The notes under the pieces: model-generated
What the model saw: the letters and a program-made list of their open reading frames with translations, nothing else
What the model was told of the DNA's origin: nothing
Databases searched by the model: none
Assembly: GCA_965205265.1 (NCBI GenBank)
Contig: CBDBGH010000003.1
Span: 5,399,553 to 5,463,552 of the forward strand
Reading direction: 5' to 3'
Length of the DNA: 64,000 nucleotides
Source: Alphaproteobacteria bacterium
GTDB taxonomy: Bacteria > Pseudomonadota > Alphaproteobacteria > Bin95
Part shown: piece by piece, positions 1-64,000 of the stretch
Layout: the number at the start of each line of letters is the position of its first letter
How positions within the stretch are numbered: position 1 is the first letter of the stretch
Position numbers and translations under genes: made by a program

Positions 1-1
1 G

Positions 2-109
2 GGAACGGAAACTGACGGATCACCGTCCGGTGTCACCGGCACGTTCAGTGCGGACGCCGGATCAGCGGGTGTTGCCATTGCCGGCTCCTTCGGGGCGAGT
101 AAGCGCTAA
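2..109 (+). CDS. 3' end of a gene running in from the left edge; C-terminus resembles TbpB/fHbp-like beta-barrel surface lipoproteins
   Basis: Frame 2 reads GTETDGSPSGVTGTFSADAGSAGVAIAGSFGASKR*; its TAA overlaps the next ATG (TAATG at 107-111). Confidence 0.45.
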   Translation, partial: GTETDGSPSGVTGTFSADAGSAGVAIAGSFGASKR

Positions 110-753
110 TGGGTACCGAAGCGAGGAGAACTCTCACCATGACCCGGTACCGTTTTGGTACTCTTGTCCTTCTTCCGCTGCTTCTTAGTGCTTGTCTGAG
201 CACAACGGAGGTGGGTAGCGGCGGGTCGGTCGTGCAAGGCGCGGCGGGCACCACCGCCTCGCGTGCAACCCGCACTACGTCGCAGCCGACCGGCAGCACA
301 AGCACAGGCGAGGCGAAGCAGTTAGAGAAGTGCTCCGCTCCTATTGCCACGGTCGCTCTGGCGGAAGATGAGGGGAACAAGCAAGCATATGCGGTTGTGC
401 TTTCGCAGTTGCAGTTGCCACAGTCTCCGCTTCCGTTGATCCGACTGATGTTCCAGCAGAGCAACTGCTTCCAGATTGTTGATCGCGGCAGAGGGCTTCA
501 GGCAATCAGCACCGAGCAGCAACTGGCCAAGCAGGGCATGCTTCAGGCAGGGAGCAATGTGCAGGGAGGCTCGCTGGTCGCGGCTGACTACACCATCACC
601 CCAAATGTCGTCTTCTCGGACCAGAATGCGGGGGGTATGGGGATGGCGGCGGGAATGCTCGGCGCCATTATCCCCGGTGCCGGGCTCCTGGGCGGCATCA
701 ATGTCAAAAGCAAGGAAGCCCAGGTGGTGCTGTTTCCTGACTTCGACGGTTGA
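109..753 (+). pseudogene. CsgG/HfaB-family lipoprotein, 5' part, interrupted by IS1634
   Basis: Lipobox LLLSAC; QQSNCFQIVDRG and ADYTITPNVVFSD motifs; frame runs into the IS end at 736. Alternative start at 139 after AGGAG. Confidence 0.8.
398..735 (+). repeat. Long direct repeat (target duplication), copy 1
   Basis: Matches 2652-2989 with no difference seen by eye (offset 2254); abuts the IS left inverted repeat. Confidence 0.95.
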
Positions 754-2651
754 TTCGCATAAGTAGTTGATATTGCCTGGTTCTCATTTCGGCTAGGCAC
801 TACATCCGGCATTTCTTCGAGCCGTGCTTCGTCGACGGTCAGGCGAGTTGATACGGGGTGATCGTCAGGGGCAGCCCCATGGTTGCGTAAATCTGCTCCG
901 CCGCCGGTGTCGGCTTCGAGGGGATGACGTAGCGGTTGCCCGATTGCCGACAGCGCAGCAGGGAGCACTGGCGGTGGACGAGGGCGGAGCGGATGACCTC
1001 CGGGGACATCCGCCGCTTCTGGATGGCGACGCGGTACGCAAGGTGTCGAACGCAGGCGAAGGCCAGGAAGGCGATGGCGATGTGAGCGCGGATCCGGTCC
1101 GGGTTCCAGTGCCAGATGGGACGTATCTTCAGGTCGTGTTTGGTGATCCGGAAGCTCTCCTCGACCTGCCAGAGCCCCTGGTAGTGAGCCATCACTTCGG
1201 TGACGCGCGCGTCGCGCAGATTGGTGATGACGCCGGTGAGCCCGTCCCATCGTGCGGCCTCGGCGATCTTCTCCGGGTTCACCGTGAGCCGTGCGTCGCC
1301 CTCGACGGCGATGAAGCGCTTCGCCCCGTGATTGGAGAGCAGTTCCCTGGGATTGTCGCTGCGGGCCAGCCTGTCGAGCAGGCGTTCCACCTGATGGCGG
1401 CGCTCGTGCGCGTCCTTGCGTGCGCGCTGGGGGCAGAAGACGACGATCAGGCGACGGCCCTTGTACTCCCACTCGCCGACCCGGCGGTCCTGTGAGCCCT
1501 CCAGCGGGGCATAGGTCCCGGGGTCGAGAACCTGCCCCAGCAGCGCGAGCGGCAGCTTGCGCAGCCGCGCGCCGACGACATACTCGCCGCCGATGGCGTC
1601 CATGGCGTCGAGGTTGTCGGCGCTCAGCATGCCCCGGTCGGCCACGCATACCGTGCGCTCCACCTGGTGGCGGCGCTGCATGTCCTGCAGGACCGGGACC
1701 ATGCTGTGTCCCTCGTAGGTGGCGCCGGGGAAGACCTCGTAGCTGATCGGCAGCCCTTCGCGCGTCACCATCAGCGCCAGCAGAACCTGCGAGTCCTTGT
1801 GTTTGCCGTCCTTGCTGAAGCCGTGCTGGCGAAGCTCGTCCTCGGCGGCCGTCTCGAAGTAGAGCGTGGTGCAATCGAAGAAGAGGATCGCGACCGGCTC
1901 CGGCAGCAGCGACCGGCTCGCCTCGCCGACGCGCGTGCGCAGTCGCTCGATCACCGTCGCGTCGAGCTGATCCATCATCCGGTAGACCTTCTCGAGCGGA
2001 AGACTCACGCCGAAGTCCTCCTCGAGCCGGCGCACGCTGCCCCGCTTGCTGTCGGGGTTGGCTACCCGCGCCATCACCACATGGAACAGCGCGTCATGGG
2101 AGGCCCGGTAGCGCGAGCGCGGCAGCAGCGCGTCGAGGCCCAGCAGCCGGTAGATCTCGCCATAGACCTCGTGGATGCCTGTGATCAGGCGCTGCTCCTC
2201 TTCAAGCTGCTTGAGGTCGACCGGGAGTTCCTCCTTGCCGTCCCCCCGGCGGCCGACACGGATCGCCTGCTCAGCGATCTTCTCGGGCGCAAACAATGCC
2301 GGCTGACGCTCGTCCTCCAGCTTCGCCTTGACGTACTCGCCGAGCTGCCTCAGGCGCTCGAGCTCGTCCTCGTCCATGGCCACGCCGACATGGCGGACGA
2401 TGCGCTGTCGGACCTTGCCGCCGTCGCGCACGGCCTCGACGATCTGGACCGAGCGTCGCGGGCTGTTGGGGGAGGTCTTGATGCGCACGAACATGGGGGG
2501 AGTGTAGCGCGTGGCGGAGGCATTGACAGTCTCAAAGATTTACTAGGCACTACAACGCAGCTTGACCGCACCGCAACTGCCAACTCATTGGCTTTACTGA
2601 AAACTCCAGACGCGAGATCGGTCAGAAGTCAGCCCAACCGTCGAAGTCAGG
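736..2651 (-). mobile_element. IS1634-family insertion sequence, ~1916 bp
   Basis: Perfect 17-bp terminal IRs CCTGACTTCGACGGTTG (736-752 and 2635-2651); subterminal 12-bp direct repeat CTAGGCACTACA (793-804, 2543-2554); DDE transposase inside. Confidence 0.92.
839..2494 (-). CDS. IS1634-family DDE transposase
   Basis: 551 aa; N-terminus MFVRIKT..VQIVEAVRDGGKVRQR; motifs FFDCTTLYF, VADRGM, WQVEESFR. Confidence 0.93.
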   Translation of the reverse strand: MFVRIKTSPNSPRRSVQIVEAVRDGGKVRQRIVRHVGVAMDEDELERLRQLGEYVKAKLEDERQPALFAPEKIAEQAIRVGRRGDGKEELPVDLKQLEEEQRLITGIHEVYGEIYRLLGLDALLPRSRYRASHDALFHVVMARVANPDSKRGSVRRLEEDFGVSLPLEKVYRMMDQLDATVIERLRTRVGEASRSLLPEPVAILFFDCTTLYFETAAEDELRQHGFSKDGKHKDSQVLLALMVTREGLPISYEVFPGATYEGHSMVPVLQDMQRRHQVERTVCVADRGMLSADNLDAMDAIGGEYVVGARLRKLPLALLGQVLDPGTYAPLEGSQDRRVGEWEYKGRRLIVVFCPQRARKDAHERRHQVERLLDRLARSDNPRELLSNHGAKRFIAVEGDARLTVNPEKIAEAARWDGLTGVITNLRDARVTEVMAHYQGLWQVEESFRITKHDLKIRPIWHWNPDRIRAHIAIAFLAFACVRHLAYRVAIQKRRMSPEVIRSALVHRQCSLLRCRQSGNRYVIPSKPTPAAEQIYATMGLPLTITPYQLA

Positions 2652-2989
2652 TGCTTTCGCAGTTGCAGTTGCCACAGTCTCCGCTTCCGTTGATCCGACT
2701 GATGTTCCAGCAGAGCAACTGCTTCCAGATTGTTGATCGCGGCAGAGGGCTTCAGGCAATCAGCACCGAGCAGCAACTGGCCAAGCAGGGCATGCTTCAG
2801 GCAGGGAGCAATGTGCAGGGAGGCTCGCTGGTCGCGGCTGACTACACCATCACCCCAAATGTCGTCTTCTCGGACCAGAATGCGGGGGGTATGGGGATGG
2901 CGGCGGGAATGCTCGGCGCCATTATCCCCGGTGCCGGGCTCCTGGGCGGCATCAATGTCAAAAGCAAGGAAGCCCAGGTGGTGCTGTTT
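2652..2989 (+). repeat. Long direct repeat (target duplication), copy 2
   Basis: Matches 398-735. Confidence 0.95.
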
Positions 2990-3199
2990 CTGACGGACAA
3001 CCGATCCGGCGTGCAGGTTGCCGCAGCGGAAGGTTCGGCGAAGGTCTCCGACATTGGGTTCGGCGCGTTGGGATTTGGCGGCGGTTTGGGCGCGCTCGGC
3101 GGTGCTTACGGAAGCTCCGACCAGGGCAAGGTTGTTGCCGCCGCGCTGCTGGACGCCACCAACAAGGTGATTGCCGTCGTCCGGTCGCGCAGGCAGTAG
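2652..3199 (+). pseudogene. CsgG/HfaB-family lipoprotein, duplicated middle plus native 3' end
   Basis: Continues LTDNRSGVQVAAAEGSA...AALLDATNKVIAVVRSRRQ*; joining 109-735 to 2990-3199 restores a 278-aa ORF. Confidence 0.85.
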
Positions 3200-3259
3200 C
3201 CTCTGCTTGGCGGCGTGTCTTTACGAACCTCGCGGTCGGGGACGCTCCGCTGCGCCACC

Positions 3260-3296
3260 CGGTTCCCCGGAGGATGTACGCGCCTCCGGGGAACCG
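3260..3296. repeat. 14-bp-stem palindrome between convergent genes (terminator or REP-like)
   Basis: CGGTTCCCCGGAGG-N9-CCTCCGGGGAACCG. Confidence 0.55.
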
Positions 3297-3495
3297 TCTC
3301 ACCCGATGACATACGCTCTTACCGAATCACGTTCAGGAAGGGTGACTGAAAGGTGGATGACTGCTCCGGCATCTTGATTTTTTCTTTGCAGATAACAGGT
3401 TGTGGGATGCGGCGGTTCCTCTCCTGGGCACCATCTTTCGTTCCGGCATGTCCCGCCCGAACGTGTCGCCGGCGTCCCCGTATGCAAATGCCGGG

Positions 3496-3891
3496 CTAGA
3501 GGCAGCCCGCGCCGGCGCGGGCGCAGTCTTCGTCTTCCTGCCCGGTGCCGCCGCCGACGCCGCAGGCGCCGATGACCCGTCCATCGCGGAGGATCGGCAC
3601 AGCGCCCTGGCCGTAGATGAGGCGCCCGCCGTCGGCCGCCGCGATGCCGCGGAAAGTCGGGTGGTCGGCGCGCTCCGTCAGGTCGCCGCTCGGCCGGCCG
3701 AAAGCGGCGGATGCGGCGGCCTTGCCCTGGGAGCCGTAAACGGCGGCCCAGATCGCCCCGTCCATGCGCTGGAAGGCGATGAGGCGCCCGCCGGCATCCG
3801 ACACCGAAACGCAAACGAGAATGCCCAGGCTCTCCGCATGCGCGATGGCGGCCGCGGCGACACGGTTGGCTTCCTGGAGGGTGAGCGGCAT
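3496..3891 (-). CDS. GlcG/HbpS-family heme-binding protein
   Basis: VSVSDAGGRLIAFQRMDGA, GKAAASA, GACGVGGG...EDEDCARAG motifs. Confidence 0.88.
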   Translation of the reverse strand: MPLTLQEANRVAAAAIAHAESLGILVCVSVSDAGGRLIAFQRMDGAIWAAVYGSQGKAAASAAFGRPSGDLTERADHPTFRGIAAADGGRLIYGQGAVPILRDGRVIGACGVGGGTGQEDEDCARAGAGCL

Positions 3892-4002
3892 GAGAGGTCT
3901 CCGGATCGCTAAGGTTCAACGCCCCTGCCGGGCGCGCATAGTGTATAGCAACCGCCTTCGCCGTCGGAAGGACGGACGGGAAGCCGGCAGGGGAGGCAGC
4001 CC

Positions 4003-5385
4003 ATGCGACCGAACGAAAGAACCCTCGACCTCAGATCCTTTCTTGAAGACCTGGAAGCGGCGGACCCCGCAAGCATCCTGCGCATTCCGGAACCGGTCGC
4101 CCTCGACTTCGACGCGACGGCGGTGGCGATGGAACTGGAGAGGCAGGGCCGCGCGCCGGTGGTCCGCTTCGACAAGATCGGGGACTCGCCCTTTCCCGTC
4201 GTCGCCAACCTGTTCGGCAACCGCCGGCGCTATGCTCAGGCGCTGGGCGTTTCCGAAGCGGAGCTGATCGAGACCTGGAGCGGGCTCGGCGACGGGACCA
4301 TCGAGCCGGTGATCCTGAAAACGGGCCCTGTTCTGGACAGGGTGGTGACCGGCGGCGATGTCGATCTCGGCGCGCTGCCGATCATGAACCATTTCGCCGA
4401 GGACGGCGGGCGCTATGTCACCAACGGCATCGTCGTCGCGCGGGACCCGGACAGCGGGGTGCGCAATGCCAGCTACCACCGGCTGCAGGTCATGGGCCGG
4501 ACCCGTTTCGGCACCAGCCTGCACAGCCGCCGGCATCTCTGGAACTATGCAGAGCGCGCCGCCGAAAAAGGCGAGGCGATCCCGGTATCCATCGTCATCG
4601 GGCACCATCCGCTGTTCGCCTTCGGCAGCGGCCTCTGGAAGGGACCCATGGACGCCGACGAATACGCCGTCGCCGGCGGCTTCATGGGGCGGCCTCTCGA
4701 GCTGGTCCGGGGCGTGACGGTGCCGGTCGAGGCACCGGCCTTCGCCGAGTTCGTCATTGAGGGCCATATCCTTCCCGGCGAAAAGGCTGACGAGGGGCCG
4801 TTCGCGGAATTCACCGGCTATGCCTCGGCCCGTTCTACGCAGCATGTCATCGAGGTGTCGGCGATCCTGCACCGCGAGGACGCGATCTACCAGGACATCG
4901 TGCCGGGCATTTCCGACGAGCATACCGGCCTCCTTGCGGTGCCGATGGAAGCGCGGCTGCTCAAGGTGCTGCGCCAGAACTATCCCAATGTCACCGGAGT
5001 CGCGATGCCGAAATCCGGCACCTGCCGCATGCATGTCTATATCGCCATGAGGAATCCCGCCCCCGGCCAGGCGAAGAACGCGGCCGCCACGGCGCTCGGC
5101 GAAGACCTCAGCCTGAAGCTCGCCATCGTGGTGGACGACGACGTGGATATCGCCAGCGACCGGGATGTCATGTGGGCCGTCTGCACCCGCATGCAGGCGG
5201 ACGCGGACGTGGATATCCTGAAGAACTGCATGGGCGCGATCCTCGACCCGTCCAACCATGACGGGCTGACCGCCAAGATGATGATCGACGCGACCAGACC
5301 CGCCGGCGACTTCCCGCCCCGCCATACGATTCCGGAAGACGCGGCGGTGCGCGCGCGGGAGCTGGTCCGGAAATACACCGCCTGA
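4003..5385 (+). CDS. UbiD-family prFMN-dependent decarboxylase
   Basis: RNASYHRLQV, EFVIEG, EGPFAEFTGY, IVVDDDVD, LDPS motifs. Confidence 0.92.
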   Translation: MRPNERTLDLRSFLEDLEAADPASILRIPEPVALDFDATAVAMELERQGRAPVVRFDKIGDSPFPVVANLFGNRRRYAQALGVSEAELIETWSGLGDGTIEPVILKTGPVLDRVVTGGDVDLGALPIMNHFAEDGGRYVTNGIVVARDPDSGVRNASYHRLQVMGRTRFGTSLHSRRHLWNYAERAAEKGEAIPVSIVIGHHPLFAFGSGLWKGPMDADEYAVAGGFMGRPLELVRGVTVPVEAPAFAEFVIEGHILPGEKADEGPFAEFTGYASARSTQHVIEVSAILHREDAIYQDIVPGISDEHTGLLAVPMEARLLKVLRQNYPNVTGVAMPKSGTCRMHVYIAMRNPAPGQAKNAAATALGEDLSLKLAIVVDDDVDIASDRDVMWAVCTRMQADADVDILKNCMGAILDPSNHDGLTAKMMIDATRPAGDFPPRHTIPEDAAVRARELVRKYTA

Positions 5386-5669
5386 GCGCCGTCCCCGGAA
5401 TCCTGCGACAGCGAGTCTTTGACTCGCAGGGCGCATGGCATAAGCTGGGCGGGCACCCCGGCCGCGATGCATCCGTTTCCGGATGCACGCCTCTCATTCG
5501 GAGGCGCCGGCCTGCGGAGCGGCGTAATCGATACCCGGTTCGGCTGCGCTGCGCCTTCGCGATGCGGGTGTCTTGCACGCAGCCTGCGGGCCGCATGCAG
5601 GCGGGTTGCCGGCGCGCGCGGAGGGCGCCGCCAGCCGAGCCACGAACACCGGGCAAAAGGGAGACCGCC

Positions 5670-6809
5670 ATGCTTCGCTCATATCTTCCACGCATTGCCA
5701 CATTTGCAGGGGCCGCCGCCTTTGCCGCCGCGACGGTGATGCTTGCCGCGGCGCCGACGCCGGCCAAAGCCGAACTGGAGAAGGTCATCATCCGGGTCTC
5801 GGTGGACCTGCCGCCGCCGCCGCATCCCACGGCCATCGCCATGGAGTGGTTCAAGGAACAGGTGGAATCGCAATTCCCCGAGGGCAGCGAGGTGCGGAAC
5901 TTCTATGCCGGCGCCCTCTACAAGGACCCCGACGCCATGACCGCCATGACCCAGGGCAATCTGGAGATGGGCTGGCTGGTCTCCGGCAAGACGGCCGCAA
6001 CGGACATCTGGATGAGCATTATCGGCCAGCCCGGCGTGCTTACCACGGTCGCGGCCATCCACGACCTGGAGAACCAGGCCACGGGCAAGATGCTGCTGAA
6101 CCGCCTGCGTGAGAAGCACTTCATCGAGCCGTTCGGCTTCGTCGATCTCAGCTTCGCGCTCGCCATTGCGGGCAAGGAGCGGCTGCTTGCGATGGACTCC
6201 TTCCAGGGCAAGAAGATCCGGACATTCGCCGCCGCGGTGAACCCGGTAGTGGCCTCCTGGGGCGCCTCCCCGGTGGTCATGTCCTTCGGCGACGTGCCGA
6301 GCGCGCTCGAATCCGGCGTGCTCGACGGCGTCATCACCTCCATCGGTGGATGGCGCTCGATCACCGAGCAGACGCCCTATTACACCATCGCGGGCATCTC
6401 CACGGTGACCTTCGACAACTACTGGGTCGGCGCCAGCCAGGCGTGGTTCAACAAGCTGAACGACGAGACCCAGGCGAAAATCCGCGAGCTGGTCGAGCAG
6501 GCCGTGAAGTACCAGAACGAGCTCAACTGGTGCAACGACCAGTTCGCCATCCGCCAGTACAAGGCCGAGAACCCTTCGGATGTCGGCATCTACTCCGCGA
6601 CTCCCGAAGAGGCGAAGCCCCTGCAGGAAGCCATCGGCAACAATGTCGCCGACTACCTCAAGGAGCGGCTGCCGGAAGAGGCGCATGAATGGGTGGACAG
6701 GTTCCTCAAGGAGGGGCGCGAAGCCTCGGCGCGCCTCGGGCCGGGCACCGATCCGGTGGAGAGCGTCGATTGCGCCAAGCATGAGCCGGTGCTCAAGAAG
6801 AAGGGGTAA
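5670..6809 (+). CDS. dctP: TRAP transporter solute-binding protein
   Basis: Signal peptide; FQGKKIRT, WGASPVVMSFGDVPSALESGVLDG; precedes dctQ and dctM. Confidence 0.88.
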   Translation: MLRSYLPRIATFAGAAAFAAATVMLAAAPTPAKAELEKVIIRVSVDLPPPPHPTAIAMEWFKEQVESQFPEGSEVRNFYAGALYKDPDAMTAMTQGNLEMGWLVSGKTAATDIWMSIIGQPGVLTTVAAIHDLENQATGKMLLNRLREKHFIEPFGFVDLSFALAIAGKERLLAMDSFQGKKIRTFAAAVNPVVASWGASPVVMSFGDVPSALESGVLDGVITSIGGWRSITEQTPYYTIAGISTVTFDNYWVGASQAWFNKLNDETQAKIRELVEQAVKYQNELNWCNDQFAIRQYKAENPSDVGIYSATPEEAKPLQEAIGNNVADYLKERLPEEAHEWVDRFLKEGREASARLGPGTDPVESVDCAKHEPVLKKKG

Positions 6810-6869
6810 TCCGGGCATGACCGCCCGGGAGGACGGGGAGGCCCGCCGGGCCTCCCCGGCCCCGCCCGC

Positions 6870-7433
6870 ATGAACCGCCTCTATTACATCTGGCGCACCT
6901 TCCAGGAACGGTTCGTCCAGTATGTCGCGGCGTCGCTGCTGCTGGCGCTGACCCTGCTGGCAGGGCTGGAGGTCATTCGCCGCTATATCTTCGGCGTGTC
7001 CTTCGAGTGGCAGCAGGACGCGGTCACCTTCGGCATTCTTGCCGGCGTGTACCTGTTTTTCGCGATCACGCAGAGCCGCGGGGCCCATCTGCGGGTGACG
7101 ATCATGCTGATATTGCTGCGCGAGAAGGCCGGGCGGTGGGGCCGCGTCCTCGCTGGCCTGTTCGAGATCTTCGGCGCAATCGTCGGGCTCGCGTTCTGCG
7201 CATGGCTGGTTTGGCGGGGCCTCGAAGTGGCGGACCTGATGATCCTGCAGGAACGCAAGACCGAGAGCCTGGCGTTCCTGCTGTGGCACTTCTTCGTCGT
7301 CTTCCTCCTCGGCATGGCGTTTCTCGCGGTGAGCTATGCTTTCCAGCTCTACCACCACATTTGCACGATGCTGGGCGGAGCAGGACTGGTGGAGCGCTAC
7401 GAGTCCCACACCGATGAAGGCTCGCTGCTCTAG
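6870..7433 (+). CDS. dctQ: TRAP transporter small permease
   Basis: Four hydrophobic segments; EVIRRYIFG and GAHLRVT motifs. Confidence 0.85.
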   Translation: MNRLYYIWRTFQERFVQYVAASLLLALTLLAGLEVIRRYIFGVSFEWQQDAVTFGILAGVYLFFAITQSRGAHLRVTIMLILLREKAGRWGRVLAGLFEIFGAIVGLAFCAWLVWRGLEVADLMILQERKTESLAFLLWHFFVVFLLGMAFLAVSYAFQLYHHICTMLGGAGLVERYESHTDEGSLL

Positions 7434-7488
7434 ATGATCCGCATACACGAGCCGCCAGGCGCCGGAGGCCCCGAAGGAGCCTTGCAGG

Positions 7489-8778
7489 ATGGGTAGTCTG
7501 CTCGCCGGCATCCTGGCCTTTCTCGGCTCGGGAGTCACCATCGGCATCGCGCTCGGCGCCGCCAGCGCGATCTACATCCTTTTCGATCCGCTGCTGGATG
7601 CGCGGGCGCTGTCCTCGGCTTTCTTCTCGTTCCTCGGCCACTACAGCCTGATGGCGGTGCCGCTGTTCATCTTCGCCGGTTTCCTCATGGAGCGCACCGG
7701 CATGGTGCGCCAGCTGTTCCAGTTCGCGGAAGCCCTGGTGAGCTGGGTCATTGGCGGGTTCGGGCTGGCGACGGTCACGACCTGCGTGCTGTTCAGCGCC
7801 ATCTCCGGCTCGAGCGTCGCCGTCGCCTCGGCGATGAGCCTCATCACGATTCCGGAGATGCGCAAGCGCAACTATCCGGACTGGCTGTCGGCCGGCATCG
7901 TGGCCTCGGGCGGCGGCATCGGCCTGCTCATCCCACCGAGCCTCTCGCTCATCATCTACGGCATCGCGACGGAAACCTCGATCGTGCGCCTGTTCATGGC
8001 CGGCATAATTCCCGGCCTGATGCTGGCGGGTGGCATGTTCATACTCATCATACTCGCCGCCTGGCGCACCGGGAGCCTGAGCCGAGGCCACTTCGCTTGG
8101 GGCCCGTTGGGGCGGGCGACCGTAGGGGCGCTGCCCGGCCTCGCCATGCCGGTGCTGGTGCTGGGCGGCCTCTATGGCGGGCTGTTCACGCCGACCGAAG
8201 CGGCCGCGGCCGCTTGCGGCTACGCCCTGCTCTACGGCCTTGTCACGGGCCGCGGCGAGTTCCTGCGGAACCTGCTGCCGACGGCGGCGCGGGCCATGAA
8301 CCTGAGCGCCGTGGTGTTCTTCCTGGTCGGGAGCGTCGGCATCTTCCAGTTCGTCGCCGCCAACCAGGCATGGCCGCAGCAGCTCGCGCAATTGGTCATC
8401 GAGATGCAGCTGGAGCCGCTCCCGTTCCTGTTCGGCTACATGGCGCTGTTGCTGATGCTCGGCACCTTCCTCGACGGCATCGCCATGATCCTGCTGACGG
8501 TGCCTGTCGTCTTTCCCGTGGCCACGGCGCTCGGCATCGACCCGATCCATCTGGGCATCGTGGTCACCATGGGCGTGGAGCTGAGCGTCATCACGCCGCC
8601 GGTGGGTTTCAATCTCTACGCGGTCAGCGGCATCGCCCAGATTCCCATCCAGACCGTGCTGCGCGGCGCGATGATCTTCTTCGTGTCCGATTTCATCGTG
8701 ACGCTCATCATCATCCTGGTGCCGGAGCTCTCCACCTGGCTGCCCAGGGTGCTTGGCGGCGCCTCGCCGTTCGGGTAG
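7489..8778 (+). CDS. dctM: TRAP transporter large permease
   Basis: AVPLFIFAG, SAISGSSVA, GLLIPPS, FTPTEAA, ITPPVGFNL motifs. Confidence 0.93.
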   Translation: MGSLLAGILAFLGSGVTIGIALGAASAIYILFDPLLDARALSSAFFSFLGHYSLMAVPLFIFAGFLMERTGMVRQLFQFAEALVSWVIGGFGLATVTTCVLFSAISGSSVAVASAMSLITIPEMRKRNYPDWLSAGIVASGGGIGLLIPPSLSLIIYGIATETSIVRLFMAGIIPGLMLAGGMFILIILAAWRTGSLSRGHFAWGPLGRATVGALPGLAMPVLVLGGLYGGLFTPTEAAAAACGYALLYGLVTGRGEFLRNLLPTAARAMNLSAVVFFLVGSVGIFQFVAANQAWPQQLAQLVIEMQLEPLPFLFGYMALLLMLGTFLDGIAMILLTVPVVFPVATALGIDPIHLGIVVTMGVELSVITPPVGFNLYAVSGIAQIPIQTVLRGAMIFFVSDFIVTLIIILVPELSTWLPRVLGGASPFG

Positions 8779-8796
8779 GGGCGCGCCCCGCGCCCG

Positions 8797-9621
8797 TCAC
8801 GCGCGGTCGAAAGAGACGGTCTCGATTTCCTTCGTGTCGATGCGCGCGATGGTCAGGCGTCCGGGTTCGGGGCGGTCGTAGTGGATGCCGGTGTCGATCC
8901 CGAGCACGTTTCCGCGCCAGAGGGGCGCATGGAGCGAGGTGTGGCCGGTGAGCACGGCGCGAACGCCTTCCACGGCGCCCTGCCATTCATCGCCGCTCTC
9001 GCCGATATAGGGGTCCGTGCGGCCGTAATAGATACGGCTCCAGAGCGCCCGCGCACGGGCGGTGTGGCCGGCCGGCCCCGCGTCTTCGAGCCCGTCCTCC
9101 AACTCCCGCCAGGACCGGAATACGGGGCAGGCGTGGACGAGGCCGACCGGGCCGAACGGGGTCTCGACCCGCGCGGAGAAGGGCAGGGCCTTCAGCAGGT
9201 CCATCCAGGCGCGCGCGCTGTCCTCCGGGCCTCGCTCATGCCACCAGCCGCCGCCGTTCATCCGCCAGAGGCCCCAGGCGCCGCCCGCCCGCCGCAGCCC
9301 GCCGAGCGGCGGCAGGGGCGAGGAGGCGAGCGCCTCCAGCATCATCTGCTCGTGGTTCCCGCGGAGCACGAGGTCGAAGCGGGCGGACGGGTCCCGGCCG
9401 GCGATCCATGTCCGGGCCTCGAAGGAGTCCGGTCCGCGGTCGATCAGGTCGCCGAGCGAAAACAGCCGGTCGCCCTCGCCGAATTGCAGTTCGGCCAGCG
9501 CCCGGCGCAGGGTGGCGAAATGGCCGTGGACATCGCCGACGACAAGATCGCGGCCGTTGCGGTTCGGCCCGAGGCTCACGCTGAGCGCCAGGCCGGGCGG
9601 AGAGAAGCTGTCGAGTCTCAC
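8797..9621 (-). CDS. Metallophosphoesterase, PphA/lambda-type Ser/Thr phosphatase-like
   Basis: GDVHG, GDLIDRG, GNHE, GHT and IDTG motifs. Confidence 0.88.
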   Translation of the reverse strand: MRLDSFSPPGLALSVSLGPNRNGRDLVVGDVHGHFATLRRALAELQFGEGDRLFSLGDLIDRGPDSFEARTWIAGRDPSARFDLVLRGNHEQMMLEALASSPLPPLGGLRRAGGAWGLWRMNGGGWWHERGPEDSARAWMDLLKALPFSARVETPFGPVGLVHACPVFRSWRELEDGLEDAGPAGHTARARALWSRIYYGRTDPYIGESGDEWQGAVEGVRAVLTGHTSLHAPLWRGNVLGIDTGIHYDRPEPGRLTIARIDTKEIETVSFDRA

Positions 9622-9735
9622 GGGCCGCCGCCTTTCCTGCTGTCGGGAAAGCGGAACATAGGGCAGGTGGAGGCGCAGATTGAAGCACGCGGCGGGCGGG
9701 CGCTATGCTGGCCGGGCGCACGATGCCCGGAGACG

Positions 9736-10707
9736 ATGCCCGTGAGACCCTATTCCGCCGCCGCCGGATGGCGCGAGGAGCCGCGCTATCCCGACCCGTC
9801 GATCGAAATCCTGGACCCGCGCTTCGAGCGCTACCGCATCTTCAGCGCGGCCGTGGAGCGGCTCTGGACGGGATGCCGCTGGGCCGAGGGGCCGGTCTGG
9901 TTCGGCGACGGGCGCTGCCTGCTCTGGTCCGACATCCCGAACAACCGCATCCTCAAATGGGAGGAGGAAACCGGGCGGGTCTCGCTCTGGCGCCGGCCGA
10001 CAGACTTCGCCAACGGCCACACCCGCGACCTGCAGGGCCGGCTGGTGACCTGCGAGCATGGCGGGCGGCGCGTCACGCGCACCGAATACGACGGCAGCGT
10101 CACCGTGCTGGCCGACAACTGGCAGGGGAAGCGGCTGAACTCGCCCAACGATGTCGTCGTCAAATCGGACGGCTCCATCTGGTTCACCGACCCGCTGTTC
10201 GGAATCCTCGGCGACTATGAGGGCCACAAGGCCGAGAGCGAGACGCCGATGGCCGTCTATCGCCTCGACGGCGCAACCGGGGAGATGCGCCTCGTCGCCG
10301 ACGACATCGCCGGGCCGAACGGGCTCTGCTTCTCGCCGGACGAGCGCCTCCTCTACATCGTCGAATCGCGGGGCGAGCCGACGCGCAAGATCCTCGCCTA
10401 CGATGTCGGCGGGGACGGCGCGCTCTCCGGCCGGCGGGTGGCGATCGACGCCGGCCCCGGCGGCACGCCCGACGGCATGCGCGTCGATGTGGACGGCAAT
10501 CTCTGGTGCGGCTGGGGCATGGGATCTCCGGAACTCGACGGCGTGATGGTGTTCGCCCCGGACGGCGAGCCCATCGGCCGCATCGCCCTGCCGGAGCGCT
10601 GCGCGAATGTCTGCTTCGGCGGCCGCAAGCGCAACCGGCTGTTCATGGCGGCCAGCCGGTCGCTCTACGCGCTCTACGTCAACACGCAGGGCGCGCACCA
10701 CGTCTAA
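9736..10707 (+). CDS. SMP-30/gluconolactonase family protein
   Basis: WAEGPVW, WSDIPNNR, LNSPNDV, PNGLCFSPD, PDGMRVD motifs. Confidence 0.92.
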   Translation: MPVRPYSAAAGWREEPRYPDPSIEILDPRFERYRIFSAAVERLWTGCRWAEGPVWFGDGRCLLWSDIPNNRILKWEEETGRVSLWRRPTDFANGHTRDLQGRLVTCEHGGRRVTRTEYDGSVTVLADNWQGKRLNSPNDVVVKSDGSIWFTDPLFGILGDYEGHKAESETPMAVYRLDGATGEMRLVADDIAGPNGLCFSPDERLLYIVESRGEPTRKILAYDVGGDGALSGRRVAIDAGPGGTPDGMRVDVDGNLWCGWGMGSPELDGVMVFAPDGEPIGRIALPERCANVCFGGRKRNRLFMAASRSLYALYVNTQGAHHV

Positions 10708-10718
10708 CCGGCACGGCC

Positions 10719-11492
10719 ATGCTTGAGGCGCTGGACGGCGTCTCGGCGGCCGGGCTGGCGGTGGCCGGGGCGGCGGCGGTCGCAGGCGGCCTGGTCCGGG
10801 GCTTCACCGGCTTCGGCGGGGCGCTGGTGATGGTGCCCGTGCTGAGCCTGGTTCTGGGCCCGGGTGCGGCGCTGGCGGCGGTCTGCGCATCGGGCGTGCC
10901 CGTCATCCTGCAATTGCTGCCGGCGGCGATCCGCCACGGCGAGCGCGCCTTCGTGCTGCCCTTCGCCGCTGCCGCCTTTGCGGCCGCGCCGGCGGGAAGC
11001 TGGGTGCTGGTCGCGGTCCCGCCCGCCGCCATGAAGATCGCCATATCGCTCGCCGTGCTGGCGATGACGGCGATGATGGCCTGGGGCTGGCGCTTCCCCG
11101 CCCGCGCCGGCGCCGGCGTCATGGCCGCGCTCGGCGCGGCGGCCGGTCTGGTGCAGGGTGCCACGGGCGTCGGCGGGCCGCCGGCCGTCGCCGCCGCGCT
11201 CGCCCGGCACGGCCAGCCGGAAACGCAGCGCGGCAATGTCATCGGCGCGGTCTCCGCGCTCGGCCTCTGCGCGGCGGTTCCCTACTGGTTCCACGGCCTG
11301 TTCACGCTCGAAGCGCTGGCCGTCGCCGCCGTAATCCTGCCGGCCTATATCGGCTCGACTTGGGCCGGCATCCGCCTCTTCGCCGGGCGCGGCAAGGCTT
11401 GGTACCGGCGCGCGGCGCTCGCCGTGCTGGCCGCCGTCGGCCTTGCCACGCTCGCTTTCGCACTGCATGACTACGCCTCGCCACCGAGGTAG
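10719..11492 (+). CDS. TauE/SafE-family exporter
   Basis: GLVRGFTGFGGALVMVP and GATGVGGPP motifs; hydrophobic. Confidence 0.85.
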   Translation: MLEALDGVSAAGLAVAGAAAVAGGLVRGFTGFGGALVMVPVLSLVLGPGAALAAVCASGVPVILQLLPAAIRHGERAFVLPFAAAAFAAAPAGSWVLVAVPPAAMKIAISLAVLAMTAMMAWGWRFPARAGAGVMAALGAAAGLVQGATGVGGPPAVAAALARHGQPETQRGNVIGAVSALGLCAAVPYWFHGLFTLEALAVAAVILPAYIGSTWAGIRLFAGRGKAWYRRAALAVLAAVGLATLAFALHDYASPPR

Positions 11493-11505
11493 GGAGGGTT
11501 CCGCC

Positions 11506-11853
11506 TTGACCGTCACGATCTGGCACAATCCGCGCTGCAGCAAGTCGCGGCAGACATTGACCCTGTTGCGCGAGCACGGCGTCGAACCGGAGATCGTCGA
11601 ATATCTCAAGACGCCGCCGGCCGCCGGCGAACTCGAAGCGGTGCTGGACAAGCTCGGCATGGAGCCGCGCGACCTCATGCGCCGCAAGGAGGCCGCATAC
11701 CGGGAAGCCGGCCTCGACGATCCGGCGCTCGGGCGCCGCGCGCTCGTGGAGGCGATGAGCGCGCATCCGGTGCTGATCGAACGCCCGGTGGTGCTGGCCA
11801 AGGGGAAAGCCGCGCTCGGCCGCCCGCCGGAGAACGTGCTGGCGATCCTGTAG
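11506..11853 (+). CDS. arsC: Arsenate reductase (glutaredoxin-type)
   Basis: HNPRCSKSR, LIERPVV, GRPPENV; TTG start after GGAGG. Confidence 0.9.
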   Translation: MTVTIWHNPRCSKSRQTLTLLREHGVEPEIVEYLKTPPAAGELEAVLDKLGMEPRDLMRRKEAAYREAGLDDPALGRRALVEAMSAHPVLIERPVVLAKGKAALGRPPENVLAIL

Positions 11854-11856
11854 CGC

Positions 11857-13659
11857 TCAGGTCTCGTTCATCCGGAGCGCGGCGATGAAGGCGCTTTGCG
11901 GGATGTCCACCTTGCCGAAGGTGCGCATCCGCTTCTTGCCCTCCTTCTGGCGGTCCAGCAGCTTGCGCTTGCGCGTCACGTCGCCGCCATAGCATTTGGC
12001 GGTCACGTCCTTGCGCATGGCCGAGATGGTCTCGCGCGCGACGATCCGGCCCCCGACTGCAGCCTGGATCGGGATCTTGAAAAGCTGGCGCGGGATCAGC
12101 TCCTTCAGCCGTTCGCAAAGCTGGCGGCCCCGGCCTTCCGCGCGCATCCGGTGGGTGATGCAGGCCAGCGCATCGACCGGCTCGTGGTTCACCAGCAGCG
12201 AGAGCTTCACCAGGTCGCCCTCGCGGTAGTCCTCGATCCGGTAGTCGAAACTCGCATAGCCGCGGCTCAGCGACTTCAGCCGGTCGTAGAAGTCGAACAC
12301 CACCTCGTTCAGCGGCAGCTCATAGACGACCATGGCGCGGTTGCCGACATAGGTGAGCTCGCGCTGGATGCCGCGCCGCTCCTCGCAGAGCTTGAGGATG
12401 CCGCCCAGATACTCGTCCGGCGTGAAGATCGTCGCGGCGATCCAGGGCTCCTCGATATGCGAAATCTGCGCCGGGTCCGGCATGTCGGCCGGGTTGTGCA
12501 GCAGGTCCGTGCCGCCGTCCGTGCGGTGGACCCGATAGACGACGCTCGGCGCGGTCGCGATCAGGTCGAGGCCGAATTCGCGGTCGAGCCGCTCCTGCAC
12601 GATCTCCAGATGCAGCAGGCCGAGAAAGCCGCAGCGGAAGCCGAAGCCGAGCGCCGGCGAGTTCTCCGGCTCGTATTCGAAGCCGGCGTCGTTCAGGCGC
12701 AGCTTGGCGAGGCTCTCCCGCAGGAATTCGAAGTCCGCCGAATCGGTCGGGAAGAGCCCGCAGAACACCACCGGCAGGCTCGGCTGGAAGCCCGGCAGCG
12801 GCTCGGGCGCGGGCCTGCGGTCGTCGGTGACCGTGTCGCCCACCTGGCAGTCCGCCACCGTCTTGATCGCCGCGCTCACATAGCCGATCTCGCCGGGCCC
12901 CAGCCGGTCCGCCTTTTGCCGCTTCGGCGTGAAGACGCCCACCTCGTCGATATCGTAGGCCGCGCCGGTCGCCATCAGCCGCATCTTCACGCCGCGCCTG
13001 AGTTCGCCCTCGCGGACGCGGACCAGCGCGATCACGCCGAGATAGCGGTCGTACCAACTGTCCACCACCATGGCGCGCAGATGCCCGTCGCCGGCGACCT
13101 CTGCGGCCGGCGGCGGCAGGCGGCCCGCGAGCGCCTCCAGCAGATCGGGAATGCCCTCGCCCGTCTTGGCCGAGCACAGCACGGCGTCGCTCGCGTCGAT
13201 GCCGACCACGTCCTCGATCTGGCTGCGGACGCGCTCCGGGTCGGCAGCCGGCAGATCGACCTTGTTGAGCGCGACGACGATCTCATGGTCGTTGTCCACC
13301 GCCTGATAGACATTGGCGAGCGTCTGCGCCTCGACCCCCTGGGTCGCGTCCACCACCAGCAGCGAGCCCTCGCAGGCGGCGAGCGAGCGGTTCACCTCAT
13401 AGGCGAAATCGACATGGCCCGGCGTGTCGATCAGGTTGAGCGAGAAGGCCCGGCCGTCCGCCGCCTCGTAGTCGAGGCGCACGGTCTGCGCCTTGATCGT
13501 GATGCCGCGCTCGCGCTCCAGGTCCATATTGTCGAGCACCTGGTCGCGCATCTCGCGCTCGGTCAGCCCGCCGCAAATCTGGATCAGCCGGTCCGCCAGG
13601 GTCGATTTGCCGTGGTCGATATGGGCGATGATGGCGAAATTGCGGATGTGCTCGGTCAT
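11857..13659 (-). CDS. lepA: Translation elongation factor 4
   Basis: [49 protein letters not shown]. Confidence 0.98.
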
Positions 13660-13770
13660 GGCGGCGCGGTATAGCAACGGTCTCCGCAGGCAACAAGCAG
13701 CCGGCCCGGGCGAACGGCAGCGGGGAGACTGCCCGGCGCGTCATGATGTGTCATGTTTGGGGCTTATATG

Positions 13771-13980
13771 GATAGGTTGACAACAGGTTTGGGAGGCTTC
13801 GCACCTTCTCTCCGGCGTCCAACCCGCCCCCATATCGTCATACCCGGACTTGTTCCGGGTATCCATGCGGCCGTCCGGCGGCAGCGGTGGAGAGAGATAC
13901 CCGGAACAAGTCCGAGTATGACGGAGGGGGCGTTGAGGTATGACGGAAGAAATGTCGTCGGTCTCCCCCGTCAACCTATC
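13771..13980. mobile_element. MITE-like unit with 11-bp terminal IRs enclosing a REP-like palindrome pair
   Basis: GATAGGTTGAC (13771) and GTCAACCTATC (ending 13980); inner CGTCATACCCGGACTTGTTCCGGGTATC...GATACCCGGAACAAGTCCGAGTATGACG at 13836-13923. Confidence 0.6.
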
Positions 13981-14567
13981 TTTGTAATCTCCTCATGTTT
14001 TGTATGCGCAAGACGCATAAGTAGCTGCCCGTTTGGGCATGAAGGCCGTCCTTCCACGAATTCCGCCTCCTTCGCCTGGCTCAGGGCGGGCCTGTCCCGG
14101 ACCGCGATCCGGGGGCCGGGGCGGGTCGTCTCTCGACCCGCCGCCGGCTCCTTCGCGCCGTGGGACCCTGCTTCGCGCATAATGCGCGCGCGCCCGCCCG
14201 CGCGCGTTTCGCGGCGGCGCGCGCGAGGCGCAGGGTGCGTTGCTCCCGGCCGCTTCCTGCGGATATGTCATGAAATGTCATGTTCCCCATGTCTTCCGTG
14301 AATCCCTGCCGTTCCGTTCCTGCATATCGGTCCTCCGTCGGTTTCGTTCCCGTCCCTTTGCCACCGCCGTTTTACCCGGCGACCCCGGGGCGGCGGGGGC
14401 CTGTTTTGCGCGCGCGCCCGCCTGCGCATGTTTCGCGGCGGCGCGCCCGCGCGCGCGAGGCGGAAGGTGCACGTCTTCCATGCGTTCCCGCCGGGGTTCC
14501 CGGCCCCGGCCGCTCTCCTGCGCAGAAAGCGAAAGGCGGCCCCGGGAGCCGCCTTCTCTCTACCGCC

Positions 14568-14595
14568 ACCCTACCACACCTTTTTCCGATGTCAA
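14568..14595 (-). promoter_or_regulatory. Putative sigma70 promoter firing into the non-coding region upstream of lepA
   Basis: Minus strand TTGACA-16 nt-TAGGGT with a TGn extended -10, followed by a GC hairpin at 14531-14556. Confidence 0.45.
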
Positions 14596-14663
14596 GCCCC
14601 GGGGTGGGTAGAATATGAAATTGTTCCGATATTTCTCTGGGAACCGCGCCGGAAAACCGGGGT

Positions 14664-15158
14664 TCAGGCGTCCGCGTCGTTGTCCCGCAAGGCGACGAAG
14701 ACCAGGACCAGGAAGGTCAGCAGCGCGAGGTTGAAGGCGGTGGGCTTGGCGTTCCACTCGGAGGACTGCCACATCAGGAACCACTCGTTCGCGACCACGA
14801 GGAAGAGGCCGAACCAGATGAAGGCCCCGAGGCCGAGCCCCGCCAGCGCCGGGGCCTTGGCGGCGTGGAACAGGTGCGGCTCCCGCAGCCGCGACAGCAG
14901 GCGCACGCCGCCGATCCAGCAGAGCAGCGCGGCCGCCGCCTGCAACGCGATGATCGCCACATAGGCGGCGTGATGGAGCGCCGGCGCGTGGACCGCCCGC
15001 CACATCGACGCCTCGCTGCGGAAGGTGGTGTCCATCGTCATCACATGGGTGACGAAGCCCAGATTCGCGCCGTAGTCCGTCACATTGCCGAAGGCGACGA
15101 GCGAGAGATAGGCGGCCATGAGCAGCACAGCCCCGGCCTTGGCGGCTCTGGTGAACAT
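14664..15158 (-). CDS. DUF2165-family membrane protein
   Basis: AFGNVTDYGANLGFVTHVMTMDTTF and EWFLMWQS motifs. Confidence 0.88.
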   Translation of the reverse strand: MFTRAAKAGAVLLMAAYLSLVAFGNVTDYGANLGFVTHVMTMDTTFRSEASMWRAVHAPALHHAAYVAIIALQAAAALLCWIGGVRLLSRLREPHLFHAAKAPALAGLGLGAFIWFGLFLVVANEWFLMWQSSEWNAKPTAFNLALLTFLVLVFVALRDNDADA

Positions 15159-15233
15159 TATGCTTTCACCCTTCTCTCCCGGAGGGAAGCGCTCCGCCGC
15201 CCCGGGCGTAACCGGCAGGCAGCGGTGCTGCGG

Positions 15234-15635
15234 TCAGGCGGCCGGGCGCCGGCCGGCGATCGCCTCGCGCAGGCCGTCGAGAAGCCCCTCCAGCCTCGCC
15301 TGCCCGTGTTCGACCGCCCGCAGCCTCTGGTCGAGCCCGTCGATGCGCGCGCCGAGGCTCCTGTCCAGGTCGTCGATGCGCCTGTTGATCTCGTCGATGC
15401 GCGCGCCGAGGCTCTTGTTGGTCTCGTCGATGCGTGCGTTGAGGGATTTGTCGAGCCCGTCGATGCGCGCGCCGAGGCTCTTGTTGGTCTCGTCGATACG
15501 TGCGTTGAGGGATTTGTCGAGCCCGTCGATGCGCGCGCCGAGGCGGTCCTCGAGCCGGGACATGGCGCGCAGCAGCAGAGCCGTCACGGCGATGAGGATG
15601 GCGGGCGTGATCCACACGGCGAACTCTGTCGGCAT
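15234..15635 (-). CDS. Small membrane-anchored coiled-coil protein with 11-aa repeats
   Basis: N-terminal hydrophobic helix, then (SLGARIDGLDK/SLNARIDETNK)n; 66-bp tandem DNA repeat around 15393-15525. Confidence 0.7.
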   Translation of the reverse strand: MPTEFAVWITPAILIAVTALLLRAMSRLEDRLGARIDGLDKSLNARIDETNKSLGARIDGLDKSLNARIDETNKSLGARIDEINRRIDDLDRSLGARIDGLDQRLRAVEHGQARLEGLLDGLREAIAGRRPAA

Positions 15636-15700
15636 CGGCGATTCCCTTCCGGGCCAGTATGCGCCGGCAAGGTCCCGCCCGGCAAGCGGGCGCGGGGCGG

Positions 15701-17173
15701 CTATCCGTCTCCACCGCCATCCGGCGCTGCGAGCAGGCGGCGGAGGATCTTGCCGACGGGCGATTTCGGGATTTCGTCGATGAACAGATAGCGGCGCGGG
15801 CGCTTGAAGTCTGCGAGCGCGCTGGCGCGGCAGTGCGCGTCGAGCGCCTCGGCCGTCGCCTCGCCGGAGGCCACGACGAAGGCGGCGACGACTTGGCCCC
15901 AGCGCTCGTCCGGAAGGCCGACGACGGCGACTTCCGCCACGGCCGGGTGCAGGGAGAGCACGCTTTCGATCTCCACCGGCGAGACATTCTCGCCGCCGGT
16001 GACGATCATGTCGTCCACGCGGCCGGTGACGAACAGGTCGCCGTCCTCGTCCAGCCAGCCGGTGTCGCCTGTGTAGTACCAGCCGTCCCGCAGCGCGCGG
16101 GCGTCGGCGTCCGGGCGGCGCCAGTAGCCTTCGAAGGCCTCGTCGCTGGCGAGCGTTGCGGCGATCTCCCCCTCCTCTCCCGGCACGGCATCGCGCGTCC
16201 CGTCGAGGCTCAGCACGCGGATGCGCTGGTTGAGGCCCGCTTTGCCGGCGGAGCCCGGCTTGGCCGGCGCGTCCGGGCAGACGGTGAAGGTGTAGATCTC
16301 CGAGGAGCCGTAATGGTTGACGAACAGCTCCGGCCGGAAGGCGGCGTTCAGCCGTTGCAGGAGGCCGTCGGTCATCGACGCGCCGGCAAAGCCGAGCTTG
16401 CGGACCGAGCGCACCCGCCCGCGCGAGAAAGCCGGATGCGCCAGAAGGTCGTGATAAAGCGTCGGCGCGAGGTAGAGCGCGGTCACGCCCTCGGCCTCGA
16501 TCAGGTCGAGCGCGATGCCGGGATCGAAGCGCGGCTGGCAGACGAACACGCCGTCCACCAGCGCTGACGCCAGCAGCGAGCGCACGCCCATGGTGTGGTA
16601 GAGCGGCATGACGCCGAGCGCGACCTCGCCCGGCGCATAGCGGTTCTGCGCGATATGGGCGATGGCGGCGGCCCGCTCCGCGCGGTGGCGGCGCGGCACG
16701 CCCTTCGGCCGGCCGGTCGTGCCGGAGGTGTAGAGCATGACCGACCAGTCCTCCGCCGAGGCGGCCGGGACGGCAGGCGGGCCCTGTAGCAGGGCCTCCA
16801 GCGCCGGGCCCGCCCCGATGCGGCGGATGGCCTGCGCGCGGGGCGAGGCGGCGACGGCCGCGGCGGCTTCCGGGCCGAAGACCACCGTGTCGGCCTCGGC
16901 GTCGGCGAGGCAGTAGTCGATCTCCCCGGCCTTGAGCCGCCAGTTGAGCGGCACGATGAGCTTGCCCGAAAGCTGGCAGGCCCAGTGGAGGGTCGCCGCG
17001 TCGAGCGTGTTCCGGAGCACGGTCGCGATCCGCTCGCCTTCCAGCCCGCCCGCGAGCCGGAGCGCCCGGTCGAGCCACGCGGCATAGGTCAGGCGCTCCT
17101 CGCCCGCCACGACGGCGAGCCGGTCCGGGGCGCGTTCGGCGGCTTGCAGGAGGGCCGTGCCGACATCAAGCAT
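15701..17173 (-). CDS. hmfD: AMP-binding acyl-CoA ligase, 2-furoyl-CoA synthetase-like
   Basis: YTSGTTGRPKG, YGSSE, TGD..GRVDDMI; last gene of a Mo-hydroxylase operon in hmfABCD order. Confidence 0.75.
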   Translation of the reverse strand: MLDVGTALLQAAERAPDRLAVVAGEERLTYAAWLDRALRLAGGLEGERIATVLRNTLDAATLHWACQLSGKLIVPLNWRLKAGEIDYCLADAEADTVVFGPEAAAAVAASPRAQAIRRIGAGPALEALLQGPPAVPAASAEDWSVMLYTSGTTGRPKGVPRRHRAERAAAIAHIAQNRYAPGEVALGVMPLYHTMGVRSLLASALVDGVFVCQPRFDPGIALDLIEAEGVTALYLAPTLYHDLLAHPAFSRGRVRSVRKLGFAGASMTDGLLQRLNAAFRPELFVNHYGSSEIYTFTVCPDAPAKPGSAGKAGLNQRIRVLSLDGTRDAVPGEEGEIAATLASDEAFEGYWRRPDADARALRDGWYYTGDTGWLDEDGDLFVTGRVDDMIVTGGENVSPVEIESVLSLHPAVAEVAVVGLPDERWGQVVAAFVVASGEATAEALDAHCRASALADFKRPRRYLFIDEIPKSPVGKILRRLLAAPDGGGDG

Positions 17174-17606
17174 CGGCGGCGTCCAGTGCGGCGGCGACGA
17201 TGGGGGTGTAGCCGGTGCAGCGGCACAAATGGCCGCTCAGCACTTCCCGCACCTCGCGCTCCGTCGGATTGGGCCTCTCGCGGAGGAAGGCGCTCAGGCT
17301 CATCAGGATACCGGCCGTGCAGAAGCCGCATTGCAGGGCGAAATGGCGGCGGAAGGCGGCGTGCAGCACCCCTTCCTCCAGCCCCTCCACGGTCACGACC
17401 TCCGCGCCCTCGCACTGGACGGCGAACGCGAGGCAGGAGCGCGCCGGCCGGCCGTCGATCAGCACGGTGCAGGCCCCGCAGACGCCGTGCTCGCAGCCGA
17501 CATGCGTGCCCGTCAGACCGAGCGTGTGGCGCAGGAAGTCGGAGAGCAGCAGGCGCGGCTCCGCCGCCGCCTCCACCGCCTCGCCGTTCACGGTCATGCG
17601 CGGCAT
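17166..17606 (-). CDS. hmfC: 2Fe-2S subunit of molybdenum hydroxylase (furoyl-CoA dehydrogenase-like)
   Basis: GTHVGCEHGVCGACT, QCGFCT, LCRCTGY. Confidence 0.75.
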   Translation of the reverse strand: MPRMTVNGEAVEAAAEPRLLLSDFLRHTLGLTGTHVGCEHGVCGACTVLIDGRPARSCLAFAVQCEGAEVVTVEGLEEGVLHAAFRRHFALQCGFCTAGILMSLSAFLRERPNPTEREVREVLSGHLCRCTGYTPIVAAALDAADA

Positions 17607-18349
17607 GCGAGCGCCTCCTCCGCCGTCGCCCGGCCGACGCGGGCCACCAGCCGGCGGCGGTAGGCGGCATTGGCGTGGAAGTCGTCGCGGGCGTCGATCA
17701 TGTCCGCGTCGATGGCGAGGCCGTCCAGCACGACCGGCGTGTCCGCGACGCCGCCGACCGCGAGCCGGACGCCGTCGCTGTCGGCCACGGCTGCGAAGGC
17801 CGCAAGCGCGAAATCGCCGTGCCGGAGCGCCACCTCGCGGAAGGCGTAGCCGGCGCGCGGGTCGGGCGGAGGCACCTCCACCGCCACGATCAGTTCGTCC
17901 TCCTCGCGCGCGGTCATCAGCGGCCCCTCGAAGAAAGCCGCCGCCTCGACCGTGCGCTCGCCGCCCGCCGAGGCGAGATGAACCCGCCCGCCGAGCGCCA
18001 CCAGGCAGAGCGGCAGTTCCGCCGCCGGGTCGGCGTGCGCGACCGAGCCGCAGAAAGTGCCGCGCGAGCGCGTCTGGTAGTGGCCGACATGCGGCAGGGC
18101 GCGGTCGATCAGCGGGTGCAGGCCGGCGAGCTCCGCCTGGCGGACGGCCGCGCCCACCCGGAGCCCGCGCCCGCGAAGCTCGGGAAGGTGCGCGATGTCC
18201 ACCAGCAGGTCCGGCCGCGCGAGGCGCATGTTCAGCATGGCGACCAGCGACTGGCCGCCTGCAAGCGCCATCGCGCCGTCCGAGGCCAGCGCCTCCAGCG
18301 CCTCGCCGAGGCTTGCGGGGCGCAGATAGTCGAAGGGCGCGGGCTTCAC
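17594..18349 (-). CDS. hmfB: FAD-binding subunit of molybdenum hydroxylase
   Basis: MKPAPFDY, LAGGQSL, GHYQTRSRGTFCGSVAHADP, RHGDFA. Confidence 0.75.
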   Translation of the reverse strand: MKPAPFDYLRPASLGEALEALASDGAMALAGGQSLVAMLNMRLARPDLLVDIAHLPELRGRGLRVGAAVRQAELAGLHPLIDRALPHVGHYQTRSRGTFCGSVAHADPAAELPLCLVALGGRVHLASAGGERTVEAAAFFEGPLMTAREEDELIVAVEVPPPDPRAGYAFREVALRHGDFALAAFAAVADSDGVRLAVGGVADTPVVLDGLAIDADMIDARDDFHANAAYRRRLVARVGRATAEEALACRA

Positions 18350-20679
18350 GGGATGAGCGCCGCGACCCGCGCCGGCGTCAGCGGCAGTTCCAGGTCTTCG
18401 ACGCCAAGCGCGTCCGCCACCGCATTGGCGATGCAGGCCGGCGCGCTCATGGTGTTGCCTTCGCCGATGCCCTTGGCGCCGAGGGGGGTGAAGGGCGAGG
18501 GGCTTTCGAGATGCAGGATCTCCGGGTCCGGCATTTCGCAGGCGGTCGGCGGCGGGTAGTCGGCGAAGGTGCCGGCGAGCGGCTGGCCCGCCTCGTCATA
18601 GACGAAGGCTTCGAAGAGCGCCGCGCCGACGGCATTGGAGAGGCTGCCGCGCACCTGCCCGTCCGCCATCGGGCGGTGGAGCAGGCGCCCGGCATCGTGC
18701 GCGGTCACGTAGCGGTCTATGCGGACCCGCCCGGTATCGCGGTCCACCTCCACGCCGCAGGCGTCGAAGATGAAGCCGTAGGCGGCGGAGCCGTTGATAC
18801 GGTCCTCCGCGTCGGGCGGCCCCAGCTCCGGCGGGGTCCAGAACTCGGTTGCCCTGAGCGCCGGCTCCACCCCCTGCGGCAGGGTGCCGGGCGACCAGTG
18901 GGCGAGGCCGGCAAGGCGCGCGAACGGCACCTCCCTGCCGGGTCCGGCCCCGACCGTGCCGCCCTCGAAGCGGATGTCCTCCGGCGGCAGGTCGAGCCTG
19001 GCGGCGGCGAGCCGGGCGAGCCGCTGGCGCAGGGTCGAGGCCGCCCGCCACGCCGTGCCGGCGACGGCGGGCGCGAAACGGCAGGAATAGTTGCCGGCGG
19101 CGATCGACCAGGCGTCCCGGGCGCTGTCGAACTCCGCCACGACCCGGATGTCGGCGGGCGCAAGGCCGAACGCGCCGGCCACAACCTCCGCCAGCACGGT
19201 ACGGTGGCCCTGGCCCTGGGGGATGGAATCGGCGGTGACGGTGACGCCGCCATGCGGATCGATGGCGACGGTGGCGGCGGCGAGCGCGCCGTTCTTGAGC
19301 CCGCCTGCGAGGCGGTCGTCATGCTCCAGCACCGTGGTGATGTAGCCCATATTGGAGACGGTCGGCTCCACCGCGGCCGCCAGCCCGACGCCGTATAGCC
19401 GCCCCTCGGCGCGGGCCGCTCTGCGCCGCGCCCGGAGTTCGTCGATGGCCGGGCGGGCGAGGTCCACGACCGCGTCGAAATCGCCGGAATCGTAGAGCGC
19501 GCCCGAAGCCGTGCGGTGGGGCGTCTCGCGCACGAGGTTGCGTTGCAGCACCTCCAGCCGGTCGAGGCCGAGGCGGTCCGCGATGCGGTGCATCAGCCGC
19601 TCCAGCGCGAAATAGACCTGCGGGCCGCCGAAGCCGCGATTGAGGCCGCTCGGCGTCTTGTTGGTGACGGCGATGCTGTTCTCGACTTCGAGGTTGGGGA
19701 TGTCGTAGGCCCCGGTCATCGCGCCGTGCATCCGGTAGAGCGTCGCCGGCTCGGGCGCCTTGATATAGGCCCCGCAGTCCTCCAGCTGCGTGTAGCGGAG
19801 CGCCGTCACCCGGCCGTCGGCCATGACGGCGGCCTCCAGGCGCGTTTCGCGGTTGGTGGCGGAGCCGGCGGCGGTCAGGTGCTCCAGCCGGTCCTCGATC
19901 CATTTCACCGGCCGGCCGGCAAGCCGGGCGACGGCCGCCATCAGCACGATATAGGGTGCGAGGCCCTGCTTGATGCCGAAGCTGCCGCCGGAATCGGGCG
20001 GGGTGCGCAGGCGCAGCCGGTTGGCCGGCACGCCGAGCGCCGCCGCCATCACCGGATGCAGCGCGAACGGCCCCTGGAAGGGCGCCGTCACCTCGAAGGC
20101 GCCGGCGTCGGGGTCCCAGGTGGCGATCAGGCCGAAACACTCGATGGGCGTCACCGCGCTGCGCGGATAGCTGACCTCGATGGCGAAGCGGCGGTCGGCG
20201 GCGGCGAAGGCGCCTTCCGGGTCGCCGTAGGAAAACCGCCGCCGGTTCGCGAGATTGGTGCCGGCGGCCTCGTGCAGCAGCGGCGCGCCTTCCGCAATGG
20301 CCGCCCAGGGCGAGACAACGGCCGGCAGGGGTTCGTATTCGACCTCCACCAGCTCCAGCGCGTCTTCGGCCCGGTAGCGATCCTCCGCCAGCACGACTGC
20401 GACCGGCTCGCCGACATAGCGCACCTTCCCGGTCGCGACCGGGAAGTGGCGCATGGGCGTGCGAAGCGCTGCGATGAAGGGCCTGAGGCCGGCGGCGATG
20501 TCCGGTCCCGTGAACAGGCGCACGCCCTCCGGCGCGGTTATGGGGCCCAAGCGGGCATGGGCGTGGGGCGAGCGCAGGATCGCGGCATGGAGCGTGCGCG
20601 GCGGCTGGGGCAGGTCGTCGATAAACCGCCCCCTGCCGCTGAGCAGCGCCCGATCCTCCACCCGTTCGCCGCCCGTCAC
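18346..20679 (-). CDS. hmfA: Molybdopterin-binding large subunit, xanthine dehydrogenase family (furoyl-CoA dehydrogenase-like)
   Basis: RSPHAHA, SGGSFGIK, NRGFGGPQ, QGQGH, GAKGIGEG. Confidence 0.75.
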   Translation of the reverse strand: MTGGERVEDRALLSGRGRFIDDLPQPPRTLHAAILRSPHAHARLGPITAPEGVRLFTGPDIAAGLRPFIAALRTPMRHFPVATGKVRYVGEPVAVVLAEDRYRAEDALELVEVEYEPLPAVVSPWAAIAEGAPLLHEAAGTNLANRRRFSYGDPEGAFAAADRRFAIEVSYPRSAVTPIECFGLIATWDPDAGAFEVTAPFQGPFALHPVMAAALGVPANRLRLRTPPDSGGSFGIKQGLAPYIVLMAAVARLAGRPVKWIEDRLEHLTAAGSATNRETRLEAAVMADGRVTALRYTQLEDCGAYIKAPEPATLYRMHGAMTGAYDIPNLEVENSIAVTNKTPSGLNRGFGGPQVYFALERLMHRIADRLGLDRLEVLQRNLVRETPHRTASGALYDSGDFDAVVDLARPAIDELRARRRAARAEGRLYGVGLAAAVEPTVSNMGYITTVLEHDDRLAGGLKNGALAAATVAIDPHGGVTVTADSIPQGQGHRTVLAEVVAGAFGLAPADIRVVAEFDSARDAWSIAAGNYSCRFAPAVAGTAWRAASTLRQRLARLAAARLDLPPEDIRFEGGTVGAGPGREVPFARLAGLAHWSPGTLPQGVEPALRATEFWTPPELGPPDAEDRINGSAAYGFIFDACGVEVDRDTGRVRIDRYVTAHDAGRLLHRPMADGQVRGSLSNAVGAALFEAFVYDEAGQPLAGTFADYPPPTACEMPDPEILHLESPSPFTPLGAKGIGEGNTMSAPACIANAVADALGVEDLELPLTPARVAALIP

Positions 20680-20770
20680 CCTGCGTTCCGTCCCGTCATC
20701 GCCGTTCCTACTTAGCCCGGATTTCCCGGCGCTGTCATGGTCTGCGCACCGCCATCCGCTCGTCTGGATA

Positions 20771-21059
20771 GGCTACGGCTTCACACATCTGCGTCCGATA
20801 GCATTGCGTTGCATGAGCCTCCTCCGTCACCCCGGCCCCCGAGCCGGGGTCCAGCCTCGCTTCTCGCGGCGGCCTCGGCGGCTTGTCCTGCTCTCCACCG
20901 GCTGCGGCGGCATCGAGAGCCATGGGTGGACCCCGGCTCGGGGGCCGGGGTGACGAAAGGGGGGCCGGGGGGCGACCCCCGCCTTTGCGGAGGCACTCGC
21001 AACAAGGCTGGCAGGCGCACCGGATACAAGACGGCAAGAGATGTGTGCATGCGGTAGCC
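20771..21059. mobile_element. MITE-like unit with imperfect ~20-bp terminal IRs enclosing a REPIN-like palindrome
   Basis: Left GGCTACGGCTTCACACATCT vs right reverse complement GGCTACCGCATGCACACATCT; inner CGTCACCCCGG..CCGGGGTCCA...TGGACCCCGG..CCGGGGTGACG at 20825-20955. Confidence 0.6.
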
Positions 21060-21062
21060 CGC

Positions 21063-22694
21063 CTATGCGGCGCCTCCGTCCTTCTCCCGGAGCATGCGCT
21101 CGGCGAGGCGGCGGGCGTCTTCGCGGGTCTCGACGATGCGGTGTTCGGGCACGCTGTGCAGGCAGTGGAGCGAGTTCAGGGTCCGCGCGGCGGCGCCGTG
21201 GAGGCCTGCCACGATGCAGGAGGTTCCCGCCGCTTCGGCGAGGTCCACCAGCTGTTCGATGACCATGGCGGCGCTGTCGTCGATATAGGCGGCGCCGGAG
21301 AAATCGAAGATGACGATCTCATGGTCGCGGATTTCCGGCCCGATGGCGTCGGCAAGCTTGTGGGACGAGGCGACGGTGAGGCTGCCCCGGAGCGCCACCA
21401 GGCCTGCCCGGGCGGTAAAGGCGCTCTCCTCTTCCTCTCCATGCGGGCCGAGAAGCGTCCGGTCGAGCAGCGGCGTTGAGATCACGCTGTCGAGTTCGAG
21501 GCGCTCCAATTGCCGCGCATGGACCATGCCGCCTGCGATGAGTCCGATGGCCACCGCCGTGATGAGATCGACGAAGACCGTGAGCGCCAGCACCGACAGC
21601 ATGACGATCAGGTGCTCGCGCCTGAGCGCGTGTATGCGGGCGAGGAGGCGCCAGTCCACAATGTCCCAGCCGACCTTCATCAGCACGCCGGCAAGGGCGG
21701 CCAGCGGAATCGGCTCGGCGAACCGGCCGAGGCCGAGCAGCAGCGCCAGCAGGAAAACCGCGCGCAATGCGCCGGATACCGGCGTCGAGCCGCCGGAGCG
21801 GATATTGGTCACCGTCCCCATTGTGGCCCCGGCGCCGGGGAGCGCCCCGAAGAGCCCGGCCACGGCATTGCCGATGCCCTGGCCGATCAGTTCCCGGTCC
21901 GGGTTGTGGCGCGAGCCGGTCATCGAGTCGGCGATGATGGAGGTGAGCAGGCTGTCCACGGAGCCGAGCAGGGCAAGAATCAGCGCCGGCTCCACCGCGC
22001 CGAGCAGGAAGTCCGCGGACATAAGCGGCAATTGCAGCTCCGGCAGGCCGGTCGGAATCGGGCCGATGACAGGTGTGCCGTCCAGCCAGAGCAAGCCCAG
22101 CAGCGTGCCCGCGACCATCGCCGCGAGGAGCCCGGGCAGGAAGCGCGCCAGCCGGCGCGGCCAGAGGAAGGCGACCGCCAGCGTGACGGCGGCGATGGCG
22201 AAGGCGCCCGCATCGATATTGCGGACCGCGTCCGGGAGCGCCGAGACCGCGCCCATCGGGCCGCCCGGGGCGATAGGCGCGCCTAGCGCCGGCAGCAGTT
22301 GGATCAGCACGATGATGATGCCGATGCCCGACATGAAGCCCGATACCACCACATAGGGCGTGTAGGCGACGAAACGGCCGATCCGCGAGAGCCCGAGCAG
22401 GATCTGCAGCAGGCCCGCCATGACGACGACGGTGAGCGCCTCGGCAAGGCTGGTCGTGTGGCTGGTGATGACGACCGCCATGACGACCGTCATCGGCGCG
22501 GTGGGCCCGGATATCTGGGACCGGGTGCCGCCGAACACGGAGGCGAAGAAGCCGACGGCGATGGCCCCGTGCAGGCCGGCGGCGGCGCCCATGCCGGACG
22601 CGATGCCGAAGCCGAGCGCCACGGGCAGCGCCACCACGGTCGAGGTGATGCCGCCGAACAGGTCCCCCCGGAACGTATCGAGGCCGTATTTCAC
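21063..22694 (-). CDS. SulP-family anion transporter with STAS domain
   Basis: GDLFGG..VALPVALGFG, QISGPT, RELIGQGIGN; STAS motif DFSGAAYIDDSA. Confidence 0.92.
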   Translation of the reverse strand: MKYGLDTFRGDLFGGITSTVVALPVALGFGIASGMGAAAGLHGAIAVGFFASVFGGTRSQISGPTAPMTVVMAVVITSHTTSLAEALTVVVMAGLLQILLGLSRIGRFVAYTPYVVVSGFMSGIGIIIVLIQLLPALGAPIAPGGPMGAVSALPDAVRNIDAGAFAIAAVTLAVAFLWPRRLARFLPGLLAAMVAGTLLGLLWLDGTPVIGPIPTGLPELQLPLMSADFLLGAVEPALILALLGSVDSLLTSIIADSMTGSRHNPDRELIGQGIGNAVAGLFGALPGAGATMGTVTNIRSGGSTPVSGALRAVFLLALLLGLGRFAEPIPLAALAGVLMKVGWDIVDWRLLARIHALRREHLIVMLSVLALTVFVDLITAVAIGLIAGGMVHARQLERLELDSVISTPLLDRTLLGPHGEEEESAFTARAGLVALRGSLTVASSHKLADAIGPEIRDHEIVIFDFSGAAYIDDSAAMVIEQLVDLAEAAGTSCIVAGLHGAAARTLNSLHCLHSVPEHRIVETREDARRLAERMLREKDGGAA

Positions 22695-22772
22695 GGGGGA
22701 AGGTTACCTGCTGCCGCGCCGCCTGCAATCCGCTAATGTCTCTGGCGAAACCCAATGGAGGAGACCGATCCG

Positions 22773-23174
22773 ATGCCGGATACTACTGTTCAGGTCCGCA
22801 AGCTGGCCCACGCCACCGCCGAGTCGGCGCCGCTGGTTCCCGGGCGGCGGGACTTCTTCAAATACCGCGACCTCGGCGTCACCGAGGCGAGCCTCGGCAG
22901 CATGCGCGCCCAGACCATGACCGCGGTCCGCGGCATGACCGAGCCGACCGGCTGGCACTACCATGAGTGCGAGGGCCAGTTCGTCTATGCGCTCAAGGGC
23001 TGGGTGGACCTCGAATTCGAAACCGGCGAGACGCTGCGCATCCAGGCCGGCGAATCGCTCTTCATCCCGGGCGGGCTGAAGCACAACGAGACGGCGACCT
23101 CGGACGACCTCGAAATCCTGGAGCTGTCCATTCCGGCGGAGATGGGCACCGTCTCCTGCGACCCGCCCGCCTGA
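22773..23174 (+). CDS. Cupin-domain protein
   Basis: GWHYHECEGQFVYALKGW and IPGGLKHNE; RBS GGAGGAG. Confidence 0.88.
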   Translation: MPDTTVQVRKLAHATAESAPLVPGRRDFFKYRDLGVTEASLGSMRAQTMTAVRGMTEPTGWHYHECEGQFVYALKGWVDLEFETGETLRIQAGESLFIPGGLKHNETATSDDLEILELSIPAEMGTVSCDPPA

Positions 23175-23221
23175 CGCGGCGGGCGGCGCCGGCCCGGCGT
23201 CCGGCAGCCCGGTCCCCAAGT

Positions 23222-23715
23222 CGTCATGCCCGGACTTGTTCCGGGCATCTCCCTCCACCGCTTCTCCCGGAGCGGCCGCATGGATGCCCGGATCAAGTCC
23301 ATTGCTGTCCGGTTTAGATTTTGTGGACAGGGCGCATGGTTTGGATTCGACCGGGTTTCGAGGGGTTCGGCGGGATCGGGACTCGGATCGACGCCCGGCG
23401 GCCTAGCCCTGTTCTCGTCATGCCCGGACTTGTTCCGGGTATCCATACGGCCGCCCGGCGGAGCCGCTTGAGAGAGATACCCGGAACAAGTCCGGGTATG
23501 ACGAAAGGGGGGGCGTTCGGGCATGACGGACAGGAGGCCGACCGGGGACGCCGCCGCCTCCGAACCCCTGCTCGGCTTCGCTCAATGGCTGAACCGGACA
23601 GCCGTGGAACAAGTCCGGGCATGACGGGAAGAGGGTGCGTTTTCTCTCCACCGGCTGCGGCGGCGTTGTGAGTCATGGATGGACCCCGGCTTCCCTGCTC
23701 GGGGTCGGGGTGACG
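23222..23715. repeat. Cluster of nested REP-like palindromes between convergent genes
   Basis: GTCATGCCCGGACTTGTTCCGGG arms at 23222 and 23416, reverse arms near 23480 and 23605; inner IR GCTGTCCGGTT/AACCGGACAGC; half copy of the GTCACCCCGG family at 23645-23715. Confidence 0.8.
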
Positions 23716-23755
23716 ATTTCGGGCTCGGGCCGAAATACGGTTCTTTCACAACGGC

Positions 23756-24859
23756 TCAGGCGCGCAGGCGGGCGATCCGGTCTTCCGGCATCCGGCCCCT
23801 GTTCTTCTCTGCGAGGAGGGGCCGGACCAGTTCCGCAAAGCCGGTCGCGGCGGCGGCGTGCGGAAAGCCGGACAGGCAGAAGGAATGGCACCCCGCGTCG
23901 ATGAAGGCCTGGAGCTGGTCGGCGCACTGTCGGGGATTGCCGACGACGGCGATGCCGGCCCCGGCCCGGACCCTGGTGATGCCGGTCCAGAGGTTCGGCC
24001 CGATCATTTCGCCATGTTCGCGCGCCAGTTCCTGCACGCGCCGGTTCGCCGCCGAGTTGAACGTGTTGTCGATGATTTCCCGGCGGTTGGCGTCGGTGCC
24101 GTGCGAGACCAGCCTGCGGGCCGCTGCCCAGGCCTCGTCTTCCGATTCGCGGCACATGATCTGCAGGCGCATGCCGAAGCCGATCTCGTCCCCGCGCCCG
24201 AATTGCGCGGCGCGCCGGCGGATATCGACGATGTTTTCGGCGATCCGCTCCGGCGTGTCGCCCCAGAACAGGTGAACGTCCGAGTGCCGGGCGGACATAT
24301 CGGCGGCCTCGGGCGACCCGCCGCCGAGATAGAAGGGGGGATGGGGTTTCTGGTAAATCTCCGGAACGATCGAGCATTTCTTCAGGGTGTGGAAGCGGCC
24401 ATCGAAGTCGATGGGCCCCGCCGCCGCCCAGAGCCGCTTCATGATGGCGACTTCTTCGCCCATCAGGGCGTAGCGTTCTTCCTTGCTGTAGCGGATGCCG
24501 TCGGCCTCGAAGTCCGCTTCCGCCTGCCCCGCTATCAGGTTTATCGCGAGGCGCCCGCCGGTCATCCGGTCGAAGGTCGCCAGCATCTTGGCCTGGAGAA
24601 CCGGATTGACATAGCCGGGCTTGGCCGCGATCAGCGGTTTGATCGTCTTCGTCTTGCCGGCGAGGAAGGCGGCGATGACATAGGCTTCCCAGCAGATGTT
24701 GACGACCGGGATCAGGATGTATTCGAACCCCGCGTCCTCCGCGGCCAGAACGATCCGCTCCATCATTTCCGGCGACGGCGCGATCTCGGACTCCGGGTCG
24801 TGGAAGGCTGTCGTGTCGCCGTTCGTCGGCAGATACCAGCCGAATTCAAGCTGCCGCAT
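23756..24859 (-). CDS. LLM-class flavin-dependent oxidoreductase (SsuD-like)
   Basis: FGWYLPTNGD, AEDAGFEYILIP, ATFDRMTGGRLAINLIAG, PPFYLGGGS, GPNLWTGI. Confidence 0.88.
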   Translation of the reverse strand: MRQLEFGWYLPTNGDTTAFHDPESEIAPSPEMMERIVLAAEDAGFEYILIPVVNICWEAYVIAAFLAGKTKTIKPLIAAKPGYVNPVLQAKMLATFDRMTGGRLAINLIAGQAEADFEADGIRYSKEERYALMGEEVAIMKRLWAAAGPIDFDGRFHTLKKCSIVPEIYQKPHPPFYLGGGSPEAADMSARHSDVHLFWGDTPERIAENIVDIRRRAAQFGRGDEIGFGMRLQIMCRESEDEAWAAARRLVSHGTDANRREIIDNTFNSAANRRVQELAREHGEMIGPNLWTGITRVRAGAGIAVVGNPRQCADQLQAFIDAGCHSFCLSGFPHAAAATGFAELVRPLLAEKNRGRMPEDRIARLRA

Positions 24860-24908
24860 AAGCCTGCCTCCTCTTCTCCGGCGCCGCGCCCCAGCGGGAG
24901 TTCCCGGC

Positions 24909-26357
24909 CTAGCGCGCGGCGATCGGGCGCTCGCGGCGGAGCGCCCTGCCCGGACGGGCGCCGGTGGGACCACCGTCCGCCCAGACCGCTTCTCCGGCTA
25001 CCAATACCATGCGGATACCGTCCGCCGGAGTCATCGGGTTCTCGAAGGTCGCCCGGTCGATCACGGTCTCGGGGTCGAACAGGCAGAGGTCCGCCACCGC
25101 GCCCGGCTCCACGACGCCGCGCCCGTCAAGCCCGAACCGGTCCGCCGGCAGGCCCGTCATGCGGCGCACGGCCTCTTCCAGCGGCATCAGGCCGAGCTCG
25201 CGGCTGTAGTGGCCCAGCACGCGCGGGAAGGTGCCCCAAAGGCGGGGATGCGGGCGCGGGTCGTGGGGAATGCCGTCCGAGCCGATCATGGCGCGCGGGA
25301 AGCGAAGCACGCGCTGCACATCGTCCTCCGACATGGCGAAATAGATCGCCCCGGCCGGCAACAGCCGGAGCGCCATCTCCTCGTCCGTGACGCCGTGCTC
25401 GGCGGCGATGTCGGAGAGGTCGCGGCCCGCCGCCTCGGGGTAGGGCTCCGACCAGGTAATCAGCACGCGGCTGGAATCCGCCAGGCGGTCGGGCAGCAGC
25501 ACGGTCGAGCTCATGGCGTAGGGATAGACGTCGAGCGACACCTGCTGCGCCGCCGCGGCGGCCTCGACCATCGGCAGGGAGCGGGCGGTCTTGCCGTGAT
25601 GGGCGGCGCCGGACGCCTTGTGGTGCGAGAGCACGACGGCGACGCCCGCGCGCCGGCCGATCTCCAGCGATTCCTCGACCGACTCTTCTAGGAAGGCGCC
25701 TTCGTCGCGCATGTGGGTAGCGTAGAGGCCGCCATAGGGCGCCGCCGCCTCGGTCAGCGCCACCACCTCGTCGGTCGGCGCGGCTCTCGAAGGCGGGTAG
25801 AAGAGCCCCGTGGAGAACCCGACGGCGCCCGCCTGCATGGCCTGCTCGACGCCGGCGCGCATGGCCGCGGTCTCGGCGTCGTTCGCGGGCCGGCCGAGGT
25901 CCTCCACATGCTGGACGCGCAGGGTCTGGTGGCCGACCAGGAAGAGCCCGTTGACCACCGGCGGCCGGGCGTCCAGCGCCTCCAGATAGGAGGAGAATGT
26001 GGGGAAGCGGTAGTCGCTCTCGCCGCCCAGCAGGTCCATCGGCGGCGGCGGGCGGCCGTCCGGCCTGAAGGGGGCCAGCGAAATGCCGCAATTGCCGGCG
26101 ACCACGGTGGTCACGCCCTGGCTCGCCTTGGCGGCCATGTCGCCGTCGAGGAGCGCGCGGTCGTCATGCGTGTGCACGTCGATGAAGCCCGGCGCGACGA
26201 CGAGGCCGCGCGCGTCGATCTCCCGTTCGCCGGTTGCGTCGCCGAGCGCGCCGACCTCCGTTATGCGTCCGCTGTCCACGGCGACATCGGCCCTGCAGCC
26301 CGGCGAACCCGTGCCGTCCATGACGGTTCCGCCCCGGATTACCAGATCGTGGCGCAT
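24909..26357 (-). CDS. N-acyl-D-amino-acid deacylase (D-aminoacylase)
   Basis: APGFIDVHTHDD, GNCGIS, THMRDEG, HPRLWGTFPRVLG. Confidence 0.92.
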   Translation of the reverse strand: MRHDLVIRGGTVMDGTGSPGCRADVAVDSGRITEVGALGDATGEREIDARGLVVAPGFIDVHTHDDRALLDGDMAAKASQGVTTVVAGNCGISLAPFRPDGRPPPPMDLLGGESDYRFPTFSSYLEALDARPPVVNGLFLVGHQTLRVQHVEDLGRPANDAETAAMRAGVEQAMQAGAVGFSTGLFYPPSRAAPTDEVVALTEAAAPYGGLYATHMRDEGAFLEESVEESLEIGRRAGVAVVLSHHKASGAAHHGKTARSLPMVEAAAAAQQVSLDVYPYAMSSTVLLPDRLADSSRVLITWSEPYPEAAGRDLSDIAAEHGVTDEEMALRLLPAGAIYFAMSEDDVQRVLRFPRAMIGSDGIPHDPRPHPRLWGTFPRVLGHYSRELGLMPLEEAVRRMTGLPADRFGLDGRGVVEPGAVADLCLFDPETVIDRATFENPMTPADGIRMVLVAGEAVWADGGPTGARPGRALRRERPIAAR

Positions 26358-26434
26358 GTCCGTTCCTCCTCCCGCCCGTCGCTGGCGCCCTCTCTACCAT
26401 GCGCGTAAGGTCGCCGGAAAATCTGGGGGCGTTC

Positions 26435-27313
26435 ATGGGCACACGCGCGATCGGCGAGGTCGCCATTCACCGGGTCGAGGAAAACGCGGGTCCTTCCTTC
26501 CTGCCGGGCCAGCTCTATCCGGACTGGACGCCGGACCATCTGGAGAAGCACCGGGACTGGATGGTGCCGCGCGCCTTCCATGAGCGCAGCGGCAGGCTGA
26601 TGATGAGCCTGCACAGCTGGCTCCTGCGCACGCCGCGCCACACGATCCTGGTCGATACATGCGTCGGCAACCGCAAGACCCGCTCGCGCAAGATGTGGGA
26701 CAATCTCGACACGCCCTGGCTCGACCGGCTGAAGGCGGCCGGCGTGGCCCCGGAGGAGGTGGATTTCGTCCTCTGCACCCATCTGCACACCGACCATGTG
26801 GGCTGGAACACCAGGCTGGAGGACGGGCGCTGGGTGCCGACCTTCCCGAATGCGAAATACCTGATCGGCAAGATCGACTACCAGTACCGCACGCAGCGGC
26901 TGGAGCTCTATCCGGACGAGGAGCCGATGGACGGCGCGTTTGCCGACAGCGTGCTGCCCGTGGTGGAGGCGGGGCAGGCGGTCATGGTCGAGGACGGCTA
27001 CCGGATCGACGAGGCGATGACGGTCGAGGCCGCGCCCGGCCACACGCCCGGCCACGTCACCATGGCGCTCGAGTCCGGCGGCGAGGAGGCGCTGTTCGTC
27101 GGCGACATCATGCACCACCCGATCCAGGTGTACGAGCCGCACTGGAACTCGTCCTTCTGCGAGTGGCCGGAGCATGCGGCGGTCACGCGAAGGCGGGTGC
27201 TGGAGCGGGTCGCGGATACGCCGGCGCTGCTGATGCCGGCGCATTTCCCGGACCCGTCCTGCGGCCATGTGCTGAGCGCGGGCGACAGCTTCCGGTTCCG
27301 CTTCGCCGACTGA
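26435..27313 (+). CDS. MBL-fold metallo-hydrolase
   Basis: THLHTDHVGWN, PGHTPGH, GDIMHHP, PAHF motifs. Confidence 0.9.
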   Translation: MGTRAIGEVAIHRVEENAGPSFLPGQLYPDWTPDHLEKHRDWMVPRAFHERSGRLMMSLHSWLLRTPRHTILVDTCVGNRKTRSRKMWDNLDTPWLDRLKAAGVAPEEVDFVLCTHLHTDHVGWNTRLEDGRWVPTFPNAKYLIGKIDYQYRTQRLELYPDEEPMDGAFADSVLPVVEAGQAVMVEDGYRIDEAMTVEAAPGHTPGHVTMALESGGEEALFVGDIMHHPIQVYEPHWNSSFCEWPEHAAVTRRRVLERVADTPALLMPAHFPDPSCGHVLSAGDSFRFRFAD

Positions 27314-27335
27314 GCCCCGGCCGGCCCTTCCCGCG

Positions 27336-28553
27336 ATGCCCGCCCCGCCGAACGCCGGCCGTTATCCCTGGGTCGTCTGCTTCACGTCGCTGCTGCTGGT
27401 CTTCTTCGGCCAGGGCGCGATGTTCGTGCTGAATGTGGAGCTGAAGCCCATTGCCGAGGACATGGGCTGGCCGCGCGAACTGCCCTCGCTCGGCTATACC
27501 GCGGCCTTCTTCGGCGCCGGCGTGGGCGCGCTCTATTTCGGTCCGCTCTCGGAACGCCTCGGCATGGGCAATGTCGCGCTGATCGGCGCGCTTTCGATAG
27601 GGTCCGGCACCTTCCTCGCCGGCTATGTCGAGACGCCGGGCCAGTTGCTGTTGATCTTCGGCGTGCTGATCGGCCTGCTCGGCAATGCCTGCATGTTCGC
27701 GCCGCTGATGGCCCATGTGATGCGCTGGTTCGACCGCAACCGGGGCCTCGCGCTCGGCATCGCCACCGCCGGGCAGAGCGTCGGCGGCGCCATCTGGCCC
27801 TCGATCATCACCTGGCTCGACGGGACGGTCGGCTGGCGCGACACCTTCCACATATACGGTCTCCTCTGCTTCGGAATCATGGTGCCGTTGACGATGGTCC
27901 TGCGCCGCCCGGCGCCGCCGGTGACAACGGCGGGGGCCCGGGAGGCGGGGCCGGACGGGCGCGCCTTCGGCCTGCCGGGCGGGGTCGCGACGGCGGTGCT
28001 GTGCGCCGCGATCGTCGGCTGCTGCATACCGATGTCGGTTCCGCTGGTGCATCTCAAGGCCTACGGCACGGACCTCGGCCTCGCGCCGCAGGCGGCCGCG
28101 GCAGCGCTCTCGATGGCGCTCTTCGCCAGCCTTTTCTCGCGCATTCTCGGCGGCGCGCTGGCGGACCGCATCGGCGGGCTGAAGACGCTGCTGATCGGCT
28201 CGGCCATCCAGTGCGCGATGCTGGCCGTCATCTCGCAGGCGCGCGAAATGTGGTCGCTCTACGCCGCCTGCATCGCCTTCGGCCTCGGCTATGGCGGCAT
28301 CATCGGCATGTACGCCTATATCGTGCGCGAGTATTTTCCCCCGGCCGGCGCGACCCGGCGCATCGCCTGGATCTTCCTGTTCGGCACCATCGGCATGGCG
28401 GCCGGCGGCTGGTTCGGCGGCCGCCTGTTCGACGCCACGGGCAGCTACGAGGCCGCCTTCCTGCTGGCCGCGGCGGTGAACGCGGTGCAGCTCGTCATCG
28501 TCGCGGCCCTCCTCATCCGCGCCCGCCCCGCCGCAAGGCTGGCGGCAGCCTAA
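27336..28553 (+). CDS. MFS transporter
   Basis: About 12 hydrophobic segments; GPLSERLG, RWFDRNRGLALG, GALADRIG. Confidence 0.9.
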   Translation: MPAPPNAGRYPWVVCFTSLLLVFFGQGAMFVLNVELKPIAEDMGWPRELPSLGYTAAFFGAGVGALYFGPLSERLGMGNVALIGALSIGSGTFLAGYVETPGQLLLIFGVLIGLLGNACMFAPLMAHVMRWFDRNRGLALGIATAGQSVGGAIWPSIITWLDGTVGWRDTFHIYGLLCFGIMVPLTMVLRRPAPPVTTAGAREAGPDGRAFGLPGGVATAVLCAAIVGCCIPMSVPLVHLKAYGTDLGLAPQAAAAALSMALFASLFSRILGGALADRIGGLKTLLIGSAIQCAMLAVISQAREMWSLYAACIAFGLGYGGIIGMYAYIVREYFPPAGATRRIAWIFLFGTIGMAAGGWFGGRLFDATGSYEAAFLLAAAVNAVQLVIVAALLIRARPAARLAAA

Positions 28554-28670
28554 AGGTGCTTCTGAGGGCTGGCCCTCGAAGTGAAATGGGGACTACCATG
28601 GCTCCGCCCGGTCCGGGCCGTCTTCGAGGCGCCGGCCCGGATGCGCGGTTGCTGAAGAGGAGGAAACGGA

Positions 28671-29090
28671 ATGGCGAGCGTCACCATCAACGGTGAAGCC
28701 CGGACCCTGGACGGACCGGACGACACCGTCCTGTTGTGGGCCCTGCGCGACATGGCGGGCCTCTGCGGCGCCTGCACGGTGCATGTCGACGGCAAGGCCG
28801 AGAAGTCCTGTATGGTGACCGTGGGCGACGTGGCCGGCAAGTCGGTCACCACCATCGAGGGCCTCTCCGCCGACGGCAGCCATCCGGTCCAGGTCGCATG
28901 GCGCGAGCTGCATGTGCCGCAATGCGGCTTCTGCCAGACCGGGCAGATCATGCAGGCCGCGAGCCTGCTGGCCGAGAACCCGAAGCCGACCGACCGGGAA
29001 ATCCTCGACGGCATGGCCGACAATATCTGCCGCTGCGGCTGCTATGAGCGCATCGTCTCCGCGGTGCGGCTCGCATCCACGGGAGTCTAG
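28671..29090 (+). CDS. IorA-like 2Fe-2S subunit with an internal in-frame deletion (possibly non-functional)
   Basis: LLWALRDMAGL-CGACTVH lacks the family TGTKFGCG segment; QCGFCQTGQIM and ICRCG are intact. Confidence 0.8.
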   Translation: MASVTINGEARTLDGPDDTVLLWALRDMAGLCGACTVHVDGKAEKSCMVTVGDVAGKSVTTIEGLSADGSHPVQVAWRELHVPQCGFCQTGQIMQAASLLAENPKPTDREILDGMADNICRCGCYERIVSAVRLASTGV

Positions 29091-29093
29091 GCC

Positions 29094-31409
29094 ATGCTGC
29101 ACATGATGGAACAAGCGATCCTGGGCGCGCCCGTCCGCGACGCGGCGAAGCTCGCCTTCGCCAATGTCTCCCGCCGGCGCTTCCTGCAGGGCTCGGCGGC
29201 CGGTTTCGCCGTCGCCGCCTTCGCCAGCACCGCCGAGGGCTTCGCGCGCTACAAGACCGGCGGCGACTTCATGCCGAACGGCTTGCGCTACGACCCGCAC
29301 ATCTTCGTCTCCATCGACCCCGACGGCACGGTGACCATCGTCGCCCACCGCTCGGAGATGGGCACCGGCTCGCGCACCTCGCTGCCGATGGTGCTCGCCG
29401 ACGAGATGGGCGCCGACTGGGGGATGGTGAAGATCGTCCAGGCGGAAGGCGACGAGGAGAAATACGGCAACCAGGACACGGACGGGTCGCGCTCCATGCG
29501 CCACCACATCCAGTCCATGCGCCAGATGGGCGCCTCCGTCCGCCATATGCTCGCCAATGCCGCAGCCGAGAAATGGGGCGTGGACGCCGCTTCGGTGAAG
29601 GTCGGCGTGCATGAGGTCGCGGGCGGCGGCAACAGGGCCGGCTTCGGCGAGCTCGCCGAGGCGGCGATGAAGCAGCCCGTGCCGGAGTTCGAGGCGCTCT
29701 CCTTCAGGGACGAGTCCGAGTTCCGCTATATCGGCAAGGGCAGGATCGGCATCTACGACCTGCACGACATCACCACCGGCAAGGCCGTTTACGGCGCCGA
29801 CGTGATGCTGCCGGGCATGAAGGTGGCGGCCGTCGCCCGCCCGCCCGTGGTCGGCGCCGAGGCGAAGAGCTATGACGCAAGCGCGGCCATGGCCGTGCCG
29901 GGCGTCGAGCATGTGGTGCCGCTGCCGGCCTCGATCATGCCGGCGAAGTTCGCTCCGCTCGGCGGCGTCGCCGTCGTGGCCTCCAACACCGATGCGGCGA
30001 TCAAGGGCCGCGATGCGCTGGAGATCCAGTGGGGCGACAGCCCGCATGGCGGCTACACCTCCGAATCCTACCTGGAGGAGATGCGGGCGACGGCGAAGCA
30101 GCCGGGCAAGGTGCTCCGCGCGGAGGGCGATGCGGCGGCGGCCTTTGCGGGCGCGGCGAAGACCTTCGGGCAGGAATACAGCCAGGCGCATATGGCGCAT
30201 GCGATGATGGAGCCGCCGACGGCGGTCGCCAGCGTTGCGGACGGCAAGTGCGAGGTCTGGGCGCCGGTGCAGTCCCCCTTCGGCGCGCGCGGCGATGTCG
30301 CGGCGGCGCTGGAGATGGATGTCGCCGACGTGCGCGTGAACGTCACCCTGCTCGGCGGCGGGTTCGGGCGGAAGTCCAAATGCGACTTCGTGATCGAGGC
30401 CGCGCTGCTCAGCAAGAAGCTGGGCATGCCGGTCAAGGTGCAGTGGACGCGCGAGGACGATATCCGGCACAGCTTCTACCACACCGCCTCGGTGGAGCGG
30501 ATCGAGGTTGCGCTGGACGCCGCGGGCAAGGTGACGGGCTGGCGCCACAACTCGGTGGCGCCGTCGATCCTGTCCACCTTCGCGCCGGACAGCGGGCACC
30601 AGTTCTTCATCGAGAGCGGGATGGGGCATGTCGATATCCCCTTCGAGATCCCGAACCTCTCGGTCGAGAACGGCCCGGCGATGGCGCACACCCGCATCGG
30701 CTGGTTCCGTTCGGTCTCGAACATCCCGCGCGCCTGGGCGGTGCAGTCCTTCGCCTCCGAGCTCGCGGCCGAACTCGGCCGGGACGACCTCGAGGTGATG
30801 CTGGAGCTGATCGGTTCCGACCGGAAGCTCGACCCGCCGAAACAGGGCTTCCCGGAGGACTTCTGGGACTATGGCGAGGTGTATGACGAGTATCCGATCG
30901 ACACCATGCGCCTGAAGAACGTCCTCAGGCTGGCCGCCGAGAAGGGCGGCTGGGGCCGGGAGATGCCGGCGGGCGAGGGCCTCGGCCTTGCGGTGCACCG
31001 GTCCTTCGTCACCTATGTGGCGGCCTGCGCCCGTGTGAAGATCGTGGACGGCAGGATCACCGTTCCGGAGATCCACATGGCGCTGGACTGCGGCTTCGCG
31101 GCCAATCCGGAGCGTATCCGGAGCCAGATGGAAGGCTCGGCCGTGCAGGGCATGACCATCGCCCTCTACAGCGGCGTCACCTTCGAGAACGGCGCGGCCG
31201 TGCAGTCGAACTACCACGACTACCGGATGGTGCGTTCGGACAACTTCCCGGAGAAGGTGCACACCCACATCGTGCCGCATCCCTTCTCGGTCCATGCCTC
31301 GGGCGTGGGCGAGCCGGGCGTGCCGCCGGTGGCGCCGGCGATCGGCAATGCCCTCTTCCATGCGACAGGCAAGCGCATGCGCGACCTGCCCATGGGCGAC
31401 ACCGTCTGA
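29094..31409 (+). CDS. IorB-like molybdopterin oxidoreductase large subunit with twin-Arg motif
   Basis: SRRRFLQ, RSEMGTG, GGGFGRK, SGVGEPGVPPVAPA. Confidence 0.88.
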   Translation: MLHMMEQAILGAPVRDAAKLAFANVSRRRFLQGSAAGFAVAAFASTAEGFARYKTGGDFMPNGLRYDPHIFVSIDPDGTVTIVAHRSEMGTGSRTSLPMVLADEMGADWGMVKIVQAEGDEEKYGNQDTDGSRSMRHHIQSMRQMGASVRHMLANAAAEKWGVDAASVKVGVHEVAGGGNRAGFGELAEAAMKQPVPEFEALSFRDESEFRYIGKGRIGIYDLHDITTGKAVYGADVMLPGMKVAAVARPPVVGAEAKSYDASAAMAVPGVEHVVPLPASIMPAKFAPLGGVAVVASNTDAAIKGRDALEIQWGDSPHGGYTSESYLEEMRATAKQPGKVLRAEGDAAAAFAGAAKTFGQEYSQAHMAHAMMEPPTAVASVADGKCEVWAPVQSPFGARGDVAAALEMDVADVRVNVTLLGGGFGRKSKCDFVIEAALLSKKLGMPVKVQWTREDDIRHSFYHTASVERIEVALDAAGKVTGWRHNSVAPSILSTFAPDSGHQFFIESGMGHVDIPFEIPNLSVENGPAMAHTRIGWFRSVSNIPRAWAVQSFASELAAELGRDDLEVMLELIGSDRKLDPPKQGFPEDFWDYGEVYDEYPIDTMRLKNVLRLAAEKGGWGREMPAGEGLGLAVHRSFVTYVAACARVKIVDGRITVPEIHMALDCGFAANPERIRSQMEGSAVQGMTIALYSGVTFENGAAVQSNYHDYRMVRSDNFPEKVHTHIVPHPFSVHASGVGEPGVPPVAPAIGNALFHATGKRMRDLPMGDTV

Positions 31410-31435
31410 TCCGCCTCCGGGCAGGCAGGCAAGGG

Positions 31436-31469
31436 AAAGGGCCGGCCGCCGCGCCGGCCCTTTTTCTTT
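31436..31469 (+). terminator. Rho-independent terminator
   Basis: AAAGGGCCGGC-cgccgc-GCCGGCCCTTTTTCTTT directly after iorB. Confidence 0.8.
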
Positions 31470-31552
31470 GGCGGGCACGGTCGGGCCTGTGACGGATCGG
31501 CCGTCTGGCATAGACTGCCCAGGCGGCGCATCCGGGAAAGGAGCCTCCGAGC

Positions 31553-32542
31553 ATGGCCATCGACGCGATTCCGGCAATCGACCTCGGGCCCTGGTGGTCC
31601 GGCGGCGCGGCCGGCCGGCGGGAGGTGGCCGGGCAGGTCGCCCGGGCCTGCGAGACCGTCGGCTTCCTGATCGTCACCGGCCACGGCATTCCCCAGCAGG
31701 TGATCGACCGCGCCTTTTCGGTCTCGCGGGCGTTCTTCGACCTGCCCGCGGAGGAAAAGGCCAGGTTCATGCCGGAAGACGGGGTGGCGCCGCGCGGCTA
31801 CCACGCCGTCGCGACGCGGAACCTCGCGCGCACCTATGGGCAGGAGACGCCGCCCGACCTGAGGGAGCAGTTCTTCATCGGCCCCCTCGCCCCGCGCGCC
31901 GAGCGGTTCGCCCATATTCCGGAGGCCGCGCTTTACTATTCGGAGAATATCTGGCCGGCCCGTCCCGCCGCCTACCGGGAGGTCTTCACCGAGTTCTACG
32001 GCGCGTTCGAAGGCCTCGCGGCGCGCCTGATGGGGATTTTCGCCGTGGCGCTCGGCCTGCCGGAGTCGTTCTTCGACGACAAGATCGACGGGCATTTCAG
32101 CACCTGTCCGTCGAACCACTATCCCGTCATCCAGGACGACCCGCAGCCGGGCCAGCTCCGCTGCGGCGCGCACACCGATTTCGGCAGCCTGACGATCCTC
32201 GCCTTCAACGATGCGCCGGGCGGCCTGCAGGCGCTGATGCCGGACGGCTCCTGGCTGGATGTCCGGCCGGGGCCGGGGCAGCTGGTCGTCAATCTGGGTG
32301 ACATGATGGCGCGCTGGACCAACGACCGCTGGAAGTCCACCGTCCACCGCGTCGTCAATCCGCCGGCGGAACGGCGCGGGGAAAGCCGGCGCCAGACCAT
32401 CGGCTATTTCCTGCACCCGAACTACGACGCCGAGATCGACTGCCTGGAAGGCTGCTGGGGCCCCGGCAACCCGCCGAAATACCCCCGGATCAGGGCCGGC
32501 GACCACATGCGCGAGAAGCTGGAAGCCCGGATCGACGGGTAG
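31553..32542 (+). CDS. Isopenicillin-N-synthase-family 2OG-Fe(II) oxygenase
   Basis: IPAIDL, GFLIVTGHGI, AHTDFGSLTIL, STVHRVVNP. Confidence 0.9.
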   Translation: MAIDAIPAIDLGPWWSGGAAGRREVAGQVARACETVGFLIVTGHGIPQQVIDRAFSVSRAFFDLPAEEKARFMPEDGVAPRGYHAVATRNLARTYGQETPPDLREQFFIGPLAPRAERFAHIPEAALYYSENIWPARPAAYREVFTEFYGAFEGLAARLMGIFAVALGLPESFFDDKIDGHFSTCPSNHYPVIQDDPQPGQLRCGAHTDFGSLTILAFNDAPGGLQALMPDGSWLDVRPGPGQLVVNLGDMMARWTNDRWKSTVHRVVNPPAERRGESRRQTIGYFLHPNYDAEIDCLEGCWGPGNPPKYPRIRAGDHMREKLEARIDG

Positions 32543-32607
32543 GAGGCACGCGAAGAAGTCGAAATGCGCATCTTTCCTGTTGAAACGGGACGAAGACAGG
32601 CAAAGAC

Positions 32608-32880
32608 CGTCACCCCGGACTCGATCCGGGGTCCATCCCCGACCGTTTGCGCCTGCCGCAGCCGGTGGAGAACAGGACGAACCGCCGAGGCTGCTGCGAG
32701 GTCCGAGGCTGGACCCTGGATCGAGTCCGGGGTGACGGAAGAACTTGTCCTGAGCTTGCCGAAGGGGGCGCGGTCGCTACGCTCCCTCATCCCGAGTAGC
32801 GGCTTCAGCCGCGTATCGAGGGACGGCGGCTTCTCCCGGCGGACCATCCCTTCGGCAGGCTCAGGGCGGGCCCTTCGATA
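32608..32880. repeat. REP/REPIN-like cluster ending in a REP arm broken at the IS1595 junction
   Basis: GTCACCCCGG-family unit 32608-32737 (inverted relative to the 20825 copy, same internal sequence); IR GTCCTGAGCTTGCCGAAGG/CCTTCGGCAGGCTCAGGGC; ends CCCTTCGATA. Confidence 0.75.
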
Positions 32881-32893
32881 GGGGATTATATAC

Positions 32894-32922
32894 TTGACGG
32901 CGCAAACCGGAGCGCCTATATT
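32894..32922 (+). promoter_or_regulatory. Sigma70 promoter in the IS left end
   Basis: TTGACG-17 nt-TATATT, then RBS GGAGG before the transposase. Confidence 0.7.
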
Positions 32923-32945
32923 CATCCTTACAGGGAGGATCCACT

Positions 32946-33911
32946 ATGGCGAAAGCACCGGGTAAGGCACACCGCGAAGGCATCACGCTCTTGCAGGTTG
33001 TGGAGATGTTCCCGACCGAGGAAAGCGCCCATGACTGGTTCGCGGATATGCGCTGGGGCCGCACCGGCCGTTTCTGCCCGCGTTGCGGTAACACCGAGAC
33101 GACGCAGAAGGGCTTGACCTTTTGGTGCGGCGGTTGCCGCCGTCGGTTCACGGTCCGCACCGGCACGGCGATGGAGCGGTCGAAGATTCCGCTGCGCAAG
33201 TGGGTCATCGCCATCTACTTGAGCGTGACAAGCCTCAAAGGCGTGTCGTCGATGAAGCTGCACCGCGACCTTGGCATTACGCAGAAGAGCGCATGGTTCA
33301 TGGCGCACCGCATCCGGGAAGCCATGATGGGCGAGCCGGGCGGGTTCTTCGGCCCTGCCGAGGCGGACGAAACCTACTTTGGAGGCAAACGGAAGAACAT
33401 GAGCAACCGGAAGCGGAAGGAGCTTGCCGGGACGGGCCGGGGCACGGTCGGCAAAGCCGCCGTGGCCGGTGTGAAGGACCGGGACAGCAACAAGGTCGCG
33501 GCCCGCGTCATGGAAGCGACGAAGGCGGACGACCTGCAACGCTTCGTCCGGGACAATGTGCAGCCCGGCGCCACCCTCTATACGGACGAAGCGGCCGCCT
33601 ACAAGGGAATGCCCGAATTCGATCACGAGGCGGTCAATCACTCGGTTGCCGAGTATGTGCGCGGGCAGGCGCACACGAACGGGATGGAAAGCTTCTGGTC
33701 GATGTTGAAGCGGGCCTACGCCGGAACCTTTCACAAGTTTTCGCATAAGCACCTTCAGCGGTATGTCGATGAATTCTCGACGCGCCACAATCTCCGCGAC
33801 ATGGACACGGCGGACATGATGGCGGCGCTCGCCGCTGGCATGGTCGGCAAGCGCCTCCTTTACAGCGACTTGATTGCGGACAACGGCCTGTCCTCCGGCG
33901 CTCGAAGCTGA
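32946..33911 (+). CDS. IS1595-family transposase
   Basis: Zn ribbon CPRC..CGGC; EADETYFGG, LYTDE, HTNGMESFWSMLKR. Confidence 0.93.
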   Translation: MAKAPGKAHREGITLLQVVEMFPTEESAHDWFADMRWGRTGRFCPRCGNTETTQKGLTFWCGGCRRRFTVRTGTAMERSKIPLRKWVIAIYLSVTSLKGVSSMKLHRDLGITQKSAWFMAHRIREAMMGEPGGFFGPAEADETYFGGKRKNMSNRKRKELAGTGRGTVGKAAVAGVKDRDSNKVAARVMEATKADDLQRFVRDNVQPGATLYTDEAAAYKGMPEFDHEAVNHSVAEYVRGQAHTNGMESFWSMLKRAYAGTFHKFSHKHLQRYVDEFSTRHNLRDMDTADMMAALAAGMVGKRLLYSDLIADNGLSSGARS

Positions 33912-33912
33912 C

Positions 33913-34707
33913 ATGGCGCTGCAAACGGTCATTCCGCCGACCGACCTAAGCGCGGAAGCCCTCGCCCGCCGCCTGCTGAATGAGGGATGGATGGAGGACG
34001 GCCGCCATCCCCTGCACCTCCGCAAGGCGCGTTTCCTCGACCGGCTGCGCAGCACCGGCAAGCTGGACTACAAGCGGTATCTGGCCTCGCCGCTGCGCTA
34101 CGCGGGCGGCAAGAGCCTCGCCGTCGGCATGGTCGTGGAACTCATGCCCGATGTCGTGGAGCGCGTCGCGTCGCCTTTCATGGGCGGCGGCTCCGTCGAG
34201 ATCGCTCTTGCCCGCGAACTCGAACTGCCGGTCGCGGCCTACGATGTCTTCGACATTCTCTGCGCCTACTGGCAAGAGCAGTTGCAGCGCCCGGCCGCAC
34301 TGGCGAAGCGGCTCCGGGCCTTCACGCCGGATCGGCCCACCTTCGCCGCCGTCAAAGCCCGGCTGGAAGCGCACTGGAAGCGCGGGGAGGCGTTGAACCG
34401 CTACGACCTCGCCGCTCACTACTACTTCAACTCGAACACCTCCTACGGGCCGCATTTCCTCGGCTGGCCGTCCGATGTGTATCTGGCACCGGATCGTTAC
34501 GGGAAGACGGTGGAGAAGGTCGAGGCGTTTCGCGCGCCGGGGCTGACCGTGGAGTGCGCGGGCTTCGAGGAGTCGATACCGCATCACGCGGCGGACTTCC
34601 TCTACTGCGACCCGCCCTACTACCTCGAAGAGGGCAAGACTTTCGTGGGGATGTATCCGCACCGGAACTTCCCGATTCACCATGACGGCTTCCGGCATGA
34701 TATGTAG
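33913..34707 (+). pseudogene. Dam/D12-class N6-adenine DNA methyltransferase, 3'-truncated
   Basis: SPLRYAGGKS, SPFMGGGSV, FLYCDPPYY; stops about 25 aa after DPPY, lacking the usual C-terminal strands. Confidence 0.75.
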
Positions 34708-34713
34708 CGCCAT

Positions 34714-34742
34714 TGCGCCAGACCTGCGCCAGAGTGCGCTGA
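34714..34742 (+). repeat. Three short direct repeats, putative integrase arm-type sites (left)
   Basis: TGCGCCAG (34714), TGCGCCAG (34725), TGCGCTGA (34735). Confidence 0.5.
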
Positions 34743-35042
34743 GATACGATTTATCATTGTGTAACAGCTATTTGTACCGCCATTTTGGTCTTGCATCCCT
34801 GCCCGGGATGCACTCCAATGCGCCGGGATACGGGTCCGGTCGCTTGCGGATTGATTACGAATTCCGCATCCACTTCCAGGACCGAAAACCCGCCGCGGGA
34901 AAGCGTTCGGTCACGCGGTGATGGAGGGGACGATGGCACAGAGCGAAGTCGGGCGAAGCCCGGCAAACCACGGAGTTGGCCTCGTCGTCCTCATCATCGT
35001 CACCCCTTGAACGAACGCTTCCCCGATCCGCCGGAGACCACG

Positions 35043-36218
35043 ATGCCCGATTCTGCCCCGAAGCTCACCAAGCGCGCCGTCGACGCCCTCGCGGTCGCCG
35101 GCAAGGACGCCGTGTTCTGGGACCGGGACCTCAAGGGGTTCGGCGTCCGGGTCCATCCAACCGGCCGCAAGGTCTTCGTCGTCCAGACGCGCGGGCCGAC
35201 CGGGCCGAAGCGCGTCACGCTCGGGCGCCACGGCGACCTGACGCCCGACGAGGCCCGCAAGCGGGCCGCCGGCGTCATCGACCGCATCCGGCGGGGGCTG
35301 GAGCCGTTCCCGGCGCCGGCCGCGCCGGAACTCACCGTGGCGGGTCTGGCGGCGCGCTACATGGAAGGCCATGTGAAGGTCAACCTCCGGGAGAAGACGC
35401 AGGCGAGCTACCGCTACGCGATCGAGAGGCTCATCCTGCCGGAACTCGGCGGCCTGCCCATAGGCGAGGTCGACCGGTCGCGCGTTGCGAAGTTCCATTA
35501 CGGACTGCGCAGGACGCCGCAGGCGGCGAACCTGTCGGTGAGGATACTGTCGCGGATGTACAACATGGCCGAGGCGCTGGAGCTGGTCCCGCCGGGACGG
35601 AACCCGTGCCGGGCGGTGCGCCGGTACCGGGAGGTCAGGCGGGAGCGTTTCCTCACGCCCGACGAATACCGGGAACTGGGCCGGGTGCTGAAGGAGGCGG
35701 AGGCGGCCGGCTCGGCGCGGCCGGCAGCGGTAGCGGCGCTTCGCCTGCTGATGCTGACCGGATGCCGCAAGGGTGAGATCATGGGGCTCCGGTGGGACGA
35801 TGTGGACCGGGCGGCGCGCGGGTTGAGATTGCGCGATGCCAAGACGGGACCGCGCATCGTTCCGCTGACGCCCGCGGTCGAGGCGGTGCTCGACCGGATT
35901 CCTCGCGACGGCGACAGCCCATGGGTGATCGCGGGCAGGAAGGGGGACGCCCATCTGGTCAACATGGATGCAGTCTGGAAGCGCCTTCGCGCGAAGGCCG
36001 GGCTGAAGGACGTCCGCATCCACGATCTTCGGCACAGCTGGGCGAGCCGGGCGCTGGCGCTCGGCGAGAGCCTTTCGATGATCGGCAAGCTGATGGGCCA
36101 CGGGCAGGTCGCGACGACCGCGCGTTACGCGCATCTGGCGCGCGACACCGAGAAGGCGTCGGCGGCCAAGGTCGGCGGCAGCATCGGCGCCGACATCCTC
36201 GAACCGGACGCCGCCTGA
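35043..36218 (+). CDS. Tyrosine integrase 1 with N-terminal arm-binding (DUF4102-like) domain
   Basis: FWDRDLKGFGVRV; catalytic TGCRKGE, KTG, HDLRH, MGH, TTARYAH. Confidence 0.93.
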   Translation: MPDSAPKLTKRAVDALAVAGKDAVFWDRDLKGFGVRVHPTGRKVFVVQTRGPTGPKRVTLGRHGDLTPDEARKRAAGVIDRIRRGLEPFPAPAAPELTVAGLAARYMEGHVKVNLREKTQASYRYAIERLILPELGGLPIGEVDRSRVAKFHYGLRRTPQAANLSVRILSRMYNMAEALELVPPGRNPCRAVRRYREVRRERFLTPDEYRELGRVLKEAEAAGSARPAAVAALRLLMLTGCRKGEIMGLRWDDVDRAARGLRLRDAKTGPRIVPLTPAVEAVLDRIPRDGDSPWVIAGRKGDAHLVNMDAVWKRLRAKAGLKDVRIHDLRHSWASRALALGESLSMIGKLMGHGQVATTARYAHLARDTEKASAAKVGGSIGADILEPDAA

Positions 36219-36236
36219 GGCGAGAGGAAGGTCGCG

Positions 36237-37409
36237 ATGGCGAAGCTCGGGAGACGGTCGATATCGCGGCGCACGGTCGAAGCGCTCGAGGTCGACAGGG
36301 ACACGGTGTTCTGGGACTCTGGACAGCCGGGCTTCGGCGTCCGGGTGTATCCCTCCGGCTCGAAGCACTACATCGTGCAGACCCGCGCGCGCGGCGCGGC
36401 GAAGCGGCTGACCATCGGGCGGCACGGCGTCATCACGCCCGAGGAGGCTCGCCGCCGCGCGGCGCTGATCATCGCGCGCATCAAGGCGGGCGAGGACCCG
36501 GTGCCGGAGCCGCTGGCGGCGAAGCACCCGGACGGGCCGACGGTCGCGGCGCTCGCCGCGCGGTATCTCGAGGAATATGCCGAGCAGCATTGCAAGCCCA
36601 ACACCGTGAAGGCCTACCGGCGCATGGCGAACGGGCACATCGTGCCGACGCTCGGGAAGCTGCCGCTCGGCAGCGTGCGGCGCGAGCATGTGCGCGACCT
36701 GCACCATGCGATGCGGGCGACGCCGGTGCAGGCCAACCGGACGCTGGACCTGCTGTCGCGCATGTTCAACATGGCCGAATCCTGGGGATTGACGCCCGAG
36801 GGGAGCAATCCCTGCCGGGGCACGGTGAAATACCGCCAGCAGGCGCGCGAGCGGTTTCTCACCGCCGCCGAGTTCCGCCGGCTCGGGCGTGCACTCGACG
36901 AGGCGGAGGCCGACGGCGCCGTCTCGGCGCATGCCGCGGCGGCGATCCGGCTGCTGATGCTGACCGGGTGCCGCAAGAACGAGATCGTGACGCTGCGCTG
37001 GCGGGACGTGGACCTCGAAGCCATGGAGCTGAACCTTGAAGACACCAAGACCGGTGCGCGCACAGTGCCGCTGTCGCCCGAGGCGGTTCGGGTGCTCGCG
37101 GGCATCCCGCGCGCCGAGGGCAATCCCTGGGTGATCCAGGGCCGGAAGCCGGGCGAGCGGCTGGGCTTCATCGACCGTCAGTGGTGCCTGGTGCGCGAAC
37201 GGGCGAGGCTCGAGGATGTCCGGCTTCACGACTGCCGGCATTCCTTCGCCTCGCGCGCGCTGGCGCTGGGCGAGAGCCTGCCCGTGATCGGCCGGCTGCT
37301 CGGCCACGCGCATGTCGAGACGACGGCGAAATACGCCCATCTGGCGCGCGACTCCATGCACGAGGCGGCGGTAAGGGTCGCCGACAGCATCGCGGCCGAT
37401 ATCCTTTAG
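36237..37409 (+). CDS. Tyrosine integrase 2, paralog of integrase 1
   Basis: FWDSGQPGFGVRV; TGCRKNE, KTG, HDCRH, LGH, TTAKYAH. Confidence 0.93.
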   Translation: MAKLGRRSISRRTVEALEVDRDTVFWDSGQPGFGVRVYPSGSKHYIVQTRARGAAKRLTIGRHGVITPEEARRRAALIIARIKAGEDPVPEPLAAKHPDGPTVAALAARYLEEYAEQHCKPNTVKAYRRMANGHIVPTLGKLPLGSVRREHVRDLHHAMRATPVQANRTLDLLSRMFNMAESWGLTPEGSNPCRGTVKYRQQARERFLTAAEFRRLGRALDEAEADGAVSAHAAAAIRLLMLTGCRKNEIVTLRWRDVDLEAMELNLEDTKTGARTVPLSPEAVRVLAGIPRAEGNPWVIQGRKPGERLGFIDRQWCLVRERARLEDVRLHDCRHSFASRALALGESLPVIGRLLGHAHVETTAKYAHLARDSMHEAAVRVADSIAADIL

Positions 37410-37479
37410 CTCGGCGGTATCGCCTCATCTGGACCGGCGGCAGTTGTCCGGGCCACTCACTGCGACCGCCCTGTCCGGT

Positions 37480-40400
37480 TTATTCGATTGCCAGTTCGGG
37501 AAGGGAGCGCACGATCTTCATGGTCTCCAGGCTGACGGTGATGACCCGCAGCAAGAGGTCAAGCGGATATCGCGGATCACCGACGGTCTCGGTCGCGTAG
37601 CGGTTGGCGTCGCTGACGACCCCGCTGGCCTTGTCGGTCCTGACACACTGGCGTTCCATGACCCAGGCGAGCGCGGGCTTGCCGTTGACGACGTATTCCC
37701 ATGCCGCCTCGGGGATGTCGCGGATGGTGATGCGGGAATTGTAGATCACCGTCGACCGATCCTTGCTCTTGCCCGATCCCGGATGGCGCATTTTCGTGAC
37801 CCGAAAGGCATCCTCGGCATCGGCCAGCAGCAGTTCGCCGGCGGTGTCGATCGTGGCCGGCCAGGGATCCACGGTCTCGTAACCGACATGCAGGTGCGCC
37901 AAGCGCTTCCCCGCATCGCGGAAGGACCGATAGTCCTTCACCGGCTTCACGCAGGGGATGCGCGGCAGTTCCTTGACAAGGTTGGCGGCAAAACGGTGGC
38001 GATAGTCCTCGGAATGCAGCAGCCCGTAGATGTAATGGAAGATGTCCTCCCGGCTCACGGACTCGGACGGATGGGCGTCACGGAAGTATTCGAGCGCGTA
38101 GACGGTGATGGCGTCGAGCCGCCTGTATCCGGCAATTCGCTCCCCGAGAAGGTCCGCTTCCGCGTCCTCGCTTCTTTCGTAGATCCAGAACGGAAAACAC
38201 TGGCCGGTGTCGATTGTGTGAAGGTTCGGCAACGCATCCATCATCAGCGCCGAAAATCCGGACCGCCCGCCCTTGCCCGTGACCGCGATGACCCGGTTGG
38301 GCAGATCGGCATTCGGGAAGATGCGGGGCATCTGATAGACCATCTCATTCAGCCGGCGGCTGAAGAATTGCCATTGCTTGGTGAAGGGGCGGTAGAGGCA
38401 GGGGACAAACGTGCCATCGCCTTGTCGGAGTTCTTTCCCTTTCCGGAGATCCTGCTTGAGAGAACGAGTCCAGCTGATCCTGGTGGGGTCTGAATTGACG
38501 AAGCTGTCAATCCCGGGAAGCGCCTCTCCCGTGAGCTTCCCCGTCTCGGTGGCCGCTCTCAACCGCCCCAGTTCGCCGCTATAGAACGAGATCGTCGACT
38601 CGATGTTCTCGGCCAGTGCGGTCGGGGACGGATTGATGCACCAGGCGTCCCGATTGGTAACCACGCCAAGGGAGTAGCTGTCGAACAGAACGCGACCGTT
38701 CCTGTCCTGCTTGTCCCCGATCTTCGGATACGCCTCGAAGCTGCGGTCACGCTGGTCCAGCCAGTCGCCATGTTCGTCGGGCGTGATCCGCCGCCATCCG
38801 CGGGCTTGCTCGATTCCACGGATGCTACCGAGCCGCTTGACGGTCTCGAGCTTCTGCTTCCGGTCCAGGTCGTCACCGATGTCATGGAACAGGATGCGGC
38901 CCTGTTCCGGGGCGTCCGGGTTCTTGACGAAGACCGTGATCGCGACCCCCGTCATGCTTCCCTGTCCGAACACGTTTTCACCCTCACCCGCGCGTCCGCC
39001 GGACAGCATGTTCTTGCGAATGTCGCCACGAAGGTGAAAGACGTGAACGCGAGCGAACTCGCGGGCCAGACACTTCCGCAGACCGTCGGCAAATGCGCGC
39101 TCGATCCAGGCGCTGCCGGTAATGTACGCCATCACCCCGGCCTTCCCGAGCCGATCGCTGCCCCAGCGGATCGCGCGGATGTAGCTGTCGTAGAGATTCT
39201 GCTTCAGGCCCGCGGCAGAGCGTTCCGCATAGGTGTCCCGAATTCGCTGGTCCAGCCATGCATACGCGACATTCTTCGCGTTGTCGTTTTCGCTTTTCTG
39301 CCCTGCCGAATAGGGCGGGTTGCCGATAATGACCCGGATGTCGGTCGCTTTCTGCCGCTCGCGCCGATCCGTGTTGTCTTTCATGTAGAAGGACAGCTCG
39401 TCGTCGCCTTCGTGCAGGGCGAAGGTATCGGTCAGGCAGATGCCGGCATAGGGCAGGTAGTCGTCGCGGTTCGCGACCGAATGGAAGAAAACGGACTCGA
39501 TGTTGATGGCGGCAATGTAGTAGGCGAGAAGCACGATGTCGTTTGCGTGGATTTCCCCGCGGTACTTGCGCTCCAGGTCTTCGGGCGCGATCAGCCCCGA
39601 TTGCAGCAGCCGGGTGATGAAGGTGCCGGTTCCGACGAAGGGGTCGATGATGTGGACGCCTTCGGAGCCGATCGTCTGGCCGAACTCCTCCTGCAAGGCC
39701 TCGTTCACCGAGCGGATGATGAAGTCCACGATCTCGACCGGCGTGTAGACGATGCCGAGCATCTGCGTCGTGCGCGGAAACGCGCTTCGGAAGAACTTGT
39801 CGTAGAGTTCCACGATCAGCTTCTGCCGCGCCTGCGGATCGGTGATCCCCGCCGCCCGCCGGCGCACCGAGGCGTAGAAGCCTTCAAGCGCCTTCGCTTC
39901 GCGCTTGATCTGCACCTCGTCGATCACGGACAGGACCTCCGTCATCGCGGCCGAGACCGGGTTCCTGTCGACAAAGGGAGACCCCTCGAACAGCGCGTCG
40001 AACACGGGCCGCGTGATCAGATGCTGCGCCAGCATCTCGATGGCGTCGTGTTCCGTGATCGACTCGTTGAGATCGTCGCGGAGCTCCAGAAGGAAATCCT
40101 GGAAGAACGACCGGGCGTCGCTTTCGGGTTGCTGCACAAGGCTGGATATGCGCGTGACGTGGCGTTCCGCAATCTCGGCGACATCTTTCGCCCAGTCTTC
40201 CCAGTAGTCGCGCGTACCGCACTTCTCGACGATCTTCGCCATCACGGCGCGCGAGAACTCGTCAATCACCAATGGCAGAGGCTCCTGCGGCCCGCCCCTG
40301 CCTTCGGAGTCGCCCGACCCTCCTCGTCCTATACCCGGCCTGGGCGGCGCGGGGCGCCTCGGCAGGTCATCTACCGTCGCCGTGACCGCAGCGAGTTCGG

Positions 40401-42378
40401 CACCGGCACGCGGAGACCGGCCGTCGACGATCGCGATGCGGCCGCTGACATCCTGTCCGAGACCGCCCTGGTTGATCACCGCACCCAGCCCTTCGTCATG
40501 GGCGCGGAGCGCGTTCAGAATCTGCCAGACCACCCGGTACTTCTCGTTGTCGCCGAGCGCCACATCCGCGGGAACGCCCGGCGGTACGCCGACCGGAAGA
40601 ATGACGTACCCCATCCGTTTGCCAGGCGCCTGACGCATTACCCGGCCCACCGCCTGCACGACGTCGATCTGGCTGTTGCGTGGATGCAGGAACAGGATCG
40701 CGTCGAGGGCCGGCACGTCGACGCCCTCGGTGAGGCATCGCGCGTTGCTCAGAATCCGGCAGACATTGGCGCCCGCGTCTTCCTTGAGCCAGTCGAGCCG
40801 CTGACCCCGCTCGCGGGCGTTGTAGGTGCCGTCCACATGACGGACTTCGCAGAAGACGCCGTTTCCTTCGTCGTCGCCAATCTCGGCCTGGAACTCGACG
40901 ACCACCTGCTCGAACTCGTTTCGAACGAGCTTCGAGCTGTTGATGCTCCGGCAGAATGCAAGGGCGCGGCGCATCGGTTCGGGATCGTCCGCGGCCGTTC
41001 CCGCGAGCCCCGTTTTGGACAGCGCCTTCCAGCAACCGACGATCTTCGTCGCATCGTCGAGCACAAGCTCGGTGTTCTCGTCGGCGAGGCGCTTCTGCAC
41101 CGCGGCGCTGACCTGCCCCTCGTCCATGACCAGAACGATCACGCGGTAGTCGGTCAGGATGCCGCTCTCGACCGCCCGGGCGAACCCGTGATGAAACAGC
41201 ACCTCCCCGTAGAGGTCCGGATCGTCCATCGAGGCGAGAACGGCCTCCGCATCGCGCGCCTTCGATTTCGCGTTTTCGCCGTAGATGCGCGGCGTCGCCG
41301 TCATGTAGAGCCGCTTGCGGCCCCGGATCACCTCGTTGTCATGCACCTTCACGAAATTCGACTCGTCCTCGCCGGCAAACGTCACCCCCGTCGTGCGGTG
41401 GGCCTCGTCGCAGACGATCAGGTCGAACTCCGGAAGACCGTGCTTCGCCTGTGCGGCAGCAATGACCGATATCGACTGGTAGGTCGCGAAGACGACCCGC
41501 ATCGCGCCGTCGTCCGATGCGGCGGCCGCCCGCGCCAGCAATCCCGCATCCGTCGTCGCCGGAAGGGCGAGATCGCTCACTTCAAGCTCGGCAACATCAT
41601 TCGCGCTGCGCCGCCGCTTGCCCACTTGAGCATCGGAACAGACGGCGAAAGCCGTCAACGGCAGAACCGCATCGGCGCACCATTCGCGCACCGTCTGCGC
41701 CATCAGCGCCAGCGAGGGCACCAGAAGCAGCACATGGCCGCCGGAGCCCGCTGTGTCCTCGGCAATCCGCAGCCCGGTCAGGGTCTTTCCCGTACCGCAG
41801 GCCATGATCAGCTTGCCCCGGTCGGCCCCGTCCAGCCCGTCCCGCACCGCCTCCAGCGCCTCGACCTGGTCCGGACGCAAGGCCTTCGGCTCGGGCCGCG
41901 CAATCTCCCCGGTCGCCGCAAACGCCGACCAGTCCACCTCGCTGTCCCGAAGATCGCGCAGCCCGATCCGGGTGGTCGGGATCGTCTGGCCGCGCAGCAT
42001 CGTCTCGGCGTTCGGACTCCAAGCCACGTCGGTGGTCTCGACGATCGTCCGCTCCGCGAACGGGGATTTCGCGGATGCCGAGATGAAGCTGTCGATGTCG
42101 TCCTTCCGGATCCGCCGGTCCGAAGCGAAGAACTTGCACTGGATTGCCGCAAGACCGCCGTCATGCCGTGTCGCGACCAGATCGATCCCCGTGTCGCTGC
42201 GGTCCTCTTCCCGACGGCGCGCCCATTCGGACCAGGAGTCCACCCGTTCGAAGCGCCTCGCCTGCACCGGGTCGGTGACCAGCCAGGCCGCGACCAGCTT
42301 TTCGAACGCGGTGCCCTTGTCGCGTTCGCTGATGGCGGCGGCCCGGTAGGCCTCGAGAAGGCGATCCAGAGGATTCAT
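37480..42378 (-). CDS. Type ISP single-chain restriction-modification enzyme (Mrr nuclease, SF2 helicase, m6A MTase, TRD)
   Basis: GIDLVA..AIQCKF; MACGTGKT; CDEAHRT; QAVGRVMR; DPFVGTGTF; GNPPYS; C-terminal YRPFTKQW and YVVNGKPALAWVMER. Confidence 0.92.
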   Translation of the reverse strand: MNPLDRLLEAYRAAAISERDKGTAFEKLVAAWLVTDPVQARRFERVDSWSEWARRREEDRSDTGIDLVATRHDGGLAAIQCKFFASDRRIRKDDIDSFISASAKSPFAERTIVETTDVAWSPNAETMLRGQTIPTTRIGLRDLRDSEVDWSAFAATGEIARPEPKALRPDQVEALEAVRDGLDGADRGKLIMACGTGKTLTGLRIAEDTAGSGGHVLLLVPSLALMAQTVREWCADAVLPLTAFAVCSDAQVGKRRRSANDVAELEVSDLALPATTDAGLLARAAAASDDGAMRVVFATYQSISVIAAAQAKHGLPEFDLIVCDEAHRTTGVTFAGEDESNFVKVHDNEVIRGRKRLYMTATPRIYGENAKSKARDAEAVLASMDDPDLYGEVLFHHGFARAVESGILTDYRVIVLVMDEGQVSAAVQKRLADENTELVLDDATKIVGCWKALSKTGLAGTAADDPEPMRRALAFCRSINSSKLVRNEFEQVVVEFQAEIGDDEGNGVFCEVRHVDGTYNARERGQRLDWLKEDAGANVCRILSNARCLTEGVDVPALDAILFLHPRNSQIDVVQAVGRVMRQAPGKRMGYVILPVGVPPGVPADVALGDNEKYRVVWQILNALRAHDEGLGAVINQGGLGQDVSGRIAIVDGRSPRAGAELAAVTATVDDLPRRPAPPRPGIGRGGSGDSEGRGGPQEPLPLVIDEFSRAVMAKIVEKCGTRDYWEDWAKDVAEIAERHVTRISSLVQQPESDARSFFQDFLLELRDDLNESITEHDAIEMLAQHLITRPVFDALFEGSPFVDRNPVSAAMTEVLSVIDEVQIKREAKALEGFYASVRRRAAGITDPQARQKLIVELYDKFFRSAFPRTTQMLGIVYTPVEIVDFIIRSVNEALQEEFGQTIGSEGVHIIDPFVGTGTFITRLLQSGLIAPEDLERKYRGEIHANDIVLLAYYIAAINIESVFFHSVANRDDYLPYAGICLTDTFALHEGDDELSFYMKDNTDRRERQKATDIRVIIGNPPYSAGQKSENDNAKNVAYAWLDQRIRDTYAERSAAGLKQNLYDSYIRAIRWGSDRLGKAGVMAYITGSAWIERAFADGLRKCLAREFARVHVFHLRGDIRKNMLSGGRAGEGENVFGQGSMTGVAITVFVKNPDAPEQGRILFHDIGDDLDRKQKLETVKRLGSIRGIEQARGWRRITPDEHGDWLDQRDRSFEAYPKIGDKQDRNGRVLFDSYSLGVVTNRDAWCINPSPTALAENIESTISFYSGELGRLRAATETGKLTGEALPGIDSFVNSDPTRISWTRSLKQDLRKGKELRQGDGTFVPCLYRPFTKQWQFFSRRLNEMVYQMPRIFPNADLPNRVIAVTGKGGRSGFSALMMDALPNLHTIDTGQCFPFWIYERSEDAEADLLGERIAGYRRLDAITVYALEYFRDAHPSESVSREDIFHYIYGLLHSEDYRHRFAANLVKELPRIPCVKPVKDYRSFRDAGKRLAHLHVGYETVDPWPATIDTAGELLLADAEDAFRVTKMRHPGSGKSKDRSTVIYNSRITIRDIPEAAWEYVVNGKPALAWVMERQCVRTDKASGVVSDANRYATETVGDPRYPLDLLLRVITVSLETMKIVRSLPELAIE

Positions 42379-42504
42379 CGCGGAAACCCGAACCGACAAA
42401 AGTGAAGCGCGGAATGTGCATGCCGGTTCGGAGACCGCCCGCCCGCTGATTGCGGACGAAGGCCGTTGGGCATGGGCCACAGGGTCGGGCAAGGGTGTGG
42501 CATG

Positions 42505-42954
42505 TCAGGTGCGGGCCTCAGCCCAGGGATCGACGGTTTCGACACCGGTGTTGCGGAACTCGCCGGTGTTCCGCGTGACCACGGCAAGCCCGCGCGTGGC
42601 CGCGGCGGCGGCGAGTAAGGCGTCGGGCACGTGATCGTCGAGCGGCTCGCCGCGCCTGCGCTTGTCTTCCATGATCCGCGCGCATGTCCGCGCATCAGCG
42701 AGGGTCCATTCGACGATCCGGTCCTCGAACAACTCGTCCAGAAGATCCTGGAACCGGTCGGCGAGACCGCGCCGGCGTCGGCCCGGATCGAGTCGGCCGA
42801 TGCCATCGAGAACTTCCCAGACGGTGATTGACGCGAGCCCGAGACCTTCCTCTGCAATCGAGTCGAGATAGGTCGCGACCCGAGGCTCGGGCCTCGGGCG
42901 CATCATCTCGGAGACGACGTTCGTGTCTATCAGCCACGCGAGCGGGGCGGTCAT
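42505..42954 (-). CDS. vapC: VapC/PIN-domain toxin
   Basis: LIDTNVVSE, ITVWEV, DALLAA, VVTRNTGEF. Confidence 0.9.
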   Translation of the reverse strand: MTAPLAWLIDTNVVSEMMRPRPEPRVATYLDSIAEEGLGLASITVWEVLDGIGRLDPGRRRRGLADRFQDLLDELFEDRIVEWTLADARTCARIMEDKRRRGEPLDDHVPDALLAAAAATRGLAVVTRNTGEFRNTGVETVDPWAEART

Positions 42955-43208
42955 TCTTCGCCCTCGCCGGAGAACGACAGCGGTTTGTAGCCGCAACGGA
43001 CCGGGGCGGGAAGCTCGACGCCGTGCTCTTCCCCGAAATGACGCGCGAAGGCCTCGGATGGCTTCGGCCGCCGCTCGGTCTTCGCGCGCTTCTCGTGGAT
43101 CAGGCGACGGACCAGCTCTTCCATCGACACGCCGACCTGCCGGGCCTCGCGCCGGAGCCAGGACTTGTCCCCGGGATCGATGTCGCGGACGGTGATGCTG
43201 CTGCCCAT
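42951..43208 (-). CDS. FitA-like ribbon-helix-helix antitoxin
   Basis: SITVRDID...LRREARQVGVSMEELVRRLI; 4-nt overlap with vapC. Confidence 0.85.
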   Translation of the reverse strand: MGSSITVRDIDPGDKSWLRREARQVGVSMEELVRRLIHEKRAKTERRPKPSEAFARHFGEEHGVELPAPVRCGYKPLSFSGEGEE

Positions 43209-43390
43209 GGCGGCGGCTCCTGTTCAGTCGGGAACCGAGAAACGGGCCACCCGACAATCAAATTATGCTATCGGGAAGCGCAGGTCAAAGACTCAAAGAC
43301 TTGCGGTTCCGGCTTGGGAGACACGCCGATGCTGCGGATTTCGTCCGCGGTCCGGCTGATCTTGCGGAACGGGCTGCTGCCGCTGTCACA

Positions 43391-43420
43391 GTCACGCGCA
43401 CATCAGCGCACGTCAGCGCA
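43391..43420 (-). repeat. Three 10-bp-period repeats, inverted relative to the 34714 array
   Basis: GTCACGCGCA CATCAGCGCA CGTCAGCGCA (reverse complement gives TGCGCTGA twice), followed by an AT-rich tract. Confidence 0.5.
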
Positions 43421-43648
43421 TGCCTGTCTTCAACCTGTTGAATTCACTACATTATTGATGTTGCGGTGTGCATGATTTCACCTTAGGTTCTTGTCGGGAA
43501 GCCGCCGGAATGCCGATGGCTCACCGGGGCGACTGCGATCGTTTGGTCTTCCCGGGGCGCCGACGGGTTCCGCTAATGCCGTATCGAGGAGAGCGTATTG
43601 CCGGGAAGCCGCACCCATCGTCGCTCACGCACCGGATGGAGGTCCGTC

Positions 43649-44329
43649 ATCGACCCCGGGCTGTGGCGGCAGGGGTTCGTCGCGGGGACCCTGGGCGCGG
43701 TCTCGATGGCGCTCCTCGCCTGCGCGGCCGCGCTCGCGCGCGACACCAGCGGGCATGACTGGTATGCGGCATACAGGATCACGGTCGCCGACATCCTGAT
43801 CGGCGTCGGCTTCGACGGGGATACGCCGGTCGAGTACCGCAACGCGGACGGCGCGGTCGAGTCCCTGAGCCGTTTCGGCCTGACCCATGGTTTCGAGGCG
43901 CGCTGGGCGCGGAAGGACATTCTGGAGGCGGCCTGGAAGGGGGCGATGCTGGGCGCGCTTTCCGGGTTCGGCGGCGCGCTGCTGTGCCTCGTGCTGGCCT
44001 GGCCGTCCATGTGCGAGCGCCGGGGCCGGCGTCCCGCATACGAGCCGGTGCCCGATCCGCGGAGCGATGCGCCGGACCGGTTAGCATCGGCACCGACGAG
44101 TTCGGTGTTCACGCCGGTTGCGGCGAGACCCGGATTTTCACCGTGTTCAGCGACTGCCGCGCCGGATCGCACGGCCGTACCCGAACCTCCTGACTCTCAG
44201 GGTGCCGAACCTGCGGGCACGAGGCGAAGCGGGCCCGGCTCCGACAAGGACAATAGGGCGGAACCCGACGCGGAGCCCGCGCGCCATGCGCGCCGGAGTC
44301 GCCAGCGCGACTACGGGCGCTGGGTCTGA
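43649..44329 (+). pseudogene. Probable TraD/TrwB coupling-protein N-terminal remnant (no ATPase domain)
   Basis: Two hydrophobic segments and a Pro-rich tail; stop overlaps the relaxase ATG; GGAGG precedes an in-frame ATC rather than ATG. Confidence 0.45.
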
Positions 44330-47280
44330 TGGTTGCCTCGATCGGCGCGGTCGCGAGCCCGTCCCAGGGGGCGCACTACTACGAGGCCGATGGCTACTAC
44401 GCGAAGGACTCCCTCGAACATCGCGCCGCCAGCGCCTGGGCGGGCCGGGGCGCCGAAGCGCTCGGCCTGTCCGGTCCGGTCGATCCCGATGCGTTCAGGG
44501 CGGTGCTGGAGGGTGAGGTGCCGGACGGCTCGGGGAAGCGTCTCGGCCGCCGCATGGGCGAGGACGGGATCGTCCACCGGCCCGGCCGCGACCTGACCTT
44601 CAGCGCGCCGAAGAGTGTCTCCCTCGCGGCTCTGGTCGGCGGCGACGGGCGCATCGTGGATGCCCACGACCGGGCGGTCGGGCGCGCGCTCGACCGGTTC
44701 GAGAGCAACGCCGCCGAGACCCGGGTGCAGGACAGGTCGACCGGCCGCATGGTCCGGGCCGGCGATCAGAGGACGGTGGTCGCCCGGTTCAGGCACGAGA
44801 CTTCCCGGAACCTCGATCCGGCGCTGCACACCCATTCGGTGATCGCCAACATGCTGCTCGGCCCGGACGGGAAATGGCGCACCATGGCGAACGAGAGCCT
44901 GTACGCCTCGAAGATGCTGCTGGGCGCGCTCTACCGCAGCGAGCTTGCGAGGGAACTGACATCGCTCGGCTACGGCATCGAGCGGACCCATGCCGACGGG
45001 CGCTTCGAGATCGCGGGCGTTTCCCGCGAGGTCATCGAAGCGTTCTCGACGCGCCGGGCCGAGATCGAGGCGGCGATGGCGGGCCGGGGCTTCGGGTCGA
45101 CGGCGGAGAACCAGCATGCCGCCCGCCGCGCGGCGCTGATGACGCGGGCGGCGAAGCGCGATGTGGACCGGGAGGCGCTGCGCGAGACCTGGGCCAAGCA
45201 GGCCGCCGAACTCGGCTTCGACGCCGGGGCGCTGGTGGCCGAGGCGGCGGCGCGGAGCCTGGGCGGTGCGGAGAAGGAAGCCGGCGCGGCGAGAGATGCG
45301 GACCTGTTCGAGCACGCGGCGCGGGCGGACCCTGCGAGGGAAGCGGTGGACTGGGCGCTGGCCCATCTCTCGGAGCGCGATGCGGTGTTCGCCAGGACCG
45401 ACCTGCTCGCGGCCGCGCTTGCGTACAACCCCGGCGTGGCCTCCATCGGCGAGATCGAGCGGGCCGTCGCCGGGCTCCGGCGCGAGGGCCGGCTGCACGA
45501 CGCGCCGGCGTTTGAGCAAGGCGGCGGCCTCACCACCGACAGGGCGGTGGCCGACGAGCGCGAGACGATCGCGCTGATGCGCGGCGGCGCGGGCCGGGGC
45601 CGTGCGCCGATGCGCGGCTGGAGGGTGGACCGGCATCTCAGGAAGGGACCGCTCACGGCCGGGCAGCGGGAGGCGGTGAAGCTCATTCTCTCGGAGAAGG
45701 ACCACACGGTCGGGGTGCAGGGGTTCGCCGGGACGGGGAAGACGCGGATGCTGAACCGCGCCCGGGCGCTGGCGGAGAAGAAGGGCTGGCGCATGGCGGG
45801 CCTCGCCCCGTCGGCCTCGGCGGTCCGCACGCTGGCGGCGGAATCGGGCATCGAGAGCGAGACCCTCCAGCGGTTCCTCGCGAGGAACGCCGGCGTCGCC
45901 GAGGGCAGGCTGACGAAGAAGGGCGCGAAGGACATGCGCGCGGCCTTCGCGAGGACCGTGCTGGTGGTCGACGAGGGCTCCCTCGCTTCCACCGTCCAGG
46001 CCCGCGACCTGCTCAGGATCGCCGCCGCCATCCGCATCCCGAAGCTGGTGCTGGTGGGCGATGCGAAGCAGCTCGACGCCGTCGATGCCGGCAAACCGTT
46101 CGCCCAGTTGCAGCAGGCGGGCATGAAGACCGCGGTGATGGACGAGATCCTGCGCCAGCGCGACCCCGGCCTGAAGGCCGCCGTCGAGGCGAGCCTCGCG
46201 GGCGAGATCGCCACGGCGTTCGACAGGCTCGGCTCCCATGTCGCCGAGGTGAAGCCCGACAACATCGCCGGCGCGGTGGCGGCACGGTGGCTCGCGCTCT
46301 CGCCCGAAGAGCGGGAGCGCACCGGGGTGATGGCGCCGAGCCATGAGTTGCGCGAGGGCATCAACGCCCATATCCGCGAACGCCTCGCCCGCGAGGGGCG
46401 CATCGCGGGGCCGGTCCTGCAAACCCGGCGGCTGGTCTCGAAGGACTACACGCACGCGGAGAAGGCGCTCGCCTCCAACTATGCCCCCGGCGACGTGGTC
46501 GCCTTCCACCGTCCCTACAGGCGGCTCGGCGTGGAGAAGGGCGACGAGCGCTGCGTCATGGGCGTCGATCGCAAGGCCCGCGCGGTGCTGCTGGACGACG
46601 GCCACGGCGGCCGGGTCGCCTGGAAGCCGTCGGAGATCGGCGGACGCAAGGGCGGGACCGAGGTCTACCGCGCCGAAACCGTCGAACTGCGCGCCGGCGA
46701 CCGCATCCGCTGGACCCGCAACGACAGAGGATTGGGACTGGTCAACTCCGGCACAGCCGAGGTGATCGGCGTGCGCAACGGGCGGGTGACGTTCCTGCTG
46801 GAGGAGGGGCGCAGGCTCACCCTGACCCCGGGCGATCCCCAGCTGCGCCATCTGGATCATGCCTGGGCCGCGACCGTGCATGCATTCCAGGGCCGCACCG
46901 TCGACAACGTGATCGCGGCGATGGAGGCGAACCACCCCAACCTGACCACCGCCAAGGCGTTCTATGTCGAGATATCCCGCGCCCGCGACCGGGCGGAACT
47001 GGTCACCGACGACGCCCAGGCGCTGAAGGAACGGCTGGAAGCGGTCACCGGCGAGCGCCTCTCGGCCCTCGAAGGCATCGGCGAGAGCCTCCGCCCGGAA
47101 CGCGAACGCGGGCGGGAAAAGGACGGGAAGGCGTCGCTCGACAGAGAGCGGGTGAGTGCCGAGACGTCGTCGCCGCACCCCCCGGTGCGGGATATCGAGC
47201 CGTTTCCGGCAAGGGACAAGGCGCCGGAGCCCGAACCGCCCGCCACGGGCAAGCGGATCGAGATGGACCTCGGGATGTAA
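44329..47280 (+). CDS. MobF (TrwC/TraI-type) relaxase-helicase
   Basis: HYYEADGYY, DLTFSAPKSVS, HETSRNLDPALHTH; helicase GFAGTGKT, VVDEGSL, TVHAFQGRT, YVEISRAR. Confidence 0.95.
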   Translation: MVASIGAVASPSQGAHYYEADGYYAKDSLEHRAASAWAGRGAEALGLSGPVDPDAFRAVLEGEVPDGSGKRLGRRMGEDGIVHRPGRDLTFSAPKSVSLAALVGGDGRIVDAHDRAVGRALDRFESNAAETRVQDRSTGRMVRAGDQRTVVARFRHETSRNLDPALHTHSVIANMLLGPDGKWRTMANESLYASKMLLGALYRSELARELTSLGYGIERTHADGRFEIAGVSREVIEAFSTRRAEIEAAMAGRGFGSTAENQHAARRAALMTRAAKRDVDREALRETWAKQAAELGFDAGALVAEAAARSLGGAEKEAGAARDADLFEHAARADPAREAVDWALAHLSERDAVFARTDLLAAALAYNPGVASIGEIERAVAGLRREGRLHDAPAFEQGGGLTTDRAVADERETIALMRGGAGRGRAPMRGWRVDRHLRKGPLTAGQREAVKLILSEKDHTVGVQGFAGTGKTRMLNRARALAEKKGWRMAGLAPSASAVRTLAAESGIESETLQRFLARNAGVAEGRLTKKGAKDMRAAFARTVLVVDEGSLASTVQARDLLRIAAAIRIPKLVLVGDAKQLDAVDAGKPFAQLQQAGMKTAVMDEILRQRDPGLKAAVEASLAGEIATAFDRLGSHVAEVKPDNIAGAVAARWLALSPEERERTGVMAPSHELREGINAHIRERLAREGRIAGPVLQTRRLVSKDYTHAEKALASNYAPGDVVAFHRPYRRLGVEKGDERCVMGVDRKARAVLLDDGHGGRVAWKPSEIGGRKGGTEVYRAETVELRAGDRIRWTRNDRGLGLVNSGTAEVIGVRNGRVTFLLEEGRRLTLTPGDPQLRHLDHAWAATVHAFQGRTVDNVIAAMEANHPNLTTAKAFYVEISRARDRAELVTDDAQALKERLEAVTGERLSALEGIGESLRPERERGREKDGKASLDRERVSAETSSPHPPVRDIEPFPARDKAPEPEPPATGKRIEMDLGM

Positions 47281-47385
47281 TGTGTGCGGACGGCAGCTCC
47301 TTTGCGGTCGCTTGTCCCGAGGCGCGAAGCACGATGAAGGTCATTTCCTGGAACAGTACCAGCACGCGCTCGCCGAGCCGTAATA

Positions 47386-50300
47386 GCTGTAGTTGCTCTC
47401 CGAAACAGCATTGGCTACAGTCGCGCGAAGCCGCGCCGCACCAGAGCCCGCGCTGTAGTTGCTCTCCGAAACAGCATTGGCTACAGTGAGACGTTCGACA
47501 TCGTCGGGTGCGCTTATGCTGTAGTTGCTCTCCGAAACAGCATTGGCTACAGTACCGAATGCGGCATTGAGACATACGGTTAGGCTGTAGTTGCTCTCCG
47601 AAACAGCATTGGCTACAGTGCAATGGCGAGGCTGCGCGCCAGCATTCCGGCTGTAGTTGCTCTCCGAAACAGCATTGGCTACAGTAAGGATGCGGCACTC
47701 CTGATCGCGGAGGTAGCTGTAGTTGCTCTCCGAAACAGCATTGGCTACAGTCCGGCGCGGACAGCACCCGCTCCGAGACGCGCTGTAGTTGCTCTCCGAA
47801 ACAGCATTGGCTACAGTCAGCTTCCACGAGTGGCACCGCGCCGACAGGCTGTAGTTGCTCTCCGAAACAGCATTGGCTACAGTACCGGCGACAAGTGCGT
47901 AATCGAGTTCAGAGCTGTAGTTGCTCTCCGAAACAGCATTGGCTACAGTGTGAAGACGATCCGGTCGCCTTCTCCAGGGGCTGTAGTTGCTCTCCGAAAC
48001 AGCATTGGCTACAGTCGCAGCACCCGCGAGTACGACGCTGCGCCCGCTGTAGTTGCTCTCCGAAACAGCATTGGCTACAGTACGGGACGGCCGATCTTGC
48101 TCTCCGACGCCGCTGTAGTTGCTCTCCGAAACAGCATTGGCTACAGTTGCACAGGCACACAGGGCAAATGCCGGAAGGCTGTAGTTGCTCTCCGAAACAG
48201 CATTGGCTACAGTGATCGCCGAATCCAAGCCGCCGCCACCGGTGCTGTAGTTGCTCTCCGAAACAGCATTGGCTACAGTTCGCCATTGCCTGCTTGCGCG
48301 TGGGATAGCGCTGTAGTTGCTCTCCGAAACAGCATTGGCTACAGTGTCCACGTCGAGCACCGCATCGCGTAGCCGGCTGTAGTTGCTCTCCGAAACAGCA
48401 TTGGCTACAGTGAACAGCCCGTTGACCGCGCCTGCCGTGACGCTGTAGTTGCTCTCCGAAACAGCATTGGCTACAGTTGGAAGTAGGGGGTTGGCCCGGC
48501 CCGGCATGCTGTAGTTGCTCTCCGAAACAGCATTGGCTACAGTGAACGGCGTGAAACAGATCGACCGATCCCAGCTGTAGTTGCTCTCCGAAACAGCATT
48601 GGCTACAGTCTCGCGGAGGTCGTCCCAAGTCCGGACTTCGCTGTAGTTGCTCTCCGAAACAGCATTGGCTACAGTGAAGTGCTGATGGAGTCGAGCGATG
48701 GCTGAGCTGTAGTTGCTCTCCGAAACAGCATTGGCTACAGTGCGTCGCGGTCTCGATAGGCGGCAGGACGGGCTGTAGTTGCTCTCCGAAACAGCATTGG
48801 CTACAGTCGTTGGCGGTGCATCCGCCAGCTATGGATGGCTGTAGTTGCTCTCCGAAACAGCATTGGCTACAGTCCTGCGGCGAGAGCGGCGAGTGGTTCG
48901 TATGCTGTAGTTGCTCTCCGAAACAGCATTGGCTACAGTCAGCAGACGCCGCGCGGAATCGGTCTCGACGCTGTAGTTGCTCTCCGAAACAGCATTGGCT
49001 ACAGTCCACCACCGGCGGACATCGGCGGCATTCGGGCTGTAGTTGCTCTCCGAAACAGCATTGGCTACAGTCCACCACCGGCGGACATCGGCGGCATTCG
49101 GGCTGTAGTTGCTCTCCGAAACAGCATTGGCTACAGTGCCGGCCGAGGGTGCGCCGACTGTAGGCGTGCTGTAGTTGCTCTCCGAAACAGCATTGGCTAC
49201 AGTTCCCGGTGGCGATGCCTATGTCGGCGGTAGGCTGTAGTTGCTCTCCGAAACAGCATTGGCTACAGTCCGAAGCTTCCGGGCGCGGGACCTTTGACGG
49301 CTGTAGTTGCTCTCCGAAACAGCATTGGCTACAGTCGCCTGGCCGTAGACGTGCGCCGTACCGTAGCTGTAGTTGCTCTCCGAAACAGCATTGGCTACAG
49401 TCAGGCCTCCCGCAACCTCGTACGCCGCTATGCTGTAGTTGCTCTCCGAAACAGCATTGGCTACAGTTATCTCGACCAGCGTGGCGGTCCGGTATATGCT
49501 GTAGTTGCTCTCCGAAACAGCATTGGCTACAGTCATCGACGCCGCGGGCTTGGTAGTGAGTTCGCTGTAGTTGCTCTCCGAAACAGCATTGGCTACAGTG
49601 TCGACAATCTGCTCGAAGGAAGGAACAGCGCTGTAGTTGCTCTCCGAAACAGCATTGGCTACAGTCGCACCGGCATATCCTGACACATGGTACGCGCTGT
49701 AGTTGCTCTCCGAAACAGCATTGGCTACAGTGATGGTCGCGGCAAGGTCCCGGCTCATCGCGCTGTAGTTGCTCTCCGAAACAGCATTGGCTACAGTACC
49801 CGCGCACATCCGTAGACGCGTGCGTTAGCTGTAGTTGCTCTCCGAAACAGCATTGGCTACAGTCGCATCGTCGTGGACAAACGCATTGCCGTAGCTGTAG
49901 TTGCTCTCCGAAACAGCATTGGCTACAGTGCCGTCATCAACGGCGCTTACGTAGGCTTTGCTGTAGTTGCTCTCCGAAACAGCATTGGCTACAGTGTGAA
50001 GATGACCCGGTCGCCTTCTCCAGGGGCTGTAGTTGCTCTCCGAAACAGCATTGGCTACAGTAAAGATGAGGGTAGACCCCAATGCACCCCCGCTGTAGTT
50101 GCTCTCCGAAACAGCATTGGCTACAGTCGCCTGGTCGCAGACCCACGCAGCGTCAAAGCTGTAGTTGCTCTCCGAAACAGCATTGGCTACAGTTGAAGTG
50201 GGAGCGAAGGCGCATCCGCAGTTGCTGTAGTTGCTCTCCGAAACAGCATTGGCTACAGTCGCCAAGCTCATATCGCAGCGTCGAGATATGCTGTAGTTGC

Positions 50301-50589
50301 TCTCCGAAACAGCATTGGCTACAGTATGGTAGCGGCGTTCGGAGAACAGGCATATGCTGTAGTTGCTCTCCGAAACAGCATTGGCTACAGTCTCCTCCGC
50401 GAAGACGACCTGGTCGTCACAGCTGTAGTTGCTCTCCGAAACAGCATTGGCTACAGTCGGGCCGCGTAAGCATGCCGAAAAGAGTTCGCTGTAGTTGCTC
50501 TCCGAAACAGCATTGGCTACAGTCGACGAAGCTAATTGAAGGGCCGTAACCATGCTGTAGTTGCTCTCCGAAACAGCATTGGCTACAGT
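47386..50589 (+). CRISPR. Type II-C CRISPR array: 49 x 36-nt repeats, 48 x 30-nt spacers
   Basis: Repeat GCTGTAGTTGCTCTCCGAAACAGCATTGGCTACAGT at a strict 66-nt period; + orientation inferred from G-U pairing with the tracrRNA. Confidence 0.99.
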
Positions 50590-50596
50590 ACTCCGT

Positions 50597-50627
50597 GCCC
50601 AACCCGTTGAAAATCAACGGGTTGGGC
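50597..50627. terminator. Perfect 14-bp hairpin in the leader between the array and cas2
   Basis: GCCCAACCCGTTGA-AAA-TCAACGGGTTGGGC between convergent transcripts. Confidence 0.55.
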
Positions 50628-50660
50628 CGATTCTTGGCACAGGATTCGCAGCCGGGGCTA

Positions 50661-50993
50661 TCAGAACAGGGCCAATTGGTCGGGCTTTTTCTCCGTTTCG
50701 GCGGGAGCCCGGCCCTCGAAATTGCGCACCATGCCGAATTGCTTGTCGGTGATGAAAATGATCGAGACCTTCCCCATGGGCGGCACGAAGCCGCCGACCC
50801 GGACGGCGGCGGCGTCCGCTTGGGCCCGTGTGAGGAAGTAGCGAGTATAGACCGACCATTGCTTCATCGCGAATCCTTCGTTCAGCAGGCGGTGACGAAA
50901 GCGGGTCGCGTCGCGCCGCTCTTTCGACGTTCCTACGGGCAGGTCGAAACACACCACAAGCCACATCGCCCTGTAACCGGAAACGGCCTCCAT
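50661..50993 (-). CDS. cas2: CRISPR-associated Cas2
   Basis: SGYRAMWLVVCFDLPV, FAMKQWSVYTR, ITDKQFG. Confidence 0.95.
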   Translation of the reverse strand: MEAVSGYRAMWLVVCFDLPVGTSKERRDATRFRHRLLNEGFAMKQWSVYTRYFLTRAQADAAAVRVGGFVPPMGKVSIIFITDKQFGMVRNFEGRAPAETEKKPDQLALF

Positions 50994-51039
50994 CCAAAGG
51001 CCGGCCCGGCCGCGAAAGCGCTGTCGGACCAGCCTGCGC

Positions 51040-51966
51040 TCACGGGCGGTCGGCAAAGTCGAGTTCGGTTTGCGCCACAAGACCCCAGTCGAGCGGCCAT
51101 GACAAATCCGCCGCCTCTCCCGTGCAAAGCTCCGCCAGGGAGTGGGCCAGCATCGACATGACGCGCGAGACGGTGTGCGCTCCCGCCGACGTCGCCATTG
51201 CGCCGTTGACGACCAGCGCCAATTCCCGTTTGGCCGCCGTGTCCACTTCCCCGGTCCAGTGTTCCCGGTTGCGCCAGACTACGTGGTCCACGAGAGGTCG
51301 GAACGGCTCCATCAGGTCGTCCACCAGTTGGAAGGCGTTCAGGCGGCTGCGGTGATGCAAACCCAGCCCGGGCGCCAGGCCCGCTCCGACCACGGCGCGG
51401 GCCATGGCGGAGCGAACGACCGCATAGCCGTAGTTCAAATGGGCGTTGAGACCGTTGCCATTGGGGTCGCGCCGGAAATCGCTACCCATCAACCGCCGCC
51501 AGTAGAAACGCGCGGCGCGGGCTTCCACATTGTCCGGGTCGCCGGATCGCACCGACCTCGCAAGCCTTGCAAGGCGCATGTGGTCGGGCTGTCCCACAAT
51601 CTCCAGCGCCCGCGCCTGCGAGGCGATTTTCGCCATGACCAGCCGCCGCCAAAGCTGCTTGCGCCTGGGCAGGGACAGGGATGCCTGAGCGGTCAGCCGC
51701 GCTGCCTGCTCGAAATTGCCAGACACAGGCAAAGACAAGGCCACAGGCGCATGGTTGCGGCCGCACAGTACAAGGGGAATCCCCGCTTCGGCCAACGCCG
51801 CGCCCAACGACAGGGACAGCATCGCGCTATGGCCGTGCACGAGAACGCACTGGATGTCCGAAAGCGGCACCCGGCCCAATTCGCCGCCGTCGCCGGAAAC
51901 CTTCAGGCTACCCCTCGACAGCGAGAGAACGCGGTTTTCGTCGGCGATATCGACGACGCGCCACAT
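51040..51966 (-). CDS. cas1: Type II CRISPR-associated Cas1
   Basis: GDPDNVEARAARFYW, LNYGYAVVRS, LGLHH, FQLVDDLMEPFRP. Confidence 0.96.
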   Translation of the reverse strand: MWRVVDIADENRVLSLSRGSLKVSGDGGELGRVPLSDIQCVLVHGHSAMLSLSLGAALAEAGIPLVLCGRNHAPVALSLPVSGNFEQAARLTAQASLSLPRRKQLWRRLVMAKIASQARALEIVGQPDHMRLARLARSVRSGDPDNVEARAARFYWRRLMGSDFRRDPNGNGLNAHLNYGYAVVRSAMARAVVGAGLAPGLGLHHRSRLNAFQLVDDLMEPFRPLVDHVVWRNREHWTGEVDTAAKRELALVVNGAMATSAGAHTVSRVMSMLAHSLAELCTGEAADLSWPLDWGLVAQTELDFADRP

Positions 51967-51968
51967 CG

Positions 51969-54900
51969 TCAGTTGAGGCGGGGGCCTCGCCAGCGCACGC
52001 GGCCCGTAGGGTCGCACAGCACCATTGCCGGCGCGCGTTCCGAGAACCCCTTCTTGTTGCTGATCCTTACATGCTTCGGCGGTCTGCCGGAGCGCGCCTC
52101 CTCGACGGGCACAAATTCGAGATCGGGATTATCCAAGCCGGAGAACGAGACCGTGCGGTAGAGGCGGCGCGGCGAGGCTAGGTCCTTCGGGTCGACCGCC
52201 ATTTCCACGAGATCGTTCCTCCGCAGAACGAACAGCCGCCGCCCGCCCTCGCGGCGCCATCGTTCCTGGAACCCCGGCGTATTGGCGTCCAGGGTCGAAA
52301 CAACTTCGATATCCCGGTCCCCTTCGCCATTCACGAAATAGACCAGACGGTCGTTCCCTCTCGTTCGGTTGGCCTGTCTGGGCCTTTTGCCGGGGTCCAA
52401 CGGGCCTTTGAGAACGCGCAGGGAGACAATCTGGACCCGCGTAAAACGGCGGCGTCCGGTTGTTTCCACGATGTACCGCTTTTTCGCCCACTCCGCCCGC
52501 GCCTTTTGCTGGCCTCTGGCCGTGCGCGCGTTTTCCAGAGCCTCGGGTGGCGCTTCCTGCATCAATTCGAGAAGCCTGGCACGCATCTTCTCCAAATCAG
52601 GGGCCAGATTATTGCGCAGGGAAGACACGGGGTCGTGTCCGCCCCACCAGAAGCGCGCGCCCTGCTCCTTCGCTCGCTCGACAGCCCGGATTGCGGTTTC
52701 GGGCACACCGAGCTTCTCGATTTGTTTCACCTCCAATTCCGAAATCGAGACATGGTCCCGGGCGACATATTTGTCCCGCTCGCCCGGGACTTCGCATATA
52801 AGGCCGTAGTTCGTCGCTTCGTGCAGTTGGCCTCGCGGATCGTGATCGGCCTTCACGACCACGGCGGTGGCGGGCGGTTTGTCCGTCGCTTCGGCGGGTC
52901 TCCAGCCTTCCAGAAAAGCCTTTACTGTCCTCCGAAACCCATCCTGCCAACATATGCCAATATTCTCAAAGTTCGGTTCGGTGTAACGAATTTGGGCCAG
53001 AATTTCTCTGGCGCTCTCGTTGCCTGTATCACGCGCCGCCAGCGTCTGGAGGCGCTGCACATCGCTTCGGGTTGTGCAGGCGGCAACGACCGCGTCCAGC
53101 AAGTGGTGCCGATGGTCCCAGCGTACCTTGTCGGCGCGTTTGAGGCGCGCTTGCCTTTCCTCGAGAGTTTCACCGTCTCTGGGGGACAGAATATCGCCGA
53201 TATCAAGCCGTCCTTCCTCCACCATTATGTCTCGGATTACGGTATGGAGGCCCCACAAGTAGCGGAGGTCCGACGTGATTCGACCATTCAGGCTGACGAC
53301 GCCGTTATCCGGGTCTTTGCATACGCAAGACAGATAACGCGCCGCCATTCTTGCAATGTAGCGCGTATCGTTGAGGAACCTGCGTTGGAATTCTTCCCGG
53401 TCCTCGTAACGCTTCATGGCATCCTCTTTGAAACGCCAATACACGCTCCCGCCGCGGAGCTTCGCGCGCTTGAGGATATGCTCATAGTCCTTGCCCTTGT
53501 ATCCACCGCTGAATGCCTCGAAAGGAGGCCTCTTGCGTTTGAATTGATTGGCTTCCTTGAACACTAAAGCCAGATTGGGGATGCCGTCGTCTCCGGTCGT
53601 GGCGTAAGGCAGTATATGGTCGATCTCAACCGACCCGTCGAAAAGGTGCTCCATGCAGATCGGTTCTCCCGTGTACAGGCATTCCCCGCCCTGCATTCTA
53701 TGGAGTCTCATTCGTTTCAGGTCTTCGGGTTTGAGCTTGCGCTTATGGGCGCCCAGAGACTCGATATGCGCTTCGTTCTCCTTACGGTTTTTGAGATTCT
53801 CCTTTTCGGCGTTGTCACGCTCCTCGGCGCTCCTGTTCAGGTCGCGGGCCAGTTCGATGCAGATTTGCGCAGGCTTGCCGTAGAGCTTCAGATAATCGTT
53901 GGCGGTCTTGCGTAGCTGGTTGAGTGCCACATGGACGACCGGATTCGAAATGCGGCCTAGACGGGCTTCGTCGGCGTCTCCGGGCGCACCGCTTCCCCCG
54001 ATGCACCATCCTTGCAGGACTTCCCCGTAGTAGGGCAACCGATCGAGACTTGGCGGTTCCTGATCGAGAGATTCGAGTCCGGCCCGCTGTTCTGCTTTGT
54101 CGTGCGGGATGACCTCTGCTTCCAGTTCAGCCAGCAGCTTCCGGGTCGCCGTCGCACCGGCGGCGGAATGGGCGGCGGGCAGGCGTGCATCCGAAAGCAC
54201 CTGAATGGCGTCCGGCGGCAGGTCGAGCTCTTTCAATTTGGTGTTCAAGATGTCCCGGTCGTCTTCCGTGCGTACAAGACTTGCGATCTTTTCACGCCGC
54301 TCCTCATCGAAACCCCGCCACTGTTCGAGCGCATCCGCCTTGCTCATGGCGGCGGCAAGCGGATGGCCCTTGAGTTCGCCGGCCGTTTTCCTGCCTTTGC
54401 GCCGGATATCCAGACTGGTCATGTCGGCCAGCGCGCCGCGCCTCAAACCCAGCGCTGTGCGCACTCCCGCCGCAGTCAGGTCCTGCCCATCGAGCAACAG
54501 GAAGGCAAGACGGTCGCGCTGCGCCATATCCAAGGGCCGTTCCGCCGCCGTTCGCGACGATATCAGACGCAGATTGTTCACTTCCTCGTAGATGCGCTTG
54601 CGTTGAAACAAGTCGCTGCCGCGCGACAGCCGCGTTTCGATTTCACCATCGGCGCCGCGGACGCCGTAGCGGCATTTGCCGATGGACGGCGCTTTCGGCT
54701 CCGCTTCCTCGAACACCATCTCCCTGAGTTGCTCGCAAGCCATGTCCGTTAGCGCTTCGTGGTAAGGCTGTTGAGTCTCCAGCAGCGCGTCCAGTTCCGC
54801 CTGCATCATGGGGCGAGTGAAGACCGGCATCCCTTCCCGGTCTTTCTTCAGCCGGGTCGTTCTCCTCTTGCCGGCCTTGCGCATTAGCAATTGCGAGGGG

Positions 54901-55421
54901 TGGGCGGGGCCGTCGAGTCCCAGCCTTTCGCCGAGCGCCGCGAGTTCGTTTTTTGTCGTGTTGGCCGTGTGCGCCATGGACTGGCGTTCCCTGGCGCTCT
55001 TTTCCTGTTGCTTGGCGTCGGCCTTGGAGTCGTCCCTGAGCCCCCGTGTCAGGCGCTGGCCCCGGTTCTTCGCGATATGCAGGATGGCGCGGGCCAGATC
55101 GCCGGCTTTCAAGCGGCTCTCAAGGCCCTTCGCCCGCAGCGGGACACGCTCGGTACTGCGTCCCGCAGGGGTGTCGGAGAAGCCGGGACCGAGGTTGAGC
55201 AGGCGAACGAGATACGCGCGCAACGCCTTTACCCGGTCGGCGCGGCGGCCGTATTGCGTCCGCATGGATTTGTGGCGGGTCCGCCCCGCCCCGCCTGTGG
55301 GCGCGGGATAAAAGAGCGCAACGCCGTCGATCAGCCGTGCCGGGCGGTTCGCCGTATCCAGTTCGATGACTGCGAAGCCGAGACTGCCGACGCCGACATC
55401 GATGCCCCATCCGACCTTCAT
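51969..55421 (-). CDS. cas9: Type II-C Cas9, ~1150 aa
   Basis: RuvC-I GIDVGVGSLG, RuvC-II IELARDL, HNH EIDHILP..NLALVFKEANQFK, RuvC-III HRHHLLDAVV; no csn2 or cas4 in the locus. Confidence 0.95.
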   Translation of the reverse strand: MKVGWGIDVGVGSLGFAVIELDTANRPARLIDGVALFYPAPTGGAGRTRHKSMRTQYGRRADRVKALRAYLVRLLNLGPGFSDTPAGRSTERVPLRAKGLESRLKAGDLARAILHIAKNRGQRLTRGLRDDSKADAKQQEKSARERQSMAHTANTTKNELAALGERLGLDGPAHPSQLLMRKAGKRRTTRLKKDREGMPVFTRPMMQAELDALLETQQPYHEALTDMACEQLREMVFEEAEPKAPSIGKCRYGVRGADGEIETRLSRGSDLFQRKRIYEEVNNLRLISSRTAAERPLDMAQRDRLAFLLLDGQDLTAAGVRTALGLRRGALADMTSLDIRRKGRKTAGELKGHPLAAAMSKADALEQWRGFDEERREKIASLVRTEDDRDILNTKLKELDLPPDAIQVLSDARLPAAHSAAGATATRKLLAELEAEVIPHDKAEQRAGLESLDQEPPSLDRLPYYGEVLQGWCIGGSGAPGDADEARLGRISNPVVHVALNQLRKTANDYLKLYGKPAQICIELARDLNRSAEERDNAEKENLKNRKENEAHIESLGAHKRKLKPEDLKRMRLHRMQGGECLYTGEPICMEHLFDGSVEIDHILPYATTGDDGIPNLALVFKEANQFKRKRPPFEAFSGGYKGKDYEHILKRAKLRGGSVYWRFKEDAMKRYEDREEFQRRFLNDTRYIARMAARYLSCVCKDPDNGVVSLNGRITSDLRYLWGLHTVIRDIMVEEGRLDIGDILSPRDGETLEERQARLKRADKVRWDHRHHLLDAVVAACTTRSDVQRLQTLAARDTGNESAREILAQIRYTEPNFENIGICWQDGFRRTVKAFLEGWRPAEATDKPPATAVVVKADHDPRGQLHEATNYGLICEVPGERDKYVARDHVSISELEVKQIEKLGVPETAIRAVERAKEQGARFWWGGHDPVSSLRNNLAPDLEKMRARLLELMQEAPPEALENARTARGQQKARAEWAKKRYIVETTGRRRFTRVQIVSLRVLKGPLDPGKRPRQANRTRGNDRLVYFVNGEGDRDIEVVSTLDANTPGFQERWRREGGRRLFVLRRNDLVEMAVDPKDLASPRRLYRTVSFSGLDNPDLEFVPVEEARSGRPPKHVRISNKKGFSERAPAMVLCDPTGRVRWRGPRLN

Positions 55422-55485
55422 GAAAAGTCCCCGACAGCAAGATTCCGAGAATATGTTGACTTGCGCGCGGGACTGGTGCAAGCAT

Positions 55486-55616
55486 TGGCTGCTGTTTTGG
55501 AGAGCAGCGGCGTAAAGCTGTGCAACTGCTTGCAGTAGCAACTACAGTAAGGCAGCTTTCCATGGAGGGCTGCCAGACGAATATGGGGAGAGACGTTGTC
55601 TCTCCCCTCTCGTTTT
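55486..55616 (+). ncRNA. tracrRNA with split anti-repeat
   Basis: TGCTGTTTTGGAGAG (55490-55504) and AGCAACTACAGT (55537-55548) are complementary to the repeat; then AAGGCAGC..GCTGCC hairpin and GGGGAGAGAC/GTCTCTCCCC hairpin plus TTTT; TTGACT upstream at 55456. Confidence 0.85.
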
Positions 55617-55627
55617 ATCGCCCGTTA

Positions 55628-56108
55628 CTGGAGGAGGGGCGCAGGCTCACCCTGACGCCGGGCGATCCGCAGTTGTGCCATCTGGATCACGCACGGGCCG
55701 CAACCGTGCATGCCTTTCAGGGCCGTACGGTCGACAACGTGATCGCGGCGATGGAAGCGAACCACCCCAACCTGACCACGGCCAAGGCGTTCTATGTCGA
55801 GATATCCCGCGCGCGCCCGGGCGGAGCTGGTCACGGACGACGTGCAGGCGCTGAAGGAGCGGCTGGAAGCGGTCACAGGCGAGCGCATCTCGGCCCTCGA
55901 AGGCATCGGCGAGAGCCTCCGCCCGGAGCGCGAACGCGGGCAGCAAAAGGACGGGAAGGCGTCGCTCGACAGGGAACGGACGAGCCCGGAGGCGTCCGCG
56001 CCGCACCAGCCGGCGCGGGAAATCGAGCCGGTTCCGGCAAGGCACAAGGCGCCGGAGCCCGAGACGCCGGTCCAAGAGAAACGCATCGACATGAACCTCG
56101 GCCTCTGA
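55628..56108 (+). pseudogene. Duplicated 3' end of the MobF relaxase (direct repeat of 46798-47280), frameshifted
   Basis: LEEGRRLTLTPGDPQL...IDMNLGL*; roughly 90% identical by eye; 2-nt deletion near 55817. Confidence 0.92.
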
Positions 56109-56243
56109 TTGCAGCCTTCGGGACCTCCTTTCGGACTTCCCCGGACGCGGTCCGCTCCCGAACATCGATGGAATCTCGTGGCGGACTCGCAATGTCCTTG
56201 TCTCGGGCGGCAGATCGAATGCGCACATCCATCGCCCGGATCT

Positions 56244-56630
56244 TCACGCCGGGCCCTCGCCCATCGTCTCCGTCATGCTCCTGCGGGCGGCGGCGACGAG
56301 GTCGTCGAGCTCTTTCTCGCGTTCGACGTCGAGCATCTCCTCCCGGTCGAGCGTCGCCATCACGTAGACGAGGCGGTAGATCTCCTCGATGAGCGCGGCG
56401 TGGCCCTTCGACAAGGTGGCCGGGGGAAGCTCACCCAGGCGGTCTTCGGCAGCGGCGACCGCGCTCGACCGCACGAGTTCGCCGGGGGACATGCCGTGCC
56501 GCGCGGCGGCCCGCCGGATCAGGTCCCACTCGGAATCGGAGAAGCGGGTCGAGCGCTGCCGGCGCGCATTGCTCCGGTTCTCCGCAGGTTTCTTCCCGGT
56601 CTCGGGATTTTTCCGTTCCTTTCCCGCCAT
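56244..56630 (-). CDS. Ribbon-helix-helix relaxosome accessory protein (MobC/TrwA-like)
   Basis: RSTRFSDSEWDLIRRAAARHGMSPGELVR; adjacent to the relaxase end. Confidence 0.7.
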   Translation of the reverse strand: MAGKERKNPETGKKPAENRSNARRQRSTRFSDSEWDLIRRAAARHGMSPGELVRSSAVAAAEDRLGELPPATLSKGHAALIEEIYRLVYVMATLDREEMLDVEREKELDDLVAAARRSMTETMGEGPA

Positions 56631-57571
56631 CCCTTCTGCCCTTTCCAGATCGAACTGTCCGCCGGCCGCAATGAAATTCCGGCCCTGAAACAGCACGCCG
56701 GCGGCCCGTTTGCGGCCGGGCCCGGTCCGCCCCACAGGGCCGCCGTACCCTTCTTCATCCGCCCCGCCGGCCACCGCTGCCGAACGCCCTGAAGGGCGCC
56801 GCCGCGACCCGGATGCCGGTCCCGGGGGCGTGTTGTTTCCGTGTTTCGAGAGCCTGCACGGCGAACACACGGTCACGCGCCCTGGCGCAAATCGCAACCA
56901 CCCTGACTGCTTTTGGCGGCAGGTGCGCGCTGGACTGCGCCCCGGTACGACGATCCGGCGAACACAAATCGGTGGCGCTCGATCCGCGTTGCGCCGGCAG
57001 GATTCTGGCGGCGCCTGTCCACTCCTGGCGGTGCCAGGCAGCGCCTGTCATCCCATGCCGCAACCCGCAGGGGACCTGCGTTCCGGTGTGTGGACCGAGA
57101 CGGGCGCGGGCCCGTCTGAGCACGATTTGCGATGTATGAGCGATGGGGGAATCGGCGCCGGCGAATACGGCGGCTCGGAGCCTCCGCGGCGCCTGATGCG
57201 GGCGGCGGTGGCGACACCACGGAGGGACGAAGTGTCGAGCGCGGCGCCGGGGGCGGTGCCGGCGGTTCCGACGGGAGCGCCGTCACGAGGATCGGCGGGA
57301 GTGCGGGGAGCGATGCAGGCGACAGCGCGCGATGGCGGCGACAGCCGCAAGGCGCTGCTGCCTTGGCCGGCGATCGGGCTGGCGGTCGCCAGCACCGACG
57401 GCGCTGCCGGAGATGCCGATCACGGTGTCGATCGCGAGCGGGGCCCCCGATCGTGGTCCGGGGCAGGGCGAAGCGCCCGTGCGGATGGCGTTGCCGCGCG
57501 AAGTGTGTGCGCAAGAAGAAGCGGACCGCGCCGCCGCCGGAGCGACGGTGCGGCCCGCGCTGCGGTGCGGC

Positions 57572-58504
57572 CTATGCACTGGCCGTCATCACGGGGATAC
57601 CGAGCTGCCTTGCCTTGTCCACGAGGTTCTCTGTGATGCCGGAGCCGGGGAAGGCGATGACGCCCCTGGGCAGGAGGTTGAGCAATTCGTCGTTGCGGCG
57701 GAAGGGCGCGGCGCGTCCGTGGCGGTCCCAGTCGGGCTTGCAGACGATCTGGTGGACGCCGTTGCGTTCGGCCCAGCGCGCGGCGATCCTCTCGACGCCG
57801 GGTCCGCCGCCGTGGACGAGCACCATATCCGCATGCTTAGCGCGGGTCCTGTCGAGCATGCGGATCACCGCGTCGGGGTTGGCGATGTCCTTGCCGCCTG
57901 CGATGGCGACGAGGGTGCCTTGCGGCAGGTGCGCCGTGGTCTCAGCCTCCTTGCGGGCGCGGATGAAGTCGCGGGCGTCGATGGCGGCGCTGGTCAGCCT
58001 GCCGGTCTGGCTGACGTGGCTGCCGCGCCGGGGCCGCCAGGTGTCGCCGGTCTCGGCGCGGTACTGTTCGGCCACCGCATCGCGCAGGGTCTCGAAGGCG
58101 TCGCGTCGGTCTCCGAGGTTCTGCGCGCGGTGGGTGACGAGTTCGAGTTCGCGGGACCTGATCTCGGTTCCGTCCTGGTCGCGCTGGAGGTCGCGGAGTT
58201 CGGGGGTGAGCCGATCGACGCTGCGGTCGATGCGCTGCGTCTGGGCGTGAAGCATGTTGACGAAGCCCCAGAGCAGGTGTTCGCGCTCGTCGGCGAGCTG
58301 TGTGCCGTCGGGGCAGACGCCTTCGCCGAGGATGCGGAAGGCTTCCTCGACGGCGGTCAGCGCATCGTCCTTGTCCCAGATGACGCGGGGGTCGAACTCG
58401 TCGCGCTCGGGTGTTGCGCTGTAGAGGGCGGCGTTGTCGCAGACGGTCGCGGTGACGGACTGTCCGTCGCTCTCGACGGTGTCGATGTTTTCGATGAGGG
58501 TCAT
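57572..58504 (-). CDS. DUF2493 (SLOG-like) domain protein
   Basis: AIAGGKD, LVHGG, AARWA, AAPFRRND, IAFPGSGITENL; RBS AAGGAG. Confidence 0.85.
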   Translation of the reverse strand: MTLIENIDTVESDGQSVTATVCDNAALYSATPERDEFDPRVIWDKDDALTAVEEAFRILGEGVCPDGTQLADEREHLLWGFVNMLHAQTQRIDRSVDRLTPELRDLQRDQDGTEIRSRELELVTHRAQNLGDRRDAFETLRDAVAEQYRAETGDTWRPRRGSHVSQTGRLTSAAIDARDFIRARKEAETTAHLPQGTLVAIAGGKDIANPDAVIRMLDRTRAKHADMVLVHGGGPGVERIAARWAERNGVHQIVCKPDWDRHGRAAPFRRNDELLNLLPRGVIAFPGSGITENLVDKARQLGIPVMTASA

Positions 58505-58941
58505 GACGATCTCCTTGACGATCGGGTTGCAGCGCTCGGGGCGGTGTGCCCCGAAGTGATGTCCTGTTGGGTCACGCGCGCGCAGCGGAAGCACCGGGTC
58601 CGGAATGAATGGCCCGGCGGGATGCGCGGGTGGTGCGGGCGCACAAGCGAGCGAAGCGAGCGCGGAGCCACGGTCGCGCATTCCGCCGGGCCTAGGCGCT
58701 TCAGCGCCGTTTCATTCCGAGTCCCGGCCGGAACGGAGCGTGAGCGGAGTGGAGGACCCCGCCGCAGGCGGGGTTGGTGCAGTGAGCCCGTGTGGCACAA
58801 TGGGACAGCACGCAGACAGGCAAATTCTCTCCCCTTGCACGGACCCGATGGGCGCTGCTGCCCGGCACGGCCTGCGGGAGCATCCCCGGGCCTGTCGGCC
58901 TGCCTTGCAAGCGGAGCGCGCAATTTGACAGCCATGGCCGG

Positions 58942-59169
58942 TCATCTCCGGAACGGATGCGAGAGGATCCGCTGCTCGGTTGCCTCGCGGATGCGGTTGC
59001 GGTCATGGACGCGGTGGGGGCCGCGCGGATCCTCGTCGAGATGGATCACGAAATACCGCGCGCCCTCGCGCAGCGGATCGTCGAGCGCGTAGATGTCGCC
59101 GACATGGTCGCCGTCGCAGTAGATGCGGGATTCGTCCGGGGCGATACGGCGGAAGGCGATGTTGCTCAT
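58942..59169 (-). CDS. Hypothetical protein, 75 aa
   Basis: MSNIAFRRIAPDESRIY...; GGAGG RBS; 4-nt overlap with the upstream gene. Confidence 0.6.
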   Translation of the reverse strand: MSNIAFRRIAPDESRIYCDGDHVGDIYALDDPLREGARYFVIHLDEDPRGPHRVHDRNRIREATEQRILSHPFRR

Positions 59170-59522
59170 GATGCGCCCCCCTCCGCCTGGCGGGCGCTGC
59201 GTTCCGCCAGCACCTGCGCCGCCCAGGCCGCCGCGCGGGCCAGCCCGTGGCCGTGACAGGGCAGCGGCGCGCACCAGCATGCGAGGCGGCGGCCATGCAG
59301 CGCGGCCAGCGCCTCCAGCTCGATCTCGCCGGCGCGGATGCGCCGCCAGAGGTCGGCGCGGTAGCGGGCGACCGCCTGCTCTCTCGAACAGGCCGGAGAG
59401 ATCCTGAACGGGTTGCCCCACTTCGTGCGGCGGTCGATCAGCACGGTGCCGTTCACGACCTGCGCATGGTCGAACTTCTCGCGCAGCTTCGGCTCGTGTC
59501 TGAGATTGATGACGGCGTCCAT
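59166..59522 (-). CDS. DUF4326-domain protein
   Basis: IDRRTKWGNPF and LACWCAPLPCHGHGL. Confidence 0.88.
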   Translation of the reverse strand: MDAVINLRHEPKLREKFDHAQVVNGTVLIDRRTKWGNPFRISPACSREQAVARYRADLWRRIRAGEIELEALAALHGRRLACWCAPLPCHGHGLARAAAWAAQVLAERSARQAEGGAS

Positions 59523-59708
59523 CGGCTCCCTCCTCTCCCTGGGCCGGCTTGCCCGGCCCCTGCCTTCCTCTTGCTCCCGCAGGGCTTTCCGGGGCATGAT
59601 CCGGGGCCGGGAGCGGGCCGCTTCACGGATTTCCTCCGGCTGAGGGAGGACGCTCCGCACGAAGCACGGGCGCATGGTCCGACCGGGAGAAGCCTCGAAA
59701 CCGGCAGC

Positions 59709-59738
59709 AAAAAAGGGGCGACCGCGCAGCGGCCGCCC
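59709..59738 (-). terminator. Rho-independent terminator after ssb
   Basis: Minus strand GGGCGGCCGC..GCGGTCGCCCC followed by a T tract. Confidence 0.7.
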
Positions 59739-59766
59739 GAGTTGGGAGATAGGAAGCGTGACCGGC

Positions 59767-60228
59767 TCAGAACGGGATGATGTCCCCGGCCTCCCCGGTG
59801 CCGTCGGCCGGCATGGCCTCGCCGTTCGCCGCCGGCTGGGCGGTCCCGGCCTGGGCGCCGTTCCCGTTCGCGCCGGCGGGCTTGTCGAGGAACTGGATCC
59901 TGTGGCCGGGCACGATCAGGATCTCGGTGGAGAAGCGGTCGGAGTCCTCGCCCTCCTTCTTCCACCGCCGGGTCTGGAGCTTGCCCTCGGCGTGGACCAG
60001 CCGGCCCTTCTTCGCATGCCGCTCCAGCATGTCGATGAGGCCGTTCTGGAAGGTCACGACCCGGTGCCACTCGGTCCGGTCGACCCGCTCGCCGGTCTGG
60101 CGGTCGAGATAGGATTCGTCGGTGGCGATGCTGAGATTGGCCACGCGGCCGCCGGAGGCGAGATGGTTGACGGTGACGTCGGCGCCGAGGCGGCCGATCA
60201 GTTCGACGCGGTTCATTCCGAAGCTCAT
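59767..60228 (-). CDS. ssb: Single-stranded DNA-binding protein
   Basis: MNRVELIGRLGAD, TEWHRVV, EGKLQTRRW; C-terminal DIIPF. Confidence 0.95.
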   Translation of the reverse strand: MSFGMNRVELIGRLGADVTVNHLASGGRVANLSIATDESYLDRQTGERVDRTEWHRVVTFQNGLIDMLERHAKKGRLVHAEGKLQTRRWKKEGEDSDRFSTEILIVPGHRIQFLDKPAGANGNGAQAGTAQPAANGEAMPADGTGEAGDIIPF

Positions 60229-60329
60229 TGCGATGCTCCTTCAGGTCTGGTTGCTGACGATGGTCGAGCGGCCGGGACCGGAGAACCCTCTCCCCGGCCC
60301 CCTGCCGCTCATCTTCTCCCCGCTTTCCT

Positions 60330-60479
60330 TCACTCTGCGTCGCGGCCGGCGAGGACCTCGCGGATGGCCCGGCTGTCGAGACCGGCCTCGGCCAGCAGTT
60401 CGTCGCAGGCCGGCGCGGCGCGTTCGGTGTCGGTTGCCGCATCGGCGTCGGTGTCGTGGAAGAACTCGGACATGGGCAT
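60330..60479 (-). CDS. Small acidic hypothetical protein, 49 aa (below the ORF-track cutoff)
   Basis: MPMSEFFHDTDADAATDTERAAPACDELLAEAGLDSRAIREVLAGRDAE*; AGGGGAG immediately upstream. Confidence 0.5.
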   Translation of the reverse strand: MPMSEFFHDTDADAATDTERAAPACDELLAEAGLDSRAIREVLAGRDAE

Positions 60480-60651
60480 CTCCCCTGGACGGCGCCCGGA
60501 CATCCGGCCGGAGAAACCACTCCCCCGGCCCTCCCGGGCGCTCGCCCCCGCGAAAGCCCTCCTTCAACTCCGGGACGCCGGCCCCGGCGGAGACAGGGTG
60601 GCGGCGCGGCAGGGAAGACACCCGCCGCGCCCGACCCGGAGGCGCGCCGGC

Positions 60652-61902
60652 TCACCAGGCCGGCGCGGTGTAGGAACTCATGGGGCTGGCGTCGCACAGC
60701 ACCTCGACCTCGTCGCGCAAGAGCTTCTCGAAGACGAGGCAGAGCGCGACATCGGCCTCGCTGTCGAACGGCCCGTGCTCGCGCCCGGTGGCGATCTCGA
60801 TCACCGTATACTGCGGGTCCCAGAACGGGATGCCGCGGAACGCGCCCGAACTCTCGCGGTGCCTGCGCGAACAGGGCTCGCAACGCGCCACGCCCGGCGA
60901 GGGCGCGTTGCAGGCGACGCAGCGGCCCCCGGCCCTCCGATCGGCATAGCGGTCGCGGCGGGCGGCGTGTTCGGCCTCGCGGTCGCGGCGCTCGGCCCTG
61001 ACGACGGCGCAGGGCGCGCAGTAAACGGCGCCATCGAAGGTGGGGGTCCGGCACTTGACGCAGACCCCGGCGGCCCGGCGGGTGTCGTAGCGGGCGCGGG
61101 CGGCGTCGCGGCAGGCCGCGCACTCGGCGGCGCCGTGGGCCGGCTTGCCGCAACTGGTGCAATCGCCCCTGGCCTTCCGTTCGGCATAGCGCCGGCGGTC
61201 GGCTTCCCACTTCGCCTTCCGGTCCCGCCGCCTGCTCCGGATCCCGGCGCAGGACGGGCAATACGCCCTGCCGTCCGGCGCGGGCGCCGCGCACCGGACG
61301 CAGAGGCGGGCGGCGCGGCGACCGTGATGGCGCTCTTTCTTGGCCTGCCGCCTGTCCTCGCGGCACGGCCCGCACATGGTCCGGCCGTCCTCGGGCGGGA
61401 CGTTGCCGCAGCGCACACAGAGCCCGGCGGCCTGGCGGGCCTCGCTGCGCCGGCGGCTGCGCTCCCGTCCGGCCCGGCGCCGGGCTTCCGGGTCGCGACC
61501 GCCATAGGGTATCCCCCGGGCCCTGGCCCGGGCGTCGCGCTCGCGGTCGCGCGCGCGATGCTTCTCCGCGCAAGGCCCGCAGGTCGTGCGGTCCGGGCGT
61601 GCCGGGGCCCGGCCGCACCTGACGCAGATGCCGGTCGCCTTCCTCTCGGCATAGAGCCTGCGGTCGCGCTCGCGCCCCTGGCGCCTTGCCCGTTCGGGGT
61701 CGCGCCGGGGTTTCCTGCCGGCCCGCAGGCGGGCGTCGCGTTCCCGGCCCGCCGCGTTCTGTTTCTCGTTGCAGGGCGCGCACAGGCGGCGCTCGGGCGC
61801 CGGCGGGCGGTCTCCGCAGCGGGGACAAAGGCCCCGGGCGGTGCGCGCGGCGGTGCGTCTGGCGACGCGCGCACGGCGGATCTCCGGATCGGCATGGGCC
61901 AT
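60652..61902 (-). CDS. Arg-rich protein with seven tandem CxxC-x(9-11)-CxxC zinc-binding repeats
   Basis: 14 CxxC motifs (GLCPRCG..CAPC, GICVRCG..CGPC, ...) separated by basic helices; RBS GAGGAGG. Confidence 0.75.
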   Translation of the reverse strand: MAHADPEIRRARVARRTAARTARGLCPRCGDRPPAPERRLCAPCNEKQNAAGRERDARLRAGRKPRRDPERARRQGRERDRRLYAERKATGICVRCGRAPARPDRTTCGPCAEKHRARDRERDARARARGIPYGGRDPEARRRAGRERSRRRSEARQAAGLCVRCGNVPPEDGRTMCGPCREDRRQAKKERHHGRRAARLCVRCAAPAPDGRAYCPSCAGIRSRRRDRKAKWEADRRRYAERKARGDCTSCGKPAHGAAECAACRDAARARYDTRRAAGVCVKCRTPTFDGAVYCAPCAVVRAERRDREAEHAARRDRYADRRAGGRCVACNAPSPGVARCEPCSRRHRESSGAFRGIPFWDPQYTVIEIATGREHGPFDSEADVALCLVFEKLLRDEVEVLCDASPMSSYTAPAW

Positions 61903-61986
61903 GCCGTCCTCCTCGGTTCGTGGAACAAGGGGAAAGGCGGACGCCCCGCCGGCGGTGGGCCGGCCGGACGTCCGGGAAGGGGGCGG

Positions 61987-62316
61987 TCAGCCCTTCTGGC
62001 GGCGGTCGATACCGAGCCCCATGGCGTAGACACCCCAGTACTGGACCCCGCCCCGGCTGCCGAGGCCGGTGCAGATGATGATCTCGTTGCGCTCGGGCCG
62101 CATCTCCCTGACCGCCTTCAGGGTCGCGGTGATCGCCCGGGCCTTGCCGCGCCTGCCGCCCTTCGGCGCGGCGTCCGGGCAGGGCCGAATGTCGCCGTTC
62201 GCGAGCGTGCGGTAGCGCTCGACCACATAGCGGTCGTCTTCGGCCAGGCCGGGTCCGAAGAAATGGGTGAGAAAGGTTGCCGCCGTGTTGCGGGGGAATG
62301 CCATCGCTGCGCTCAT
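61987..62316 (-). CDS. Hypothetical protein
   Basis: AAGGAG RBS; co-oriented with neighbouring genes. Confidence 0.55.
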   Translation of the reverse strand: MSAAMAFPRNTAATFLTHFFGPGLAEDDRYVVERYRTLANGDIRPCPDAAPKGGRRGKARAITATLKAVREMRPERNEIIICTGLGSRGGVQYWGVYAMGLGIDRRQKG

Positions 62317-62834
62317 GGTGCCGTCTCCTTCGTGCCGATGAGGGGAAACGGACGAACGCCCTCTCCCGGGCACCCGACCGCCGCCCCGCTCACGGCCAGC
62401 CTTTCCCTCCTGGCGGCGGGGCGCATGTCGCGGCCGACCGGAGTGACGGGCGAGCGGTCGCCGTCGGCGTGCGGGGCGGTCGGGAAATTGCCAGCGCAAC
62501 GGCCAGCGCCCGGCAGGGACGCTGCACCCGGCAGCGTCACGTGCCAGGGCCGAGGACATGGGGACATGACGGACCGGGAAGACGACGGCAGCTTTCGTCG
62601 GCTGACGGTGCCAGCACGGTTATTCGGAAAGATGGGTAGCGAGCAGCCGTCTGGAGAAACCGGGGCATTCCCCGTCTATTCCAGCGCCCGCCTGCGCGAG
62701 GGCATCGACACGGGTCCGGAGCGGCGCGACATCCGACAATGGCCCGATCGCCATATGGTCGAAACGGTACCGCCGGACAGCTGCGATCCACGACACACAC
62801 GGCGAGCTACAAGGGCCGCCGGGATTGCCGGGGC

Positions 62835-64000
62835 ATGAACTACCGCGCCCGGGACATCGAAAGCCAGCTGCGGGCGGGCGAAGACAGCAGCTGGGAATTC
62901 AAGCAGGTGGAATTCGCCGGGGATCGTCCGAGACGGCCGGCCCGCGGCGACTGGGCCGATGAAATCGCAGCCTTCGCCAACGCGGCCGGGGGCGTGGTGC
63001 TTGCCGGTGTTGCCGACGACGGCAGCGTCATCGGCATGTCGCGTGCGCAAATCGCCCGTCTGGACTCCCTTCTCGTGGAGGTGAGCACCGATACGATCAA
63101 GCCGCCCGTTCGCATCCGCACGCATCACCGGGAATTGTCCGACGGCAGGCTGGTGCTGCTGGCCGAAGTCCCGGAGAGCGATTCCGTCCATGAGAGCCCC
63201 GGCGGATGCTACGTCCGCGTGGGCGCCTCGAAGCGGCTCATGGGGAGCGACGAGCGGTTGCGCCTGACGCAACGGCGGTCGCAGGCGCGTTTCCTGTGGT
63301 TCGACAAGCAGCCGGTGCCGGAAACCGGTTTCCGGACGTTGACCGAGGCGCTCTGGAAACCGTTGCTCAGCGCCGAGGGCGCGGCCGAGCCCGAGGCGGC
63401 GCTCGGGAAGCTGGCGCTTCTGGCAGACGACGAGGCAGGCGCGCTTCGCGCGACGGTCGCCGGCGTGCTGTTGTGCACGCCCAGTCCGGAACGATGGCTC
63501 CCGCACGCCTGCATCACGGCGACCCGATACGACGGCGGAGACCGTGCATCGGGTCAAGTCGATGCCCGGGAGATCGCCGGGCCGCTGAACGAACAGATCG
63601 CCGGCGCCGTTGCCTTCGCTGTCAGAAACATGCGGGTCGCGGCGCGAAAGGATCCGGCCCGTTCGGATATTCCCCAGTACAGCGAAAAGGCCCTGTTCGA
63701 GGCGCTGGTCAACGCCGTCGTCCATCGCGACTACTCCATGAGAGCAAGCAGGATCCGTCTCTCGATGTTCGACGATCGGGTGGAAATCCAGTCGCCCGGT
63801 TCCCTGCCGAACAACCTGACGGTGGAGAGTATGGCGTCGCGGCAGTCGACCCGCAATGAAGCCCTCACCTCCGTATTGGCGCGGATGCCTGTCGGAGGAA
63901 CCCGGGGCGGTGAAGACAGGCGATACTACATGGAGCGCCGCGGCGACGGCGTGCCCATCATCCGCCGCGAGACCTGGGCATTGTGCGGGAAGTACCCCGA
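62835..64000 (+). CDS. AlbA_2 (Schlafen-like) plus HATPase_c_4 domain protein, runs off the window
   Basis: GEDSSWEFKQ, IAAFANAAGG..GVADDG, EALVNAVVHRDYS, VEIQSPGSLP, MERRGDG; absent from the ORF track because it has no stop in the window. Confidence 0.88.
   Translation, partial: MNYRARDIESQLRAGEDSSWEFKQVEFAGDRPRRPARGDWADEIAAFANAAGGVVLAGVADDGSVIGMSRAQIARLDSLLVEVSTDTIKPPVRIRTHHRELSDGRLVLLAEVPESDSVHESPGGCYVRVGASKRLMGSDERLRLTQRRSQARFLWFDKQPVPETGFRTLTEALWKPLLSAEGAAEPEAALGKLALLADDEAGALRATVAGVLLCTPSPERWLPHACITATRYDGGDRASGQVDAREIAGPLNEQIAGAVAFAVRNMRVAARKDPARSDIPQYSEKALFEALVNAVVHRDYSMRASRIRLSMFDDRVEIQSPGSLPNNLTVESMASRQSTRNEALTSVLARMPVGGTRGGEDRRYYMERRGDGVPIIRRETWALCGKYP

Follow-up and report, generated by a model that had tools for sequence, protein, structure and literature searches.

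Mobile elements that carry their own CRISPR-Cas systems are known, and the route by which complete systems come onto such elements or move between them is mostly unknown. The Campylobacter ICE CampyICE1 is, in the part of its published description available here, a chromosomally integrated mobile element with its own type II-C Cas9, arrays, and tracrRNA, and its authors suggest that this Cas9 was co-opted from a chromosomal system (PMC8743540). In the same account CampyICE1 is described as being without cas1 and cas2, as having three short arrays dispersed over the element, and as carrying spacers that mostly match competing plasmids (PMC8743540). The locus reported here lies in a stretch of 64,000 nucleotides (the window) and is alike in kind, but compared with that description it is a complete and compact cas9-cas1-cas2 unit with a 48-spacer array and a predicted tracrRNA, set directly behind a relaxase gene and surrounded by a duplication of the relaxase 3' end. 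Defence hotspots of SXT elements, ICEs, and genomic islands are likewise presented, in the available text of the reports, as fixed intergenic regions of a conserved mobile backbone that hold variable defence genes (bioRxiv 10.1101/2020.12.16.423150; PMC10201445). The region studied here is similarly occupied by a Cas9 of type A, a Cas9 of type B, a GajB-like helicase, or nothing; relative to the SXT hotspots as presented there, it differs in lying just behind the relaxase and in that one occupant comes with a lengthy duplication, by now diverged, of the end of the adjacent gene. To our knowledge, and after a search of the literature, such a duplication has not been described for hotspots of ICEs or islands.

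Two general modes of integration provide further comparison. Islands driven by an integrase (e.g., those in tRNA or guaA genes) rebuild the 3' end of the gene they enter, use a tyrosine or serine recombinase, and are bordered by short, near-identical att repeats. Our locus is alike in that the gene is kept intact and a second copy of its 3' end lies across the insert, but it differs in having no recombinase, in its 480-bp repeat at 88% identity, and in that the resident rather than the incoming copy is the working gene end. In Campbell-type integration a circle enters through a single homologous crossover and leaves direct repeats in which resident and incoming alleles are reciprocally combined, with no need for a site-specific recombinase; homology-facilitated illegitimate recombination is another recombinase-free route and is grouped with it. 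The locus differs from the plain Campbell case in that the exchange would lie at the extreme end of the homology, and a circle of just 480 bp of relaxase plus the cassette is hypothetical.

We found a type II-C unit of 8.35 kb, consisting of array, cas2, cas1, cas9, and predicted tracrRNA, between two direct repeats of a relaxase gene end (Table 1). The product of the intact relaxase gene contains the Pfam domains TrwC (residues 13-295, 1.5e-83), AAA_30 (442-637), and UvrD_C_2 (844-891), i.e., an N-terminal TrwC relaxase domain fused to a superfamily 1 helicase, the architecture of MobF/TrwC relaxases. Cas9 has RuvC and HNH nuclease domains, as in type II-C systems; its gene starts with an ATG at 55421 that opens MKVGWGIDVG, in which the N-terminal GIDVG motif can be read. 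Between 47281 and 55627 no ORF other than the cas genes had coding-like composition or a Pfam match, and since there is neither room nor an ORF for csn2 or cas4, both appear to be absent from the unit.

Table 1. Features of the relaxase-cassette locus (window coordinates).
Feature	Position	Strand	Basis or remark
Relaxase-helicase gene, TrwC/MobF-type, intact, 983 aa	44329..47280	+	Pfam
Upstream repeat copy, codons 824-983 of the working relaxase	46798..47280	+	Alignment
105-nt spacer, relaxase stop to terminal CRISPR repeat	47281..47385	.	Possibly decayed array trailer
CRISPR array, 49 identical 36-nt repeats and 48 spacers of 30 nt	47386..50589	+ (crRNA sense, inferred)	Repeat analysis
cas2	50661..51080	-	Pfam CRISPR_Cas2, 5e-14
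cas1	51040..52017	-	Pfam Cas_Cas1, 4.6e-29
cas9, type II-C-like, about 1150 aa	51969..55421	-	Pfam RuvC_III, HNH_4, Cas9_a; PADLOC Cas9 7.6e-74
Predicted tracrRNA: anti-repeat, two 3' hairpins, T-run	55471..55613	+	Duplex and fold prediction
11-nt non-homologous joint, cassette end to relaxase codon 824	55617..55627	.	Alignment, G009 comparison
Downstream repeat copy, relaxase 3' pseudogene fragment, 2-nt deletion near 55810	55628..56108	+	Alignment
Small convergent gene, weak NikA-like ribbon-helix-helix (RHH) match, first past the insertion	56244..56897	-	Coding-like GC3; Pfam NikA-like 2.2e-4, below curated cut-off

The predicted repeat-tracrRNA duplex is best when both are read from the + strand (-41 kcal/mol, against -24 to -33 for the other combinations), and the 72-nt tail of the predicted tracrRNA folds at -40.6 kcal/mol. 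Its 3' part, from anti-repeat to terminator, aligns with genome G009, while no Rfam family matched in 47000-56500. Homology to the chromosomal cassette of G009 extends from the terminator of the predicted tracrRNA (55616) as far as the array and stops there, and these limits indicate that the cassette is a tight unit. The 105-nt spacer before the array shows no homology to what flanks the cassette in G009. The 60 nt past the stop of the upstream copy could be aligned plausibly with the intergenic region of a sibling element, but we rejected this homology since the score (35/61) is at chance level (31 +/- 2.5 in shuffles). The genome contains two versions of the array that have the old spacers in common and carry 7 and 4 private spacers at the cas2-proximal end, which points to ongoing spacer uptake. 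The type II-C CRISPR-Cas9 unit is complete and apparently active. The second array version includes a stretch with truncated repeats.

Unlike the spacers of CampyICE1 as described in the available text, those of the window gave no target in the material searched. No match was found in plasmids, matches in phages were at chance level only (E = 1), and nothing convincing was found within the fetched related loci; a search of 16 genus genomes was also negative, with a whole-array query that is probably insensitive to 30-nt matches. A spacer of the second array version (28/30) and a window spacer (22/23) match C3:3410504 and C3:3411754. We rejected the possibility that these spacers target a sibling element since the matched positions fall within a type I CRISPR array, with at least 34 repeats, that adjoins cas4/cas1, cas2, RAMP, and cas3 genes. 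The array of the Cas9 cassette and the type I array share targets, and the sibling element is not the target.

The two repeat copies are identical at 426 of 484 columns of a global alignment (88%), and their megablast E-value of 1.7e-163 excludes chance similarity. Identity is 92% in the first part (46798-46986 versus 55628-55816) and 85% in the second (46971-47270 versus 55799-56098); since the offset between the copies changes from 8830 to 8828, the downstream copy has lost 2 nt, and the alignment agrees. Identical runs of 29, 26, 23, 31, 40, and 28 nt are distributed over the pair. The downstream copy begins at relaxase codon 824, continues in frame for 64 residues, and after the frameshift terminates at the orthologous stop. 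Given this frameshift and a W-to-R change within the conserved HLDHAW motif, the fragment is decaying rather than maintained. A 19-mer across the 11-nt joint occurs only once in the window. These results agree with a sequence-only reading of the window, which had described an imperfect direct repeat of ~480 bp encoding the relaxase end, an upstream copy that completes an intact gene, a downstream copy that is frameshifted by 2 nt and starts close behind the tracrRNA terminator (the G009 homology ends 11 nt before the fragment), and a cassette with no integrase or transposase; solely cas9, cas1, and cas2 are coding between the repeats.

Sites that differ between the copies number 15, 10, and 33 at codon positions 1, 2, and 3, respectively. 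The dN/dS between the copies is 0.05 over a conserved stretch of 60 codons and 0.38 in the tail, the latter being similar to that of two working alleles (0.43). The copies have diverged under purifying selection and therefore derive from two functional relaxase alleles. The closest relative of the working relaxase is a sibling allele in the same genome (G000:C3:3423205-3426210, 91-93% aa identity). Relative to this sibling, dS is 0.11 for relaxase codons 560-823, 0.15-0.17 for the upstream copy, and 0.37-0.41 for the downstream fragment, the estimates for the copies resting on 60 and 95 codons. Past the insertion, the RHH gene is again close to the sibling element (91% aa, dS 0.157), as are the 55 nt that follow the stop codon of the fragment (47/55 identical). 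Measured against the sibling, the downstream fragment is foreign to both its flanks. Two + strand ORFs in this region (56389-56688 and 57332-59092) were rejected as downstream genes since composition and Pfam place the genes on the - strand.

The pattern of individual sites changes at the very end of the gene. Of the 54 differing sites up to gene position 2938, the sibling sides with the upstream copy at 44, with the downstream copy at 7, and with neither at 3; after this position it agrees with the upstream copy at none, with the downstream copy at three, and with neither at one (Fisher p = 0.005, with only 4 informative sites after the switch). The lineage switch would thus fall at the same place in both copies, within the last two codons, which fits one reciprocal crossover. 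A single crossover in the helicase domain of the relaxase had been proposed from the sequence, and the lineages of the copies fit a single reciprocal one in the 3' end of the gene; the accompanying proposal that the cassette supplied a replacement 3' end has to be reversed, since it is the upstream copy that belongs to the same lineage as the remainder of the gene and the genes past the cassette, and no more than ~7 nt at the end of the working gene came from the module. We also found a block of 60 codons (570-630) that is 100% identical between the relaxases of two co-resident elements, and with distance from the 3' half of the relaxase and from the RHH gene, similarity to the sibling falls off in both directions. 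Co-resident relaxases therefore exchange sequence, and separate conversion tracts on each flank, stopping at the end of the homology, could mimic a reciprocal crossover.

Related elements show what the locus looks like with other contents. An empty allele, which the sequence-only reading had suggested looking for, is present in a sibling element of the same genome, where the relaxase stop is directly followed by the homologue of window position 56109 onward. In line with the swappable module of the same reading, the cargo behind the relaxase differs between related elements, and among 8 sibling loci we found a different Cas9 cassette (26% identical) in two, a GajB-like helicase in one, and nothing in one. 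This other cassette (type B) has the same gene order and orientation as the window cassette (type A). The region behind the relaxase is a defence-cargo hotspot. Between the two elements with type-B cassettes, dS is 0.27-0.32 for the cas genes and 0.76 for the relaxases (1.0 for the last 160 codons), and the cassettes occupy slightly different intergenic slots; together these observations indicate that the cassettes or their flanks move. The reading had further suggested looking for other cargo between relaxase 3' duplications, and here the outcome was negative: the duplication is present in none of the 8 sibling loci, including both with the other Cas9 cassette, and a by-eye survey of 141 relaxase 3' end matches in 17 genus genomes gave no other duplication-flanked cargo. 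Besides the two versions of this element, the same-strand pairs less than 10 kb apart in this survey are only genes split by a frameshift or by IS110. Relatives of this cas9 at five loci (four distinct, as two metagenome loci gave identical results) have no relaxase in flanks of up to 10-15 kb. No donor element carrying the fragment's allele was found; a DNA search of the relaxase region against plasmids gave nothing, and a protein search returned only relatives below 50% identity.

We considered whether relaxase residues 822-825 are a breakage hotspot. A relaxase in G010:C2 (58% identical) has an IS110-family insertion at residue 825, a relic in G003:C615 starts at residue 822, and two further relics, in G012:C3 and G005:C208, match from near residue 836-837 onward. 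These positions are suggestive, but the relics neighbour transposases or unrelated genes and the IS110-family element of G010:C2 has no relative in the source genome; the idea was rejected as it could not be linked to the cassette.

The element may be mobilisable or degraded. Matches to the T4SS-DNA_transf family adjoin three other relaxases and not that of the window, upstream of which there is only a remnant match of 64 residues (36%), and no CagE/TrbE/VirB family match was found anywhere in the genome. The element thus does not contain the coupling protein and type IV secretion ATPase of a self-transmissible ICE. No shared hairpin motif was found in the flanking regions 43200-44400 and 56100-57700, and no recognisable oriT-like or repeated motif that would tie TrwC recombinase activity to the junctions was seen there. 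A joint linking the two repeats, as in a circle or an empty site, was not reported in contigs of four public runs, which says nothing either way since contigs drop rare forms.

The arrangement is best explained, with a probability that we put at roughly one half, by one reciprocal crossover of Campbell type that brought fragment and cassette into a relaxase-bearing element. The insert lies between two directly repeated copies of the target segment, each continuous with the flank on its own side, as such integration leaves it. The type II-C unit would have entered the spacer between the relaxase and the convergent RHH gene of an integrated element, a region that in this element family holds interchangeable defence cargo. 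Most simply, the incoming DNA would have been a circle unable to replicate, in which the last 160 relaxase codons of another element were joined to the cassette behind them. This circle would have recombined once, reciprocally, with the 3' end of the resident relaxase, and the exchange point would lie within the last two relaxase codons, which would have left the resident gene intact, its end renewed over just ~7 nt. The piece of relaxase that was brought in would then have remained behind the tracrRNA as the fragment that is now decaying. We infer the circular intermediate, its RecA-type recombination, and the direction of events. The duplication has the look of a scar left by a single recombination event between related elements, not of a dedicated docking system. 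It is odd, and speaks against a single crossover, that the exchange would fall where the homology is about to end, in a patch of 7 identical nt, when identical runs of 29-40 nt were available elsewhere; the four informative sites past position 2938 and possible mimicry by gene conversion speak in the same direction.

The structure could instead be a chimera of two tandem or co-resident elements, made by one non-homologous join (unequal exchange or deletion) with no circle and followed by gene conversion from the sibling on the RHH side. The relaxase and cassette of one element would then be fused to relaxase codon 824 of a second. Only a single non-homologous joint would have to be explained, related elements exist with the layout of relaxase stop, 34-38 nt, and array with no duplication, and the genome has at least nine TrwC-type relaxase loci with mosaic exchange among them. 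We regard such a join as unlikely, however, since relative to the sibling the fragment (dS 0.37-0.41) and its adjoining sequence (RHH dS 0.157; 47/55 intergenic) are of different lineage, and the last 7 nt of the upstream copy also depart from the sibling, so that two extra exchanges at the same position are needed.

It is decidedly improbable that the duplication arose in place when the cassette inserted, with the upstream copy and the RHH side later overwritten by conversion from cassette-free siblings and the fragment alone left of the original allele. The 100% block at codons 570-630 makes it evident that co-resident relaxases undergo conversion, similarity to the sibling decays both ways, and conversion tracts from an empty allele must end at the edges of the cassette. 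This history nevertheless requires two independent tracts with the same homologous end point, the right-hand one stopping ~10 nt into 480 bp of 86-88% homology, and a one-step mechanism for a 480-bp target duplication; we know of no such mechanism for a transposase-less cassette.

Equally hard to favour is a dedicated, swappable immunity module that docks repeatedly in relaxase genes through its own relaxase 3' homology arm, is excised as an 8.8-kb circle, and moves from one element to another. The geometry permits this, with direct repeats that share identical runs of up to 40 nt, and siblings differ in the cargo behind the relaxase, with type-B cas genes far less diverged than their relaxases. 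Several findings speak against such a module: a relaxase fragment stands beside cargo in 0 of 8 sibling loci, close pairs in the by-eye survey (less than 10 kb, besides this element's versions) are frameshift- or IS110-split genes, the cas9 relatives have no relaxase in the flanks covered, and the fragment itself is decaying. Our data do not show a recurrent, excisable docking module.

Contigs from four public runs in three studies bridge the right junction, two of them (1380 and 5258 nt) with no differences, while the left junction is seen only in the two versions within this assembly. The window makes up the final 64 kb of its contig. Each of its halves recurs elsewhere in the assembly, with the single-copy gene lepA among what is duplicated, and the two duplicated segments meet at an IS copy. 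The two versions of the element may represent two haplotypes or assembly redundancy. A mis-join as the source of the duplication or of the cassette position, which might be suspected from this contig end and from the truncated repeats of the second array version, is very improbable given the independent contigs across the cassette-fragment junction, a 12% divergence with a coding pattern that collapsed or duplicated assembly does not produce, and the same structure in both assembly versions.

The locus keeps a readable scar of one CRISPR-Cas capture: the two relaxase ends have diverged, the cassette is tightly bounded, the same cell contains an empty allele, and sibling elements carry other cargo behind the relaxase. 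More broadly, and rather doubtfully at this stage, the relaxase 3' end might be a recombinase-free landing pad, from which cassettes leave with a piece of relaxase, enter other elements by host homologous recombination, and later lose the piece, so that whole CRISPR-Cas9 systems, of two unrelated lineages so far, would be traded at one address by mobile elements in competition with each other. If this route is not common, the locus is a well-documented single recombination event in a defence-cargo hotspot; if it is common, immunity modules would be exchanged at relaxase genes.

The sequence-only reading had described a complete Cas9 cassette bracketed by two copies of a relaxase 3' end, and every checkable point of that structure (coordinates, repeat, frameshift and cassette content) was borne out in the window (G000:C3:5399553-5463552, the final 64 kb of a 5.46-Mb contig of the source genome). 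We found that the 3'-terminal 483 nt of the relaxase gene are present again behind the cassette as a direct repeat. The copies align in two ungapped blocks of 92% and 85% identity (offsets 8830 and 8828), with 426 of 484 aligned columns identical and identical runs of 29, 26, 23, 31, 40 and 28 nt. Starting at relaxase codon 824, the second copy stays in frame for 64 residues, 62 of them identical to the relaxase; a 2-nt loss then shifts it into another frame, which continues to the orthologous stop codon. An ORF and composition scan found no further genes with gene-like character in the 8.35-kb insert, and an Rfam search found no family matching the tracrRNA candidate. The 3' part of this candidate, running from the anti-repeat through the terminator, aligns with a related chromosomal cassette of another genome (G009), where cassette homology ends at 55616. 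Beyond the cassette the genes lie on the - strand: first a small one that weakly matches NikA-like RHH proteins, next one of the SLOG/YspA family, then DUF4326 and SSB. The relaxase and the RHH gene are therefore convergent, with the cassette between them.

Features of the window at and around the relaxase-Cas9 locus
Feature	Position	Strand	Description
IS, 1.9 kb	735-2651		DDE_Tnp_1 transposase; over 60 near-identical copies on contig C3
IS1595 copy	32946-34707		bears a D12 adenine methyltransferase
Genes upstream of relaxase	34911-43257		816-aa ORF without family match; 1670-aa Type ISP (IIG-like) restriction-modification enzyme; PIN/RHH toxin-antitoxin pair
243-aa ORF	43598-44329		directly upstream of relaxase; no family match
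Relaxase ORF, 983 aa	44329-47280	+	Pfam TrwC, AAA_30, UvrD_C_2
Upstream copy	46798-47280		end of the working relaxase
Spacer, 105 nt	47281-47385		may be a decayed array trailer
CRISPR array	47386-50589		49 identical 36-nt repeats, 48 spacers of 30 nt
cas2, cas1, cas9	between copies	-	Pfam, PADLOC
tracrRNA candidate	between copies	+	predicted from sequence and duplex/fold
Downstream copy	55628-56108		relaxase fragment
RHH gene	56244-56897	-	first gene beyond the insertion

Differences between the copies number 15, 10 and 33 at codon positions 1, 2 and 3. The conserved first 60 codons have a dN/dS of 0.05 (dS 0.33), and the variable tail has a dN/dS of 0.38, equal to that between the working gene and a sibling allele (0.43). 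These values show that the copies descend from two working relaxase alleles. Decay of the fragment is clearly visible at two points only: the frameshift, and the replacement of W by R in the conserved HLDHAW motif.

The source genome contains at least nine TrwC-type relaxase loci. One of them, S3 (C3:3423205-3426210), encodes a relaxase 91-93% identical in protein to that of the window and is the empty allele that had been predicted: its relaxase is followed directly by a homologue of the sequence past the downstream fragment. Relative to S3, dS is 0.25-0.30 for relaxase codons 0-560, 0.11 for codons 560-823, 0.15-0.17 for the upstream copy, 0.37-0.41 for the downstream fragment (values from 60 and 95 codons), 0.157 for the RHH gene and 0.22 to 0.43 for genes further out. 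Because of this profile, and because 47 of the 55 nt past the fragment stop are identical to S3, the downstream fragment is the odd piece between S3-like flanks. The cassette had been read as supplying a replacement 3' end; the comparison with S3 reverses this: most of the working 3' end did not come with the cassette, and the piece that it brought is now the pseudogene. As far as gene position 2938, where the copies differ from each other, S3 shares the upstream base 44 times, the downstream base 7 times and neither base 3 times; at just four informative sites past this point the counts are 0, 3 and 1 (Fisher p = 0.005 versus before). The working relaxase ends in GM* and S3 in GL*. Since agreement with S3 flips after position 2938, the working gene appears to depart from the S3-like lineage within its final two codons and the fragment to enter that lineage at the same place.

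We hypothesize that the incoming molecule would have carried, in circular order, relaxase codons 824-983, a trailer and the cassette, and that it would have recombined with the resident relaxase by a single reciprocal crossover. Such a crossover would account for both lineage switches at once. Two conversion tracts from cassette-free siblings, each ending at the homology edge, could look identical, and co-resident relaxases clearly swap sequence (one 60-codon window is 100% identical); alternatively, two elements could have been joined once without homology, with conversion coming later. We rank both under the single crossover because each requires at least two events ending at the same position. 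The codon-position pattern and the dN/dS between the copies rule out both an assembly duplicate and a recent copy made in place that did nothing but decay.

The junction between cassette and fragment is present in six public runs from three studies. Contigs from four of those runs all bridge 55627/55628, one of 1380 nt and another of 5258 nt with no differences. One run contains the same cas genes and leaves most of the array uncovered, and that strain therefore has other spacers; the same run yielded a contig resembling the empty allele, composed of 47070-47273 (10 differences), 95 other letters and 56236-56356. The left junction, from relaxase stop to array, was observed solely in two versions within this assembly, the second version of the whole region lying at C3:3774960-3804820 with the same duplication. 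Both halves of the window are duplicated elsewhere in the assembly at 99.7% identity or more, except for the array, which differs: 8030-32587, including lepA, at C3:36590-61081 (99.95-99.99%), and 32876-64000 in reverse at C3:3804820-3774960. An IS1595-type copy marks the join between the duplicated halves, and the contig, the window and the duplication end together. Because of this arrangement the two versions may represent separate loci, separate haplotypes or redundancy of the assembly; the stated contamination of the source genome is 7.28%.

Spacers 1-3, at the relaxase end, and a block of 16 in mid-array are common to both array versions; at the cas2 end, 7 spacers are private to one version and 4 to the other. 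Since private spacers sit at the cas2 end and shared ones at the relaxase end and middle, this arrangement fits spacer uptake at the cas2 end after the versions split. Spacer 25 has the same sequence as spacer 26, and spacers 9 and 40 are mismatched at 2 of 30 positions, so that one target was sampled twice. In the second version (G000:C3:3788371-3790310), a 150-nt stretch has truncated repeats along with parts of window spacers 4, 22, 23 and 25; this stretch may reflect a sequence error or a real rearrangement. We found no spacer targets among plasmids, phages, the fetched loci and 16 genomes of the genus, the last queried with the whole array, which probably has little power for 30-nt matches.

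We compared the cargo behind the relaxase in eight sibling loci, whose relaxases are 76-93% identical in protein. Nothing lies behind the S3 relaxase. In G011:C1, an array of 10 repeats beginning 38 nt past the stop is followed by cas2, cas1 and cas9, in the order and orientation seen in the window, and then by the RHH gene. The same cassette type is present in G010:C3, where it is preceded by a different, co-directional RHH gene and followed by the SLOG gene. On the opposite strand, G015:C1 encodes a 1006-aa UvrD helicase with zinc ribbons (best PADLOC match GajB). G003:C703 has approximately 0.86 kb behind its relaxase, G011:C4 has ORFs without Pfam or PADLOC matches and lacks the RHH and SLOG homologues, and two contigs (G005:C100 and G003:C194) end too early to show cargo. 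The Cas9 proteins of G011 and G010 (type B) are just 26% identical to that of the window (type A), and the repeats also differ. Away from any relaxase, type A cassettes occur in G009, a Rhodospirillaceae MAG and metagenome contigs, and type B cassettes in the source genome itself, G015 and G012. Since each type also occurs with no relaxase nearby, two unrelated Cas9 systems arrived just behind the relaxase. The type B cas9-cas1-cas2 locus of the source genome (G000:C3:5127392-5130460, 11 repeats) has no relaxase nearby and has approximately 2 kb inserted between cas9 and cas1; in the related G012 locus, cas9 is interrupted by approximately 1.6 kb. Between G011:C1 and G010:C3, dS is 0.27-0.32 for the cas genes, 0.76 for the relaxases and 1.0 for their last 160 codons, and the block of high identity stops at the terminal repeat on one side and, on the other, 166 nt before cas9 starts. 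Either cassettes travel as tight units or flanks get replaced around them. Our data mark the stretch behind the relaxase as a hotspot for cargo.

We found no sign of a dedicated, recurrent docking device among the loci compared. A second relaxase piece was present in none of the eight sibling loci (tblastn, with a repeat scan of three; two contigs are short). Among 141 matches to a 160-residue query in 17 genomes of the genus, inspection by eye found no other cargo between relaxase 3' duplications; beyond the two versions of this element, same-strand pairs less than 10 kb apart comprised only a frameshift-split gene and an IS110-family-split gene. No relative of the window Cas9 lies near a relaxase (five loci, four distinct; up to 10-15 kb of flank), and neither an oriT-like nor a repeated motif was found at the junctions (junction 19-mer in the window; flanks 43200-44400 and 56100-57700). 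The downstream fragment is in decay, which also counts against recurrent docking. The observation is confirmed and its interpretation partly supported: the empty allele and variable cargo stood, the replacement 3' end was reversed, and recurrent docking was not supported. In L036 (G010:C2:3226000-3245900), an IS110-family element at approximately 8848-10618 interrupts a 58%-identical relaxase after residue 825, no more than 2 codons from the breakpoint in the window. Furthermore, a relaxase relic in G003:C615 begins at residue 822, and relics in G012:C3 and G005:C208 match from approximately residue 836-837. This stretch of the relaxase may be a fragile or targeted site in these genes; no link between this breakpoint cluster and the cassette was found.

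Self-transmissible ICE status is unsupported because no coupling-protein gene adjoins this relaxase and no VirB4-family match was found anywhere in the source genome; the element may be mobilisable or degraded. Homologues of the 243-aa ORF hold the same position in all six sibling loci covering the upstream side (32-65% identity). The ORF matches the coupling protein holding that place in more distant siblings over only 64 residues, at 36%, and it may be a remnant or a replacement. Upstream of the S3 relaxase (L044, G000:C3:3404001-3424000) lies a type I CRISPR-Cas locus that encodes a RAMP protein, a fused Cas4-Cas1 protein, Cas2, an IS630-like transposase and Cas3 and has an array of at least 34 repeats. 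Spacers of this type I array overlap with two spacers of the Cas9 arrays (28/30 and 22/23), so two unrelated CRISPR systems in one genome sampled the same target. Given the Type ISP and PIN/RHH genes upstream here, the type I locus upstream in S3 and the cargo behind, defence genes occur on both sides of the relaxase in this family.

Defence cargo at fixed hotspots of ICEs and islands is already described (bioRxiv 10.1101/2020.12.16.423150; PMC10201445). A Campylobacter ICE with its own type II-C Cas9 has also been described; according to that report, its system lacks cas1 and cas2 and has short, scattered arrays, unlike the complete and compact unit of the window (PMC8743540). The literature searched, whose supplementary files may hold more, yielded no description of a long diverged relaxase-end duplication. 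Three features are unusual: the Cas9 unit immediately behind the relaxase is complete and compact; in sibling elements, the position just after the relaxase is occupied by two Cas9 lineages that are unrelated to each other; and the relaxase end has a long, diverged second copy, which documents how one of the cassettes arrived.

Follow-up and report, generated by a model that had tools for sequence, protein, structure and literature searches.

The locus described here raises the question of how a Cas9 guide is built, and whether it works, when the anti-repeat of its tracrRNA is split in two by a segment that is predicted to fold on itself. The window, i.e. the whole stretch of 64,000 nt that was analysed, holds a complete type II-C locus consisting of a CRISPR array, cas2, cas1 and cas9 (Table 1). 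csn2 and cas4 are absent from the locus, since the gene order array-cas2-cas1-cas9 leaves no space for another gene. The assignment to type II-C follows from the presence of only cas9, cas1 and cas2 and from a compact Cas9, which is related to solved II-C enzymes and keeps the catalytic residues: in the PDB, it best matches Cas9 chains of 1055-1095 amino acids, and D8, H602, N625 and H772-D776 fall into columns that are invariant among 34 relatives. The repeat reads GCTGTAGTTGCTCTCCGAAACAGCATTGGCTACAGT on the + strand and is the same in 49/49 copies. Because it pairs with a + strand tracrRNA, the + strand is also the crRNA sense, and crRNA transcription runs toward cas2. An array that is read toward the cas genes, against the degenerate-repeat rule, is a likeness to Neisseria meningitidis (Chylinski 2013, PMC3737331, in the portion of the text available).

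Table 1. Coordinates of the features of the type II-C locus, given as positions of the window
Feature	Position	Strand	Remarks
CRISPR array	47386-50589	+	49 identical 36-nt repeats, 48 spacers of 30 nt, 66-nt period
cas2	50661-51080	-	Pfam CRISPR_Cas2, E 5e-14
cas1	51040-52017	-	Pfam Cas_Cas1, E 4.6e-29
cas9	51969-55421	-	1150 aa, start MKVGWGIDVG; domains RuvC_III, HNH_4, Cas9_a
Codons of the bridge-helix/REC1 boundary	55140-55240	-	deletion of about 14 residues after codon 81 (about 55179)
-35 box TTGACT	55456-55461	+	predicted; TTGAC invariant in 7/7 aligned loci
-10 box AAGCAT	55480-55485	+	predicted from the alignment, weak; 18 nt past the -35 box
Upstream (distal) anti-repeat block	55490-55508	+	pairs with repeat nt 7-25
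Lineage-specific insertion, 34 nt	about 55509-55542	+	gap columns in all 7 other rows of alignment A1
Nexus-side (proximal) anti-repeat block	55537-55548	+	pairs with repeat nt 1-12; lower stem, first pair G1-U
AA junction and nexus hairpin GGCAGC...GCTGCC	AA 55549-55550, hairpin 55551-55574	+	
Terminator hairpin and U run	hairpin 55585-55607, U run to 55616	+	10 pairs

Immediately upstream of cas9 and on the opposite strand, the segment 55486-55616 carries the tracrRNA gene, which is divergent from cas9 and extends on the + strand from about 55491 to 55616. Two blocks, located about 70-130 nt upstream of cas9 and outside the array, are complementary to the repeat: 55490-55504 is the reverse complement of repeat nt 11-25 and 55537-55548 that of repeat nt 1-12, each with one C>T change that gives a G-U pair in RNA. 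In the proximal block, this is the pair G1-U, which adds to a perfect Watson-Crick match of 11 nt. Pairing of the distal block can be extended to 55508 with a second wobble at U8, and repeat nt 7-12 are able to pair on either side of the interruption. An earlier note on this DNA had described the two blocks and their G-U mismatches as well as an Nme-like junction, a further hairpin and a terminator downstream of them; all of these features were found again, the blocks by direct reading, with a script and as the top two matches (E 0.002 and 0.034) when 50700-57000 was searched with the repeat by blastn-short. For Rho-independent terminators, two sites were found versus 0.3 expected. The G-U pairs and the U run place the RNA on the + strand. 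A start of the tracrRNA near 55491 would be implied by the predicted -10 box; a consensus promoter scan found no promoter at its threshold. The sequence AGCATTGGCT at 55481-55490, which overlaps the predicted -10 box, is the same, in direct orientation, as nt 22-31 of the repeat (E 0.13) and could be a chance match or a trace of the origin of the tracrRNA gene from a repeat.

The match of the two blocks to the repeat is not due to chance, because it is homologous, position for position, to the tracrRNAs of related cas9 loci. Seven related tracrRNAs, six of them distinct, come from three genomes and four metagenome contigs (L002/G011, L003/G049, L019 = L037, L031/L051, L038 and L050/L052). The Cas9 relatives encoded in G011 and G049 are 70% identical to the Cas9 of the window, and a further close locus, found in a MAG by a scan of genome contigs (L019), encodes a relative with 59% identity. 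The 18-mer GCTGTTTTGGAGAGCAGC of the distal block is identical in all kin, and a metagenome scan with it returned 32 loci, six of which are tracrRNA-like (L031/L051, L037, whose tracrRNA is the same as that of L019, L038 and L050/L052); two others belong to arrays of a related system, and the remaining matches are due to chance. The metagenome contigs L047 and L048 carry arrays whose repeat holds the 18-mer in reverse orientation and has a C instead of the U found at position 8 in the window and its kin. Relatives of cas9 are rare among the genomes searched: at an E value of 1e-100 or better, they were found in 2/37 genomes of the order (G000, the assembly that contains the window, and G011), in 2/401 genomes of the class sample (G000 and G049) and in 1/7 genomes of the order of G049.

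All kin have, in the same place divergent from cas9, a TTGAC -35 element, the 18-nt block, CTACAGTAAG, the nexus hairpin and the terminator. For comparison, alignment A1 was used for the insert columns and A3 for the 3' part; A2, a MAFFT alignment of a trimmed set, was not used, as it misplaced the anti-repeat of the kin onto the insert. In A3, 93.8% of the cells are paired and 10/20 pairs show changes on both sides, values that were reached by 0/500 shuffles, and slid partners gave 56-63% pairing; RNAalifold reported both-sided changes in 9/20 pairs of the 3' part, and helix 1 of the nexus has them in 6/11 pairs. The covariation looked for across homologous loci is thus present in the 3' hairpins; the insert itself is missing from all seven kin. 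Synteny, homology, covariation of the hairpins and the terminator argue, at the level of sequence, that 55491-55616 is a tracrRNA gene. A search of 46000-57000 against Rfam at E values up to 10 matched no tracrRNA family; however, this carries little weight, because the tracrRNA model of Rfam covers Streptococcus-type tracrRNAs. The features of a type II tracrRNA are present, namely an anti-repeat next to the cas operon, the initial G-U pair, the AA, the GG of the nexus, a terminator and covariation. An initial G-U pair, an AA junction and a GG at the base of the nexus form the general type II pattern (Faure 2018, PMC6546382, as excerpted). None of the runs that hold the stretch is on record as RNA, the tracrRNA region had no match in plasmids, the 18-mer was absent from the viral contigs, and Cas9 gave plasmid matches of 28.5% identity only.

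The anti-repeat is uninterrupted in 7/7 kin, which read ...GGAGAGCAGCTACAGTAAG... in this region, whereas that of the window contains 34 extra nucleotides. The earlier note had given the insertion as 32 nt, which is the distance between the two blocks; the net insertion relative to the kin, however, is 34 nt, with edges that are ambiguous by one or two bases. Since 0/7 kin carry these 34 nt, the insertion is specific to this lineage. Arrays were read for two of the kin and have the repeats ACTGTAGTTGCTCTCCAAAACGGCATCCGCTACAGT (G011) and GCTGTAGTTGCTCTCCAAAATCTCACGGACTACAGT (G049), from which, together with the contiguous anti-repeat, it follows that the duplex of these two is free of bulges and has a wobble at U8. 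All kin have a G opposite U8, whereas the nexus-side block of the window has changed to GCAAC and offers an A; the upstream block has retained GCAGC. The insert is identical to the 34 nt immediately upstream (55475-55508) at 18/34 positions without a gap, a score reached by 0.08% of the 34-mers of the neighbourhood and by 0.045% of shuffles (p about 5e-4), and to the 34 nt downstream at 9/34 positions. The simplest origin, and at moderate confidence the probable one, is that the 34 nt in front of the insert were duplicated in tandem in this lineage and that the copy then diverged for a long time.

In the whole assembly, the insert is found only at two copies of the locus, all other matches being 17 nt or shorter with E values expected by chance; a repeat element or MITE of the genome was therefore rejected as its source. 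A natural single guide of the tracr-L type, in which GCUGU of the insert would mimic the start of the repeat, was rejected as well, as only 5 bp of self-pairing are available; by eye, there was no target for the would-be guide, and its best stray match was 14 nt long (E 0.7). Logan contigs of the runs X1, X4 and X5, which stem from three studies and one of which may be the source of the assembly, cover at least 55300-55688 with 0 differences. A contig of 181 nt from run X13, which was guessed to be RNA, matches 55504-55540 with 3 mismatches and then continues with CTACAGTAAGGTAACTTTCCATGGAAAGTT, where the window has CTACAGTAAGGCAGCTTTCCATGGAGGGCT; in its nexus helix, read by eye, one G:C pair has become A:U and two G-U pairs have become A-U, and pairing is kept. 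Its presence in contigs of several studies and in a diverged allele shows that the insert is genuine and of some age.

How the two blocks could pair with the crRNA was addressed by co-folding. In the partition function, the proximal block takes up repeat nt 1-8 (P at least 0.91) and the distal block nt 13-24 (P about 1), while nt 9-12 are divided between both; the insert pairs with no base of the repeat and is predicted to form two short hairpins. Co-folding thereby yields the four-way junction that the earlier note had proposed, with a migrating branch point at the position of the Neisseria-type bulge; however, the junction is a prediction, and the fold of the insert alone (-11.6 kcal/mol) is matched by 5.6% of shuffles, so that its hairpins are not statistically notable and selection on them is unsupported. 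The likeness to the N. meningitidis guide extends to several details. In the printed Nme sgRNA, a lower stem of 8 bp and an upper stem flank a small internal loop, and AA-GGC comes after them (PMC6594998). Its lower stem opens with a G-U pair as in the window, its anti-repeat ends with ...CTACAAT-AA-GGC compared with ...CTACAGT-AA-GGC, and the insert lies, by eye, at the position of its internal loop. For the Nme duplex, a 'central bulge' after about 8 bp is described in the accessible text of Chylinski 2013 (PMC3737331). In the printed Nme sgRNA, the loop measures, by eye, 4 nt versus 5 nt, whereas the window has a self-folding segment of 26-34 nt on the tracrRNA side only. The two Cas9 proteins are distant from each other: phmmer gave an E value of about 1e-41 to 6jdq, which we take to be Nme1Cas9.

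The reading that we favour, at somewhat better than even chances, is a working type II-C tracrRNA with a tolerated branch; its transcription start, folding, Cas9 binding and activity are inferred. The crRNA repeat would pair without a gap, nt 1-8 (up to 12) with the nexus-side block and nt 13-24 (from 9) with the upstream block, while the insert would fold on itself and turn the usual position of the bulge into a four-way junction. As in other II-C enzymes, Cas9 would be expected to grip the AA-GG nexus, the 3' hairpins and a proximal stem of about 12 bp; the upper stem and the branch would face away from it, so that the insertion would be tolerated. In solved II-C complexes, the protein grips the proximal part of the duplex only. 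In AtCas9, the bridge helix, REC1 and WED hold the proximal 12 bp, and full activity is reached with a duplex of 14 bp (preprint 10.64898/2026.01.30.702744, in the part available). NmeCas9 makes few contacts to the distal half of the duplex, which is reported to be dispensable (PMC10516666, excerpted text). The junction at bp 8-12 lies at the edge of the protein-held stem, which makes tolerance plausible but not certain; it is possible that a branch at this place clashes sterically with Cas9.

The same observations on the duplex bear on a different reading, in which only the proximal block is used: the tracrRNA would start or be trimmed within or after the insert, leaving a stem of 12 bp, and everything upstream would be leader. 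A 14-bp duplex that is sufficient for AtCas9 and a distal half reported to be dispensable for NmeCas9 would suit it, as far as the excerpts of these two sources go, as would the free-RNA fold, in which ACUACAGUAA is single-stranded and could serve as a landing site. Furthermore, if the insert is a diverged copy of promoter-proximal DNA, it holds a copy of the -10 region, AAAGCT (by eye). However, no -35-like box was seen by eye at the correct spacing from AAAGCT, the promoter scan found none, and the co-fold pairs the upstream block with the repeat at a probability of about 1. Moreover, the upstream 18-mer is unchanged relative to kin whose Cas9 proteins are 59-70% identical, whereas the insert has dropped to 53% identity to its presumed source; an 18-mer that stays constant beside a diverged insert points to continued selection on the upstream block. 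We consider it distinctly unlikely that the proximal block acts on its own.

The earlier note had suggested that the branch may contact a diverged REC lobe. A database search gave 79 Cas9 relatives, 34 of which were aligned (near-full-length, down to 55% identity). At the boundary of the bridge helix and REC1, the Cas9 of the window is without the segment FD..(.)PDL..DG.., which is carried by the relatives outside its subclade: the segment is missing in 13/34 proteins, the Cas9 of the window and P0003-P0014 (76-91% identity), and kept in 21/34. The conserved motif that follows, RRNNSRVRLRA in the kin, reads GRSTERVPLRA in the window, and residues 61-120 are the most diverged stretch of its Cas9, with identities to kin of 0.57, 0.50 and 0.43 compared with 0.70 between L002 and L003. 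Since the deletion occurs in 13 full-length proteins, it is older than the strain and has been maintained, and all columns that are invariant in the 34 relatives are conserved in the Cas9 of the window. The loss of about 14 residues after the bridge helix provides a lead for the REC-lobe proposal, in which the contact is a putative one. Among the loci for which both sequences are at hand, the window has insert and deletion and five distinct kin (L002, L003, L019/L037, L038 and L050/L052) have neither, an association that is suggestive only. The deletion could be an adaptation or, equally, damage.

It is tempting to speculate that RNA and protein co-adapted, in that the branch occupies, or touches, the gap that the 14-residue deletion has left after the bridge helix, or makes the pair of Cas9 and guide orthogonal to the guides of relatives or to guide mimics. 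Both changes co-occur in the window while the five distinct kin show neither, the deletion lies where the bridge helix meets REC1, and the proximal duplex of AtCas9 is gripped by bridge helix, REC1 and WED (as excerpted from the preprint cited above); residues 61-120 are, moreover, where the Cas9 of the window has diverged most from its kin. However, a single lineage set against its relatives has no statistical weight, the deletion is common to 13 proteins while a tracrRNA is in view for one of them, and the length of the loop in the window resembles that of the best solved homologues, so that a short loop is normal in II-C enzymes. Co-adaptation of this kind is quite improbable in our estimate, and it is improbable, too, that the branch and the loss of 14 residues represent one co-evolutionary change and that the whole subclade of 13 proteins uses a guide with a four-way junction. 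If such co-evolution were true, an element of RNA would stand in for a protein contact of the subclade or re-route it, and the pair would be orthogonal to neighbouring systems with Cas9 or to phage RNAs that mimic guides.

Another reading is that the insertion has crippled the tracrRNA by disturbing the loading of Cas9 or the pairing with the crRNA, and the locus is decaying or performs poorly. Such an insert is present in 0/7 related tracrRNAs, its hairpins are statistically unremarkable, the junction sits at the edge of the lower stem held by the protein, and the Cas9 of this lineage is without a conserved segment of 14 residues and has an altered RRNNSRVRLRA motif; a long array could also fit a Cas9 that is short of guide RNA (PMC12477760, excerpted text). 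Against this stands the state of the locus: cas9, cas1 and cas2 are intact, the invariant columns of the 34 relatives are all kept, and 49/49 repeats are identical. Likewise, both blocks are intact, the proximal one even being improved to a Watson-Crick pair at U8, the insert persists in a diverged allele whose downstream changes preserve structure, and Cas9 proteins of the deletion type are full-length in 13 cases at 76-100% identity. A crippled tracrRNA is therefore, in our view, unlikely.

The array provides a further view on the history of the locus. In assembly G000, the locus is present in two copies with identical cas9 and tracrRNA. Spacers 1-3 of array A, which is the one in the window, equal spacers 1-3 of array B, and A27-41 equal B8-22; the arrays diverge at the cas2-proximal end, with 7 versus 4 unique spacers. 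Since the arrays differ at this end and the tracrRNAs are identical, spacers were gained after the insertion arose. The end at which spacers are gained lies downstream in the crRNA sense, a polarity that has also been noted for N. meningitidis and C. jejuni (Chylinski 2013, PMC3737331, available portion). According to the excerpted text of PMC12477760, Cas9 plays a part in acquisition that does not involve its RNAs, and spacer gain may thus not depend on the tracrRNA. No protospacers were found in phages or plasmids, so that no PAM could be derived. Five spacer matches to the own genome are all partial; the best one, of spacer B23 from the second array, comprises 28/30 nt at C3:3410504-3410531, and spacer A10 matches C3:3411754-3411776 at 22/23 nt, about 1.2 kb from the match of B23. 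The chromosomal region matched by B23 and A10 resembles the genes of a conjugative element beside the CRISPR locus. In the array of the window, spacers A25 and A26 are the same, A9 and A40 differ at 2/30 positions, and A30 and A42 have their first 7 nt in common; the near-duplicates suggest that the same site in related targets was sampled repeatedly.

Several observations concern the DNA around the locus. The window forms the final 64 kb of contig C3 and is a mosaic of duplicates, near-identical (96.7-99.95%), of sequence from elsewhere in C3. The second copy of the locus is inverted, with C3:3774960-3804820 corresponding to 32876-64000 of the window, and its array is shorter, partly scrambled and has 27 exact repeats. 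The contamination estimate of G000 is 7.28%, and the assembler may have joined two strain variants, which then appear as 'copies'. The cassette is bracketed by direct copies of about 476 nt at 46798-47273 and 55628-56101 that are 88.7% identical; the copy past the tracrRNA sits in an ORF with a weak match to UvrD_C_2 (26.5 bits versus a cutoff of 27.4) and seems to be what is left of the C-terminus of a conjugative relaxase/helicase. An element of 1.9 kb at 735-2651 has about 60 near-identical copies across C3 and is presumably an insertion sequence in massive expansion.

The interruption of the anti-repeat was also compared with those of other guides. The claim of the earlier note that it is unusual holds: the insert is present in 0/7 kin; of 13 other cas9 loci of the class, nine have an array in the fetched stretch, and the best anti-repeat blocks of these are contiguous and 18-24 nt long. 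The largest interruption read elsewhere, by eye, is 10 nt opposite 5 and occurs in one family. This family, a second II-C family of the genus, is represented by a third cas9 of the genome (C3:5128244-5130454, in the region C3:5123310-5130529), which is 30% identical, has its own array of 12 repeats and its own tracrRNA and is also found in four other genomes of the genus (L060-L063). Its guide has a lower stem of 6 bp and an upper stem of 22 bp with an asymmetric loop on the tracrRNA side between them, akin to the window; however, this loop of 10 nt opposite 5 repeat nt forms no hairpin (by eye). Insertions that are lineage-specific like that of the window are known from some Streptococcus tracrRNAs, in which 18 nt were inserted into the nexus loop; this insert was judged harmless, as the base of the helix is kept, and the nexus was described as an insertion hot spot (Faure 2018, PMC6546382, in the part of the article available). 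In contrast to the Streptococcus insert, which lies in a hairpin loop of the tracrRNA alone, the insert of the window lies within the intermolecular helix of repeat and anti-repeat. The excerpted text of the same article describes an anti-repeat made of 'two discontinuous sequences' for type V-B tracrRNAs; however, these tracrRNAs serve Cas12b, an effector of another class, carry the anti-repeat at their 3' end and have no nexus, which makes this likeness an analogy only. Described variation of Cas9 guides comprises bulges, a fully complementary clade and nexus insertions (PMC3737331, PMC6546382, PMC7606464, PMC9486595 and the Dooley preprint, each as available in part); surveys also record variation of the 3' hairpins. 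A branched Cas9 anti-repeat was not found in the literature searched, which was available in part, and supplementary sgRNA drawings might show large bulges. The tracrRNA of the window thus appears, from its sequence, to be a rare natural variant, with a branch in the anti-repeat that is not described for Cas9 in the literature searched.

Should the branched tracrRNA work as we favour, it would mark a place, at the bulge of a compact II-C guide, at which a natural insertion is tolerated and into which aptamers or sensors could usefully be put. It would also mean that the gene can be mis-placed by tracrRNA finders that look for one unbroken anti-repeat adjoining the nexus. The earlier note had expected that anti-repeat searches could miss it. 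BLAST ranks both blocks first; however, a pipeline of the CRISPRtracrRNA type allows at most 10 nt between the anti-repeat and the structured tail (PMC9486595, excerpted text), and since it demands this spacing, the upstream, stronger block would be flagged as inconsistent. If the system does not work, it would be an example of a type II system that fails via its RNA and not via its protein. If it works, the insert and the deletion in Cas9 would provide a small and tractable case of RNA-protein co-evolution.
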